Notes under the pieces: generated by a model
Databases searched by the model: none
Seen by the model: the letters and a program-made list of their open reading frames with translations, nothing else
Told to the model about the DNA's origin: nothing
Program-made: the position numbers and the translations under genes
Shown here: positions 1 to 64,000 of the stretch, one piece after another
Numbering within the stretch: the stretch's first letter is position 1
Layout: each line of letters begins with the position of its first letter
Origin: Hypanus sabinus
Lineage: Eukaryota
DNA: 64,000 nt
Direction of reading: 5' to 3'
Assembly (NCBI RefSeq): GCF_030144855.1
Contig: NC_082722.1
Location: forward strand, 27,342,001-27,406,000

Positions 1-1635
1 CAAGGGTACTAGTGAGATGGAGGAACTGAGGGAAATACATGTTAGTAGAGAAGTGGTGTTACTTAAATTGAAGGGATTAAATGCAGGTAAATCCACAGGG
101 CCTGATGGTCTGCATCCTAGAGTGCTTAAGGAAGTAGCCCAAGAAATAGTGGATGCATTGGAGATAATTTTTCAAAACTCCTTAGATTCTGGATTAGTTC
201 CTGAGGATAGGAGGGTGGCTAATGTAACCCCACTTTTTTTTTTAAAAAAAAGAGGGAGAGAGAAACTGGGGAATTATAGACTGGTTAGTCTGATATTGCT
301 GGTGGGGAAAATGCTCGAGTCAGCTATCAAATATGTGATAACAGCACATTTGGAAAGAGGTGAAATCATCGGACAAAGTCAGAATGGATTTGTGAAAGAA
401 AGATCATGTCTGACGATTTGAACATGTAACTAGTTGAGTGGATAAAGGAGAGCCAGTGGATGTGGTATATTTAGATTTTCAAAAGGCTTTTGACAAGGTC
501 CCACACAGGAGACTAGTGTGCAAACTTAAAGCACACGATATTGGGGGTATGGTATTGATGTGGATAGAGAATTGGTTGGCAGATAGGAAGTAAAGAGTGG
601 GAGTAAACGGGATCTTTTCAGAACGGCAGGCAGTGACTAGTGTGGTACCGCAAGGCTCAGTACTGGAACCCCAGCTGTTTACAATATATATTAATGATTT
701 AGACGAGGGATTTAAATGAAGCATCTCCAAGTTTGCGGATGACACGAAGCTGGGCGGCGGTTTTAGCTGTGAGGTGGATGTTAGGAGGATGCAGGGTGAC
801 TTGGATAGGTTAGGTGATTGGGCAAATTCATAGCAGATGCAATTTAATGTGGATAAATGTGAGGTTATCTACTTTGGTTGCAAGAACAGGAAAACAGATT
901 ATTATATGAACGGTGGCCGATTAGGAAAAAGGGAGATGCAACGAGACCTGGGTGTCATTGTACATCAGTCATTGAAGCTGGGCATGCAGGTACAGCAGGC
1001 GATGAAAATGGGGAATTATATGTTAGCATTCATAGTGAAATGATTTGAGTACAGGAGCAGGGAGGTTCTATTGCAGTTGTACAAGGCCTTGAATATTGGT
1101 CCCCTGATCTGCGGAAAGACATTCTTGCCATAGAGGCAGTACAGAGAATGTTCAGCAGATTGATTCCTGGGATGACAGGACTTTCATATGAAGAAAGACT
1201 GGATCGACTAGGCTTACACTCACTAGAATTTAGAAGATAGAGGGGGGCGGATCTTATTAAAAGGTACAAAATTCTAAAGGGTTTGGACAGGCTAGATGCA
1301 GGAAAATTATGTTCGATGCTGGGGAAGTCCAGAATGAGGGGTCACAGTTTAAAGATAAAGGGGAAGCCTTCTAGGACCGAGATAAGGAAAAACTTCTTCA
1401 CACAGAGAGTGGTGAAACTGTGGAATTCTCAGCCACAGGAAACAGTTGAGGCCGGTTCATTGGCTATACTTAAGAGGAAGTTAGATATGGCCCTTGTGGC
1501 TAAAGGGATCAGGGGTTATGGAGAGAAAGCAGGTACAGGGTTCTGAGTTGGATGATCAGCCATGATCATACTGAATGGCTGTGCAGGCTCGAAGGGCTGA
1601 ATGGGCTACTCCTGCAACTATTTTCTATGTTTCTA
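1..1635 (+). mobile_element. CR1-clade LINE, RT region and 3' end, disabled
   Basis: GKSTGPDGLHPRVLKE, KAFDKV and KFADDTK motifs; 3' tail ending ttctatgtttcta. Inserted into the neighbouring minus-strand CR1 at a site empty in the paralog near 60015. Confidence 0.93.
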
Positions 1636-3700
1636 TTGCTGCCCCGTTGTCCTTCCTGCAAATGTCCCTACCCAGTCAACTTTAACCATATCCCTCTCAT
1701 GCCATTGTAATTTCCTTTATTCCACTGAAATACCGACACATTGGATTTTATTTTCCCATCTGAAATTTGAATGTGAACTGCATCGTATTATGGTCGAGCT
1801 TAGGCATTCCTTAACCCTAAAGTCACTTATCACTTCCGAATCATTGCACAACACCTAATCCAGCACAGCCGATCCCCTAGTGGGGTCAACAGCAAGCTGA
1901 TCTAAAAAGCAATCCCTTGGACATTCTGCAAATTCCCTCTCTTAAGATACAGTGCTGAGCTGGTTTTCTCAATCCACTTTCATGTTAAAATCCCCAATCA
2001 TTATCATTATCATGACATTGTGTTTCTCCCACGCTGTTCCTGTATCCTGCCGTAATTTGTAATCCACATCCCGGCTGCCGTTTGGAGGCCTGTATCCAAC
2101 TGCCATTAGTGTCCTTTTACACTTGCTATTTCTTAACTCAACCAGTAGCGTCTCTACACCTTCCAACCCTATGTCATCTCTTTCTAATAATCTTATATGA
2201 TTTCTTATACATAGAGCTACACTGCACCCTCTGCCTACTGAGCTGTCTTTCGGATACACTGTAAATCCTTGGACGTTAGTCTCCCAATTGCAGCTATCCT
2301 TTTGCTAAGTTTCAGAGATGGCCTCAACATCATATTTGCCAATCTGTAGTTGAATTTCAAGATCATCCAATTTATCCCAGCATTTGTTGCTTTCTGTTTT
2401 AACGGCAAGCCGCCGCTATTGCCCTTTAACTCACGCCATTAGCTGCGATAAAGCCTCATCTCCTGCCTGTTCATTGTGTAATCTCTGTTTGTCGTTATAT
2501 TTGATTTATTTCTGTTTTCCCCTTTCTCAACCCAATCATTCAGTTTCCCATCCCCTTGACATAGTTTAAACGCTGCCTAACAGCTCTATTAAATGTGACC
2601 GCTTGGATATTGGACGCCTTTGGGTTCAGGTGTAATCCGCCCGTTTTGTACATGCCGTATCTCCCGCAAAAGAGGCCCCAATTATCCAGGAATCTGAAGT
2701 CTTTCCGCCTACACCAGACTCTCCGCCACACATGAATACGCCTGAACATGCTATTTTTGCATTTGCTAACACGTGACACAGAGAGCAATCCTGAGTTTAC
2801 AGCCCTAGAGGACCTGCTTTCTACCTAACTCCCTGAATTCTCTCTTCTGGAACTCCTCCCTTTCTCTACCTTTGTCATTCCTACCAACGTGTATCAGGAC
2901 TTCTGGCTGTTCACCTTCTCCTTTCAGAATACTCTGCACCCGATCCGAGACACCTCTTACCCTGGTACCTGGAAGGCTAGACATCATGTAGGTACCTCTA
3001 TCAGGCTGACAGAACCCTCTGTCTGTTCCTCTTACTACGGATCCCCTATGACTACCATATTCAGCATCTTCCTCTTTCCCTCCTGCACCATGGAGCCAGG
3101 CTCAGTGCCACAGACCCGATTGTCACGGTCGTCCTCTGTCAGGTTATCCCCCTGAACCGCTTCCAAACCGAGATAACAATTACAGAGGCGGATGACCACA
3201 GGGACGCTCATTACTATCTGAGATGTGTTCTTCGCTTCCCTGACCAACACCAACTTATCTAACTCCTGCTGCTTCGGGGTGACTAACTGCCTGTAGATCC
3301 ATCTCTTTCCTGTTTATTGTCCCTAATAAGCCGAAGGTCATCGAGCCGCAGCTCCAGATCCCTAACATGGTCTGTCAGGAGCTACATCTTGGTGCACTTG
3401 GCGCAGATGTGGCCATCTGGGAGACTGGAAGATTCCCGGGATTCCCACATCTGACACCCAGAGCAAAATACTAACCCTACCAACATATTCAAAAAATGTA
3501 AAGGTATACCTCATAAACTTAAGGAAAAAACAAACACGAAGTACACCTACCCACCTGCCTCGCCGAAGCCTGAATCAGCCAAAACCTGTAGATTCTACTC
3601 TCGCCACTTGCCGCTCCGCTTAACCATTCTATACTTTCGTTCGTCGAGCTCAGTTGCCGTCGCTGATAGGCCCCGCACAATAGAAAAATGTCCGCGAAGC
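1636..3700 (-). mobile_element. CR1-clade LINE 5' part (ORF1 with SGNH esterase-like domain and APE endonuclease), decayed
   Basis: GYRPPN, IGDFN, LPGTRVRGVSDRV, HVGRND and GLHLN motifs. Same element as at 22.0-24.1 kb and 60.0-62.0 kb. Confidence 0.88.
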
Positions 3701-4534
3701 CCTCGTTTTAAGTAACAAAGATATCAGTACCGTCTTTAAGCAGGATCTTGTTACTAGAAAACTGAAAAGTGGCTACTGCGCATTCATTCAATAAGGCCCG
3801 AAAGTACAGGTAGCGAGCAAAATAGCGCTGTGGGGAAAAGATACTGAATGAAGGACAGAATCTGTCACAATTTGGAAAGGCAAAGTGTGTAATGTGATCG
3901 TCACAGTGGGGGTACCTCCCTCACAAATTTGATTCAGTTGTTTTGAAGATGCTGTGCTGAAAATTGCTAAGGGAAGGGCAGTAGACTATATCTTAACTAA
4001 ATTTTGCAAGGTCTGGTATGACAGTCTAGTATAGAATGCTGCGTGACACGGGAGCCAGAGTGAGCCAGCCAACTGAACACGGGAACACAAAATTGGTTTA
4101 CTAGAGAATCAGACGGTGATACTGGAGATTTCATACGAAGCGTAAAGGCCTGCAACTAGTGATGTATTGAACAGGTAGGTCCTGGTTACAGTATAATTTG
4201 ACATGTCTGAAATATTTAGTTAATAGTATTTTAGGTTGTTAATAAGTTTCAGAATGCAGCGGAATTACTGATATACCAGACAGTGACCATTAACTAAGAC
4301 GAGGAACGGGGAGAGTAGGCCAAGCAATTGTAGATAGATTTTATCTCGAATATTTGCAAATATCGGTTCGTTGTATCTTGCTTAGTTAAGCTGCGGCAGA
4401 AATTGCGGAATAGATTTCCCTGGGCGTTGAAGTAGAACCCGGTGACTGAGAGGTACAGGCTCGTTGATCTGTAAAATTGTCGACAGACGTGGACTGGCTG
4501 GTAAAGAATTTGTTTGTCACCATTGAATCGACAG

Positions 4535-4863
4535 TTCGAAATCAGAATCAGTATCGCAATCAGGTATATTATCACCGGCATGTGTCGTGAAATTTGTTAA
4601 TTTAGCAGCAGTAGATCAATACAATATACCCTAGGGAAAGGGAAATAAATAAAACTAATAGACTTTGCGCATATTAAATAGATTTTAAAAATAGTGCAAA
4701 CATAGAAATAACATATTTTAAAATTGGTGTATTCACGTGTTCAATATTCATTTAGGAATTGGATGTTAAAGGGGAAGATGCTGCTACTGAATCGTATAGT
4801 GTGTGCCTTCAGGCTTCTGTTCCTCCTACCTGAAGGTAACAGTGGAAAAATGGCATGCTTTGG
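4535..4863 (-). mobile_element. Rex1/Babar LINE 3' tail
   Basis: Aligns by eye to the Rex1 fragments at 25.0-25.8 kb and 62.9-63.7 kb. Confidence 0.65.
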
Positions 4864-5470
4864 GTACAAGACGAGAACACAGAGCCTTGGTCGAGGGAGA
4901 TACAACAGGACTGGATGTGGGACTCCTGGACAGGCCAAGGGAACCCCAGCAGAGGACCAGCGTGCCCCAGCACCGGGCTGGGCGAGGTACACCTGGGCTG
5001 AGAGAAGCACATGATAAGACGAGAACACAAAGCCGTGGCTTGGGCAGGACAAGGACCTTGAACGTGACTAGGATTGGACGAGACCCCGAAGCCTTGACTT
5101 GGTCGAGGAAAAGACAGGAACACAGAGCCTTGATCGAGAAAGAACAGGAACGCAGAACACTGAGCCTTGGTTCAGGGAGAGCAGCTCTGGTTCGAGGAAG
5201 AGAAAGGACAATGGAACACCGAGCCGTCACCCCTCCTTGGGTACAGGACGTAGGGCCGTGACTCATTACACAGAACGCTGAACACGACCGGACAGTTCAA
5301 CGCCAGATTGCGGCAAAACGGCCGGACCTACCTAGCGAAGGCGTGGACCCAGACAGACAGTACCAAACCGGGCGGGACTCCAGGCAGTGGCAAGGCGAAG
5401 CAAGGCTCCAGGCACAGGCCTGGCGAGGGATAATCACCCTCCAGAATCTGTACCTAGCTTAACTTCCCCA
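4864..5470. repeat. Unclassified GC-richer insertion with degenerate tandem units (gacgagaacacagagccttgg-like)
   Basis: At least four imperfect copies near 4869, 5019, 5114 and 5155. Absent from the paralog, which continues differently after atggcatgctttgggt at about 63265. Confidence 0.5.
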
Positions 5471-8045
5471 ACTCTCTTTCCACTTCAGCTGCCTCAGCAG
5501 TTGAAGGCTGTTTAAAATTGAATACTCATCTCGTGGATAACTTACAGCTGTGGAGATCAGGACCTGGACGGATTATGGTAGAATAAATAAAAGAATAAAA
5601 TTCCATATTCAAGGAACTTAAAGTGGCCTAATGGAATAGATAACAAAAACGTCTCATGGTCCAGCTTGCTGGATCATTGAATATGGAATGCAGGGAATAT
5701 TCGACAGATCTGGTCAGCATGTGCAAGCAGATCAAAAGAATTAAATCGTAAATTTACCTTCTTTTCTCAGAACTGTGTTTCTGGACTTCCGAACCCACAT
5801 TCATAACTTATGAATTCAAGAACTTCCAATAACATCGAGATAAATAGGTACATACCTGTGTTTTCTTTCCTATTTTATCTGCCTATCTAAAAGGCCCAGA
5901 GATTTTGTTCAATTCCGACGAAGTATCATGTCGATTCAAAATAGATATATTTTCACTTCTTCTTTATAATTCTCCAATGCGAACATTTGCATGCGAGTCT
6001 GCAAGTTTCGGTAAAAAATGTATGGAATAGAATTTTAATGCATTTGTCATTTTACCAAGAATGCCTTGTGTTTATGAGAACTAACACGCTGCCTGAGAAT
6101 AGAATTTCACTCGTGACTTTGCTGGTGGCATCATGGAAAGCTGAGGTCAATGACTGCTCATGTCTGGAACATATATGTAGCAGACATCTGGTGGTAACAC
6201 CTAAGAGTAGGTCAATAAGTTTAATTTAAGTAACTCTTTTGATATCGTGCTTCTGTCAGCTAGATTTTTCTCAAGTTGTGCTGCAACGTCTATACATCCT
6301 GCTTCTGTGCTATGTTCATTCTGGAAATAAATATATGAAAAAAAATAAACAGCTAATAATTGACATTTATGCGTGAGTCATTTTCTGAGAGCATTGAAGA
6401 GAGAATCGATTAGTTTGCAGATTAAACCGATTTCGGCGTGAAGCATACTCTTTTCTGATTAAATAAATATGGGACCGCAGCTAGTAGATATTTAGTTCAA
6501 TTTCACATCGTTTTCTCAGCAGTCATCTTCGCCGAAATTCATTTTCCTGTGCTGCACTGGTGCGTCGTTATATTAAAAGCAGTGTTATTGGAACAAGGAA
6601 CAGGTAGACAACATTACATCAAGTTGCAATGCGGATAGTCTCCTCTTGAAATAACGTTTTCCATGATAGTTTGAAGACTTAAATGAATGGAGAAGAAAGG
6701 TCATGTTGCAATGTGTTCGGTTCAAATCAAGTTACATCGTTAATTGGAAAGCAGGGTCATTATAGAAAACAGCTTTTTGCAGATTGTTGCAAACTAACAT
6801 TAAGCAGAAAACATCAGGCACTTTCTATGGAAAGAGGAAAATACACATCATTTCTCTTCATTACTCAGTGATCATACTGAAGTTTTCACATTATTTCTCA
6901 CAACAGTCGCTGCGTGGCTTGCTGAGTGTTCCCTATGACTTACACGTAGTAGTATCGAACGGTAGATTTAATTTTGCAGTCACCTAACTCAAGTTCATCT
7001 CCCTATTATCTATTAAAGAATAATCAACAATCAGTTGAAACATTTGTCCTGAAAAAACCTTGTTGGAATAATTTCGGAATATCTTTGTAATGAAGGCAGA
7101 GATGTTTAAAGGCGCGATTTTATAAAAGATTAAATCGTCCAGTGGACAAAGTTGTCTCACAAATTCGAAATCTAGATTTGCAATGAATCATTTGTCTTAA
7201 CCAGAGCTGTGCTTGGCATTTTAAAACGTCCTGATTTTTCTGAGATTGTCATGTATTCGAGCAATTGAATTGTCACAAATTACCTGTAACGTAAAACTGA
7301 GCTGTCTTTCATTAGAATTGTCTCTTATGATTCATTATATCCACAGCAGGATAAGGTCCCCAAAGTCCATAACCTCTCCCCGCTAAACTCAAGAAACAAA
7401 CCTCAAATGCATCCCTTGAGATCCAATAGACAAAATGTGTGTTACCTATGACCAACTTTACGCCCCAAGCAGCTACATAATTTCAGTTCTGAGAGAACAG
7501 GAAATACAATTTAATTATGTTGACAAAGCTTCAATGAAAGCAGCATAACATTCCCACCGTTTCATGGAAATCCGGAAACAGAACTGAACAAAATGGCGAG
7601 GTATTTGACATGGTATTCAGAAACTTAACTCCGTTTGTAGGAAGCACGTGGTAGCTCAGTCTTGTTTCATCTCCAACCAAGATGCCTTCGAATATTCTTT
7701 GTTCTCATCTTTAACTGGACAACAATTTATGCCCTGCCAGGTTAGGCACCTGAGTGCGTGCGAGCAGTTTTTTTTTTCTATATTGGGTAAAAATTTTTGC
7801 TCGATGGACTAACCTATTGTCTCCCGTTTACTTTGTGGAAATGTAGGAGATTCTTGAAATGGCAGTATTTCCCCCAGTGGAACTATTCATGTTGACTGGA
7901 TTTAAAAAGGAGCCTCGGAACTGCAATTCATCCCTTGAGGCTCCCTCCATGCGCCTTTTACAGATTTTATCGCAGTACCTCTTGAATCTTTGTCATAATT
8001 AAACTGAATAACTTGCTGTTTCAACTCTTTAAGCTCTCTCCTTAT

Positions 8046-8142
8046 ATGATCAACATCCTACACAGGAAATCTATCTCTGTCACAGACAGCATTTGTTGCT
8101 GCTTTTCGCTGATTTCTTCGTGCGAGCTGGTAACAGCAGCGA
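8046..8142 (+). pseudogene. Candidate leader exon of gene A (uncertain)
   Basis: ATG-initiated 97-bp segment ending in phase-1 donor GCG A|gtaagg with a hydrophobic, Cys-rich 3' half. A competing degenerate candidate lies at about 8578-8636. Confidence 0.25.
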
Positions 8143-8987
8143 GTAAGGAACCCATGTACTATACAGCCTACTTTGAAAAATAAACGGACTATAATCTGTC
8201 ACTGGAATAAATTTATGAAGAGTTCGCATTATATGCTTTTGTTTCATGAAACGTTAGCATTTAAATTGCATGAAAATTGCTGAAGTAATAGGCAAAATAC
8301 GGGACCAAATGTCGTTGCTCTTTGTCATCAATGCTCAGAATCTAAAATCATACATTGCTCCGGAGAGGTGTGCATGACTACGTCCGAGGGAATGTACCCG
8401 CTGTTCAAACCAGGCTCCTTCATCAATTTCCTTTTTGTTTTGCAATCCCGACATTAAGCAGTGGTTCATTAGTCGAACTTTTATAACAAGACCCTGAAGG
8501 AAATTATCATGAGAAGCAATTATTTTCATTTATTTAACACAGTCCCTACCCGACACGGCTTAAAACCTTTTGGGTGTGTGAGCGAAACTGCTTTCTTCGC
8601 TGCGGTGAGAAACCAGCAGGGTTCTATTTGACCGAAGGTATATGATTGAAATCGAGAAAAACGGCAAAGGTAAATTGGAATGAAGAAATGTTGTTACTAT
8701 TTTTGCACGCTTGTCTTATTAGACATTCTTCAAATTCTAAGCGGTTTTCCATCTTTACCATCAGAATGCTCAGAGTACAGATTTGAATTTCTATCTCAAG
8801 AAAGATTTGGATAATTCCTGAATTCAGCAAGAACGCAAAATTTGCAGCAAAATCAAGAAAGCACTAGAATTTGTTTGCGGTGTTTCAGCTATTCGTACGT
8901 CTTTGGCTCTTAGATATTCAGTGTCTTATGTCTTTTATTTTTGTTTTATTCAACTATTATTGATACTGTGGCTTATTTTTCCCGCAG

Positions 8988-9294
8988 CCGGCAAAATTAC
9001 TACGAGCATGGTATCTCAGTTCCCTAGGGACCTGGACTTCCCGGGTGGTGCGAATGTTACCATGTTCTGCAGGTTTCAAATATCAGCAGATACTGTCGAC
9101 GTTCTTTGGTGGAGGGAAGGCGAGAAGGCTTTTTTTACAAAGGGACAGCGGAAGATATTTTACCGTAGAAAGAAGAAGGGGAGCACTTCCACTCTGGAAT
9201 GTCAAAGTCCCCGACTCGGGAATGTATTAATGTGAAGAAAAGTATCAGGAACAATCTTCCGGGAGAGGAAGTGGTAACAAGCTCACTGCGTTTG
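8988..9294 (+). pseudogene. Gene A pseudo-exon: V(J) domain paralogous to gene B exon 2
   Basis: Acceptor cccgcag|, donor |gtaagt. 307 bp = 306 plus one extra T in the T7 run at 9130-9136. Corrected frame: MVSQFPRDL..MFC..VLW..DSGMY*C..GRGSGNKLTAF, with TAA at 9228-9230 replacing the second Y of YYC. Confidence 0.9.
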
Positions 9295-10679
9295 GTAAGT
9301 ATGGCAGTTTGGAGATTTTCGGCTCTGTGCGTTTTACATCAAACTTAGTGATGAGGGTAAAGCGAAATTATTCTAGCTGATAAATCAACGGCAAGAATAC
9401 ATTTGTTTCCCGTGTTAAAATATACCCCAGTCCAGAGATTCTAAATTCAGAATTAAAAAGAACAGAAGAATTAATCACATTTCATGTAGAAAACTTTAGT
9501 TGCCTAATACAGTTAATTCTGTTTATCTTATCGGACTTCCCTGGCTCTTTCCCACCACTGTTCCTCCTACCCTGTTCATCGGCTATTTCCCAGTGAAACC
9601 TAATGTCTAAGGTTAGTGATACCTTTGGATTTTACCCTTTTTATTGCGAAGGTGCTTTGAATACAATGAACTAATTTTCAATAAAAGTTAGGATTGCTTT
9701 GCAGTAAAGCGGCTGAAATAATATTAATGCTAATGTAAATGGCTGGACTTGTATAACGCGATTCGTCATCACAGAGCACCCAAAAATGATAACGTATATA
9801 ATCTCTATCAAAGAGTCTGTATTCAAAAGTACAACGCTCAATTTCCGCAGCAACACGTTAAGAGGAATAACACCCAGTTACAAACGAATTAATACCAACA
9901 TCAAGTAACGATTTGCCGCATGCACTGCAAATTGTCATTCCAACCTTTGTCATGCAGGTTCACAAAATCCATTGTTTTTCGCCATAGAAAGTGGGGAGAA
10001 ATATAGAACTCTAAAGATCGAGGTGAAGGGTGGGGAGTCGAGCGCAAACCCACATTCAACACTTCCGCTGGCAGCTCATTCCACAATAGATTCACCGTCT
10101 GAGTGAAGATGTTTCCCTTGATGTTCGACTTTAATACTTCTCATTTCACTCTTCAGCTATGACTTCCAATTACATTCTGACCAAACCTATGTGAATGAAG
10201 CAGCCTTACAATCACCATATCTGTATCGCTCATAATTTTGTATACCTCTATCAAATGATCGCGCATTCTCTTACGAATCACGGAAAAAAACCGTCGTTTC
10301 CTCATAATTCATGTCCTCAAATTCATGCATATCCTTGTAAGTTTTGTTTATACAAATTCAATCATATTGATAACTTTAACGCAGACAGGTAACCAGAACT
10401 GCGAACAATATTTCAAATTAGTTCACACTAACTTTTAATACAATTTCGGCATAACTTCCCAACTTCTATACTCAATACTCTGATATATGAAGGCGAATTT
10501 GACAAAAGCTATCTTTACGGTATTATCCGCCTTTGACTCTACTTTCACTGAGTTATCAATCTATATTCCAAGATCATTTTTTACCCCACTCCTCAATGCC
10601 TGTCTCGTTCACTGTGTATATACGAGACTGTTTGGTCTTCTCAAACTGCAACAGCTTACCATTACCTTCATTAAATTCT

Positions 10680-12630
10680 GGAAAGCGGCCAGTGAGTGAC
10701 TGAGCCAGTGAAGGAGTGGAGATTTGAGGCTTTGACTTGAGAGGCTTCAACGAAAAGAGGCGGAGGACGAGCTTGTTCCCAGTTAGTCTTTACAATGCCT
10801 CCAGAGACGGTGACGTGCCTCTCCTGTGAGATGTGGCAGTCTTGGGGGAACTCTCCTCTCCCGCAGAGTCTCATCTGCCAGAAGTGCTTGCGGCTGGAAG
10901 ACCGTGTATGGAATCTGGAGCAGCAGCTGGATGACCTTCGACTCATAAGGGAGAATGAGACAGTCATAGATGAGAGCTACAGGGAGGCAGTCATACCTAG
11001 GCTGCCGGAAGCAGGTCGTCTGGGTGGAAGCCAGGAAAAAGAAGGAAGCAGTTACTCTACTGGGGGTATTCTATAGGCCCCCTGGTAGCAGCAGAGATAC
11101 TGAGGAGCATATTGGGAAGCAGATATTGGAAAGGTGCAAAAATAACAAGTTTGTTATCATGGGTGACTTTAACTTCCCTAATATTGATTGGCACTTGATT
11201 AGTTCCAAGGGTTTAGGTGGGGCAGAGTTTGTTAAGTGTGTTCAGGATGGATTCCTGTCACATTATGTTGACAGGCCAACTAGGGGGAATGCCATACTCG
11301 ATCTTGCATTAGGTAACGAACCGGGTCAGGTGACAGATCAGTCAATGGGTGAACATCTGGGGGACTGTGATCACAGCTCCCTGACCTTTAGCATTATCAT
11401 GTAAAAGGATAGAATCAGAGACGACAGGATTTTTTTAATTGGGGAAGGGGAAATTATGAGGCTATATTGCTAGAACATATGGGTATGAATCAGGAAGATG
11501 TTTTTGCAGGGAAATGTGATATGGACATGCGGTCGATCTTTGGCCAGGTGCTTTCAGAATTGGTTTGCCTGCAGAAGGCAGAGGGTCGTGGTGGAGGGAG
11601 TACATTCAGATTGGAGGGTTGTGACTAGTGGTGTCCCATAAGGATCTGTTCTGGGACCTCTACTTTATGTGATTTTTATTAACAACCTGGATGTTGGGGT
11701 AGAAGTGTGGGTTGGCAAGTTTGCAGACGACACGAAAGCTGGCGGTGTTGTAGATCGTGTAGAGGGTTGTCCAAGATTGCCGAGAGACGTTGATGGGACG
11801 CAGAAGTGGGCTGAGAAGTGGCAGATGGAGTTCAACCCAGAGAAGTGTGAGGTGCTACATTTTGAAAGGACAAACTCCAAGGCAGTGTACAAAGTAAATG
11901 GCAGGATACTTGGTAATGTGGAGGAGCAGAGGAATCTTAGGGTACATATCCACAAATCCCTGAAAGTTGCCTCACGGGTCGATAGGGTAGTTAAGAAAGC
12001 TTATGGGGTGTTAGCTTTCATAAGACGAGGCATAGATTTTAAGAGGCGCGATGTAATGATGCAGTTCTATAGAAATCTAGTTAGACCACACTTGGAGTAT
12101 TGTGTCCAGTTCTGATCGCTTCAGTATAGGAAGGATGTGGAAGCATTGGAAAAGGTACAGAGGAGATTTACCAGGATGCTGCCTGGTTTAGAGGGTATGG
12201 ATTATGATGAGAGATTAAGACAGTTAAGGCTTTACTCTTTGGAGAGAAGGAGGATGAGAGGAGACATTATGGAAATGTACAAGTTATTAAGAGGAATAGA
12301 CAGAGTGGACAGCCAGTGCCTCTTCCCCAGGGCACCACCGCTCAGTACAAGAGGACATGGCTTTAAGGTAAGGGGAGGGACGTTCAAGGGGGATATTAGA
12401 GGAAGGGTTTAATATTATAGGAACAATCAGAGAATGTTTGGTGCGTGGAATGCACTGCCTGAGTCAGTGCTGGAGGCCAATACACTAGTGAAGTTTAAGA
12501 GATTGCTAGACAGGTATATGGAGGAATTTGAGGTGGGGGGGTTATATGGGAGGCAGGGTTTGAGGGTCCACACAACATTGTGGCCCGAAGGGCCCGTAAT
12601 GTGCTGTACTATTCTATGTTCTATGTTCTA
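10680..12630 (+). mobile_element. CR1-clade LINE with large internal deletions
   Basis: ORF1 N-terminus (CLSCEMW..CQKC) runs directly into mid-endonuclease (FYRPP, MGDFNFP), then jumps to the RT C-terminal half (KFADDTK) and the 3' tail. Confidence 0.88.
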
Positions 12631-13149
12631 TCTGCCATTTTCAACCGACCTTGTCCATAACACGCTGCAAACTTCGAAGCCTTCCCCGGTATCAAAATCC
12701 GCAAATTGCTGAGCCAGTTTACCACATTATAATCCACGAAGAAAATAACCATCAACCATCCTGTGGCACAGCACTAGCGAAAGGCCTTCTACCATACTCT
12801 GGCTTCTCTGCAAAACCAATGCCAGATTCAATTTACTCCTTCATCCTGAATGCAAGTGAACGTTCTTGATCAGCCCCCCCACCACCATGCAGAATTTGTC
12901 CAAAGCTGTTGCTAAAATCCATGTTGTCGATAACCACTTTTATCCGTCCTCAGGATCCATGGTAACCAGTCCGAGAAGCTCCTTAGGATTGATTAGCCAT
13001 AGCCTACCTTGCACAAAACAGTGGTATCTATTCCCAGTCAAGTCCAGTCTATCTAAATATTCTTCAAATTATCTTTCAATAAATTACCTACTTATCTGCA
13101 ATATGTATAATATCCTGGCTTTTTCCGAGAGTCTATCTTGAACAATGGC

Positions 13150-14800
13150 AAGGCTTGAGACATAATTAGCGATCGAACTCTTGCAAAACCGAAAGGTCTG
13201 AAAGTAGGTAACTCACCTAGAACACATCATGTACATCCCAGGATTCTGATAAAAGTTTCTGATGAGATTGTGGAGGCATCGATAAAAGTCATTCAAGAAT
13301 TACAAGATTCTGGAATGGTTCTGGTGGACTTGAAAATTGCAAAAGTCACACCACTCATCAGGAAGTCAGAGAGGGAATAATGGGATAATATAGGCCGGGA
13401 AGTCTGACCTCATTGGTTGACAAGATGTTGGAATCCGTTAGTAAGGATTAGGTGTTATGTTATTTGGAGTCACATTTTAAAACTCCCCATTGTCCGCAGG
13501 ATTTCCTCAAGGGGAAACTCTTGCCAAACAAATCTGATTGAATTATTTGAAGGATTGAAAAGCAGGATAGATAAAGATAGGCAGAATCGGACGCTGTGTA
13601 CTTGCATTTTGAGAAAGCCTTTAATAAGGTAAATCACACAAAGCTTTTTGACAAGCTACGAGCCTAAAGTATTACAGGAAAGATTCGAGGGTAGATGAAG
13701 CAGTAGCTGGTTGATAACAGAAAAAGAACGGGAATAAAGCAAGCATTTTCTGGTTTGCTTACCGTGTCTAATTTTGTTCCACAGGGGTCTGTGTTCTGAC
13801 CGATCCGTTTTAGGTTATACGTCATTGATATGGATGATAGAATTGATGGCTTTCTCGCATAGTTTGCAGACGATAGGAACATAGGTGGTCAGGCAGGTTA
13901 TTTTTAGGAGATAGAGAGGCGACAAAAGGAATTAGAAAGATGAGGAAAGTAGACGAAGAAATGGCAGATGGAATACAGTGTCGAGAAATGTGTCGTCATG
14001 CACTTTGGTCGAGGATATGAAAGTTTTGACTATTTTCTCACCTGGAGTGAAGATACAAAAACATTGTGGTGCAAAGGGACTTGGGAGTATGTGTGCAATA
14101 TTCACTACATATAAAGTTGCAGGTTGGGTCTGTGATCAGGAAGGTAAATGCAATGATCGCACTCATTTCAAGAAGACTGGGACACAAAAGCAACGATGTA
14201 ATGTTAAGAATTTATAAAGCACTGGTGAGGCATCGTGGCGGATGTTGAGAAGCTTTGGGCCCTTTATCTTGGAAAGAATGTGTTGAAACTGGAGAGGGTT
14301 CAAAGGAGGTTCACGACATTGATTCCAGAATTCAATAGCGTTTCATATGAAGAGCGTTTTATGGCTCTGGGGCCTGTTTTCACGAGAATTCAGAAAAAAA
14401 TAGGGGTGACATTATTGAAGCATATTAAAAGTTGAAAATACTTGATAGTGCGGATGTGGAGTGGATGTTTCCAATGCTCGAAGAGATAAAGACCAGAGGA
14501 CGCAGCCTCAGAATACAGGGGCATCCTTTTAAAAAGGAGATAAACAGGAATGCATATAAACAGAGATTTTAGAACCTGTGGCACTTTTTTTGCCACATGC
14601 ACTAATGGAGACCAATTTTCTGTGGGTACATAAAGCAGAGGTTGATACATGCTTGATTGGTTCGAGCATGGATAGCTCCCGGGAGAAGGCAGAAGTTAGG
14701 GGCTGAGCGGAAAGTAATATATATTATGAAATGGCAGAGCAAACTTGGTGGGCAAAATGGCTTAATTCGGCTCCTATCTCCTATCGTCGTATGGTCTTAA
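13150..14800 (+). mobile_element. Old, highly decayed CR1 RT fragment
   Basis: Remnants of KAF.K, FADD and KLERVQRRFT; typical CR1 3' tail near 14760. Confidence 0.75.
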
Positions 14801-15933
14801 AACATTAGTTATACTCTAGTCCTCCGGCACTTCACCCACAGGTAAGGACATTTTGAACACCTCTATCGGGACCCTTTCATTGTCTGCATTAGCATCCAAC
14901 AAGCTCCGACGGGACACATTGCCATGTTCTGGGGACTTCTTCCAACTAATTTGCCTCACGGCTGTAACCCGTGTATGGGCCATGCCATTACTTCTATGCT
15001 GTCTTAATTGTATAGTCTCTGTGTACGTCTCCTGAATAAATGCGGATGGAAATATATAAGATATCCCTCACCACCATACCCCCCGCCCATCTCTTTTGGC
15101 GCCATACATTGTTGAACCCGCTGATCTTCAAATGGATCCATTTAGTCTGTCGCTATCCCTTTATGCTTCCTGTATCTGCAGAAGCCATTCGTTTCATTTT
15201 TCACCTTAGAATTGTCCTTCACCTAGAATTTGAGAAGGCCACGATAGTTGACGTCAGTATAGGCGTGGGAAGCGGAGTCGGGTAACCGTGAGCTCCGGAT
15301 GGCTATTGTAGGCAGAGCGAAATCCTATCTGCTTTGAGAAACAGATAAAGCAATCTAAATATTGAATCTGCCCTGTTAGACACCGGCCATAGCTGTCGCG
15401 AAAGGCGTCCATGTTTGGAAATCCTTAAAATTGGGCTGACGTTTAGCAAACCTTGTGCATGCAGAAACTGAGGTTATTCAGTTCGTGTTTGACTCTCTGC
15501 AAGGCATCATTTCCCCAATCGATCCGATAGCAGTGCCAACTCACTGTCGACAGTTTTGCTGCAGGACTTCAGACTTTAGAAAGAATAAATAAATAGGATC
15601 GACTCGCTTGGTGTCAATCTGCATTGGTGTTTCACAGAGAACAGTTCCAGGAATGCTTCACATTCCGGGAAAATATCTATTACTGAATGTCTGTGACGAG
15701 AAAGCTAAACCCCAAGACCGGAAACACTCCCTAGGCAGTTGAACTGCCAAAATATTCGGCTCCATGTCCATTCGTACTATAGGAATCTGTGATACTTTGG
15801 GTTTTGGAGTTCAGTTTTGATGCGAAATAAAAAATTCAAAATTAGGCAGTTTTCCAAAGCTAACTCCTGCTGCAATCTTAGCTGTGCAATAAAGCTCCAA
15901 TAGCATTCAAAAGAGAACATCTTCAACACTTCG

Positions 15934-15998
15934 GACACTTTAACCATCCAATGGGTTACCCACTTATGGTGGGTAACCCATTGGATGGTTAAAGTGTC
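15934..15998. repeat. Perfect 30-bp inverted repeat with a 5-nt loop
   Basis: 15934-15963 is the exact reverse complement of 15969-15998; loop ttatg. Confidence 0.97.
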
Positions 15999-16081
15999 AT
16001 GCTAGTTGCTGAGGAGATAAAGAAATCCACCTGCACTGAAATGGATCGAAAATACCCAATATTACATTGTTTCTACTCAAG

Positions 16082-16372
16082 CTCCTCCAACTCCATTGGA
16101 AATTGCTCTGATTGCAGGGTTTTCGTCTCCTCGAAAACTCCTTTGTAAAACGTCTGCTTTCTACGAAAAAATAGAAATCATTTGACGAAGAAATGACAAG
16201 CAAATTCACACCGGAATAGAAAGCGTTACAAACCGAAGCGTGGATGGTTTACACGAAGTTTTTAGGTTATTGTAAGTCACGCAGTCTACCTGAGGAAAAT
16301 ATACTTACACCTGTCTAGTGTCGCAAGTCTCCTTAAGGGAGTCTGCCGGTTTCAGCTACATAGTGGAACAAG
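16082..16372 (+). pseudogene. Gene A pseudo-exon: C1-set domain paralogous to gene B exon 3
   Basis: PPTPLEI..LLCKTSAFYEKIEII*..YTCLVSQVSL..FSYIVEQ G|gtaagatggtg, with the same donor context as gene B. Three in-frame stops, including TGA at the conserved Trp. Confidence 0.9.
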
Positions 16373-16869
16373 GTAAGATGGTGTTATGATGAAGTCATGA
16401 TGTTGGATCTCGGCCTGAAACGGCGACATTTTAGATCTGCCTGATCGGCTGAGTTCTTCAAGGATTTTCTGTGTTAATCTGGATTTCAGCATGTTCTGAA
16501 TATTTTGCGCTCAATATACGCTGGAAGTGCTTATATTTCATTGTGGTGGGGTCAATGTGATCTTAAGAACAGTAACTTAACAGCTCCCTAAACACGGAAG
16601 AATGACTAATTTGGAAGCTTAGAAACTGACAGTGAATGTTCAACGTGTAAGGTGATCAAAAACTAACGTGTTTTTCCGTTAGTTTAAATCGTGTCGGACG
16701 AATTAAGAAATTAAATTCCTGCAGTATTTGTAAAGTTGCAAAGTTCTGAACATTTACAAAAATTGCGACAAAGCAAAACTTAAACTCTATATCTCATCGT
16801 GAAATAACAAAGGCGAAATTTTCATTTCCTCTCCTATGATGTATTTTCCGATATTGTGCAGTGAGATTT

Positions 16870-17340
16870 GAAGGCAGCCTGTAAAATATAGGCTGAAGTG
16901 AAATGGGCCAGCAGGAAGGTGGAAAATTTTCGGAAATAAAAGAGAAAGAAAGGTAGAGCTGGGGGGAGATTATAGTGATGGGGAAAAAGAAAGGGAAAGA
17001 GAACCAAACCAAAATTATAGATAGGGATGGGGTTAGGGGTGCAGTGGTATCAACGGAGGTCGTGAGTTGAATCTTCATGCCGGCCGGTAGGAGTCTACCT
17101 AGGCGGGAGATAAGGTGTTGCTCCATCAAACTGCGTGTGGCCTCATCTTGACGGTAGAGGCGGCCATGGACAGACATATCGGAGTGGGAGTGGTCTGTGG
17201 AATTGAAGTGTGTGGCCACAGGGAGATCCCGCCACTGCTGGAGGACTGAGCGCCGGTGTTCGGCGAAACGGTCTCCAAGTCTGCGGCGGGTCTCCCCAAT
17301 GTATAAATGGCCACATCGGATACAATATATCAGCCCAGCG
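16870..17340 (-). mobile_element. Penelope-like element 3' fragment (GIY-YIG endonuclease C-terminus)
   Basis: CIRCGHLYIGETRRRLGDRFAEH, then VATHFNS..HSHSDMSVHG..EQHLISRLG..PAGM. Confidence 0.82.
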
Positions 17341-17344
17341 TGTC

Positions 17345-19489
<2,145 letters not shown>

Positions 19490-19982
19490 AATTAGAGAGT
19501 ATTTCATAACTATATTTACATAGGTTCCAAATTATATTAGCAAGGTGTGCGGGAGCGCTTCACCTACCACGAGGGGACGAACCTGTGAAGATTAGAGGGG
19601 ACAGTGATACCAAGTGTATACAGAATACACAGATGGGCGGTTGGTTTCCTGATGAACTGAGTTGTGTCAATAACCTTCTTCATTTTTGCTGTTTTAGGCA
19701 ACCACCCACTGTCAACATTTTGGGTATTAATAATAAGATATGACATTCGGCACTTTTACTTGAATGTAGAAATACAAATAGTATTTATGAGTGGAAAGGT
19801 TGAAGTGATTTGAAATGCAAAGTGATCTGGGTGAACAAAGCCAATGAATGATTCGCGATGGGAGATCTACCCCACCCACCCATCATTCAGGCAAATCTTC
19901 AAGCAGCAAGCGGGCAGAAGGGGTCACTGTTTGGCGAGACAACCAGGATGCAGATCAAGCCAATCGGCCATAAGACTGTAAC

Positions 19983-22900
19983 ACCATAAGATACAGGAGC
20001 AAAAGTAGACTATTCGGTTCATCGAGTCTCCTTCGCCTTACAATCGTGCACTCAGTCAATGCTTCCATCCACCCCCACTCCTCTGCCTTCTCCCTATACC
20101 CTTTGATGTCCTGGCTAATCACGAACCTCTCTATTTCTGCCTTAAGTAGACACAATTACTAAGACTCCACAGCAGCTCGTGGTAACAAATTACACAGATA
20201 TACCAATCTCTGACCACCCTCTAATTTCTCTGTATCTCAGTTCTAAATGGACATCCTTCAATCCTGAAGTCGTGTCCTCTTGTACTAGATTGCCCTAGCA
20301 GGAGAAATAACATTTCCGTATCTATTCTGTTCAAGCCTTTTAACATGAGGAGCGTTTATATGAGATTTCCCCTCTTTCTGCTGAACTCCAGGGTATACAG
20401 CGCAAGACATGCCGGACGCTCCTCCTGCGGTAACCCATTCATTCCTGGAATTATTTTTCTGAATCTTCTCAGCACTATCTCCAATGTAAGTATATCCATT
20501 CTAAAATAAGGAGCCCAAAACTGCACGCAATACTCCATCAACTCAAACCAGTGCCTGAAAGAGCCACAATGTCACATCCCTGCTTTTATATTCTATACCT
20601 CCAGAAATGGATGACAACGTTGCGTGCGCCTTCTTCACAACCGACTCAACATGGCGTTTAAACTTTAGGATATCTTGTGCAAAGACCCCCAAGTCCTTTT
20701 GTATGTCAACATTTTGAATTATCTTACCATCTAAATACTGGTCTGGCTGTTTAAGTCTTCCACCAGACTGCATGACAATGCACTGTCCAGCTTTGTATTT
20801 CATTTGGCCCTTCTTTACCCATTCCCCTATACTATCTAAGTCTATCTGCAGGCTCCCTGTTTCCTCAGCACTACCCACTCTTCCACCTATCATTGTATCA
20901 TAGGCAAATGTAGCCACAAATCTATTAATGCCATAGTCCATATCATTGGCATGCGGCATAAAAATCAGCTGTCCCAACATAAACCCCTGTGAAGCTCCAC
21001 TGGTAACCGGCAGCCAGCCAGAAAAGGAGCCCTTAATTCTCACTCTCTTTTTTATTCCAAACAGCTAATGCTAATAGCTTCCCTGTAATTCCATGGACTT
21101 TTATCTTGCTAAGCAGCTGGATGTGCGGCACCTTGTCAAAGGCCTCTTGAAAATCAAAGTACACTACGTCTACACCATCTACACTACTTGTAATTTCTTC
21201 AAAGAGTTGCAACAGGCTTGTCAAGCAGAATTTTTCTTTCAGGAAACCATGCTGGCTTTGGTCTATTTCGTCGTGTGCCTCCAGGTCCAGCGTAATCTCA
21301 TTCCTAAAAATCGATTCCTCCAACTTCCCAGCCACTGACGTCAGGCTAACCGGTCTATAGCTTCCTTTCCGCCGTCTCCCATACTTTTCAACTAGTGGAG
21401 TAACATTTACAATTTTCCAGTCATCCGGTACAATCTATCGATTCTTTAAAGGGCATTATTAATGCCTCCGCAATCTCTCCAGCGACTTCCGTCAGAAGCT
21501 GATGGTGCATTCTATCAGGTCCAGAAGATTTATCCACGCTCAGCCCTTTAAACTTCCCGAGCACCTCCTCAATCGTAATTTGCACTGCATGGATTTCATT
21601 TCCTTGACACTCTCGAATGTCCTGTATTCTGCAGCCGTCTACCACTGTGAGGAGTGATGAAAAATACGCTTGCAGTTCCTCTGCCATCTCTGCGTCTCTC
21701 ATTACAATATCTCCAGGGTTATTCTGTATTGGTCCCATATCTACCCTCGACTCTCGTTTACCGTTTACATACTTAAAAGAGGTTGTATTACCTTCTTTGA
21801 TATTAGTCACCAGCTCTTTTAATAATACATCTCTTCCTTTCTAATGATCTTCTTAGTTTCCTTCTGCATTTTTTTCAAAAGCTTTCTGATCCTCCATCTT
21901 ACCACTAGCTCTGGTGTCCTTGTATGCCCTCCCTTTCGTTTTTACTTTGGCTCTGGCTTCACTTGACAGCCACTGTCGTGTCCTTCATCACTTTGAAAAT
22001 TTCCTCTAATTTGGAATATATCTGTTTTGCACTTCCGTCATATTTTTTTTTTGCAGGAACTCCAGCGATTGTTGCTCTGCTCCCCTTCCTGCAAATGTCC
22101 CTTTCCAGTCAACATCGACCAATTCCACTCTTAAGCCATTGTAATTTCTTTTCTTCCACTGAAGTACTGACATATTGGATTTTATTTTTCCCTCTCAAAT
22201 TTCTTTACGAACTCGATAGTTTGTGATCTCTTTTCCCTAAGGTTTCCTTAACATTTATCTCTCTTATCACTTCGGGATCACTGCACCACACCCAATCCGG
22301 CACAGCCTTTCTCCTTGTGGGCTTAACAGCAAGCTGTTCTGAAAAGCCTTCCCTTGAACATTCTACAAATTCTCTCACGAGGTCCAGTACTGATCTGGGT
22401 TTTCCAATACAATTCCATGTTAAAATCCCTAACGATTATCATGGCATTGCCTTTCTGACACGTCTTTTCTAGCTCCTGCTGTAATTTGAAATCACCATTC
22501 CGGCTGCTACTTGGAGTACTATATACAAATGCCATTAGGGTCCATTTAATTTTGCCAATTCTTAACTGAACCCAAAGACCCTCCACACCTTCAATTCCTA
22601 TGGCATCTCTTTATAATGATTTAATATGATTTCCTATACACAAAGCAGGACCACCTCTCTGCCTACTAACCTATCTTCCGATACACCATGTAATCTAGGA
22701 CGTGAGGATCCCAATGGCAGCCATCGTTCAGCCAAGTTTCAGCGATGAACACAACGTCGCATTTGCCAATCTGTAGCTGAATTTCAATATCGTCCATTTT
22801 ATCCTTTATGTTGGGTGCATTGAAACATAATACTTTCCGTCCAGTATTTGTTGTTTTATGTTTAAACTAGACCACACCTGTGTTGCCCTGGAACCCATGC

Positions 22901-24090
22901 TAGTGGCTACGATTAAGCCTCGTTTCCTGCCTGTTCTTTCTATAATATCATTTGTAATCTAATTTATTTCTGTTCTCCACTTCATCGACCTTATCACTCC
23001 GGTTCCGAAACCCCTGTCAAATTAGATTAAACGCTCCCTAACAGCTCTATTAAATGTGCCCACCGGGATATTCGACCCGTTGGGTTCAGGTGTGAACCGT
23101 CTTTTTTGTACATGTCATACATCCCCAAGAGGGAGCCCCAATGAACCAGGAATCTGAAACCCTGCCCCCTTCACCAGTTTGTCAGACATATATTAACCCG
23201 GCTCGTCATGCTATGATTGCACTCGCTCGTGGTGGCACAGGCAGCAATACTGAGGTTAGAACACTAGAGGTCCTGCTTTTCAGCTTCCCATCTAACTCAC
23301 TGAATTCTCTCTTCAGGAGCTCCTCCCTTTTTCTACCTTTGTCATTTTTACCAACGTGTACCAGATCTTGAGTACCAGAGGCTGCTCACCCTCTCCCTTC
23401 AGAATACTCTGCACCCGATACGAAACACCCAGTACCCTGGATCCTGGGAGGCAATACACTATGCAGGTGCGTCTATCAGTCAGACAGAACCTCCTGTCTG
23501 TTTCCCTCACAATGGGATACACATTGCTTATGGCATTCCTCATCTTCCTCTTTCCATTCTGTACCACGGAACCAGGCACAGAGCCACATACCCAATCGCA
23601 GTGCTCGTCCTCTGTCAAGTCATCCCCCTCAACCGCTTCAAAAACACGATAACGACTGCTGAGGGAGATGGCCACAGGGGCGCTGTATGCTATCTGACAT
23701 CTTCCACTCGCTTCCCTGAACGTCACAGACTTATCTAACTCATGTAGCCTCGGTGTGACTAACTCCTTGTACCTCCTCTGTATCTCCTGTTCACTCTCAC
23801 CAATAAGCTGTAGATCATCGAGCCGCAGCTTTACATCTCTAACACGATCTGTCAGGAGCAGCATCTCGGTGCACATGGCATAGATGTGGCCTTCTGGGAG
23901 AATGGAAGATTCCCGGGATTCTCACATCTGACAATCAGAGCAATGTACTAACCCTCCCAACATGCGCTCTATTCCTTGAAAACTGCAAAGAAAAATCAAA
24001 AACGAATTCCACCTACTCACTGATCTCGCTGAAGCTTCAATGAGCCTGTCGCTTCTACTCTCGCCAGTGGCCCACTCCCGATTATGGCCG
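19983..24090 (-). mobile_element. Near full-length decayed CR1 LINE (duplication copy B)
   Basis: ORF1, endonuclease, RT (DFQEAFDKVPH, ATFAYDT) and 3' tail; paralogous to 53875-62010. Confidence 0.9.
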
Positions 24091-25019
24091 CTCCGCTTAA
24101 CCATTCTGTAGTTTAATTTAGTTCGTCGAGCTCAGTCGCCGACGCTGATCGGCCCCGCACAATGGACTAACGACCGCGAAGCTCTTGATTTAAATAACTG
24201 AGATATCAGTACAGTCATTAAGCAGGAATTTGTTACCGGAGCATTGAAATGTGGCTAATGGGCTTTCATTTAGAAAGGTCCGCAAGTACTGGTGTCAAGC
24301 CAAATATCGGTTCTGGGAAAGATAGTGGAATGAAGGACAGAATCTATCAGAATTAGAAAAGTCAAAGAATATAAAACTGACAGTAAGCATGGATTTCTCA
24401 AGGAGAATCGTCTCTCAGAAAATTGATCCAATTGTCTTGTATACGCTATTTAGAAAATTGCTGAGGGAAGGACAGGAAACTATATCTTAATTGAATTTTG
24501 CACGATCCTGTACAACAGTCTAGTATAGAATGCTGGGCGACACAGGAGCCAGGGTGAGCCAGCCAACTGAACACAAAAACAAAAAATTGGTTTACTAGAG
24601 GAATCAGACGGTGATAGTGGAGATTTGATACCAAGAGGAAAGGCTTGCAACTAGTGACGTACTGAAGAGGTAGGTCCTGGTTCCAGTATAGTTTGACAAC
24701 TCTAATTATATTTAGTTGATAGTATTTTTCAGCCGTTAATAAAATTCAGGATGCAGTGGAATTAGTGATATACCAGACAGTGAAAATTAACTAAGACGAG
24801 GAACTGGGGAAGAAGGCCAAACAATTGCAGTTAGAGTTTAAATGCGACTTTTGCAAAGTGTTGCATTTTGGTTAGTTAAACTGGGGCAGGAACTTCACAA
24901 CGGATTGTCCTGGGCGTTGAAGTAGAACTGAAAGGTACAGGCACGTTGATCTGTAAAATTGTCGATAGAGGTGAACAGGCTGGTAAAAAGTTGTTTGTCA
25001 CAATTAAATCAACAGTTCG

Positions 25020-25830
25020 GAATCCGAATCAGGTTTATTATCACCGGCATGTGTCTTGATGTCTGTGAACTTAGCAGCAGCAGTTCAATGCAATTCCAAA
25101 TGCAGATAACCAAAAATAAATAAATAAAATAAATAGATATATTAATCTATTAGAATATAAGTATATTAGATGGAATAATAACGTGCAAAAGCAATGATAA
25201 CATGTACATAACAATAAAAGTGTTAATATTCACGTGTTCAATGTCCATTTAGGAATCCGATCGCAGAGGTAAAGAAGCTGTTCCTGAATTGCTGAGTTGT
25301 GCCTTCAGGGTTCTCTACGTCCTAATTGATGGCAACAGTGAGAGAAGGGCATGCCCTGGGTGTTGCAGGTCTTTAATTATGGACGCTGCTTTTCTGAGAC
25401 ACCGTTCCGTCAAGATGTGCTGAGTACTTTGTAGGCTTATACCAAGATGGAGCCGACTAAATTTACGACACTCTGCAGCTACTTTCGGTTCCGCGCAGTA
25501 TCCCACCATTCCCCCACCCCTGTACCAGACAGTGACGCAGTTCGTCAGAATGCTTTCCACAGTACACTTACAGAAGTTTTTTGTGTGTACTTGTTGACAA
25601 ACCACATCTCTTCAAACAGGTAATGAAGTATAGTCGCTGCCTTGCCTTCTTTATAGCTGCATTGATATGGTGGGTCTAGGTTAGATCCTCATATAGCCTG
25701 GCACCCAGGATCTTGAAACTGATCACTCTGTCCGCTTCTGATCCCTCTATGAGGATTGGTGTTTATTCCTTTGTCTTACCCTTCCTGAAGTTCACAAGCA
25801 TCTCCTTCGTCTTATTGACATTGAGTGCAA
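25020..25830 (-). mobile_element. Rex1/Babar LINE 3' fragment
   Basis: NFCKCTVESILTNCVTVWY and ASIIKD..HPGHAL motifs. Confidence 0.8.
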
Positions 25831-26855
25831 GACATGGCAATGAGTACAAGATCTGGGACATCATGTTCAACTGTACAAATCGTTGCTGAAACAGTGTATT
25901 GTGCATTCGTTGGTGAAAAGTCACCTGTGCATTTTGATCGCCAACTACAGAAGAGGTGCGATGAAGCTTGAGGTAGAGCAGAAAAGATTGACAAGTATGT
26001 TAGTAGTACAGCGTGATTTTAACTGCAGGAAGAGACTGGGGATATTCATCCCTGGAGCACAGGTGGTTGCTCCGTGACCATATATATGTAATATCAGCTG
26101 GTGCATAGGCAGGTGTATGATAGCAGTCTTTTACCCAGGGTTATCTGAAAATGAGAATACATAGATTCCAGGCGAGAGAGAAATTATTTAAAACAGTCCA
26201 GGGGAAGATTTTTCAACAAAAGAGGTTTTTTTTAAAGTGGAACAGATTACCACATGAACCTCTAGAACTGGGTACGATTCCAATGTGTGAAGTTCATTTA
26301 GATTAGTACAAAGATAGAATAAGTTTATTGTGGTGAGATCCAAACTCATCCAAATGGGACCAACTCAGTTTTCAATAGTCCAATCGTTCAATAGTTCCAA
26401 TTTAATATCAGATAATGCATACGATATACAACCTGAAATTACTGGCCTTCGCAGACATCCATGAAAACAGAAGAGTACTCCAAACAAAGAATGACGGCAG
26501 AACCTTTAGAATTGCGGATAGAAATGGTAGAAAACGTTGGAGGGCTTTCGGGAGTCTTTTACCCCCGCTCCCATGCACACCACCACATTCCCCCCACTGT
26601 TGCTTCTACCCCAGCAAGCAAACAAGAGCAAAGACCCCAAGAGACCATGATTTGCTATACAGAGAAAAAAAAAAAACTAATCGCCCTGCCAACGAAGTCG
26701 GCATGTCCCATCTCCTTCTCTCCAGAAATTAAGGGGCACATAGCGAGAGAGGGGAACAAGAAAGCAAGCAACTCGCTGAGTTAGGGCTTTAAAGTCTGCT
26801 GCATCGCTCTTTATCGAGTTCTCCGACTTGATAATCGGCAGTAATCTCCCACCAG

Positions 26856-27021
26856 NNNNNNNNNNNNNNNNNNNNNNNNNNNNNNNNNNNNNNNNNNNNN
26901 NNNNNNNNNNNNNNNNNNNNNNNNNNNNNNNNNNNNNNNNNNNNNNNNNNNNNNNNNNNNNNNNNNNNNNNNNNNNNNNNNNNNNNNNNNNNNNNNNNNN
27001 NNNNNNNNNNNNNNNNNNNNN
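26856..27021. other. Assembly gap (166 N)
   Basis: Run of N. Confidence 1.
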
Positions 27022-29009
27022 TATCTTCTTCGACTAGAAGGGAATGATGGGAATCACATTCGAGGAGAAAATTAAGTACAGATACTTTATCAGTTTCATA
27101 TGCTCTTTACAAATATAGACCAGATTGTATTTAATTCAACTGATGCTTGTTGTTTGAAATTTGTACTGAAAAAAGTCCATTTAGCTCTTTGAAAGTACTG
27201 ATAACAAAGAAAAACATTACATTTAGCTGCTGGGATTAAAGATGTGGGAAGCTTCACATTTAGCCAAAAATAAAAAAAAGAATCGCCCGTTTAAATCGAT
27301 TTCGATTTGTCATTCCCAGTTAACACTGGTGGCTATTTAGCTAATTTTCTCAAGTTTCTGATCAGACTATTGAAGTAAGTCCATTAATTGTGTAATATTA
27401 TTCACGTGCATTGTTTTTCTCACATAATATCTTTCCCCAGCTGTCGGGATCGTTGACATAGAGTTTTATTTACAAACTTCTTGCAATTAACGCAAATACC
27501 ACGATACTTCTGTTTATAACCTAAAATGTTCTCGGGAGAACCAAGGGTGAGAAACAAAGTTAAAGCCTTAGGTTTATAAACTTTCATCGGGTTAGCAATC
27601 AGAAATCTGTGTTCAGCTTCTCTCTCCATGAAAATTCAGGCAGAGAAGTGTTGTCACGGGAACTCGTTGCGAATATTAGAACTGCGTCCGATTTATATTT
27701 CCCTCCGTTGAACGTTGATATAAGTGCAAGAATAGATTTTTAATTCGCCGGTTTTCCATGTCAAAAAAAAAAATCGTCGCCGATGGTGGCGATCATCTGG
27801 ATTTATTTTTTCATCCTGTATGGTCTGTGGTGGCAAAATAGTTTGGAAACGTTTAAGCGGATTTAAGCGGATTTTCTTTTCTTGGAATCATCGGGTCTTT
27901 GCAGTGGACCGGAAAGGGGACTACGAATGAGTATATCAGGCATTATCACCTTGAATGGCCGGGCAGTAGACAGAGCCACAATTGCTGTTTTTTTTTTCTT
28001 AATTTTCTTTCTCTGCTTTTATTTTATGACAACAGCCTCTAATGAATCGGAAAAATGTCGAAGACCAAAATGATCACTTATCTTCCCAATTGTTACATGT
28101 GACATCGATCATCAATCTTTGATGGACGCAAGAACCGAAACGTAGCGACGCTCTGGCCTACACTAACTGATAATATATGGATATGAACTGCAAATTGGAT
28201 TCTCAGCTTCACTGCTTCTTTGATGTATTTACATCTGCGGACAATGTATGCTTGCTTTGATGTTTGGATGCCTGTGTGTAATTCGAATCGGAAATCTGCA
28301 AAGCGGCATACGTCAGTTTGTCAGCTCCATTTCCTTTAGTCTGTGAAAGTAATGCAAAATCAGTGGTTAGTCGGGCATAAGTGACTGCCTGAATCACACG
28401 ATTGTAAAATAAATTAGAGATGTATTCATAAGTAATGACAATTAGTTGCTTACGCTTCATAGACAATTATTTCAATGCTGTTTCAAAATTTCATTTAATT
28501 ATTTATATATTAGCGTTTCTTCCCATACCTAAAAGGAACTTAAACAAAATCAAGTTACGAGAGTAGTGAAATCTTTGAAGTAGCAGTTAAAGGTATGTGA
28601 TAACAGGCAAAATTATAATACAAGCGTGTTTTCTGTCATCTGTGACTGATTGTCGGATCCTGTTTCGCTTATGGAGCTCACAGGTGTTTGTTTAGCTACA
28701 CCTGCTAACGCAGTTCCAAATGCACATGGACATTGTTGTCAGTGGACAACTCATAACTGATAGAATGAAAGTTGGCATTTTGTTTAGCCAGGTTCTCTGA
28801 TTACAGTTTTTAAACTATTCGGTATTTCCGGTAGTTAAGTTCTTCTCGGTTATTATCAGTCACTCGTGTTTATCATGGACCTGACAATGGGCGTTGGGAA
28901 GGATGGCATTCCTAGTTTTGTGCTTTTTGGCGTTTCCTCACATGGAAATTACATGTGAAATTAAATTCGTAAAAGCAAGGAAAAAGTAATCTCTAGAGAT
29001 TTTGCAGAT

Positions 29010-29610
29010 GATGGAAATCTTGAAGAATGCAAAGAAAATACTGAAGGGATTCATCAGGTAAGGCAACATGCAACAAGGTAAATAATCCGTCGTTTCTTTC
29101 TGAAAGATACGCTTTATCCGGATCGGAAATGAGGTTGAATACGGAATATAAAGTTGTGAAGCGGGTGCGGGAAACGTAGGAAGATCAATAAACTGTCGAT
29201 TGCTTCTGGCAGAGACGCTTTATCGGGACCGGAAAACAGGGGTCAGAATCCGGAATATGAAAGGTGTGGAGGGGGTGAGGGGAAGGTGGCAGGTGACAGG
29301 TGAAACCAGGTGAGTGCGAAGGTATGTGGATGACTGGGGTGGGAATGACGTAAGAAGCTGGGAAGTGTCGGGAGGAAAAGGCAAACGGTGTATGAAGGAG
29401 TCGGAGACGTGAGGACAGTGGACTCTGCAAAATGGAAGAAGGAGGAGCACGTGGGTGGAGGGCAGCCTGATGGGCAGATGACGAGAAGAGAAAAGGTGAA
29501 ACGGAGAATGGAAAATAAAGAGAGAATGGGATGATGCAGAAATTCCCAAAAGTTAGAAAAATTGACATTTATGCCTTCAGGTTGGAGTCTCCACAGACGG
29601 AAGAAAATAC
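29010..29610 (-). mobile_element. Penelope-like 3' tail fragment
   Basis: QPEGINVNFSNF C-terminal motif followed by a pyrimidine-rich tail on the minus strand. Confidence 0.6.
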
Positions 29611-29898
29611 CCTGGTACCAGAACGTTAAGTTGTTCCACTGAAAGACGATTAGCTATGAGTCACTTTATATTTAGTTACAGTGTCAATGGTGTACTCAAA
29701 TTTGTAAAATTAACCTCCTCTTGGATGATGATTATATATAGAAATATAAACACTCTGGGGTACTCCGGTTTCCTGCAATGACTTGCAGGTTAGAATGTTA
29801 ATTGGTCACTTGGGTGTGACTGAGCGGCACGGGACAGTTGTACCGGAAGGGCCGGTTACCGTGATATATCTCTAATGCAAATCTATATCACATTCACG

Positions 29899-30027
29899 CT
29901 AATTTCTCTGCTTTACCTGGGAATAGATAACGCGCTCCTCATGTTGTCGATCTTTGCGAAATAGATTGTTCTCCCTATGGTTTCGTGAAGCATAGGCAGT
30001 GGTGTGCTCAACCGGTGCTTGTTCAGC
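29899..30027 (-). CDS. Gene B exon 6: terminal cytoplasmic exon with ITIM VIYSQV
   Basis: Strong acceptor atttttctatcag|; phase-0 frame AEQAPVEHTTAYASRNHRENNLFRKDRQHEERVIYSQVKQRN*. ITIM at 29914-29931 matches (I/V/L/S)xYxx(L/V). Confidence 0.7.
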   Translation of the reverse strand, partial: AEQAPVEHTTAYASRNHRENNLFRKDRQHEERVIYSQVKQRN

Positions 30028-33000
30028 CTGATAGAAAAATATATATTAAATACAACTAACTGTTACAGAGCTCAGTTATCATAAAGAAAATTAGATTTGC
30101 CAAATCTAAACACCAAGGATAAAAAAATTGTTGGAATAACATTTTGTCCACGCACAATTATACCGTCTATATATCATACATGAGGTGGGATCGCGACCGA
30201 TCGCGACCGTGTTGGAAGTCGCTATGTTTAGACTTTCAAATCACCGCTTATAACAGTCCTAGGAATAGGATGGGGTTCTCAGTTTTGGCCATCTCTGTTT
30301 TTTCGTCTCCTAAATCCTAACTCTTACATCGCTCAAAATTCTGTGCATGGGCACAGGTCCATGTTCAATCTTATACGCATGCGTCGAATTATGGTAATGA
30401 TTGCCCTGATCAAAACTCGTCCCTGCGATGCAAACTGAAACTGTGACCCTTACCTCTCACATTATTCAAGTTGCGAATATTGGAGCAAATGACAAGTCCC
30501 GATGCTAAGTCTCGCTTAACTCTAGCCGGAAACAGTGAAGCGGCATTCTGGGCCTCTGTTGATTTAATTGATTTTGCTGGTAAATTACTTAAATTACGAT
30601 CGAAGTAGGGAGAACCAATGAAAGTAGTTGTTACAATAAGTGATGAAAATGGCATTTGTTTTTCTGAAATAATGGCATAGCATTCCAGAGTAAGAAGTAT
30701 TAGTAAAAGTTCGTCATCTTCCACTTAGATATTATTCGAAGCAGTAGCCCTACATTTCCGGAAGAGTTACGAACACTGGTAGAAGTTTTATCGGAATTCT
30801 ACCATAATGAAATCAATGATGGATGTATGACAACCTTATCTTAGTTGCAGCAGTCGCTCCTTTTGCACCTAAAGTCGTTAGATGAAATTAAAGCAAAATA
30901 CATTAAAATGGGAAATGTGATTAATGAAACAAGAAGACAAAGGTTATCATTAGAATGAATCCAGGTTAAAAAAAAATAATAACATTGAAGTGCTAGAATC
31001 ATGAAATAAAACAGAGAAATAGAACACACAAAAATTTTAGTAGATCTGGAAACACCTGTTAAAGGGAAAATGTCAATGTTCACATTGCAATCTGCGGAAG
31101 GTTCTTTAATCTGGAATGTCAACTGGCTCTCTTTCCAAAATTGGTCAGTAGCTGCATATTATTTTTTGGTTTTAATCCAAATAGGAGACGACAATACTTT
31201 TATCCGTTTTAGGCTTTGCTTCCCCCAATAGGATAATAGTCATTCAGCGTTGCATCGTGGACTAGAAGGTGCCATCTGGAGTTTTGCTTAACACATGGTT
31301 ATCATTGTTCACCACATACTGCAAGGTTTTATTGCAAGTATATTAGATTATATTGCAGGTTAGGCACCGCTGTGTGGATCTTGGTTGCGGATCGGGCTTA
31401 CAACTGCATTGAATATTGCAAAAACCATTTCAACATAACATGATTTAGTTACATTTTTACCTTGATTACTGTCTGTTAGATCAAATGTAACACACATTAC
31501 GAATTGATACGTGCACATACTATACTTTCCCATTGTACAGTCCAACGCGATTCTCGTAAGTTAGCATTTAGTAGTCTCTCACAGTCTCAGATGCGTGTTG
31601 AATTATTCGTCAAAACAACTGACTTTCCAATGGTAAATATTACCGTTCCTCTTCCAATTCAACCGGCTATGAACTGATGTAGAACCTTGAAAGGATACAG
31701 CAAGCTGGTGCAATGGGAACATTCAAAATAAATTTTGGATATATAGTTGAAAATAAATATTTGACGGGGAAATAGTTTAATTTTCCCTACTACGCTCCAA
31801 AGTGTTATGGAATAACATAGATTCATAATATCTTTACTATGCGAATGCCCCGCTCTGAAACAAGACCGATTGCTTTACCTACCGGGTCCTCATTCTGACA
31901 TCCGTCCAAAGAATTTGTGTTACCCCCTTCAGAACAGAAAGCAAAAATAAATGATTGACATTGTGAACATTGTACATTATTAATTTGATACCATTCGAAT
32001 TAAGCGTGCAAGTGGAACCGCTGAAGTTACGGATCTTTCAGAAAATATTTGTTGGTAACAGTTGTGCTAATATATTGTGTTCTGCATTAACCTGGTGCTA
32101 TGCTGAAAAGGCTTTGACTTTCAACGAGGCTGTAAAGTGATAATAGCAATACAGCTACGGTCCCGTATTTAAGTATGGCAACCAAGATGGAAATTAAAAC
32201 CAATGAGGCGTACATAAGTTGGTCAATGTACTTTACACATTCAGAGGGAGTTTAGATCTACGCCAAGTCGTTTATGTTTCAAAATAAGGATCTGCTATTG
32301 TGTTAAAGAAGATACTGAATTACTCCAAAGTGATGTAACAGCATTCGGAATTGAGGTATGAAATACTTCCAGTGGACTGGTGAAATAGCTGAACTTTATC
32401 ATCAAGTGTACATTTTACCAAAATATTATCACTGAAATCTGGCTTCGAAAATCGCGATCCATGCTCAATCATTCTGTGAATGTCATTTACTGATTTTCAG
32501 TAAAATGTCATTAACACTTCTATTTTGTACGAATAGAGGTGAAGTTTCTCAGCGATCAGTGTTCTTACCGTGCGATCCTTTTAACTTGAATATCAGCAAA
32601 AGAATTATCACAATTAAAATTAAATTTGATGATGCGCCCACTGCATATGCGAGAATCAATCTGGTATCAGCGCCTTGAAAAAGAAACCAGGAAGCATTTA
32701 TACATCTAAAAACAAACCCACAAATGGGAAGCATCATTGCAAACTATTATAAAGGGTCCTTTCAAATCACACTACACACTGATAGGAAATTGTCAGAATG
32801 TACGGTATTGAACAAAAAAATCTGGTTTTTAATTTCTCCAGACACATATGAGCTCCTGACTATGACTAAGAATAGGCTCGGCTGATTTTTCCTATACTTC
32901 GCTGGACAATAGATATCAGCACAACAATTGAACGTGTAATCATCTAACCTAATACAATTCTGATGTCGATTCAATCTTTTAATTTACGTCTGTCAAAGAC

Positions 33001-36000
33001 ATTCTTTAGTACGAGCAAAACCATATAGATAACTTGCAGACACGCCAAAGGAGTCCCGGTGCCACAAAATTTCTCTTCTGCGTTACATGCTGAAATTACT
33101 CCATAACTTCATGAGTTTATAACACTGTACCCTCTAAGTCTCCTGAATGTGTATCGAGCATATTAAACGTATTTACCACATGTTATATTTTCCACAGCTT
33201 TACGAGTGACAAACCCGAATTAATGGAAAACTGCATAATGAAAACATACATAAACACGAGTCATCCATTTGAACTGTGTTGCCCACAATTATTGGAAATT
33301 AATACAGTCAGAGACTGAATTATGTCAAAGTCTGCTCACAGTTTCGCACCCTATGCATTCGTTCCAGGTGGCAAATAAGTGTCATGCCACAGTGTTCAGT
33401 AATTCCGACCTTGATTCTGATTTTGCCCCATGTCCACATTTTTCCTGTAAAACTATTTTGCTTTAATACATCTTCACTCACAACCCGATGGTTCCCCCCT
33501 TTGTTATATCACTATGCGATTTAGAGCTTAAGTTTTGCTTTATCTAATGTTTGATAAATGTCCGGAAGTTTGTTACGTTACACTTGCTACAAAAAAATCT
33601 ATTTCTTAATTCAACCTACACGATTCAAAGTGAGGGTATAAGACACTTGTTTCGAAACACCACTCACAGTGAACGTTCACTGCAATCAGGTAATCTGAAA
33701 AATTCGTCCTACTTCCCTGTTTAGCTAACTGATCTGTGATCGTTCTTAACCAGATTTGATCGGCATACTTATATCATTTGGATATGATTCCATCTTCCCT
33801 GGAGCGCTAGAAATTCAGAACATGTTGAATATTCAGAGTAACACACAAAATGCGGAAGGTACGCAGCAGATCAGTAGAGAAATACAATAACGAAGTTTCG
33901 GTCCGAGACCTTATATCTGGACGCAATCAAGACACCATCTTACCTTGCTCCAGGATGTAGCTGAAACAGGCAGGTACCGTTAGGGAGACATGCGACACCA
34001 GGCAGATGTAAGCATCTTTTCCCGAAGCAGAATGATTAATTTCCAATGAACTGTAAGCCTTGTATAAACCCTCCGCGGTCTGGTTTATCACTGTTACTAT
34101 TCCAGTGCGAATTTCCTGGTTATTTTTTTGCCAGATGAATTCTAATTCTTTCGGGTAGAAGGCAGCCGTTTTACAGAGGAGCTGCCGATGAGACGGAAAC
34201 TCTCCAGTCGGAACGATTTCCAATGGGGTTGGGGGAACTTGAATAAAAAGATAGTTACATTGGTTGTTTACCATTTATTTAGATAAAGTAAGTTCCTTTA
34301 TCTTCCCGCCAATTACAATGCAATCTCACTATCAAATTATTTACCCGCCATTGGCTACCAGAATTTTATAAATTATTTTGTTTAAGTTCAAGTTCAAAGC
34401 TTTTAAACCAGACAGATGTACATGGCTAAATTAAACAACCTTCTTCTGCGGTCAACTGCAAAATACAGTCCATGTATTCCCACACAGCATGTGCAGTCAC
34501 CATCAATCACATGCAGTGCAAAATAAACAAAGTAAAATCGAGTCACAGTGCAGAAACAGCTGAAAGTAAGAATTCGAAGCAGACACCGAGAAGGTGAATC
34601 AAAGGGGTACAGTGTGCGGAAGACATCCCGTTTTGAATAGTCTTTCAGCTTTATAACCAAGGACGGTGTTTGCGGCAGCACTTTGGCTTTGGAAAATGTT
34701 CCCTTCTTTGTTTATTTTCATTCCAATCAAAACTGAACTACAAAACTCAAAATATCACAGAGTTCTACAGCCGGAACGCAGTAAGTTCGTGTACATGTTT
34801 TTTAATATTCTGGTAACTCATTTGTTCAGGTAGTTTTTCAGAACTTGCGTTGGAGCTTTCCAGTCATCAACATTCACAGACCGAGCTTCCCTCGGAATGC
34901 AAATCATTGCTGGAAAAGTTTTTCAGTATTTAATGTGTTGAATGCGGCAAATTGTACCCTCCGTGAAACATCTAGGAACGCAAATGCGAAACTGATATTA
35001 AACGCAAATATTCTACGTTTTAATTCTTTCATAAACCTGTCTGTCTGCGACAAAATGGTTCGATCGTGACCTGGCACTGCTATACGAACGATGATGCCCT
35101 GCAGAGAGGCAACCCAGGAGCTGAACGAACTCCGCTTCTCTCTAAAGCGATTTCACTCAAAGGTGAGCACAAAATTCACGATATTACAAACATGGACTGC
35201 CTCCGCTACAACTATGGTCCGTATGTAACTTAGGAAACTCTATTGTCAGATTGTTTTATCAATGTGTCACAACATTTAGCTTTTCGCTCAGCCTACAATG
35301 GCCGTCCTGAGCTCACGGTTGCCCGCCCAGCACTGCCATGGACCATGTACGGATTACAGATGTTTACGTGCTTGTTGCTGTATGGGAAACTTGTTTGTAT
35401 AGGTCCCCAGGGCCCAATATGGAGTCCCGTGCAACCTTTTTGGGAGGGTTGTGCAGAATTTTGAGGTGCCCTGATGGAGGCATTCAAAACGTCCTGACCT
35501 TCTGGTGAGGTGCCGGAGGACTGGATATGACTAATGTTTTGTACTTATTCAAGAAAGGCTCTAAGAGTATACCGGAATTTTTTAAGCTGGTAAGCCTGAC
35601 GCCTGTAAAGCCTAACTTACTTGAAATGGATTGGTGAGCGATGGGGAATGCACGACTGTTGGGAATGAACGTAGCAGATTTCGTGCGTGCTATGAGTGAC
35701 TTTATTTCTTCTCCAAACTGGCCACTTTTGTTCTTACCTCTGCCTTTGTTGGTCAATTTTGTATTAACGCAAAATGAGGCAGTGAATCTGCATATCTATG
35801 CTCGTTTCTAAGGGATAGGCATTGTGGAGCAACACGCTGATCAAGCTGTGTATCTCTCTGTGCAGTTTTTACGCACACGTCCCATATTTGACATTAATGA
35901 AGTGGCTTTGCTTGCTTTGCCGATGTTTATTAACTATGTATAAATATTTATAGCTGTGCACTTCAGAAACTATCGGATCGAAATCGGCGTAATACTTCGA

Positions 36001-37984
36001 GATGAGGTAGTATAAAAGCAGGCTGAGGAACGGGATGGTAGCATTTAATCTTACAACGTTTCGCTTAAAGTTAAATGGCTTGTGATTTGCCCTTCAGCCG
36101 AATTTGTCTACAGTTCCCTATCTCTCATTATCTAACCCGAATCAAGTTCTTCGTCTAAAAATTACGTGGTTCTGTACATCTGTTTTTATAAGCTTTTGAT
36201 TGTTTTTAAGTTGTTGGACAGCAAATGTCACGCCACATTTTAAAATGGGTGTAGGAAAAAGATTGACATATACAGGCTAGTTAGCTCAACGTCTGTAGTC
36301 GGGAAAATGCTTAAAGCTGTCCCTAAAGGAGAAATAGCGAAAGATTTAAAAAGGAATGTTTCCATTAGATAGGCGCAGCATGGATTCAGAAAGTCCAGGT
36401 CCTATTTGAGAAGCTTTCTGGTGTTTCTTGAGGACATAATGAATGCAGTGGATGGAGGGGAACACGTGGCTGGCGTATGCCTGGATTTCCAGAAGGCGTT
36501 CGATGAGGTGCCACATAAGAGAATTATAAATTAGATATGGATGCATGAAGTCGGAGGAAGTGCATAGGCATGGATAGAAAAATGATTATCCAGCAAAAGG
36601 CAGAGTGTTGGTATAAATGGGCGATTCTCCGTTTGGCTGTCAGTGGTGAGTGGGGTGCTGCAGGGGTTAGTGCAGGGCCCGCAGTTGTTTACCATTGGCA
36701 TTTATCATTTGGAATAGGGAACTGAGCGTAGCGTAGCAATTTTTGCTGTTAACAGTAAACTGAAAGGAAAATAAAATTGTATGGAGGATGTGGACGGTCT
36801 TCAGAGGGATATAGATAATGTGAGTGGGACAAGGTCTGGCAGATGGAATATAATGTTGGTAAATGCTAGATCATCTACTTTCTAAGGAATAATAGAAGAG
36901 CTGAATATTATTTAAATTGTGAAAGATTGCAGCATGATGTTGTGCACAAGGAATTAGGGGTGTTTGTGCTTGGCTTGCAGGTGCAAAAGGTTATTAACAA
37001 GGCGAATAGAATCGTGGCTTTCATTGTTGGAGGGATTGAATTCAAGAGCTGGGAGGTCATGCTGCAACCGTACAGGGTTCTGGTGACTGCACCTGGAGTA
37101 CTGTGTGCATTTCTGGTCACCGTACTTCAGGAAGGATATATTGTCTTTGGATGAAGTTCAGAGGAGGTTCACCAGGCATTGTGTAGGAATATAGTCATAA
37201 CAAATATAAGGTTGGAAATATCATCGGAACAAATAATAAGTGGAGCAAAAGTCAATCTGCAGAATCACATCGAAATAATCAACATAATAATCTGAAGAAT
37301 ATTTCGAAATATTTTGAAAGCTGGAATGCAAATTAATGGCACAAATTTTCAAAGAGCAATAACATTTCCGCAATCTTGGCTTTTCTTCAAATGCAAAGAG
37401 CTGAAAGTTTTCCACTTACAGGAATAAAGACACTTACTTAACACAATAAGCTGAGAGCCACTTCCATATCCCAATATTTGTTGTTTAGTTTTCACTTGAC
37501 AGTAATACACGCCTGCGTCTGCGTATGTCACATTCAGGAGGGTGAATGTAGCCCTGCCTTTCTTTACATTGAACTGATTTCTGCTGTCTGGTTCTATAAA
37601 TGTTTCCTGACCCTCCTTCCGCCACGAAACTTCAGCAGTATCTTGTAGTATTGGAAATTTGCAGAACATGGATTCACTTCCACCGATTGAGGCATTTAAG
37701 GTAGCCGGGAATTGTTCCACTTTGGCCGATGTTCCTTCTGAGGCTGATAAAACACAAGAGAGATTGCTGAAAACAGTTGCATTCACTGGACAACGAATCA
37801 ACAGACAAAATAGGCAGAACACTGGTATGCGAATTGGAGGTTTACTATGGCTAAATTTGCTGCGGGTAAATGATGTATAATATTGTAAAATATCTGTTTC
37901 TTAAACTGGGCACAAAAATCTATGCATACCTGGCCAAAACGCGGGGAGCAGAGCCACGAACCAAACGGTTGCATCCAGCGACAT
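29899..37984 (-). CDS. Gene B: multi-exon Ig-superfamily receptor, leader-V(J)-C1-TM-cytoplasmic ITIM (SIRP-like / non-rearranging antigen-receptor-like architecture), 334 aa predicted
   Basis: Six exons: 37984-37930, 37743-37438, 34237-33944, 32673-32569, 30576-30461, 30027-29899. They sum to 1005 nt and form one open frame with GT-AG introns and phases 1,1,1,1,0. The first four exons are strongly supported; the two tail exons are moderately supported. Confidence 0.8.
30461..30576 (-). CDS. Gene B exon 5: cytoplasmic exon (AKSIK...LVICSNIRNLNN)
   Basis: Acceptor tttaccag|; only the phase-1 frame is open; a phase-0 donor AAT|gtgaga links it to the terminal exon. An alternative phase-1 donor lies at 30454. 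Confidence 0.55.
32569..32673 (-). CDS. Gene B exon 4: transmembrane segment
   Basis: GADTRLILAYAVGASSNLILIVIILLLIFKLKGSH: hydrophobic stretch followed by basic stop-transfer residues. Acceptor tttcttttcaag|, donor |gtaaga, 105 bp, phase 1-1. Confidence 0.85.
33944..34237 (-). CDS. Gene B exon 3: C1-set Ig domain
   Basis: C1 motifs LLCKTAAFYPKELEFIW and YICLVSHVSL. 294 bp, acceptor ttcaag|, donor |gtaaga, phase 1-1. Confidence 0.92.
36250..37190 (+). mobile_element. Decayed CR1 RT fragment in the V-C1 intron of gene B
   Basis: LDFQKAFDEVPHK and GIEFKSWEVMLQPYRVLV motifs. Confidence 0.8.
37438..37743 (-). CDS. Gene B exon 2: V-type Ig domain with in-exon J-like G strand
   Basis: KVEQFPATLNASIGG..MFC..VSW..DAGVYYC..GYGSGSQLIVL. 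306 bp, acceptor ttatcag|, donor |gtaagt, phase 1-1. No RSS heptamer between YYC and GxG. Confidence 0.93.
37930..37984 (-). CDS. Gene B exon 1: signal peptide MSLDATVWFVALLPAFWP(A)
   Basis: ATG at 37984, hydrophobic core, phase-1 donor CCAG|GTATGC, 186-bp intron to the V exon, in frame with it. Confidence 0.75.
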
Positions 37985-40900
37985 TGCAAAGGAGAGTGGT
38001 CAGTCTAAAAGATAGAATTTCATAGGATGTATTCATTAAGTGCACATTATATATGAAGTCAATGGTCAAGGCTGCATCAAGTCCTTACGTAAAAGAAATG
38101 CTGTAGATACAGGCGATCCCGTGGAATACATACAACGAGAGAGCGGAGCTCAACATCAATGATGAAAAATAAACAGTCGATGTTTCTGGGTGAGATACCT
38201 CTTCAGAACTGGAAGGGAGGGGTAAGAAGTCACAATAAGGAGATAGGGGAGGGACAGGCCTATAACCTGGAAGGTGATGTGGGGGAGGGTTCTTACATAG
38301 ATGGCACTTGATAGGTGCATTTATATTCCATCTCGATAGCCTCCAACCTGCTGATATGAACATAGAATGTTCTAACTTTTAGTAATTTCTCCGGTACACC
38401 TTTCATCGTTTTCTATTTTCCATTCTCGGTCCCATTTTATCCCTTCTCCTCTCCTCATCTCGCTTATCTGCTGCTCCTCGTTCACTTTCTCCAATGGCCC
38501 AATGCCCTCTCCAGTCAGATTCCTTCTCATTAAGTCCCTTACTACTTGAAGTTAATAGCTCATCGGGGTGATTGATAAGTTCCAGGTCTAAGGTAGAAGG
38601 AGATGAGTTATTTTCAAATCAACACTCTCTTGGTGCACTGTCAAATCGCCTACTACTACTTGTGTAATGTAACTGCTTCGAAAACTCATTAAAATTTTCC
38701 TCTCTTATTTCAAGGCATTACCCTCTGTTAACTTCCGCTAAAATGCATGAGTGGTATCGGTAAAGAGAATGGCAAGGCCAACAGGATTAGAGAATCCCGG
38801 TTCATGAGGACATCGAGGACTGTTTTAGAGAAAGGACACCTGCGTCATCTATAGGAAACGGGTTCAAGCAATTCCCGACGGAAATATAAGATGTACTTCA
38901 GTAGACCAGACGGGAATCATGAGAGCACAAAGGTAACATGATACAACTTCTGAATAGAAAACAAAAGGAAATAAGGAAATACCGACCGAGCAATCGCTAT
39001 GACAGAGCTGAAAGTTATTATTTCCCATTACTGTGGTGAAAATCATGGAAACTAAGGGATTAAAGAGAATTAATATTATTTGTTAACAGAAACAAATGAG
39101 AAAATTTGAGGCGTCCCGGGGACGAAGTGTTCACGGTTTAAGAACACAGATCGTTTGATGAACTTACGGCACCTGATCAAATGTATCTTTTGACATTGTG
39201 AGAAGCTAGAGGAGAAATTGTAAGCTCTGTTGCAAATATATCAGCATCGTCTTTATTGGATATTGCGTTACCATAGCCTTGTAGAATGGTAAATGTGCAT
39301 TTACTTAAGAAGATCTGCAAGGGCAAGAGGAGAGATGAAGGTGGCGACTTGGAAACATACTGGATTTGATTGGAGGGAGAAAAATTATCACAATTTGAAA
39401 TGTGAAAGGTTGAAAAAGTGCCGGTTAGCATGGATTTGTCATTTGGGATCACAAATGTGATTGAGTTGCTTTGATGAACTGATGAATAAAATTGCAGAGT
39501 GCAGCAATTGGACAATAACTTCAATACCTTTTGCAATGTCCCGTTCGGCAGGATTGCACATAAAACTCGTTGACATTCGAACCGGTGTGAGCCAGACACG
39601 TGCGCACAAGAATACAAAATTGGTTTAGTAGAGGGAGTCAAACGGTAATAGCGGGAATTTGATATTAAGAATGACCGCCTGCAGCTGGTGGTGTACTGAA
39701 CAGGTAGGATCCATTTTCAGTATTGTTTGTCATCTATGAAATATTCTGAATTATCTTCATTAATATATTTCGGAATCCAACGAAATTGTTGGTATATTAG
39801 ACAGTGAAAAACATCTACGGCGATAAACTGCGAACGCAGGACAAGAAATTGCAGTTAGAATAGCAGTCGGACATTTGCGAATGGTTGCATTTTGGTTAGT
39901 TAAAAAAGGGCAGAAATTGCACAGCAGATTGCCCACGGCATTGAAGTAAAACAAAGTGACTGAGGATACATGCAGATTGATCGTTGAACGTGACAATAGA
40001 GGTGGGCAGACTGGTGAAGAATGTGTTTGTTACATTTATTCACAATTGTAGCATCTGCGCCGTCATGTCCTGCTGTACAGGTCGTTGGTGAAGCATACTC
40101 ACTGTATTCTGTGGATTTCGGATCAGCCGGCTACAGAAAAGGCCCGACGAAGCTTGAAATAGTCCAGAAAAGATTCACAAATACATTTGCGGGACAGCAT
40201 GTTTGTACCTGTAGGGAACATCTTGGGTTACTCTTCCCTAGAGGTTAGGAGTTTGTGTGGTGACCTTATATATTTAGGGGCGTAAGTAGAGGTATGTTTA
40301 CAGTCTTTTACCCAAAATAGCTGCATCGATTCAAGATGAGAGAGAGAACATTTAAATGGATCTAAGACACGTTTCCCAAAGCAAGGGAGCTTGGTAACTG
40401 GAAGAGAGTATGGGATGAATCTATAGAAGTGGGTACGATTGAAATGTGTTACTAACATTTGGATTGGTACACAGATAGAAAAACGTTTACTGTGGTAAAT
40501 TACAAACACAAGAAAACGGGTATAGCTGGGATAGGTTTCTCGGTCTACATGCGCGAAATGGACCGAAGTCCTGGTGCAATGCCGTATGAAGCCATGGTTC
40601 CATCCACATGGTTGTGGGATGTGTTCCTTGGAATGCCGTGGATAGTAGGATGTTGTGAGAATGCTATAGGGTTATTGTGTGATTTACGTAGTCTTGCGAA
40701 TGTGTTCTGTGCATGTATAATTTATTCCCGATAAGTAGAAAAGCATTTTCCAATTGTGGCCTTATGTTAAGTTCACGTGAAGAAACAAGGACTGGAAACA
40801 ATTGTCCCAGCCATATAAAATTAATTTACAGGAAAAAAATAACCACCTGACTTTTGGTGCTGAGAGCAATATTCTCCTCCAGGTTAATAGGAGGGAATTA

Positions 40901-41859
40901 TAATGATCACAGTCGAGGGTAAAACAAAGTACAGATGACTTAAGAGTTAAAAATGCACTTTACAAATTTTGGCCAGATTGTACGTAAATCATCAAATAAC
41001 TGTTAATTGAGATTTATTCACTGCTAAAGCGGTTTTTAATCTTTTTGAAAGTACTGATAACTAAGAAAAACATTTCTTTAGAGTTTTAAGATTTTCAAAT
41101 CTTTAAATATTGATTTCGTCTTCGAAGATTTGAGAAGTTTTGAAATTTACCAAAATAAATCAGACGGTTAAAATGTTTTCGATTTGGCAGCCCCAGTTAA
41201 GTCGAAGGTTATTGGACTAATGTTCTCAAGAAACTATTCAAGAAACCCCATGAATTGTGCAGTATCTGCCTATTACCGTGTGAATGACTTTTTCACGTTT
41301 CCCCAGCCATCAGGAGCGTTCTCCTAGTTAAAAAGTACTTACAGCATCTTGCAAAGATTGCACATTCCATTGTACTTATACTGTAAAGTGAAAGATGCTT
41401 GGTACAGTAGGGAGAATCAAAGAATGGAAACAGAATCGCTTCCTTAATTTGCAACCATTCATCGGGTGATCGATCAGAAATCTTATATCTGTTTCGCTCT
41501 CCGCTGACGCTCCATGTTTCCTTTACTTTTGCGCATCGCTTTTTTCTGCTGTTGTCCAGAAGTTACTGTGCTATCTAACCTGATATCATCCCTATGGTCT
41601 TGTGTTACTTCATTCATGTCTTTGAAAACATAGTGAGAAGATTGGGTCCAAGACCGAAGGGACTTCAGCATGCTGTGTGCTCACTCTTCTCTTCTCTCAG
41701 CGGCAGCTATCGAAGCAATTCTCCGTCAGGCACACTGAGTTATCTTTAGCTCCCAGTATTGCCATTTTCAGATAATGTCGAAAATATTCTCAAAGGACTG
41801 ATAGAAGAGCATTCATATCAATAACACAAGAGTCTCTGGAGATAATGAAATCCAGAGCA

Positions 41860-42640
41860 ACACACACAAAATGAACTCAGCAGACCAGGCAGCATCTATG
41901 GAAATGAATCAATAGTCAACGTTTCGCCCCGACTCCTTTCATTCGGACCGGAAAGGAGGGTGGAATATACTAGAATAAATAGACGGTGAGATGGAGGAAA
42001 AATTAGAAGGTGATAGGTGAAGTCAGGTCGAGGGGGCTTTGTGGGGAAGGAGGAAGATCATATGTACGGTTGGGCGTTGGGATGAAGTACGAAGCTGGGA
42101 GGTAAGAAATTGAAAATGCAAAGAGCGTGAGAATAAGGAATCTAATAGGGGAGGGGATTAGACTACGGCAGAAAGGGAAAGAAGTGGGACAGAAGTGGCG
42201 GTTATAGGCAGCAGAGCAGAGAGGATAAGAGGACAGAGCTGAGAGCAGAAGAAAGTTATGGCAGGGAAAATTACTTGAAGGAGAAGCCGATGTTCATGTC
42301 GTCGGGTTGCAAGCTACCTAGACTGAATCCGAGGTGTTGCTCGCCGACCCTGTGAGTAGCCTCATGAAGTCGTAAGAAGAGAACATGAAGCGAAATGTAG
42401 GAACTTGAATAGATAGGAATAGAAATAATTGGCCACTCACAAATTCCGCATTATGGGATGGAGTGGAGTTGCTCTGAAAAGTAGTCCCCAGTTTATGTCG
42501 ACTCCAACCAGTGTAGAGGAAGCAGCATCGGTATCTCTGACTACAGTAGACGACGCTACCCGATTTGCAGGTAGAGTGTTGACCTGCAGTGGAGGTGATG
42601 AACTTATAATTTTCAAGCTGTCTTCGCCTGTCAGGCATTT
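41860..42640 (-). mobile_element. Penelope-like 3' fragment
   Basis: VVYCSQR..CFLYTG and VGEQHLGFSLGSLQPDDMNI motifs, plus tail. Confidence 0.7.
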
Positions 42641-43621
42641 TTCCTACTGTTTCGATTTATATTTTTTGATTCGAAAAAGACTGATGTTTTAACACATTTT
42701 CAAATTAATTTACATAGATATGACAGTGTAGAATCCATCTTGGTTGTGAAATTAATTACATAAATAATATACTTTTTTTTTCATAGAAAGTCCTCTTCTT
42801 TGTTTTACTGCGCGATCTGACGTCAATATCCGACCACATTTCATTATTTTCTGCATTAAATGAAAATAAGCCTAAATCATTTTCCATATAATCGCACATG
42901 ATGTAACCGTTCACGCTTGGAAGGATGTTAACAATTGTTACGGTTATAGATTAAACTTAAAACTCTGTTTTAATTAACATTGTGATGAAGCTTCTCATTT
43001 TTTCTCGTTCCAGAATGCACACGCCGTAGAATCGAAACACCGATATCGCTGAAAAAATGAGAAACATTCAGTTGCGCGGAAGAGTGTTTGAAGTTACTTT
43101 ATATTAAAAAAAAATCCACTGTCTGTAACCTAAACATCAAGCTTAAAAATAAAGCCAACAATCTGCAAATCGATTTTTGAGACACATGTAAATTTTAACC
43201 ACAAAGGCTTCCGTGATGTCATCAGCGTGCCCGTTATGTATTTCTATTCTCTGTCATTTGTCGTTTCCTGTTAACCTGTACGAGGAGTTTGTTGCAGATC
43301 TTTAGCTGAAAGAAAACATTGAATCCTGGAGTGCATCACGGAAGACGGCTCTTCCACCCCTTTCATACATTCTGTACAAAATATTTACGTAGCCGCTCTT
43401 ATACATGCCTGCAGCAGGATACCACTTCCTCTAACAACTTTTTCTATATACCTACCGTCCTCTGTCTGAAAACCATGCCGTGCCCAGCTGTGATTTAAAT
43501 ATTTTCTCTCTCAGTTCACAGCTATGTTTTCTAGATTTGGATCCCCTGTACTGAGAAATGGGCTATGAGCATCTTGTATATTAATGTCCATAAAAATTGT
43601 TTTATTTTCAAATTCCTATAG

Positions 43622-43848
43622 TCATCCCTTCGTCACCTGTACTCCATAGTAAAAAGTCCATGTCTATCCAATCTCTTCGTGCCACTAAAGCCTTCTGTCA
43701 CAGGAAAAGTCCCAGAAAATCTCTTTTGCAATCGTTCGACCTCTACTACGTGCTATCTGTGGACCAGAAGAGCACACGGCACTCCAAGACAGACCAGGCC
43801 GTTGTCTACTCGTACAACGTGGTCTTTCAGCACTTGCCAAAATACTGA
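43622..43848 (+). pseudogene. Degenerate remnant resembling the ITIM-bearing terminal exon of gene B
   Basis: Strong acceptor ttttcaaattcctatag|. TTCY in one frame and AVVYS in another parallel gene B TTAY...RVIYS. Nucleotide match cgttgtctactcg versus cgttatctattcc. Confidence 0.4.
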
Positions 43849-44067
43849 CAAGAGAGCAAATAGGCTAAACCCCTTTCTTATCTGGATCCTGATGTGTCGT
43901 TGTTAAGTGCACACTAAAATCCCTTCCTGCAGCAACACGTCTAAAGTCCCTCCAGTATATCCTGTCACTATTCACGTTACAGAAAATCATAAGCTCAGGA
44001 GATTCTGAAATCCAGAGTACCAAACAAAAATGCTGGAGGAACTCAGTAGGTCAAGCACCATCACTGA

Positions 44068-44129
44068 CAGGGTCTCCCAACCTCTGTTAATGGTGGGGGA
44101 CCATGGCATGAAAAGGTTGGAAACCACTG
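44068..44129. mobile_element. Minimal hAT-type MITE (62 bp)
   Basis: Imperfect TIRs cagggtctcccaacct and aggttggaaaccactg, similar to the 19489 hAT end; no clean 8-bp TSD. Confidence 0.5.
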
Positions 44130-44499
44130 ATATATGGATAGGTATGATACAGACAATGAACGGTTCGATTCGAGACCCTTTTTAAGTCTTTGAAGAGAAT
44201 ATGCCTTTGATTAGCCTGGTTTCCATTCTTAGGGAGAAGAAAACAACATTCCCTGAACTTAATTTTTAACAACAGCACGGACCAACAATTCCTCCAAGAA
44301 GGAAAATTTGCCATGGCTTGTAATAGGATTATGTACGGACTGACCGCTTATTAGCCGACTTCCATTCTGAGCTTATTGGTAGAATTTCTAACAGCGTTGC
44401 AACTTTAAACACTGTCAATGTAAATACGTTGAATCTCTAAAATGATAAGCAGTAATGGATGTGGTACTGTTGTTGTTTAAAAAAACACATGCGTATTAT

Positions 44500-45427
44500 A
44501 TACACCTAACTACTGCACAGAGTCTTGCCATTTTCAGAAGTTTTCTGATGACTCTGCCATATTTGTATGCATCAGCAAGGGAGATGAGGGGGAGTACAGG
44601 GCTATGATGGGAAACTTTGTCACATGGTGTGAGCAGAATCATCTGCAGCTTAATGTGAAAAAGATTAAGGAGCTGTTGGTGGACCTGAGGAGGACTAAGG
44701 GACCAATGACCTCTGTTTCCATCCAAGGGGTTAGTGTGGACATGGTGGACGATTACAAATACCTGGGGATACGAATTGACAATAAACTGGACTGGTCAAA
44801 GAATACAGAGTTTGTCTCGAAGCAGGGTCAGAGACGTCTCTACTTCCTGATGAAACTGAGCTCCTTTAACATCTGTGGGACGATGCTGAGGATGTTTTTC
44901 GAGTCTGTGGTGGCCAATAGTATCATGTTTGTTGTTGTGTACTGGGGCAGCAGGATAAGGGTAGCAGACACCATCAAAATTAACAATCTCATTTGTAAGG
45001 CCAGGGATGTTGTGGGGGTGGAACTGGACTCTCTGACGGTGGTTTCTGAAAAGAGGATGCTTTGCACATGGCATGCCATCTTGGACGATGTCTACCATCC
45101 ACTCCATAATGTACTGGTTAGGCAGCGGAGTACGTTCAGCCAGAAACTCATTCCACCGAGATACAACAATGAGCGTCATAGGAAGTCATTCCTGCCTGTG
45201 GCCATCAAATTTACTAATCCTCCCCCAGAGTGTCAGACACCCGGAGCCAATAGGCTGGTCCTGGACATATTTCCACTTGGAATAATTTACTTAGTATTAT
45301 TTAATTACTTATTTTTTAAAAATATTGCTATATTTCTACACTATTCCTAGTTGGTGCAACTGTAACGAAAATGATTCCCCTCGGGATCAATAAATTATGT
45401 CTGTCTGTCTGTCTGTCTTTCTGTCTG
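44500..45427 (+). mobile_element. 5'-truncated Rex1/Babar LINE
   Basis: QKFSDDSA, WCEQNHLQLNVKKIKELLVD, YKYLG and RLYFL motifs; (gtct)n tail at about 45398-45427. Confidence 0.9.
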
Positions 45428-45442
45428 ACAATTAAGTGCATG

Positions 45443-46056
45443 AGTACAATATACTGTGTATGTTAATCAAAATGGCTTCGTTGTTTTGTTAATAGTAGGA
45501 ATGCTTCTTTGTATGATAAGTGTTTTCTCTTACAGTTGTTTAGCTTTAGACTTGCTCATATCAGGATTCTATTCATTTGTTGACCAATGGGGAATGTTAT
45601 TTTGTCTTGTGGCTCTGGGAGCGGGGTTTTCGCGGTCTTTTCAGTGGAGTCGAGAAGAAGACGCCGAGGAAGGTTGGACGTGCGTTGCACTGCTCGCTCG
45701 ACCACTCGGGTCGTCCCAGGTGCGAGGACGTGGAGGTCGGAGGAAACTGACAAGGGGTCGAATGAGTAGTTGAGCTCCAACAATGTGCACTAAACTGACT
45801 GAACTTTGATAAGTTGGCGCCTTTTACTTTATTTTCTTTACCTTCATATATATTGTATTGCATAGTACTCTTTTAGACTTAGTACAATCTTTAATGTGTA
45901 TTCCGTAACGGTATCTGATGTGAGTTTGATATGTTGTGTGTGCGCGCGGCATAAACTTGATTCTCACAGCACCTGCGTGTACGGGAGGAGGGGTTGGTGA
46001 GTGGCTGGATCTCCTTTTCCCCCAGACGTATACCAGCCTGTTGGGTAAGTGTTACA
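45443..46056 (+). repeat. Gypsy 5' LTR
   Basis: Colinear with 51429-52047; ends gtgttaca. Confidence 0.9.
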
Positions 46057-49000
46057 TTTATGGCAGGCAGCAGTGCGGAAATGGACAGAGATAAGATTGT
46101 TAGCTGGTGCGAGTTGGAAGATGTACCTATGCAGTCTGCCTGTGTAGTGAGCGGAGTGGATTTTCGAGTTTCGGGAGATGGGTTAGTGCGGGGGTTAAGT
46201 TTGGTAAAAGGTATTGGGCAGGTAGAATTGGTAGCTAGAAGGTGTGGTAAAGAGGTGGAGTCTAGCTGGGCGTTGGTTCGTACGAGTGCTGTCGTTTTGA
46301 CGTTGGAACTGCCAGCGACGGTCAGTGTTCCGGGAGACGCAGGGCCGTGGGGGCTCCACACCCTCTACAAGGATGAGGGTGATGAAGCACCGGAGAAGGA
46401 GCTAGAAATACAAGTGGCCCCCAGAGAGGTGCCCGTCACTAGTAAAGGGAGGACGGAGGAGGGAGGCGTGACTAGCCCCGCCCCTCAGGGACGGTGGAGG
46501 CCTCAGATCTGGCAGCCTCACTTAACTTCCTGGTGGGAGTGGCCGAGAGGACACGGTTGAAACTGGGGGTTCTCAGCAGCCAAGCCTACTCCGGACGGGG
46601 AATTGGACTATGAGACCTGGATCGAACATACCTCTTTGATGTTAAGAGGAGTGGCCAGGCTCAGAAAAGGAGAAGAGGCAGCGATTGTTGGGAAGTTTGA
46701 CGGGTTCGGCAGCGAAAACAGTCCGGGAGTTGAAAGGTGAAAAGCCTGGGGCTTCAGTGAAGGAACGCATAGAAGTTTTGGAGGGAGCGTTTGGGTTGTC
46801 AGTCGCACCCTGGCTGCTTTTAGCAGAGTTCCAACTCCTGGAACAACGGAGAGGGGAAACGCTCTCCGAGTACATATTTCTGATGAAGGGAGTGCTTGCG
46901 GCGTTGCGGCGCTGGGGGGTAGTGAAGGCGCCTGACGTGGCTAGCGTGAGGATGGGTCAGATACTCAGTGTTTCCTGGAGGAGGACATGGAGGCGTGGAC
47001 TACCCGGCAGGCTTATAGAAAGGGCCCACATCCATCATTCGGACAACTGATTAGAGTGGTGCGGAAGGAAAAGAGAGCGTTGGAGTGGAAAAGGGTCTCG
47101 GGAGAGCGACCCTCAGAGATACAGGAAATGGTGGCTGGGCAGAGGACTGAAAAGCCCCAGGGGAGTAGGGACCCCTCTGGAGGGGAAGAACAGGGAATGT
47201 ACCCACTCCCGGGTGCGGCCCGTGCAGTAGGTCGTGAGCGGGAAGGGGCGGCGGGCAGCTTGTGCTTTAACTGTGGGAAAGAGGGGGCATTTCAGGCGGA
47301 ACTGTGAGCGGCCGAGTGTGTGCTATAGCTGTGGAGAGGAGGGACACTTTCGGTGGGATTGTGAGAGACAAGTTGTCGGGGAACTTAGGAGTGGCCCAGT
47401 GAGAGAACGGACTGGAGCCAATTGGAGGAACACGTTCCCAGAGATCAGCCAGCGGACCACTTGATGCCCACGCCTTTATTCCGGATGAGCTGCTAGGACC
47501 ACATGTCAGTGTGTGTCTCCGGATAGACGGAGTTTACGCAAAAGCTGTTCTTGATACGGGATCGCAGGTGATCTTATTGTACCGGTCGTTCTAAACCAAT
47601 ATCGAAAGCATTTGCCCGTAACCGCAATTGACGCTCTGCAGTTTAGGGGTGCAGGCGAGGGTGATTACCCGTACGATGGGTACGTATTGGGTGAGATTGG
47701 AGTTCTCGGAGGGTGATGTGGGTGTTTCCAAAGCCATTGAGACGTTGGTGTTGGGGTGGAAACCGGTGTTGCTGCCATCCTGCTGGGGACTAACTGACCC
47801 GTTGTGCGACGGCTCCTGGGAGTTTGTAATGAGAAAGAGGTGGGGAACACTTTCTGGAGACTCTCTCGGTGCATCCAGTGTTTCAAGCGGTATTCGAAGA
47901 AGGGGTTGACCCCGAAGGGCTGGAGACGGAGTGTAAACGAGGGATGGTGTGGTGTACGCAGGCGAGGCCCAAGATCATACGACCAGGGGATGTAGCACTC
48001 GTGATGGGACCCCCGGAGTGCCGACGGGCGAAGCCCTGTTAGTAGACGCCCTGGACGATCTTGAAGGGGAAACACGATTTCCGGCGGGGGCGCTAGTGAG
48101 GCCGAAGTGCAGAGACCAGAGGTGGTACATGCGAGGTGTACAGCCGTAAGTGTTGGGAACACTACGGCAAGAGACATCACGTTTAAAAGAGGAATGCCGC
48201 AGGCACATCTGTTTCCGGTGACGATAATGTCTAGCGCCCCAGTGAGGACCCCTAACGGCGAGGGTTTGGAACATCGAAGGGAGCTGACTGCTGAAGCCTT
48301 TAACTTCGGGGATTCTCCTGTGTCGCCGGAGTGGAAACGCAGGCTGGTGGAGAAGATGCTGAAGATGGAAGCAGTTTTTTTTTTCTCGAGGCGAGTTGGT
48401 TGTGGGCTACTCCAAAATCACTCGCCACACCATCCGTGTGACGGTGGACAAGCCGTTCCGAGAGAGATCCCGGCGGCTGGCCCCGGCAGATGTTGAAGAT
48501 GCGCGGCAGCACTTGTGCAAGTTGAAGGAAGCTGGAATCATAGCTGAGTCCCGAAGTCCCTATGCATCCCCAACAGTGGTGGCACGGAAGAAGAATGGGA
48601 GACAACGCTTGTGCGTTGACTATAGGACTTTGAATCGGCGAACTGACCCTGATCAATATATCGTCCCGAGGGGCGAGGACGCGTTGGCGTGCCTGAGCAG
48701 AGCGAAGTCGTTCAGTGTGCTGGTCTTAAGAACTGCATATTACCAGATCCCGATTACCGCCGATTTGTGAAAGGATACGCTGAAATGTGTGACCCGTTGA
48801 CTCAGCTGTTGTGTAGCTCTCCCCCAGTGGGGAAGAAAAGGAAGAGGGAGCGGAGGCAAGACGCTGGAGGATACTTGAACCCGGTGTAAACTTTCGACTC
48901 GGGATGGGATGATCGATGTCAAGAGGCGTTCCGATCTTTGAAAAGAGCGCTGACCCAGGCCCCAGTGTTGGCTTTTGTTGATCCCCAAAAGCCATATGTG

Positions 49001-51428
49001 CTGCACACCGATGCTAGCCGAGAGGGTCTCGGGGCTGATCTGTACCAGGAACATGGCAAAGCATTGAGACAGGTAGCCTTTTCAGCCGAAGCTTGTCGCC
49101 CTCTGAGAGAAACTATCCCTCTCACAAGTTGTAGTTTCTGGCACTGAAGTGGGCGGTGGTAGAGAAGTTGAGCGATTGCCTGTAAGGAGCGAATTTCGAG
49201 GTGAGAACGTATAACAATCCTCTCACTTATATTCTGACTTCGGCTAAACTGGATGCTACAGGGCATCAGTGGCTGGCGGCCTTGTCGGTATATGATTTCA
49301 GCCTGAAGTACCGCCCAGGAAGCAGGAATGTCGATGCGGATGCGTTGTCACGTCGGAAGCCGGGGGAACGGGAGAAGGACGAGGAGTGGGAGGGTGTCCA
49401 TGGCTCTGGAGTGAAGGTTGTGTGTCAGTTTGCTATCTCCGTGAAGGCCGAAGGAAGAGGAATGCTGTAGCGAGCCGTGGACCATTTGGGGGTTGTTGAC
49501 GACGCCATACCCCTAGCTTACTGTGACCTGACTGCACTGCAGACTAAACAGTTACCGGAATTCTGTCCGGGGGAAGTGGCAGCTGCTCAGCAACAGGATC
49601 CGGGTCTTGGCACTGTGTGGAGAGCAGTAGAGAAGGAGGATGTGGTGTTGGCTGAAAAGGCGAAACACACGTCCGTGCATTTATTATTGAAGGAGTGACC
49701 TCGGTTGAAATTAAAGAACCAAGTCTTGTACCGGGTCACGGCGCCTCCGGACCAATTACGCCTTTGGCAACTGGTCATGCCGGAGAAGTATCGGCAGACT
49801 GTACTCCAGGCCTTGCATGATGGTTGGGGGTGCAACAGACCTATGGATTACTAAAGACCGGTTCTACTGGCCCAGGATGAGGGGGGAAGTCGAAGAATAC
49901 TGTACGAAATGCAGCTGTTGCATCCGGAGGAAGACCATGCCAGCGTCGGTGGCTCCACTGTCGCACTTGCACAGTGCGGGACCCCTGGACCTGGCCTGTA
50001 TGAATTTTCTGTCGATTGAGCCTGACACCAACAACACCGCGAATGTCTTAGTTATCACCGATCATTACACTCGCTCTGCTCAGGCATTTCCCACTAAGGA
50101 TCAAAAGGAGACGACGGTGGCGAAGGTGTTGTGGGAGAAGTATTTTGTTCATTATGGCCTTCCCAGACGGATCCATAGTGACCAGGGGCGGGACTTTGAG
50201 AGCCGGCTTATCCATGAATTACTGACTATCCTTTGTGTTGAGAAATCCAAAACTACCCCTTATCACCCATAGGGTGATTCTCAGCCTGAGCGGTTCAACA
50301 GGACTCTGTTGGATAAGCTCGGGATGCTGGAGATTAGGCAGAAAAATAAGTGGAGTCCTCATATTGGACAATTAGTTCACTGTTACAATTTTTCTTGCAA
50401 TGATGCTATAGGGTCCTCGCCCGAATGTTCCGGCAGGAAGCGAGGTTGCCCATTGACTTGTGTTTTGGTGCTGAAGTTGGTGAATTAACCGGGAGGCCCT
50501 ATCTAAAGTATGTGTCCGATACGAGGAGGGAGTTGCAGGGAGCGAATGAGTTGGCTCAGGCGGAGGCTACCAAACAAAATCAGAGGAATAAGAGGAAACA
50601 TAATCAAAAAGTGAAGTATGCTCAATTATTGCCGGGCGACCGCGTCCTTTTACGGAATTTGGGACTTCCCGGTAAGCAGAAGTTGGCAGATCGATGGGCG
50701 GCCACCGCCTGTGTAATACAAAGCCAGATGCCGAACCTACCAGCTTACCGGGTGTAACCTGCGGATGGGAATGGGCCTGTCAAGGTACTCCATCGGAATT
50801 ACCCGCTGCCCCTGGGCCAAGCGGTGCAGGTGGACACGGAGGCAGAGTGGGAGGTTGCGCCTAGTACAAGGACTCTGCGAGGGCGCAGAACGAGGAAGGA
50901 GGCAGCTGCTGAAGAGTCGGGACGGGTCCTTAACCCGGGAATGGATACCGATTCGGAAGATGACGACTCAGGTGAGTGGCCCCTGTTCCCATTCACTGGC
51001 GCTCCAGTACCAGAAGAGGAGGCTCCTAGCCCTTCCCATATTAAGTTGGACAAGAGGAGGGAAGGTGTTGATGGTCAGATGGAGAGGCAGCCAGCGTTGG
51101 TTGGAGAGAGGGTGGAACCCGAACGTGAGCCAAGGGGCTCGCAGGTGAAGAGGGAGTCCAGTGAGGGAGAGGATGAGTGTCCGAAATGAGTGTCCCCCGC
51201 GGGGTCTGAGACGGTAGGGTAGGCAGAAGATGTACGGAGATTTCAGAGAAGTAGGCGCCCCCTTGAGCGGTTGACATATGTGGTGACAAGAGAACCGAGT
51301 GTGATTTCTACTGCTCTGGGTAGTTATGTCGCTGCTTTCTGCACCTGGGTTGCAATTTGTGTGATGCAAGAAGCATAGGGGAACTCTGGTAATGTCATGA
51401 GGGCATGACATTTGCGGGTGGGGCAGAC

Positions 51429-52047
51429 TGTATAAGATACTGTGTATGTTAATCAAAATGGCTTCTTTGTCTTGTTAAGAGTAGGAATGCTTCTTTGTAT
51501 GATAAGTGCTTTCTCTCGCAGTTGTTTAGATTTAGACTTGCTGATATCGGGATTGTATTCATTTGTTCACCAATGGGGTATGTCATTTTGTAATCTGAGG
51601 CTGGGAGCTTGGGGGTTTCGCGGTTTTGTCAGGTTAGTCCGGAAGAAGACGCCGAAGAAGGTGGACGAGCGCTGCATTGCTCGGTCGACCATCAGGGTTG
51701 CCCCAGGTACGAGGACGTGGAGGTGGGAAGCAAGTGACGAGGGGTCGAATGGTTTGATGGTTGAGCTCCAGCGATGTGCACTAAACTGACTGAACTTTGA
51801 TAATTTTGCGCCTTTTACTTTATTTTCTTTTCCTTCATATGTATTGTATTGCATAGTACTCTTTTAGTTTTAATCCAATCTTTAAAGTGTATTCTATAAC
51901 GGTGTCTGGTATGAATTTGATATTGTGTGTGTGCGCGCGGCATAAACTTGATTCTCACAGCACCTGCGTGTACGGGAGGTGGGGTTGGTGAGTGGCTGGA
52001 TATCCTTTTCCCCTAGACATATACCAGTCTGTTGGGTAAGTGTTTCA
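51429..52047 (+). repeat. Gypsy 3' LTR
   Basis: TG...CA termini; visibly diverged from the 5' LTR. Confidence 0.92.
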
Positions 52048-54164
52048 CAGGGTGTTTCAAAATGATAACAGTAACAAATGCTACGTGAGCGGGAGTGCTT
52101 CAGTTAACACGTGGTGGCGCACCCGCGCGGATGAGAGGGAACAGTGATGCCAAATGTATACAGACAACAGAGATGGGAGGTTGGTTTCCTGATGAACTGA
52201 GCTGTGTCCATAACCGTCTGCATTTTTGCTGTGTTAGTCAACCTCCCGCTGCCAACATTTCGGTAGTACCATTGATTCAAGACTTATCAAAAGCTTTGAA
52301 TCATGGTAAAGTTGAATCTTGCTGTACAAAAGCTCCATGGTGTGTTCATTACAGACGAGGATTATACCTCTCTGGAAAAAATCCTCTTAATTTGGAATCA
52401 TCGGTAGAGATTTGTCTATAGACGGATGTAATACTTTGGTTCTGAAAAAAAATATTCCTCTCATCATCATGCAGAAAGGGTACTCTGAGAATAACCAATG
52501 TTATTTCAATCAGCCATCTGTATGATCCATCCACAAAGTGCAAAATGCAAAGATGGCCACTGAGGACTCATTGCCCTCTCACCTGCATTCAGGCTTGTAA
52601 ATACAGTACAGTATGTTGAGTTAACGCTGCATTCACCTGCATTCAGATTTGTAAATATTTGTAAATATATTATGGTTCCTGTATCTATATTGAGTTACTT
52701 CGTCAATCGTCCCTACCCTACAAGACAATCAAATGCTACCTTCGCAGTCCAGCAGGTCGGAAGAGTTAAAACTTGTCTTATGAGCTAGCAACTTTATTCA
52801 CTCTTACTATATTTAGGTTTCACACTGCGCTGCCATAAAGCTTTAGCAAGTGAATTCATTCCCCGTGTATAACTGTTTTCGGGTAGGTCGGTACACAATT
52901 CAGCGAATGCTTACGAGATGTTAACATCAGTTATTTGTTGTTTCCTACTTATTTGCCAGCGGGTCATGCAGTAATTTGGCTGCACATTTTTTCTCCTTTT
53001 GTATCTGTTAAGTAACACCTAAGATACTAATATGACTAACGGTGAAAAAATAGCATAAATTTCAATATTAATATATATATATATAAAATTATATCATTAT
53101 TATTATAAATTTATTAAAATGTGCAATATTCATTCGTGAATGAGCGCTCCAACATGCAAACATATTGATATATACATTTACTGTAGACACTGCTTCTGAA
53201 ATTTGTTTTTCCATGGAATGCAGTGCATTAAGAAACAATTGCCAGTAAAGGATTTGGCAATGTCGTGCACTCTCGTGCTTTTCTATCATCTTCAGAAAGC
53301 TCCATTCATTTTGTATGCAGAATATTCTACACTGGCAGCAAATAATGCTACAGGGTTGAAACAACGATGAAATGAGCTAACAATGAATAAGTTATGAAGC
53401 ATATTTTATATAATATCTACAGCACTTCACATTTGCCTGCTGAACTGGTCCGCTTTGTTGACTTTGTGATTCAAGAAAGTGACAATCGGTTGTTAGTTAG
53501 TTTTATTCATGGGTAGATGGAAAACGAAAAAGAGAGACAGGAATAGACAGATATTGTTAATGAATAATAAGATATTACATTTGGAACTTTTACTGGTATG
53601 GAGAAGGGAAAGCATTATTTACAAGTGGAAAGGTTGAGGGGATTTGAGATGCAATGTGATCTGGGTGAACGAAACTAATCAATGATTCGCGATGGGAAAT
53701 CTACACCAGCCACCCATCATTCAGACAAATTTTCAAGCAGCAAGCGGGCTGTAGGGGTCACGGGTCGGCGGGAAAACGAGGATGCCAATCAAGCCAATCA
53801 GCCATCAGACCAGAAGATACAAGAGGAGAATCTGGACATTTTGCCGATGGGGTTTGCTCTGCCATTTCTTGCTGAGACCATAAGATATAATAGTAGAGGG
53901 AGTCCATTCGGCCCATCGAATCTGCTAGGCCATTGAATCATGGGCTCATCCAATTATTTTGGTCATGCCCGCTCCTCTGCCTTCTCCCAAAACCTTTCAT
54001 GCCCCGTATAATCAAGAACCTATCTATCTCTGCCTTGAGTACACCCAGTGACTCGGCCTCCAGACATTCGTGGCAATAAATTCCACAGATTTACCACCGT
54101 CTGACTAAAGTGATTTCTCCGCATCTCTGTTCTAAAAGGGCGTCCTTCAATCCTCAAGTCATGC

Positions 54165-57100
54165 AAGCAAGCAAGGAATGACGGCGCCGGTAAATGGCGT
54201 CTCAGCGCGTGCTCTGCGGCGCAAACTGCCCTCTACTCTATCCTATACCCGAGAAACCCTCCTAAACCTCCAATTTGCTACATCCAACAAGATCAACGAC
54301 ACCCTGGTGAAGTTACCGACCCAGCTGGAGATCATCGACGCGCCAGAATTGCTTCAGTTCCAGACCGTACCTGGACTCGATCGTCGAGGCCTGGTCCGAG
54401 GTCGAGCACGTTCGCGGAGAGCCGAGGACCAACATGTCTGAGCGCCTGGAGACATGGCCTATTCCGTCCAGCAATTCTCCAAAACAGACAACTACACAGA
54501 AGTAATGTCGGAGACCTCAAGATACCCCAGCCGCTTCCCCGGAGCAACCACCGTAGGGCCTCGTCGGTGGCTGTCCAGAGCTGCCGGAACTGAGGCCGCC
54601 GCCGCCGAGCTCGGAAATCGAGCCCGCGGCTCGGCTGGAGCGGAGGCATCCGCACCCGTGACACAGTTATGGTACTTCTTTCAGCCGGCAACCCGGCCTT
54701 CAAGAATTTAGTGTCGGCTTTGGTGCCGACAGTGGCAGCGGAGTCTCCCCCGTCATTCGGCCCGACCTGGAGCACCCGACGACGCGATCCGCCGATCGAT
54801 CCCCTGGGGACGCCTCCACCAACCTCAAAGAGCTGTCAACAATATACTGCATCGAAAAAAACCTGGAAAGATGCACAAAGTACTGAGGAAGCGTGGGAAA
54901 AGAACTGGGCTGATGGTCAGGTTGAAGCGGAGGGGCTTCAGGATCCCTCTGCCCACCATCCTATTAGCTAATGTGCAAGCCATACAGAACAAGGTGGATG
55001 ATCATAAAGGGAGACTCACCTACTGCAGGGAGATGCAGAACTGCTGCGTATTCTGTTTCACAGAGAACTGGCTCTCTTCTGCCACCCCCGACTGTGCCAT
55101 CCGACCAGAGGGACTTTCGAACCATTGGATGGACGGAACGCCGTATTCAGGCAAGACGAAGGGAGGTGGAGTCTGCCTACTGATCAGCACTGCCTGTTGC
55201 TATGATACAGTGGCACTGACAAGCTCCTGCAGTCCAGACCTGGAACATCCATCGGTGAAGTGTCGTCCTTATTCTCTGTCACGGGAATTCACCTCGGTAA
55301 TACTGACAGCGGTCTACATTCCACCCAAACCCCCGCCCCCCGCCACCCAGGCGGACGTGAAGTGCGTTGTGAATACACTATATGCCAACATCAGTGAACC
55401 TGAGACCAGATATCCGGAGGCTTTGCTCATTTCAGCCAGAGACCTCAGGCCAACCTCAGGAAAGTGCTGCCAATTTATACTACATGTGTCCTGCTCCAAT
55501 AGAAGCTCGAATATACATGACCACGGCTACAAAGAAGTCAAGGATGCCTACAATTCCGTCCAACGATCTCACTTCGGAAAATCGGACCATCAGACCGTAC
55601 GGCTCTAGCCGGCTTACAAACTGAAACTGAAGCAAGAGGTCATGGCGTTGGACAGGGGAAACGGATGAAGTCCTCCATGAATGCTTTGAATTGGTGGACT
55701 GGTTCGGATTCAAGGACTCGGCAGCTAACCTCGATGAGTATGCCTCAGCTGTCGTGCACTTTATCTGGAAATGCACAGAGGACTGTGTGTCTCGCAAGAC
55801 GATCCAGTTATTCCCTAACCGGATGTCTTGGATGAATTATGAGGTCCAGTCCCGTTTGAAGGCTAGAGCTGCGGCTTTTATGTCCGGAGATACCAGTCGC
55901 TACATGGAATCCAGCCGTAAACTCCGGAAAGACATTAAGGGCGCCAAGAGGCAATATCGAACCATGTTGGAAGCCCAGGCTAACCAGAGGAACGGCAGTA
56001 GACTATGGCAGGGTCTAAATGAGATCACTGGGCGCAAAGAAAATGCTGGGAATATCAATAACTGTAGCACTTCTCTTCCTAACGAACTTAACATATTCTA
56101 CGCAAGATTCGAACAGAAGAGGCGCATCCAGCCCCCTCTGGATGAATTGGACCTGGTGGCATCAAGATTCATCATCACCGAGGAAGACGTTAAAAGAGCC
56201 TTCCTGAAAATAAACCCAATGAAGGCGACGGGCCCAGATGGCGTTTCGGGACGGATTATCCGGGCACGTGCTCCCTGCTTCCGTCTAAGATCCCCTCGTG
56301 TTTTAAAACCATAATCCCGGAGAAAAGCAAGGTGGCATGCCTGAATGACTACCGACCTGTGGCTCTAACATCATTGCTCTGAAATTCTTCGAGCGATTGG
56401 TTAAGGCACACGTCAACCAGAACCTACCGGTCAACCTCGACACTTTGCAATTCTCCTACCGGAGCAACAGGTCAACAGCAGATGCCATCTTTCTGGCACT
56501 ACATCCCTCCTTAGAACACCTGGAAAATAAAGACGCATATGTAATGCTCCGTTTCATTGACTACAGCTCTATCTTTAATACCGTCATTCCAAATGAACTG
56601 ATTACTAAGCTCCGGAACCTGGGTCTTAGCACCCAGATCCGCAGCTGGATCTTCAACTTCCTCACAGACAGGACCAGGGCTGTAAAGATAGGTGACAAGC
56701 TCTCCTCTACAATCACTCTGAGCACCGGTGCCCCACAAGGCTGTGTACCCAGCCTCCTGCTGTACTCACTGTACACCCATGACTGTGTAGCCAAGTTTCC
56801 ATCGAACTCAATATATAAGTTTGCTAATGACTCCACAATTGTAGGCCGCATCTTGGGTAATAATGAGTCCGAGTGCAGAGAGGAAACTAAGAACCTGGTG
56901 TCATGGTGAGAAGACAATAACCTATCCCTCACCGTCAGCAAGACGAAGGAATTGGTTGTTGACTTCAGCAGGAGTAACGGACCACCGTACCCCATCTACA
57001 TTGGTGGTGCTCAGGTGGAACAGGTCAAAAGCTTTAAGTTCCTCGGGGTGAATATCACAAATGACCTGACTTGGTCTAACCAAGCAGAGTCCACTACCAA

Positions 57101-57725
57101 GAAGGCCTACCGGCGCCTTTACTTCCTGAGAAACCTGAAGAAATTTGGCCTGTCCCCTAAAACCCTCACTAATTTTTATAGGTGCACCGTAGAAAACATT
57201 CTTCTGGGGTGCATCACAACTTGGTATGGAAGTTGTCCTGTCAAGGACCGGAAGAAGCTGCAGAAGTTCGTGAACCTATCCCAGCACATCACACAAACCG
57301 ATATTTCATCTTTGGACTCACTTAACACCACACTCAGTCGGAGCAGTGCTGCCGGGATAATCAAGGATAAGTCCCACCCAGCCAACACACTTTTTCTCCC
57401 ACGTCCCTCCGGGAGAAGGTTCAGGAACATGAAGATTCCAACGTCCAAATTTGGGAACATCTTCTTTCCAACTGTGATAAGACTGCTGAAAAGATCCTAA
57501 TCCGGATCTGGGCCGTACCTTCCACATATCTGGACCTGACTTGCACAACCTTACTTTCCCTTTTCTATTTTCGAATTATGATTATTAATACATTTTTTAA
57601 ATATTTACTTTGACTTGTACCTCAGGGAGCGCGAAACGCATAAACAAATATCTCTGTGATGATTGTACGCTCTAGTATCAATTGTTTGGTGACAATAAAA
57701 TATTTGTAAAGTGAAAAAAAAGTAT
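54165..57725 (+). mobile_element. Near full-length Rex1/Babar LINE nested in CR1
   Basis: [56 protein letters not shown] and RLYFLR motifs; absent from paralog B. Confidence 0.93.
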
Positions 57726-58911
57726 TTGTAAAGTGCCCTCTTTTCCTAGGATCTCCTAACATGGGAAATAATTTTCCCATATCTAATCTGTCCAGGCCTT
57801 TTAAAATTCGGAATGTTTCTGTGCAATCCCCCTTCATTCTCCTGAATTCCACAAAGTTCACTCCAAGAGCTACCAGACTTTCCACATATGATAATCCTTT
57901 CATTCGTCTAATAATTTTATAAATCTTCTCTGTACACTCTCCAATGTCAGTATATCCTTTCTAAAATAAGGAACCCAAAACTGCACACAATACTCCAAGT
58001 GTGGTCTCACGAGTATCTTATAGAGACTCAACATCACATCGCTGATCTTATATTCTGTGTCTCTAGAAATGAATGCCAACATTGGATTTGATTTCTGCAC
58101 AATAGACTCAACCAGCAGGTTAACTTTTAAGGCATCTTGCACAAGAACTCCCAAGTCTCTTTGCATCTCTGCATCTTTAATTCTCTCCCCACCTAAATAA
58201 TAGTCTCCCAGTTTGTTCCTTCCACCAAAGTGCATGATCATACACTTTCCAACATTGTATTTCTTTTGCCACTTCTTTGCCCATTTCGCTAAACTAATTA
58301 AGTCGCTCTGCTGGCTCTCTGTTTCCGTAACACTATCCGCTCCTCCACCTATCTTTGTATCATCGACAAATTTAATCACAAACCCATTAATACCGCAGTC
58401 CAAAACATTGAAAATAGTCGTTAAAATCAGCAGTCCCAACACCGACCCGTGTAGAACTCCACTGGTAACCGGAAGGCAGCCAGTAGTGCATCCCTTTATT
58501 CCCACTTCCTGTTTTCTGCCGAGCAGTCAATGCTCCACTTATGCTAGTAATTTCTTTGTAATTCCATGGGCTCTTATCTTGCTAAGCAGCTTCCAGTGCG
58601 GCACCTTGCCAAAGGCCTTTCGAAAATCCAAATACACCACAACTTCCACTTCTCTTTTGTCTACCCTGCTTTCAATTTCCTCAAAAGTTTGCAGTATATT
58701 AGTGAGACAGGATTTTCCTTTCAGGAAACCATTCTGGCTTTGGCCTTTCTTGTAAAGTGCCTCCAGATACTCCGTCATCTCTTCCCTAATAATCGATTCT
58801 AATGACTTCCCAACCGCGGATGTCAGGCTAACAGGTCCATAGTTTCCTCTCTGCTGCCTCATCACCCTTCTGAAATAGCGGAGCAGCATTTGGAATTTTC
58901 CAGTCATCTGG

Positions 58912-59395
58912 TACAAAGATGTTGTACCAACAATGGTGTTGCCTGGATGGGGGGAATGTCTTCTGAGACTAGGTTGAGTGAACTCGGCCTTTTCTTCCTG
59001 GAGCCACGGTGGATGAGAGCTGCCCTGATAGAGGTGTATAAGATTATGAGAGGCATTGATCGTGTGGATAGTCAGAGGATTTCGCGCAGGGCTGAAATGG
59101 CTAGCACGAGAGGGCATAGATTTATGGTGCTTGGAAGATGGTACAGAAGATATGTCAGGGATAGGTTTTTTCCACAGAAATTAGTGAGTGCATGGAATGA
59201 GCTGCCAGCGGCCGTGGTGGAGGCGGAAACGATAGGGTCTTTCTGGAGACTCCTGAACAGGTACATGGAGCATGGAAAAACAGAGGGCCATGTGTAAGCC
59301 TAGGTAGTTCTAGGGTAAGGATATGTTCGGTAAAACTTTGTGGGCCGAAGGTCCTTTAATGTGTTGTAGGTTTTCTATATTTCTTTGTTTCTAAT
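58912..59395 (+). mobile_element. Short 5'-truncated CR1 nested in opposite orientation
   Basis: LIEVYKIMRGIDRVD motif and CR1 3' tail; empty site in paralog B near 21432. Confidence 0.85.
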
Positions 59396-62300
59396 GTCAG
59401 AAGATCGATTCTTCAGAAATCATCGTTAATCACTCCGCAATCTCTCCAGCTATTTCCTTCAGACTCCGAAGGTGCATTCCATCAGGTCCAGGAGATTTAT
59501 CCACCGTCAGACCTTAAGCTTCCTGAGCACCTTCTCAGTCGTAATTTTCACTGCACAAACTTCATTTCCTTGACATGCTTGATTGTCTGGTATACTGCAA
59601 ACGTCTTCCACTGTGAAGACTGACGCACCATTTGCATTCTCTGTATCTCTCATTACAATATCTCCAGCGTTGTTTTTTTTATTGGTCCTATATCTGTCCT
59701 CGACTGCCTTTAAAACTTTATATACTTGAAAAAAAACTTTTAACATCTTCATTGCTATTACACAACAGCTTCCTTTCAGAATTAATCTTTTCCTTCCTAA
59801 TGACATTCTTAGCTTCCTTCTGCAAGTTTTTAAAAGGTTCCCAATCCTCTAACTCTCTACGAGCTGTGGCTACCTTATATGCCCTATCTTTGGTTTCTAC
59901 TTTGGCTCTGACTTTTCTTGTTAGCCACGGTAGTGTCCTTATTACCTTTGAAAATTTATTCTTACTTAGAATGTATCTGTCTTGCACTTTCCTCATTTTT
60001 CGCAACTCCAGCCATTGCTGCTCTGTTGTCCTTCCTGCAAATGTCCCTATCCAGTCAACTTTAACCAGTTTGCCCCTCATGCCTTTACAATTTCCATTAT
60101 TCCACTGAAATACCGGCACATTGGATTTTATTTTTCCATCTGAAATTTCAATGTGAATTCGATCATATTGTGATCACTTGAGCTTAAGTATTCCTTAACC
60201 TTAAACTCACTTAACACTTCCGGATCATTGCACAACACCTAATCCAGCACAGTCGATCTCCTAGTGGGGACAACAGCAAGTTGTTCAAAAAAGCCATCCC
60301 TTGGACATTCTACAAATTCTCTCTCTTAAGATCCAGTGCTGAGCTGGTTTTCTCAATCCACTTTCATGTTAAAATCCCCAATCATTATCATTTCATTATG
60401 TTTCTTACAAGCTGTTCCTGTATCCTGCTGTAATTTGTAATCTACATCCCGGCAGCTGTTTGGAGGCCTGTGTACAACTGCCGGTAGGATACTTTTACAC
60501 TTGCTATTTCTTAACTCAACCAGTAGAGTCTCTGCACCTTCCAACCCTATGTTACCTCTTTCCAATGATTTTATATGATATCTTATACAGAGAGCTACAC
60601 TGCACCCTCTGCCTACTAAGCTGTCTTTTGGATACACTAAATCCTTGGACGTTAGTCTACGAATTGCAGCTTTCCTTTTCCTAAGTTTCAGAGATGTTCA
60701 CAACATCATATTTGCCAATCTGTAACTGAATTTCAAGATCGTCCATTTTATTGCTTACGCTGCGTGGACTCAACTGCAACACTTTCATTCCAGTATTTGT
60801 TGCTCTCTGTTTTAACTGCAATACACCTCTATTGCCCTTTAACTCACGCCATTGGCTCTGATTAAGCCTCATCTCCTGCATGTTCTTTGTATAATCTCTG
60901 TTGCACGCTATCTTTGATTTATTTCTGTTTTCTCCTTTCCCAATTCTATCACTCAAGTTTCCATCCCCTTGTCAAATGAGTTTAAACACTCCCTAACAGC
61001 TCAATTAAATGTGACCGCTTGGATATTGGACGCCTTTGGGTTCAAGTGTAAACCGCCCGTTTTGTGCAGGCCGTAACTCCTGCAGAAGAGGCCACAATGA
61101 TCCAGGAATCTGAAGCCCTGCCGCCTATACCAGTCTCTCCGCCACACTTTAATACGCCTGAACATGCTATTTTTGCATTCGCTAGCACGTGGCACAGACA
61201 GCAATCCTGAGTTTATAGCCCTAGAGGACCTGCTTTCCACCTAACTTCCTGAATTCTCTCTTAAGAAACTCCTCCCTTTCTCTACCTTTGTCATTCGTAC
61301 CAATGTGTACCAGAACTTCTGGGTGTCCACCTTCTGCTTTCAGAATACTCTGCACCCGATCCAAGACACCTCTTACCCTGGCACCTGGAAGTCAACACAA
61401 CATCTAGATACATCTATAAGGCTGACAGAACCTGTTGTCTGTTCCCCTCTGACTACCGCATTCATCATCTTCCTCTTTCCCTTCTGCACCATGGAGCCAG
61501 GCTCAGTGCCACAGACCCGATCGTCACGGTTGTCTTCTGTCAAGTCATCCACCTGAACCGCTTCCAAACCGAGATAACTATTACAGAGGCGGATGGCCAC
61601 AGGGACTCTCATTATTATCTGAGCTGTGCCCTTCGCTTCCCTGACCGAAGCCCAGTTATCTAACTCCTACTGCCTTGGGCTGACTAACTCCCTGTAGCTC
61701 CATCTCTGTCCTGTTCATTTTCCTTAAAAAGCCGAAGGTCATCGAGCCGCAGCTCCAGATCCCTAACATGGTCTGTCAGAAGCTACATTTGGCGCAGATG
61801 TGGCCATCTGGGAGACTGGAAGATTCCCGGGATTCCCACATCTGTCACCCAGAGGAAAATACTAACCCTACCAACATATTCAAAAAATATAAATATATAC
61901 CTCATAAATGTAAAGAAAAAGCAAAAACGAAGTCCACCTACCCACTTTCCTCGCCGAAGCCTGAATGTGCCATAGCCTGTTGATTCTACTCTCACTACTG
62001 GCCGCTCCGCTTAACCATTCTGTATTTCAGTACGTCGATCTAAGTTACCTTCGCTGATAGGCCCCACACGATAGACCAATGACCGCGAAGCTCTCGTTTT
62101 AAATAACAGAGATATCAGTACCGTCTTTAAGCAGGATTTTGTTACCAGAACACTGCAAAGTGGCTACTGCGCATTCACTCAGTAAGGCCCGCAAGTGCAG
62201 GTAGTGAGCCAACTAGCGGTGCCGGGAAAAGATACTGAATGAAGGACAAAATCTATCAGCATTTGGAAAGGCAAAGAGTGTAAAAGTGACCGTCATAATG

Positions 62301-62939
62301 AGTTTCTCATGGGGAATCTCTCTCAGAAATTTGATTCAGTTGTCTAGAAGAGGCTGTGCTGAAAATTGCTATGGGAAGGGCGGTAGACTATATCTTAACT
62401 AAATTTTGCAAGGTCCCGTATGACAGTCTGGTATAGAACGTTGGTTGACACGGGAGCCAGAGTGAGGCAACCAACTGAACACAGGAATATATAATTGGTT
62501 TCCCAGAGGAATCAGACGGTGATAGTGAAGATTTGATACCAAGATAAAGGCCTTCAACTAGTGACGTATTGAACAAGTCGATCCTAATTCCAGTATTATT
62601 TGACACCTCTGAAATATTTAGTTAATAGCATTATTAGATTGTTAATAAATTTTAGGGTGCAGCGGAATTAGTGGTATACCAGACAGTGAAAGTTAACTAA
62701 GACGAGGGCCTGGGAAAGTGCGCCAAGCAATTGCACATAGATTTTAACTTGGATATTTGCAAATATTGGTTCGTTGCTTTTTGCTCAGGTAAGCTACGTC
62801 AGAAATTACGCAATAGAGTTCCCTGGGCGTTGAGGTAGAACACGGTGACTGAGAAATACAGGCTCGTGGATCTGTAAAATTGTCGACAGAAGTGGGCTGG
62901 CTGGTGAAGGAGTTGTTTATCACCATTGAATCGACAGTT

Positions 62940-63730
62940 TAGAATCAGAATCAGTATCACAATCAGGTTTATTATCACTCACATGTGTCTTGAAATTTGT
63001 TAACTTTGCAGCAGAAGATCAATGCAATGCATAATCTAGAGAAAGGGAGATCAATAAATCTAATAGACTTTGCGCATAAATCGAATAGATTTAAAACAAC
63101 GTGCAAAAAGAGAAATAACATATATATAAAAATTAGTCGTATTCACGGGTTCAATGCTCATTTAGGAATTAGATGGCAGTGGAAGAAGCTGTTCCTGAAT
63201 CGCATAGTGCGTGCCTTCAGGCTTCTGTTCCCCCTACCTGAAGGTAACAGTGAGAAAAATGGCATGCTTTGGGTCCTCGGGATCCTTAATAATGGATGCT
63301 GCCTTTATGAGACACTGTTCCTTGAAGATGTCCTGAGTACATTGCAGGCTTGTACCCAAATTGAAGCCGACTGAATTTTCCGACCATCTGCAGCTACTTT
63401 CGGTCCTGTAGCCCACGCCTCCCCCACCATGCCAGGCAGTGACGCAGCCTGTCTGAATGCTGTCCACAGTACAGTTATAGAAGTTTTTGAGTGTTTCTGT
63501 TGATCACATCTCCTCAAACACTAATGCAGTATCGTCGCTGTCTTGCCTTCTTTATAGCTGCATCGATATGTTGGGACCAGATTAAATCCTCAGAGAGCTC
63601 AAAGCCCAGGGACTTCAAACTGATCCTTCTCTCCACTGCTAATCCCTCTATACGGATTGGTGTGTATTTTTCGTGTTAACCTACGTGAAGTACACAAGCA
63701 TCTCGTTCGTCTTATTGACGTTGAGTGCAA
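62940..63730 (-). mobile_element. Rex1/Babar 3' fragment (shared with copy B)
   Basis: ASIIKDPEDPKHAIF motif; colinear with 25020-25830. Confidence 0.78.
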
Positions 63731-64000
63731 TTTATGGCAATGAGTACAGGATCTGGGACGTCATGTTCAACTGTTCAAATCATCGGTGAATCAGTTGCAT
63801 TCGTTGGTGGCAATATGCTGTGTATTTTGATCGCCAACTGTACAAAAGATGCGATGAAGCTTGAGAAAGGGCAGAAAACATTGACAGGTATGTCAGTAGG
63901 ACAGTCTGACTTTAACCGTATCAAGAGACTGGGGCTATTCATCACTAGAGCACAGGTGCTTGTGCGGTGACCACATATATGTAACGTCAGGATGGCCGCA

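Follow-up and report, generated by a model that had tools for sequence, protein, structure and literature searches.

The question raised by this locus is what kind of receptor is encoded when a germline-joined V(J) domain and a C1-set domain, the order found in an antigen-receptor chain, are followed by a transmembrane (TM) segment and a tyrosine-rich tail, and to which family such a receptor belongs. The locus lies on the minus strand of the window, the whole 64-kb stretch of DNA that was analyzed, and contains a real, apparently intact ray gene for a cell-surface immune receptor. The best explanation of the locus as a whole, including the family and the mosaic structure described below, is a gene of seven coding exons that encodes a 348-aa type I membrane glycoprotein, and this explanation is probably correct. 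The gene seems to be absent from public annotations.

All 348 codons of the spliced product are open, and all 12 splice sites are canonical GT-AG sites with matching phases (Table 1). Junctions 1-2 through 4-5 are in phase 1, and junction 5-6 is in phase 0. The preliminary description of the locus had recognized six of the exons, and their AG acceptors, GT donors and phases are present as described. The proposed protein length of 334 aa was not reproduced, as the lengths of the six exons add up to 933 nt (310 aa). The gene also does not end at position 29899, as had been proposed: a donor follows VIYSQ, and the sequence at 28340-28209 forms a seventh exon that matches homologue C termini at 64-70% identity. 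Exon 7 was found with tblastn using P0006 and P0152 as queries (64-70% identity, E about 1e-13) and shares 37 of 43 residues with P0160. Splicing after exon 1 is required because read-through into the intron hits a stop. The exon 1 leader shares 15 of 18 residues with P0019, a lineage-B homologue, exon 4 is identical to P0160 at 24 of 35 residues, and exon 5 is identical to both P0160 and P0152 at 14 of 15. Alignments of the complete product with P0160 (62.8% identity), P0152, P0006 and P0162 extend over residues 1-347. No second C1 was found between the V domain and the TM segment on the same strand within the gene. Apart from this gene and a disabled paralogue 20 kb away, the window contains transposon remains but no further host gene. 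Transposon debris is also observed in intron 2.

Table 1. Features of the receptor gene, with positions counted from the first nucleotide of the window
Feature	Position	Strand	Description
Exon 1	37930..37984	-	Start codon and first part of split leader MSLDATVWFVALLPAFWP; donor CAG/GTATGC, phase 1
Exon 2	37438..37743	-	End of leader and compact V-type domain with J-like G strand GYGSGSQLIVL; single exon; two N-glycosylation sequons
Exon 3	33944..34237	-	C1-set domain (FYP...W...YICLVSH) after PPTPL hinge; two N-glycosylation sequons
Exon 4	32569..32673	-	Membrane-proximal linker, single uncharged TM segment LILAYAVGASSNLILIVIILLLIF, then KLKGSHG
Exon 5	31883..31926	-	Short cytoplasmic exon GNTNSLDGCQNEDP; entered at phase 1, left at phase 0
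Exon 6	29917..30027	-	Cytoplasmic; ends ...EERVIYSQ, then donor CAG/GTAAAG
Exon 7	28209..28340	-	TKGNGADKLTYAALQISDSNYTQASKHQSKHTLSADVNTSKKQ and stop; acceptor TTTCACAG/ACT, phase 0
Candidate poly(A) signal	28018..28023	-	AATAAA, about 186 nt past the stop; motif match only
Colinear nucleotide-similarity tract	33498..35540	-	69-82% to the lineage-A pseudogene paralogue at 14799-16813

The ectodomain consists of two Ig domains in which the invariant Cys, Trp and Gly residues are intact, as are the leader and the TM segment. Exon 2 is matched nearly equally by the Pfam I-set (2.2e-09, 37.7 bits) and V-set (PF07686; 1.4e-08, 35.3 bits; V-set cutoff 26) profiles. The V domain of the preliminary description is a compact V/I-type domain that lacks a C'' strand. 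Its cysteines are 53 residues apart, and its AlphaFold model (pLDDT 93) places 12 residues between strands C and D, without C''. The nearest folds of the model are Ig-beta, shark vNAR, Ig lambda V, TCR V-alpha and NCAM Ig1. As had been claimed, the V domain and the J-like GYGSGSQLIVL strand share one open germline exon, and no recombination signal sequence (RSS) heptamer (CACAGTG or CACNGTG) occurs near the V exon in 37300-37900. The J-like G strand is germline-encoded and therefore involves no RAG rearrangement. The C1-set assignment of exon 3 was borne out by Pfam C1-set (PF07654; E 1.1e-10, 42.1 bits versus a curated cutoff of 21; motif YICLVSH), and the single TM segment reported earlier is the uncharged segment in exon 4. 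The best PDB sequence matches of the C1 exon are UrIg2, MR1, Ig lambda C and SIRP-alpha d2/d3. In a two-domain model of P0160, the closest full-length homologue, most 10-residue blocks have a mean pLDDT of 85-96 over both Ig domains; the best PDB folds of this model are Ig light chains and TCR-beta, and its best Swiss-Prot fold is SIRP-alpha.

Sequence comparison places the gene in a multigene family that spans chimaeras, sharks and rays. At least 50 clusters share its architecture, in the genera Callorhinchus, Heptranchias, Heterodontus, Scyliorhinus, Chiloscyllium, Carcharodon, Mustelus, Cetorhinus, Pristis, Amblyraja, Narcine, Mobula, Hypanus and Hemitrygon. When the C1 exon was run with HMMER against 1.84 billion proteins, 84 of them scored E<=1e-10. 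Among the hits listed, dozens carry the C1 domain at about residues 122-218, and most of the others are multi-C1 proteins that do not belong to the family; the named family members that were checked are all chondrichthyan. The gene carries the family signature, which comprises a leader, a V domain of ~100 aa with W(W)[KR]xGE and GxGxGSxLxV, the PPTPL hinge and a C1 domain with FYP...W...YxCLVSH at about residues 121-218, and every invariant family column of the alignments is kept. The V and C1 trees, which were to be built separately, give the family its own V and C1 clades and leave the deep nodes without resolution. The family C1 domains form one clade (SH-aLRT 95) that contains the C1 domain of the gene in a batoid subclade (99), and its V domain likewise falls inside the family. 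ITIM-tailed, short-tailed and Arg-in-TM members all occur. The suggestion of a poorly characterized cartilaginous-fish family proved apt: the RefSeq names are automatic and mutually contradictory (SIRP-alpha-like, B7-H6-like, NCR3LG1-like, Ig-lambda-like, TCR-beta-like and more), with SIRP the commonest, and no description of the family was found in the literature searched. Neither the product nor anything 90% identical to it was found in searches of a 5.8-billion-sequence protein collection.

Several known receptor systems share parts of this architecture. Teleost NITRs and other fish ITIM-bearing IgSF receptors have a germline-joined V domain with a J-like motif, occur in inhibitory and activating forms and are arranged in multigene clusters. 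NITRs are not known to contain a C1-set domain, and no NITR was seen among the family-search matches looked up. Ig light chains and TCR chains have the same V-J-C1 order, and the family profile spans V, J and C of Ig lambda without a break (domain E 1e-17). In contrast to rearranging chains, in which the V segment ends in an RSS and J is a separate segment, the gene lacks an RSS and has V and J already joined in the germline; its V domain is compact, and an ITIM tail replaces partnership with CD3 or Ig-alpha/beta. The elasmobranch UrIg and UrIg2 genes are non-rearranging, combine a split leader and a VJ exon with several C1-type domains, and are linked to the MHC or an antigen-receptor complex (PMC12227049, PDB 9dmx). 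With the C1 exon as query, UrIg2 is the strongest sequence hit in the PDB (E 6e-12), and it ranks second for the family profile. The likeness to the gene in split leader, single-exon VJ domain and C1-type domain holds only at the general C1 level, and the gene differs in its single C1 domain and its ITIM tail. Multi-C1 proteins taken as UrIg2-like fall outside the family clade in the C1 tree.

The gene is a mosaic of two sub-lineages of the family, newly recognized here from sequence: its leader and V domain derive from lineage B, and its C1 domain, TM segment and tail derive from lineage A. The V domain groups with lineage B (95/90) and is 82% identical to that of P0019, with 83 of 102 residues matching in a per-exon count, whereas the C1 domain groups with lineage A (99/99). 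Forcing V to group with A was rejected (AU p=0.003), as was forcing C1 to group with B (AU p=0.005), in tests whose A and B groups were named after the first tree had been seen. The C1 domain matches the lineage-A homologue P0163 at 78 of 98 residues, versus 49 of 97 for the lineage-B P0019, and the C1 exon is 77-80% identical to the lineage-A homologues P0002 and P0163. The tail exons are identical to lineage A at 14 of 15, 31 of 37 and 37 of 43 residues. The tract of similarity to the lineage-A pseudogene paralogue begins in intron 2, spans the C1 exon and reaches intron 3, and no similarity to 14799-16813 was found upstream of it. This pattern fits a B-to-A junction located in intron 2, somewhere between 37438 and about 35540. 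Exon shuffling between the two sub-lineages would have formed the gene, which therefore presents a B-type binding domain on an A-type signalling chassis.

Alternative readings of the locus concern the junction, the 3' end and the state of the gene. It is highly improbable that the B-type V domain stands beside an A-type C1 domain through an assembly join of two paralogues. The cluster does contain many similar paralogues and repeats, with transposon debris in intron 2, and the read check left out 34250-37743, the region of the B/A junction. Nevertheless, the V-to-C1 sequence is continuous without N (the only N run is 26856-27021), the splice phases match across the junction, and short DNA contigs built from four runs extend over 28250-34249 and show no structural break. 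The six-exon read-through form of 310 aa, which ends in the canonical ITIM VIYSQV, is very unlikely to be the main product. Its frame stays open for five codons and thereby forms a textbook ITIM, and P0002 of Mobula is modelled with a comparable read-through following exon 5, so that alternative 3' ends may exist in the family. The tail ending in VIYSQV reported earlier arises, however, only by reading through the donor (VKQRN and a stop). GTAAAG directly follows VIYSQ, exon 7 is in frame and conserved at 64-86% identity, and five RefSeq homologues pass from IYSQ[T/A] into exon-7 sequence. Less improbable than either of these readings, though still unlikely, is a silent, decaying copy, a young pseudogene whose frame is still open but which goes unexpressed and loses signalling motifs in a birth-and-death cluster. 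The disabled paralogue in the window, the degeneration of two of the four tail motifs, the lack of any RNA run listed as holding the gene and the absence of the product from the protein collection fit such a copy. RNA-labelled runs of the species contain almost no words of the gene, and the four runs that hold the V exon resemble genomic DNA, with introns covered and no exon joints. Decay is opposed by the open frame, the 12 canonical splice sites and the intact Ig-domain residues, leader and TM segment. Moreover, P0163, an annotated homologue from Hypanus, shows the same L-to-R change in the first tail motif, and the change is therefore a lineage trait rather than fresh decay.

A further alternative concerns the standing of the family rather than that of the gene, and SIRP is clearly the closest named family. 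The preliminary view that the receptor fits no known group neatly was fair, but the proximity of SIRP is evident in both features and fold. The SIRP family (SIRP-alpha/SHPS-1, SIRP-beta and SIRP-gamma) resembles the gene in being non-rearranging, with an N-terminal V domain containing a J-like G strand, C1-set domain(s), one TM segment and a multi-tyrosine tail with ITIMs; it differs in having two C1 domains rather than one, and the V domain of the gene is compact, without C''. SIRP-alpha has already been argued to be a V-C1 antigen-receptor-style ectodomain on an ITIM tail, akin to an antigen-receptor precursor (PMC2785349). By language-model features, the named clusters that lie closest are SIRP-alpha-like (0.97) and SIRP-alpha (0.96). 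The family profile gives unbroken V-C1 alignments to SIRP-alpha 2wng (E 7e-28), Ig lambda and UrIg2. It is conceivable, albeit rather doubtful, that the family is a cartilaginous-fish branch of SIRP, co-orthologous to SIRP-alpha/SIRP-beta, which would make the gene a new member of a known family. Such a branch would agree with the commonest RefSeq name, with the best named match by features and in the Swiss-Prot fold search, with the occurrence of ITIM-tailed, short-tailed and Arg-in-TM members, reminiscent of SIRP-alpha/beta pairing, and with a tail motif pattern similar to the four-tyrosine SIRP-alpha tail. It is at odds with the single C1 domain and with the 53-residue cysteine spacing of a V domain that lacks the SIRP-type C'-C'' region. 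The family V domains stand apart from lungfish/sturgeon SIRP-like V domains (99; 23-29% identity), and the family C1 (95) and bony-vertebrate SIRP-like C1 domains (99) form separate clades in a tree with unresolved deep nodes. As a tentative and rather doubtful proposal, the unnamed family may be a sister or surviving early form of the SIRP lineage, and in that case a close relic of the V-C1 gene before RAG split it. It would diversify by germline swaps of whole leader-V modules onto different C1-TM-tail chassis, not by somatic rearrangement, and this gene, with its B-type V domain on an A-type ITIM chassis, would be a caught example. If true, it would illustrate how the oldest jawed vertebrates generate inhibitory and non-inhibitory partners that share a binding domain. 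Non-rearranging VJ-type IgSF genes were seen as relics of antigen-receptor precursors in a 2019 study, as far as its citation in PMC10751288 conveys.

The cytoplasmic tail of 95 residues contains about four tyrosine motifs, one of which, LTYAAL in exon 7, is a canonical ITIM in this copy. The claim of an ITIM-bearing tail therefore stands through LTYAAL, which lies beyond the gene end first proposed, while the motif originally named, VIYSQV, is probably absent; the spliced tail has VIYSQT, a sequence outside the canonical ITIM pattern. Of the four conserved motifs, two are degenerate: TAYASR is found for TAYASL, and TLSADV in exon 7, with Ser in place of Tyr, for the distal TLYADV of the homologues. 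Because of this degeneration, the single canonical ITIM lacks its usual partner ~26 residues downstream. The altered motifs could reflect weakened signalling or early decay. We infer that the gene is expressed and that its V domain would bind a ligand, with the C1 domain as a stalk and probably also a pairing surface. Src-family kinases would phosphorylate the tail tyrosines and thereby recruit SHP-1/SHP-2-type phosphatases, and this recruitment would damp activation of the receptor-carrying cell, by analogy with SIRP-alpha. The SIRP-alpha tail carries four tyrosines, and the family tails and overall features appear most similar to SIRP-alpha. The family tail pattern reads ..Y[AL]xL.., ..ERT[VI]Y[AS]Q.., ..TYAAL.., ..[TL]xYA[DE][VI].., and five RefSeq homologues have IYSQ[T/A] followed by exon-7 sequence. 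In the long-tail form of the family, the series IYSQ[T/A], LTYAAL and TLYADV comes after the TM segment. The tail of the gene is colinear with those of P0160, P0152 and P0006, with LTYAAL and VIYSQT kept.

The gene under study is encoded on the minus strand and is made up of seven coding exons. At every junction, a GT donor is joined to an AG acceptor that follows a pyrimidine tract, and the junctions are phase 1 from exons 1-2 to exons 4-5 and phase 0 between exons 5 and 6. The six exons of the preliminary description are thus real, with proper splice sites and consistent phases. The split leader is required because read-through of the leader intron encounters a stop. The protein length of 334 residues given in that description was reproduced with no set of junctions tried; its six exons, ending in VIYSQVKQRN and a stop codon, comprise 933 nt and encode 310 residues. 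Its last exon was also incorrectly delimited: the codon following VIYSQ begins a good donor (CAG/GTAAAG), and an additional exon downstream extends the gene. In family members of other rays, the sequence runs from IYSQ(T/A) into ~43 more residues, and this C-terminal sequence was matched on the same strand at 28352–28215 (64–70% identity, E about 1e-13) by tblastn with two family queries. The exon 7 acceptor is TTTCACAG (phase 0). The seven-exon product contains 348 residues, of which residues 1–347 align with the RefSeq proteins P0160 (Hypanus sabinus, 62.8%), P0152 and P0006 (Mobula). An AATAAA motif lies 186 nt past the stop codon. The gene is judged to be genuine and apparently intact. The sole run of N in the window (26856–27021, 166 bases) is located ~1.2 kb beyond the stop codon and touches none of the coding exons.

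Coordinates of the gene, its disabled paralogue and transposon-related sequences in the window
Feature	Position	Strand	Content or basis
Exon 1	37984–37930	−	ATG and first part of leader; donor CAG/GTATGC
Exon 2	37743–37438	−	V domain
Exon 3	34237–33944	−	C1 domain
Exon 4	32673–32569	−	TM
Exon 5	31926–31883	−	
Exon 6	30027–29917	−	
Exon 7	28340–28209	−	tblastn with family proteins; beyond the preliminary coordinates
Disabled paralogue, V exon	8987–9344	+	orientation opposite to intact gene
Disabled paralogue, C1 exon	16084–16374	+	orientation opposite to intact gene
Reverse transcriptase	57903–59117		Pfam
hAT dimerisation domain	within 18733–19215		Pfam
LINE- or transposase-like stretches	10970–12410, rest of 17425–19215, 36300–37200		by translation only

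The C1 exon encodes a C1-set domain (Pfam E 1.1e-10; 42 bits against a cutoff of 21) that carries FYP...W...YICLVSH, and its best sequence matches in the PDB are UrIg2, MR1, the Ig lambda constant domain and SIRP-alpha. The V exon obtains about equal Pfam scores as I-set and V-set, and 53 residues separate its cysteines. Thirty-one family V domains served as the basis for a confident AlphaFold model of the V exon (pLDDT 93). The model contains strands A, A', B, C, D, E and F and a G strand that is interrupted at a GxG bulge. Only 12 residues lead from C to D in the model, and C'' is therefore lacking. Among solved structures, those nearest in fold are Ig-beta, shark vNAR, Ig lambda V, TCR V-alpha and NCAM Ig1 (TM 0.72–0.80). 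The domain modelled is of V type and compact, and its G strand is J-like. No RSS heptamer was found in or beside the V exon, as originally reported. The ectodomain contains four N-glycosylation sequons, and the TM segment carries no charged residue. The V(J)-C1-TM-ITIM architecture initially proposed for the gene is correct, with LTYAAL as the ITIM.

The spliced tail reads ...TAYASRN...EERVIYSQTKGNGADKLTYAALQISDSNYTQASKHQSKHTLSADVNTSKKQ, in which LTYAAL is the sole motif matching the ITIM consensus applied, [SIVL]xYxx[IVL]. VIYSQT has T at the +3 position, as in all relatives. For annotation, the terminal ITIM VIYSQV of the preliminary description is a read-through artefact, present only when the exon 6 donor is ignored. 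The first tail motif of the window copy is without its +3 Leu, a loss common to the lineage-A family member P0163, and the distal motif is TLSADV in the window copy versus TLYADV (ITSM-type, TxYxxV) in relatives. The four-tyrosine pattern of the tail probably resembles that of SIRP-alpha, and the gene would, on paper, resemble SIRP-alpha in its working. Read-through of the exon 5 donor (31826–31933, minus strand) yields an open 22-codon extension (..NEDPVGKAIGLVSERGIRIVKIL and a stop) that is 72% identical to the C-terminus of a 285-residue Mobula RefSeq model (P0002). This extension may represent an alternative short-tailed, ITIM-less isoform or merely conserved intron sequence.

A HMMER search with the C1 exon against 1.84 billion representative proteins identified 84 proteins at E<=1e-10. 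Among the 150 matches listed, dozens share the architecture of the window gene, carrying C1 at residues ~122–218 after a V domain; the remainder are mostly long multi-C1 proteins that do not belong to the family. Family members occur in 14 genera (Callorhinchus, Heptranchias, Heterodontus, Scyliorhinus, Chiloscyllium, Carcharodon, Mustelus, Cetorhinus, Pristis, Amblyraja, Narcine, Mobula, Hypanus and Hemitrygon), usually with many per genome on one chromosome. Outside Chondrichthyes, searches with the family members P0152 and P0138 (word-indexed protein searches) and with a 25-sequence profile reached no more than a lungfish multi-V 'turtle-like' protein, a sturgeon SIRP-beta-like protein and a spurious CEACAM5, at scores far below those of the family. 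The product of the window gene, or a relative at 90%, was not found in the protein-collection searches. Database names are automatic and mutually contradictory; SIRP-alpha-like is the commonest, along with NCR3LG1/B7-H6-like, Ig lambda-like, TCR-beta-like, PD-L1-like, tapasin-related-like, CD276 homolog and MHC class II-like. No description of the family was found in the accessible literature on UrIg, PRARP, cartilaginous-fish SIRP and non-rearranging ITIM receptors. The earlier suggestion of a poorly characterised cartilaginous-fish receptor family is in line with these results.

The relation to SIRP is the closest found, and it is accompanied by clear differences. SIRP-alpha-like and SIRP-alpha clusters rank first by language-model features (0.97 and 0.96), and SIRP-alpha is the first Swiss-Prot fold match of the two-domain P0160 model, with TCR-beta, tapasin-related protein, CD276, BTN3A, PD-L1, B7-H6 and Ig L chains close behind. 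The PDB fold matches of the same model are Ig light chains and TCR-beta, and the family profile aligns unbroken across V, J and C1 with Ig lambda, UrIg2 and SIRP-alpha. However, a SIRP ectodomain is defined as V plus two C1 domains, which the window gene does not have, and SIRP-like V domains (23–29% identity) are split off from the family V domains by a branch with a support of 99. C1 domains of the family group in a single clade (SH-aLRT 95), and the lungfish and sturgeon SIRP-like C1 domains lie apart from it; six of these seven form a clade at 99, and the sturgeon SIRP-like C1 is a long, unplaced branch. Multi-C1 proteins are also apart from the family clade in this C1 tree, which is without resolution at deeper nodes. 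No other host gene was found in the window as a synteny marker. The window gene belongs to a real but so far undescribed family of chondrichthyan V(J)-C1 ITIM receptors, whose nearest named family is SIRP.

The family comprises members with long ITIM tails, members with short tails and some with Arg in the TM segment, the composition of a paired-receptor family. P0034, P0092, P0095 and P0198, family proteins of other species with short tails and Arg within the predicted TM segment, may be activating partners, expected to pair with an adaptor in the manner of SIRP-beta and DAP12. P0008 (Amblyraja radiata, 493 residues) contains two near-identical tandem C1 domains (V-C1-C1), a layout that either arose by recent duplication of the exon and imitates that of SIRP, or is an artefact of annotation or assembly.

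Antigen receptors are marked out by C1-set domains and by V domains that include a J strand. The non-rearranging genes SIRP, UrIg, UrIg2 and NKp30, in which the two are combined, have been used to reconstruct the receptor before it was split by the RAG transposon (PMC2785349, PMC12227049, PMC10751288). The present family, spread across chondrichthyans and comprising dozens of V(J)-C1 genes whose inhibitory tails are SIRP-like, is named by databases as at least five unrelated things. It would provide a well-populated data point at the jawed-vertebrate base and would bear on the question of whether receptors of the SIRP type reach back as far as Ig and TCR.

The new element here is a mosaic of lineages A and B, two sub-lineages within the batoid clade. 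The leader and V domain are identical to lineage-B Hypanus P0019 at 15/18 and 83/102 positions, respectively, versus 6/18 and 43/102 for lineage-A P0160. The C1 domain is identical at 78/98 positions to P0163 and at 75/98 to P0152 (both lineage A), and exon 7 at 37/43 to P0160; the corresponding figures against lineage-B P0019 and P0179 are 49–53/98 and 13/28. In trees, V joins B at 95/90 and C1 joins A at 99/99, and AU tests, with the A and B groups designated once a first tree had been seen, reject the opposite groupings (p=0.003 for V and p=0.005 for C1). These comparisons indicate that the leader and V domain come from lineage B and that the C1 domain, TM segment and three tail exons come from lineage A. 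The gene resembles the window's lineage-A pseudogene paralogue in nucleotide sequence from ~35540, inside intron 2, through the C1 exon to 33498, and the start of this tract within the intron fits a B/A junction in intron 2. V and C1 lineages travel together in the other species sampled, and this copy therefore looks to have arisen by unequal crossing-over or by exon shuffling within the cluster. The mosaic would be a concrete, testable example of module swapping as a mode of family diversification.

The disabled paralogue consists of a lineage-A V exon with a frameshift and an in-frame stop and a C1 exon with a broken frame; downstream of it, neither TM nor tail exons were found. The ~2 kb surrounding its C1 exon are colinear with the intact gene at 69–82% nucleotide identity. 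A third paralogue fragment considered at ~44.1–44.5 kb was attributed to chance, with weak tblastn matches and no open frame.

RNA-labelled runs of the species contain next to none of the gene's words. Four runs with 23–37% of the V-exon words were rejected as RNA, since their contigs, placed on 28250–34249, cover most of that stretch, both introns and exons, without joints at exon borders and are genomic DNA; they show this stretch present as assembled in other samples. A 1.7-kb Logan contig carrying P0009 was likewise rejected as a transcript, being genomic sequence of a related species in which an intron of 1.2 kb separates the end of the V exon from the C1 exon. At 29904, 30031, 31889, 34064 and other positions, most or even all of the four DNA runs depart from the window by a single base, and approximately three quarters of the placed contigs are 95–99% alike. 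The difference at 31889 is synonymous, and that at 29904 lies beyond the exon 6 donor, touching only the read-through frame; thus, neither changes the seven-exon product. The four runs seem to originate from other individuals or from a very close species.

Transposon debris makes up much of the window, and one transposon-like stretch falls within intron 2 of the gene. The RefSeq models P0014 and P0019 (Mobula and Hypanus, respectively) carry N-terminal extensions of 100–140 residues that match transposon-like sequence, with matches in the window at, for example, 42277–42390 and 43164–43323. The P0019 model also reads through its leader intron. Both models are apparently misannotated lineage-B genes.
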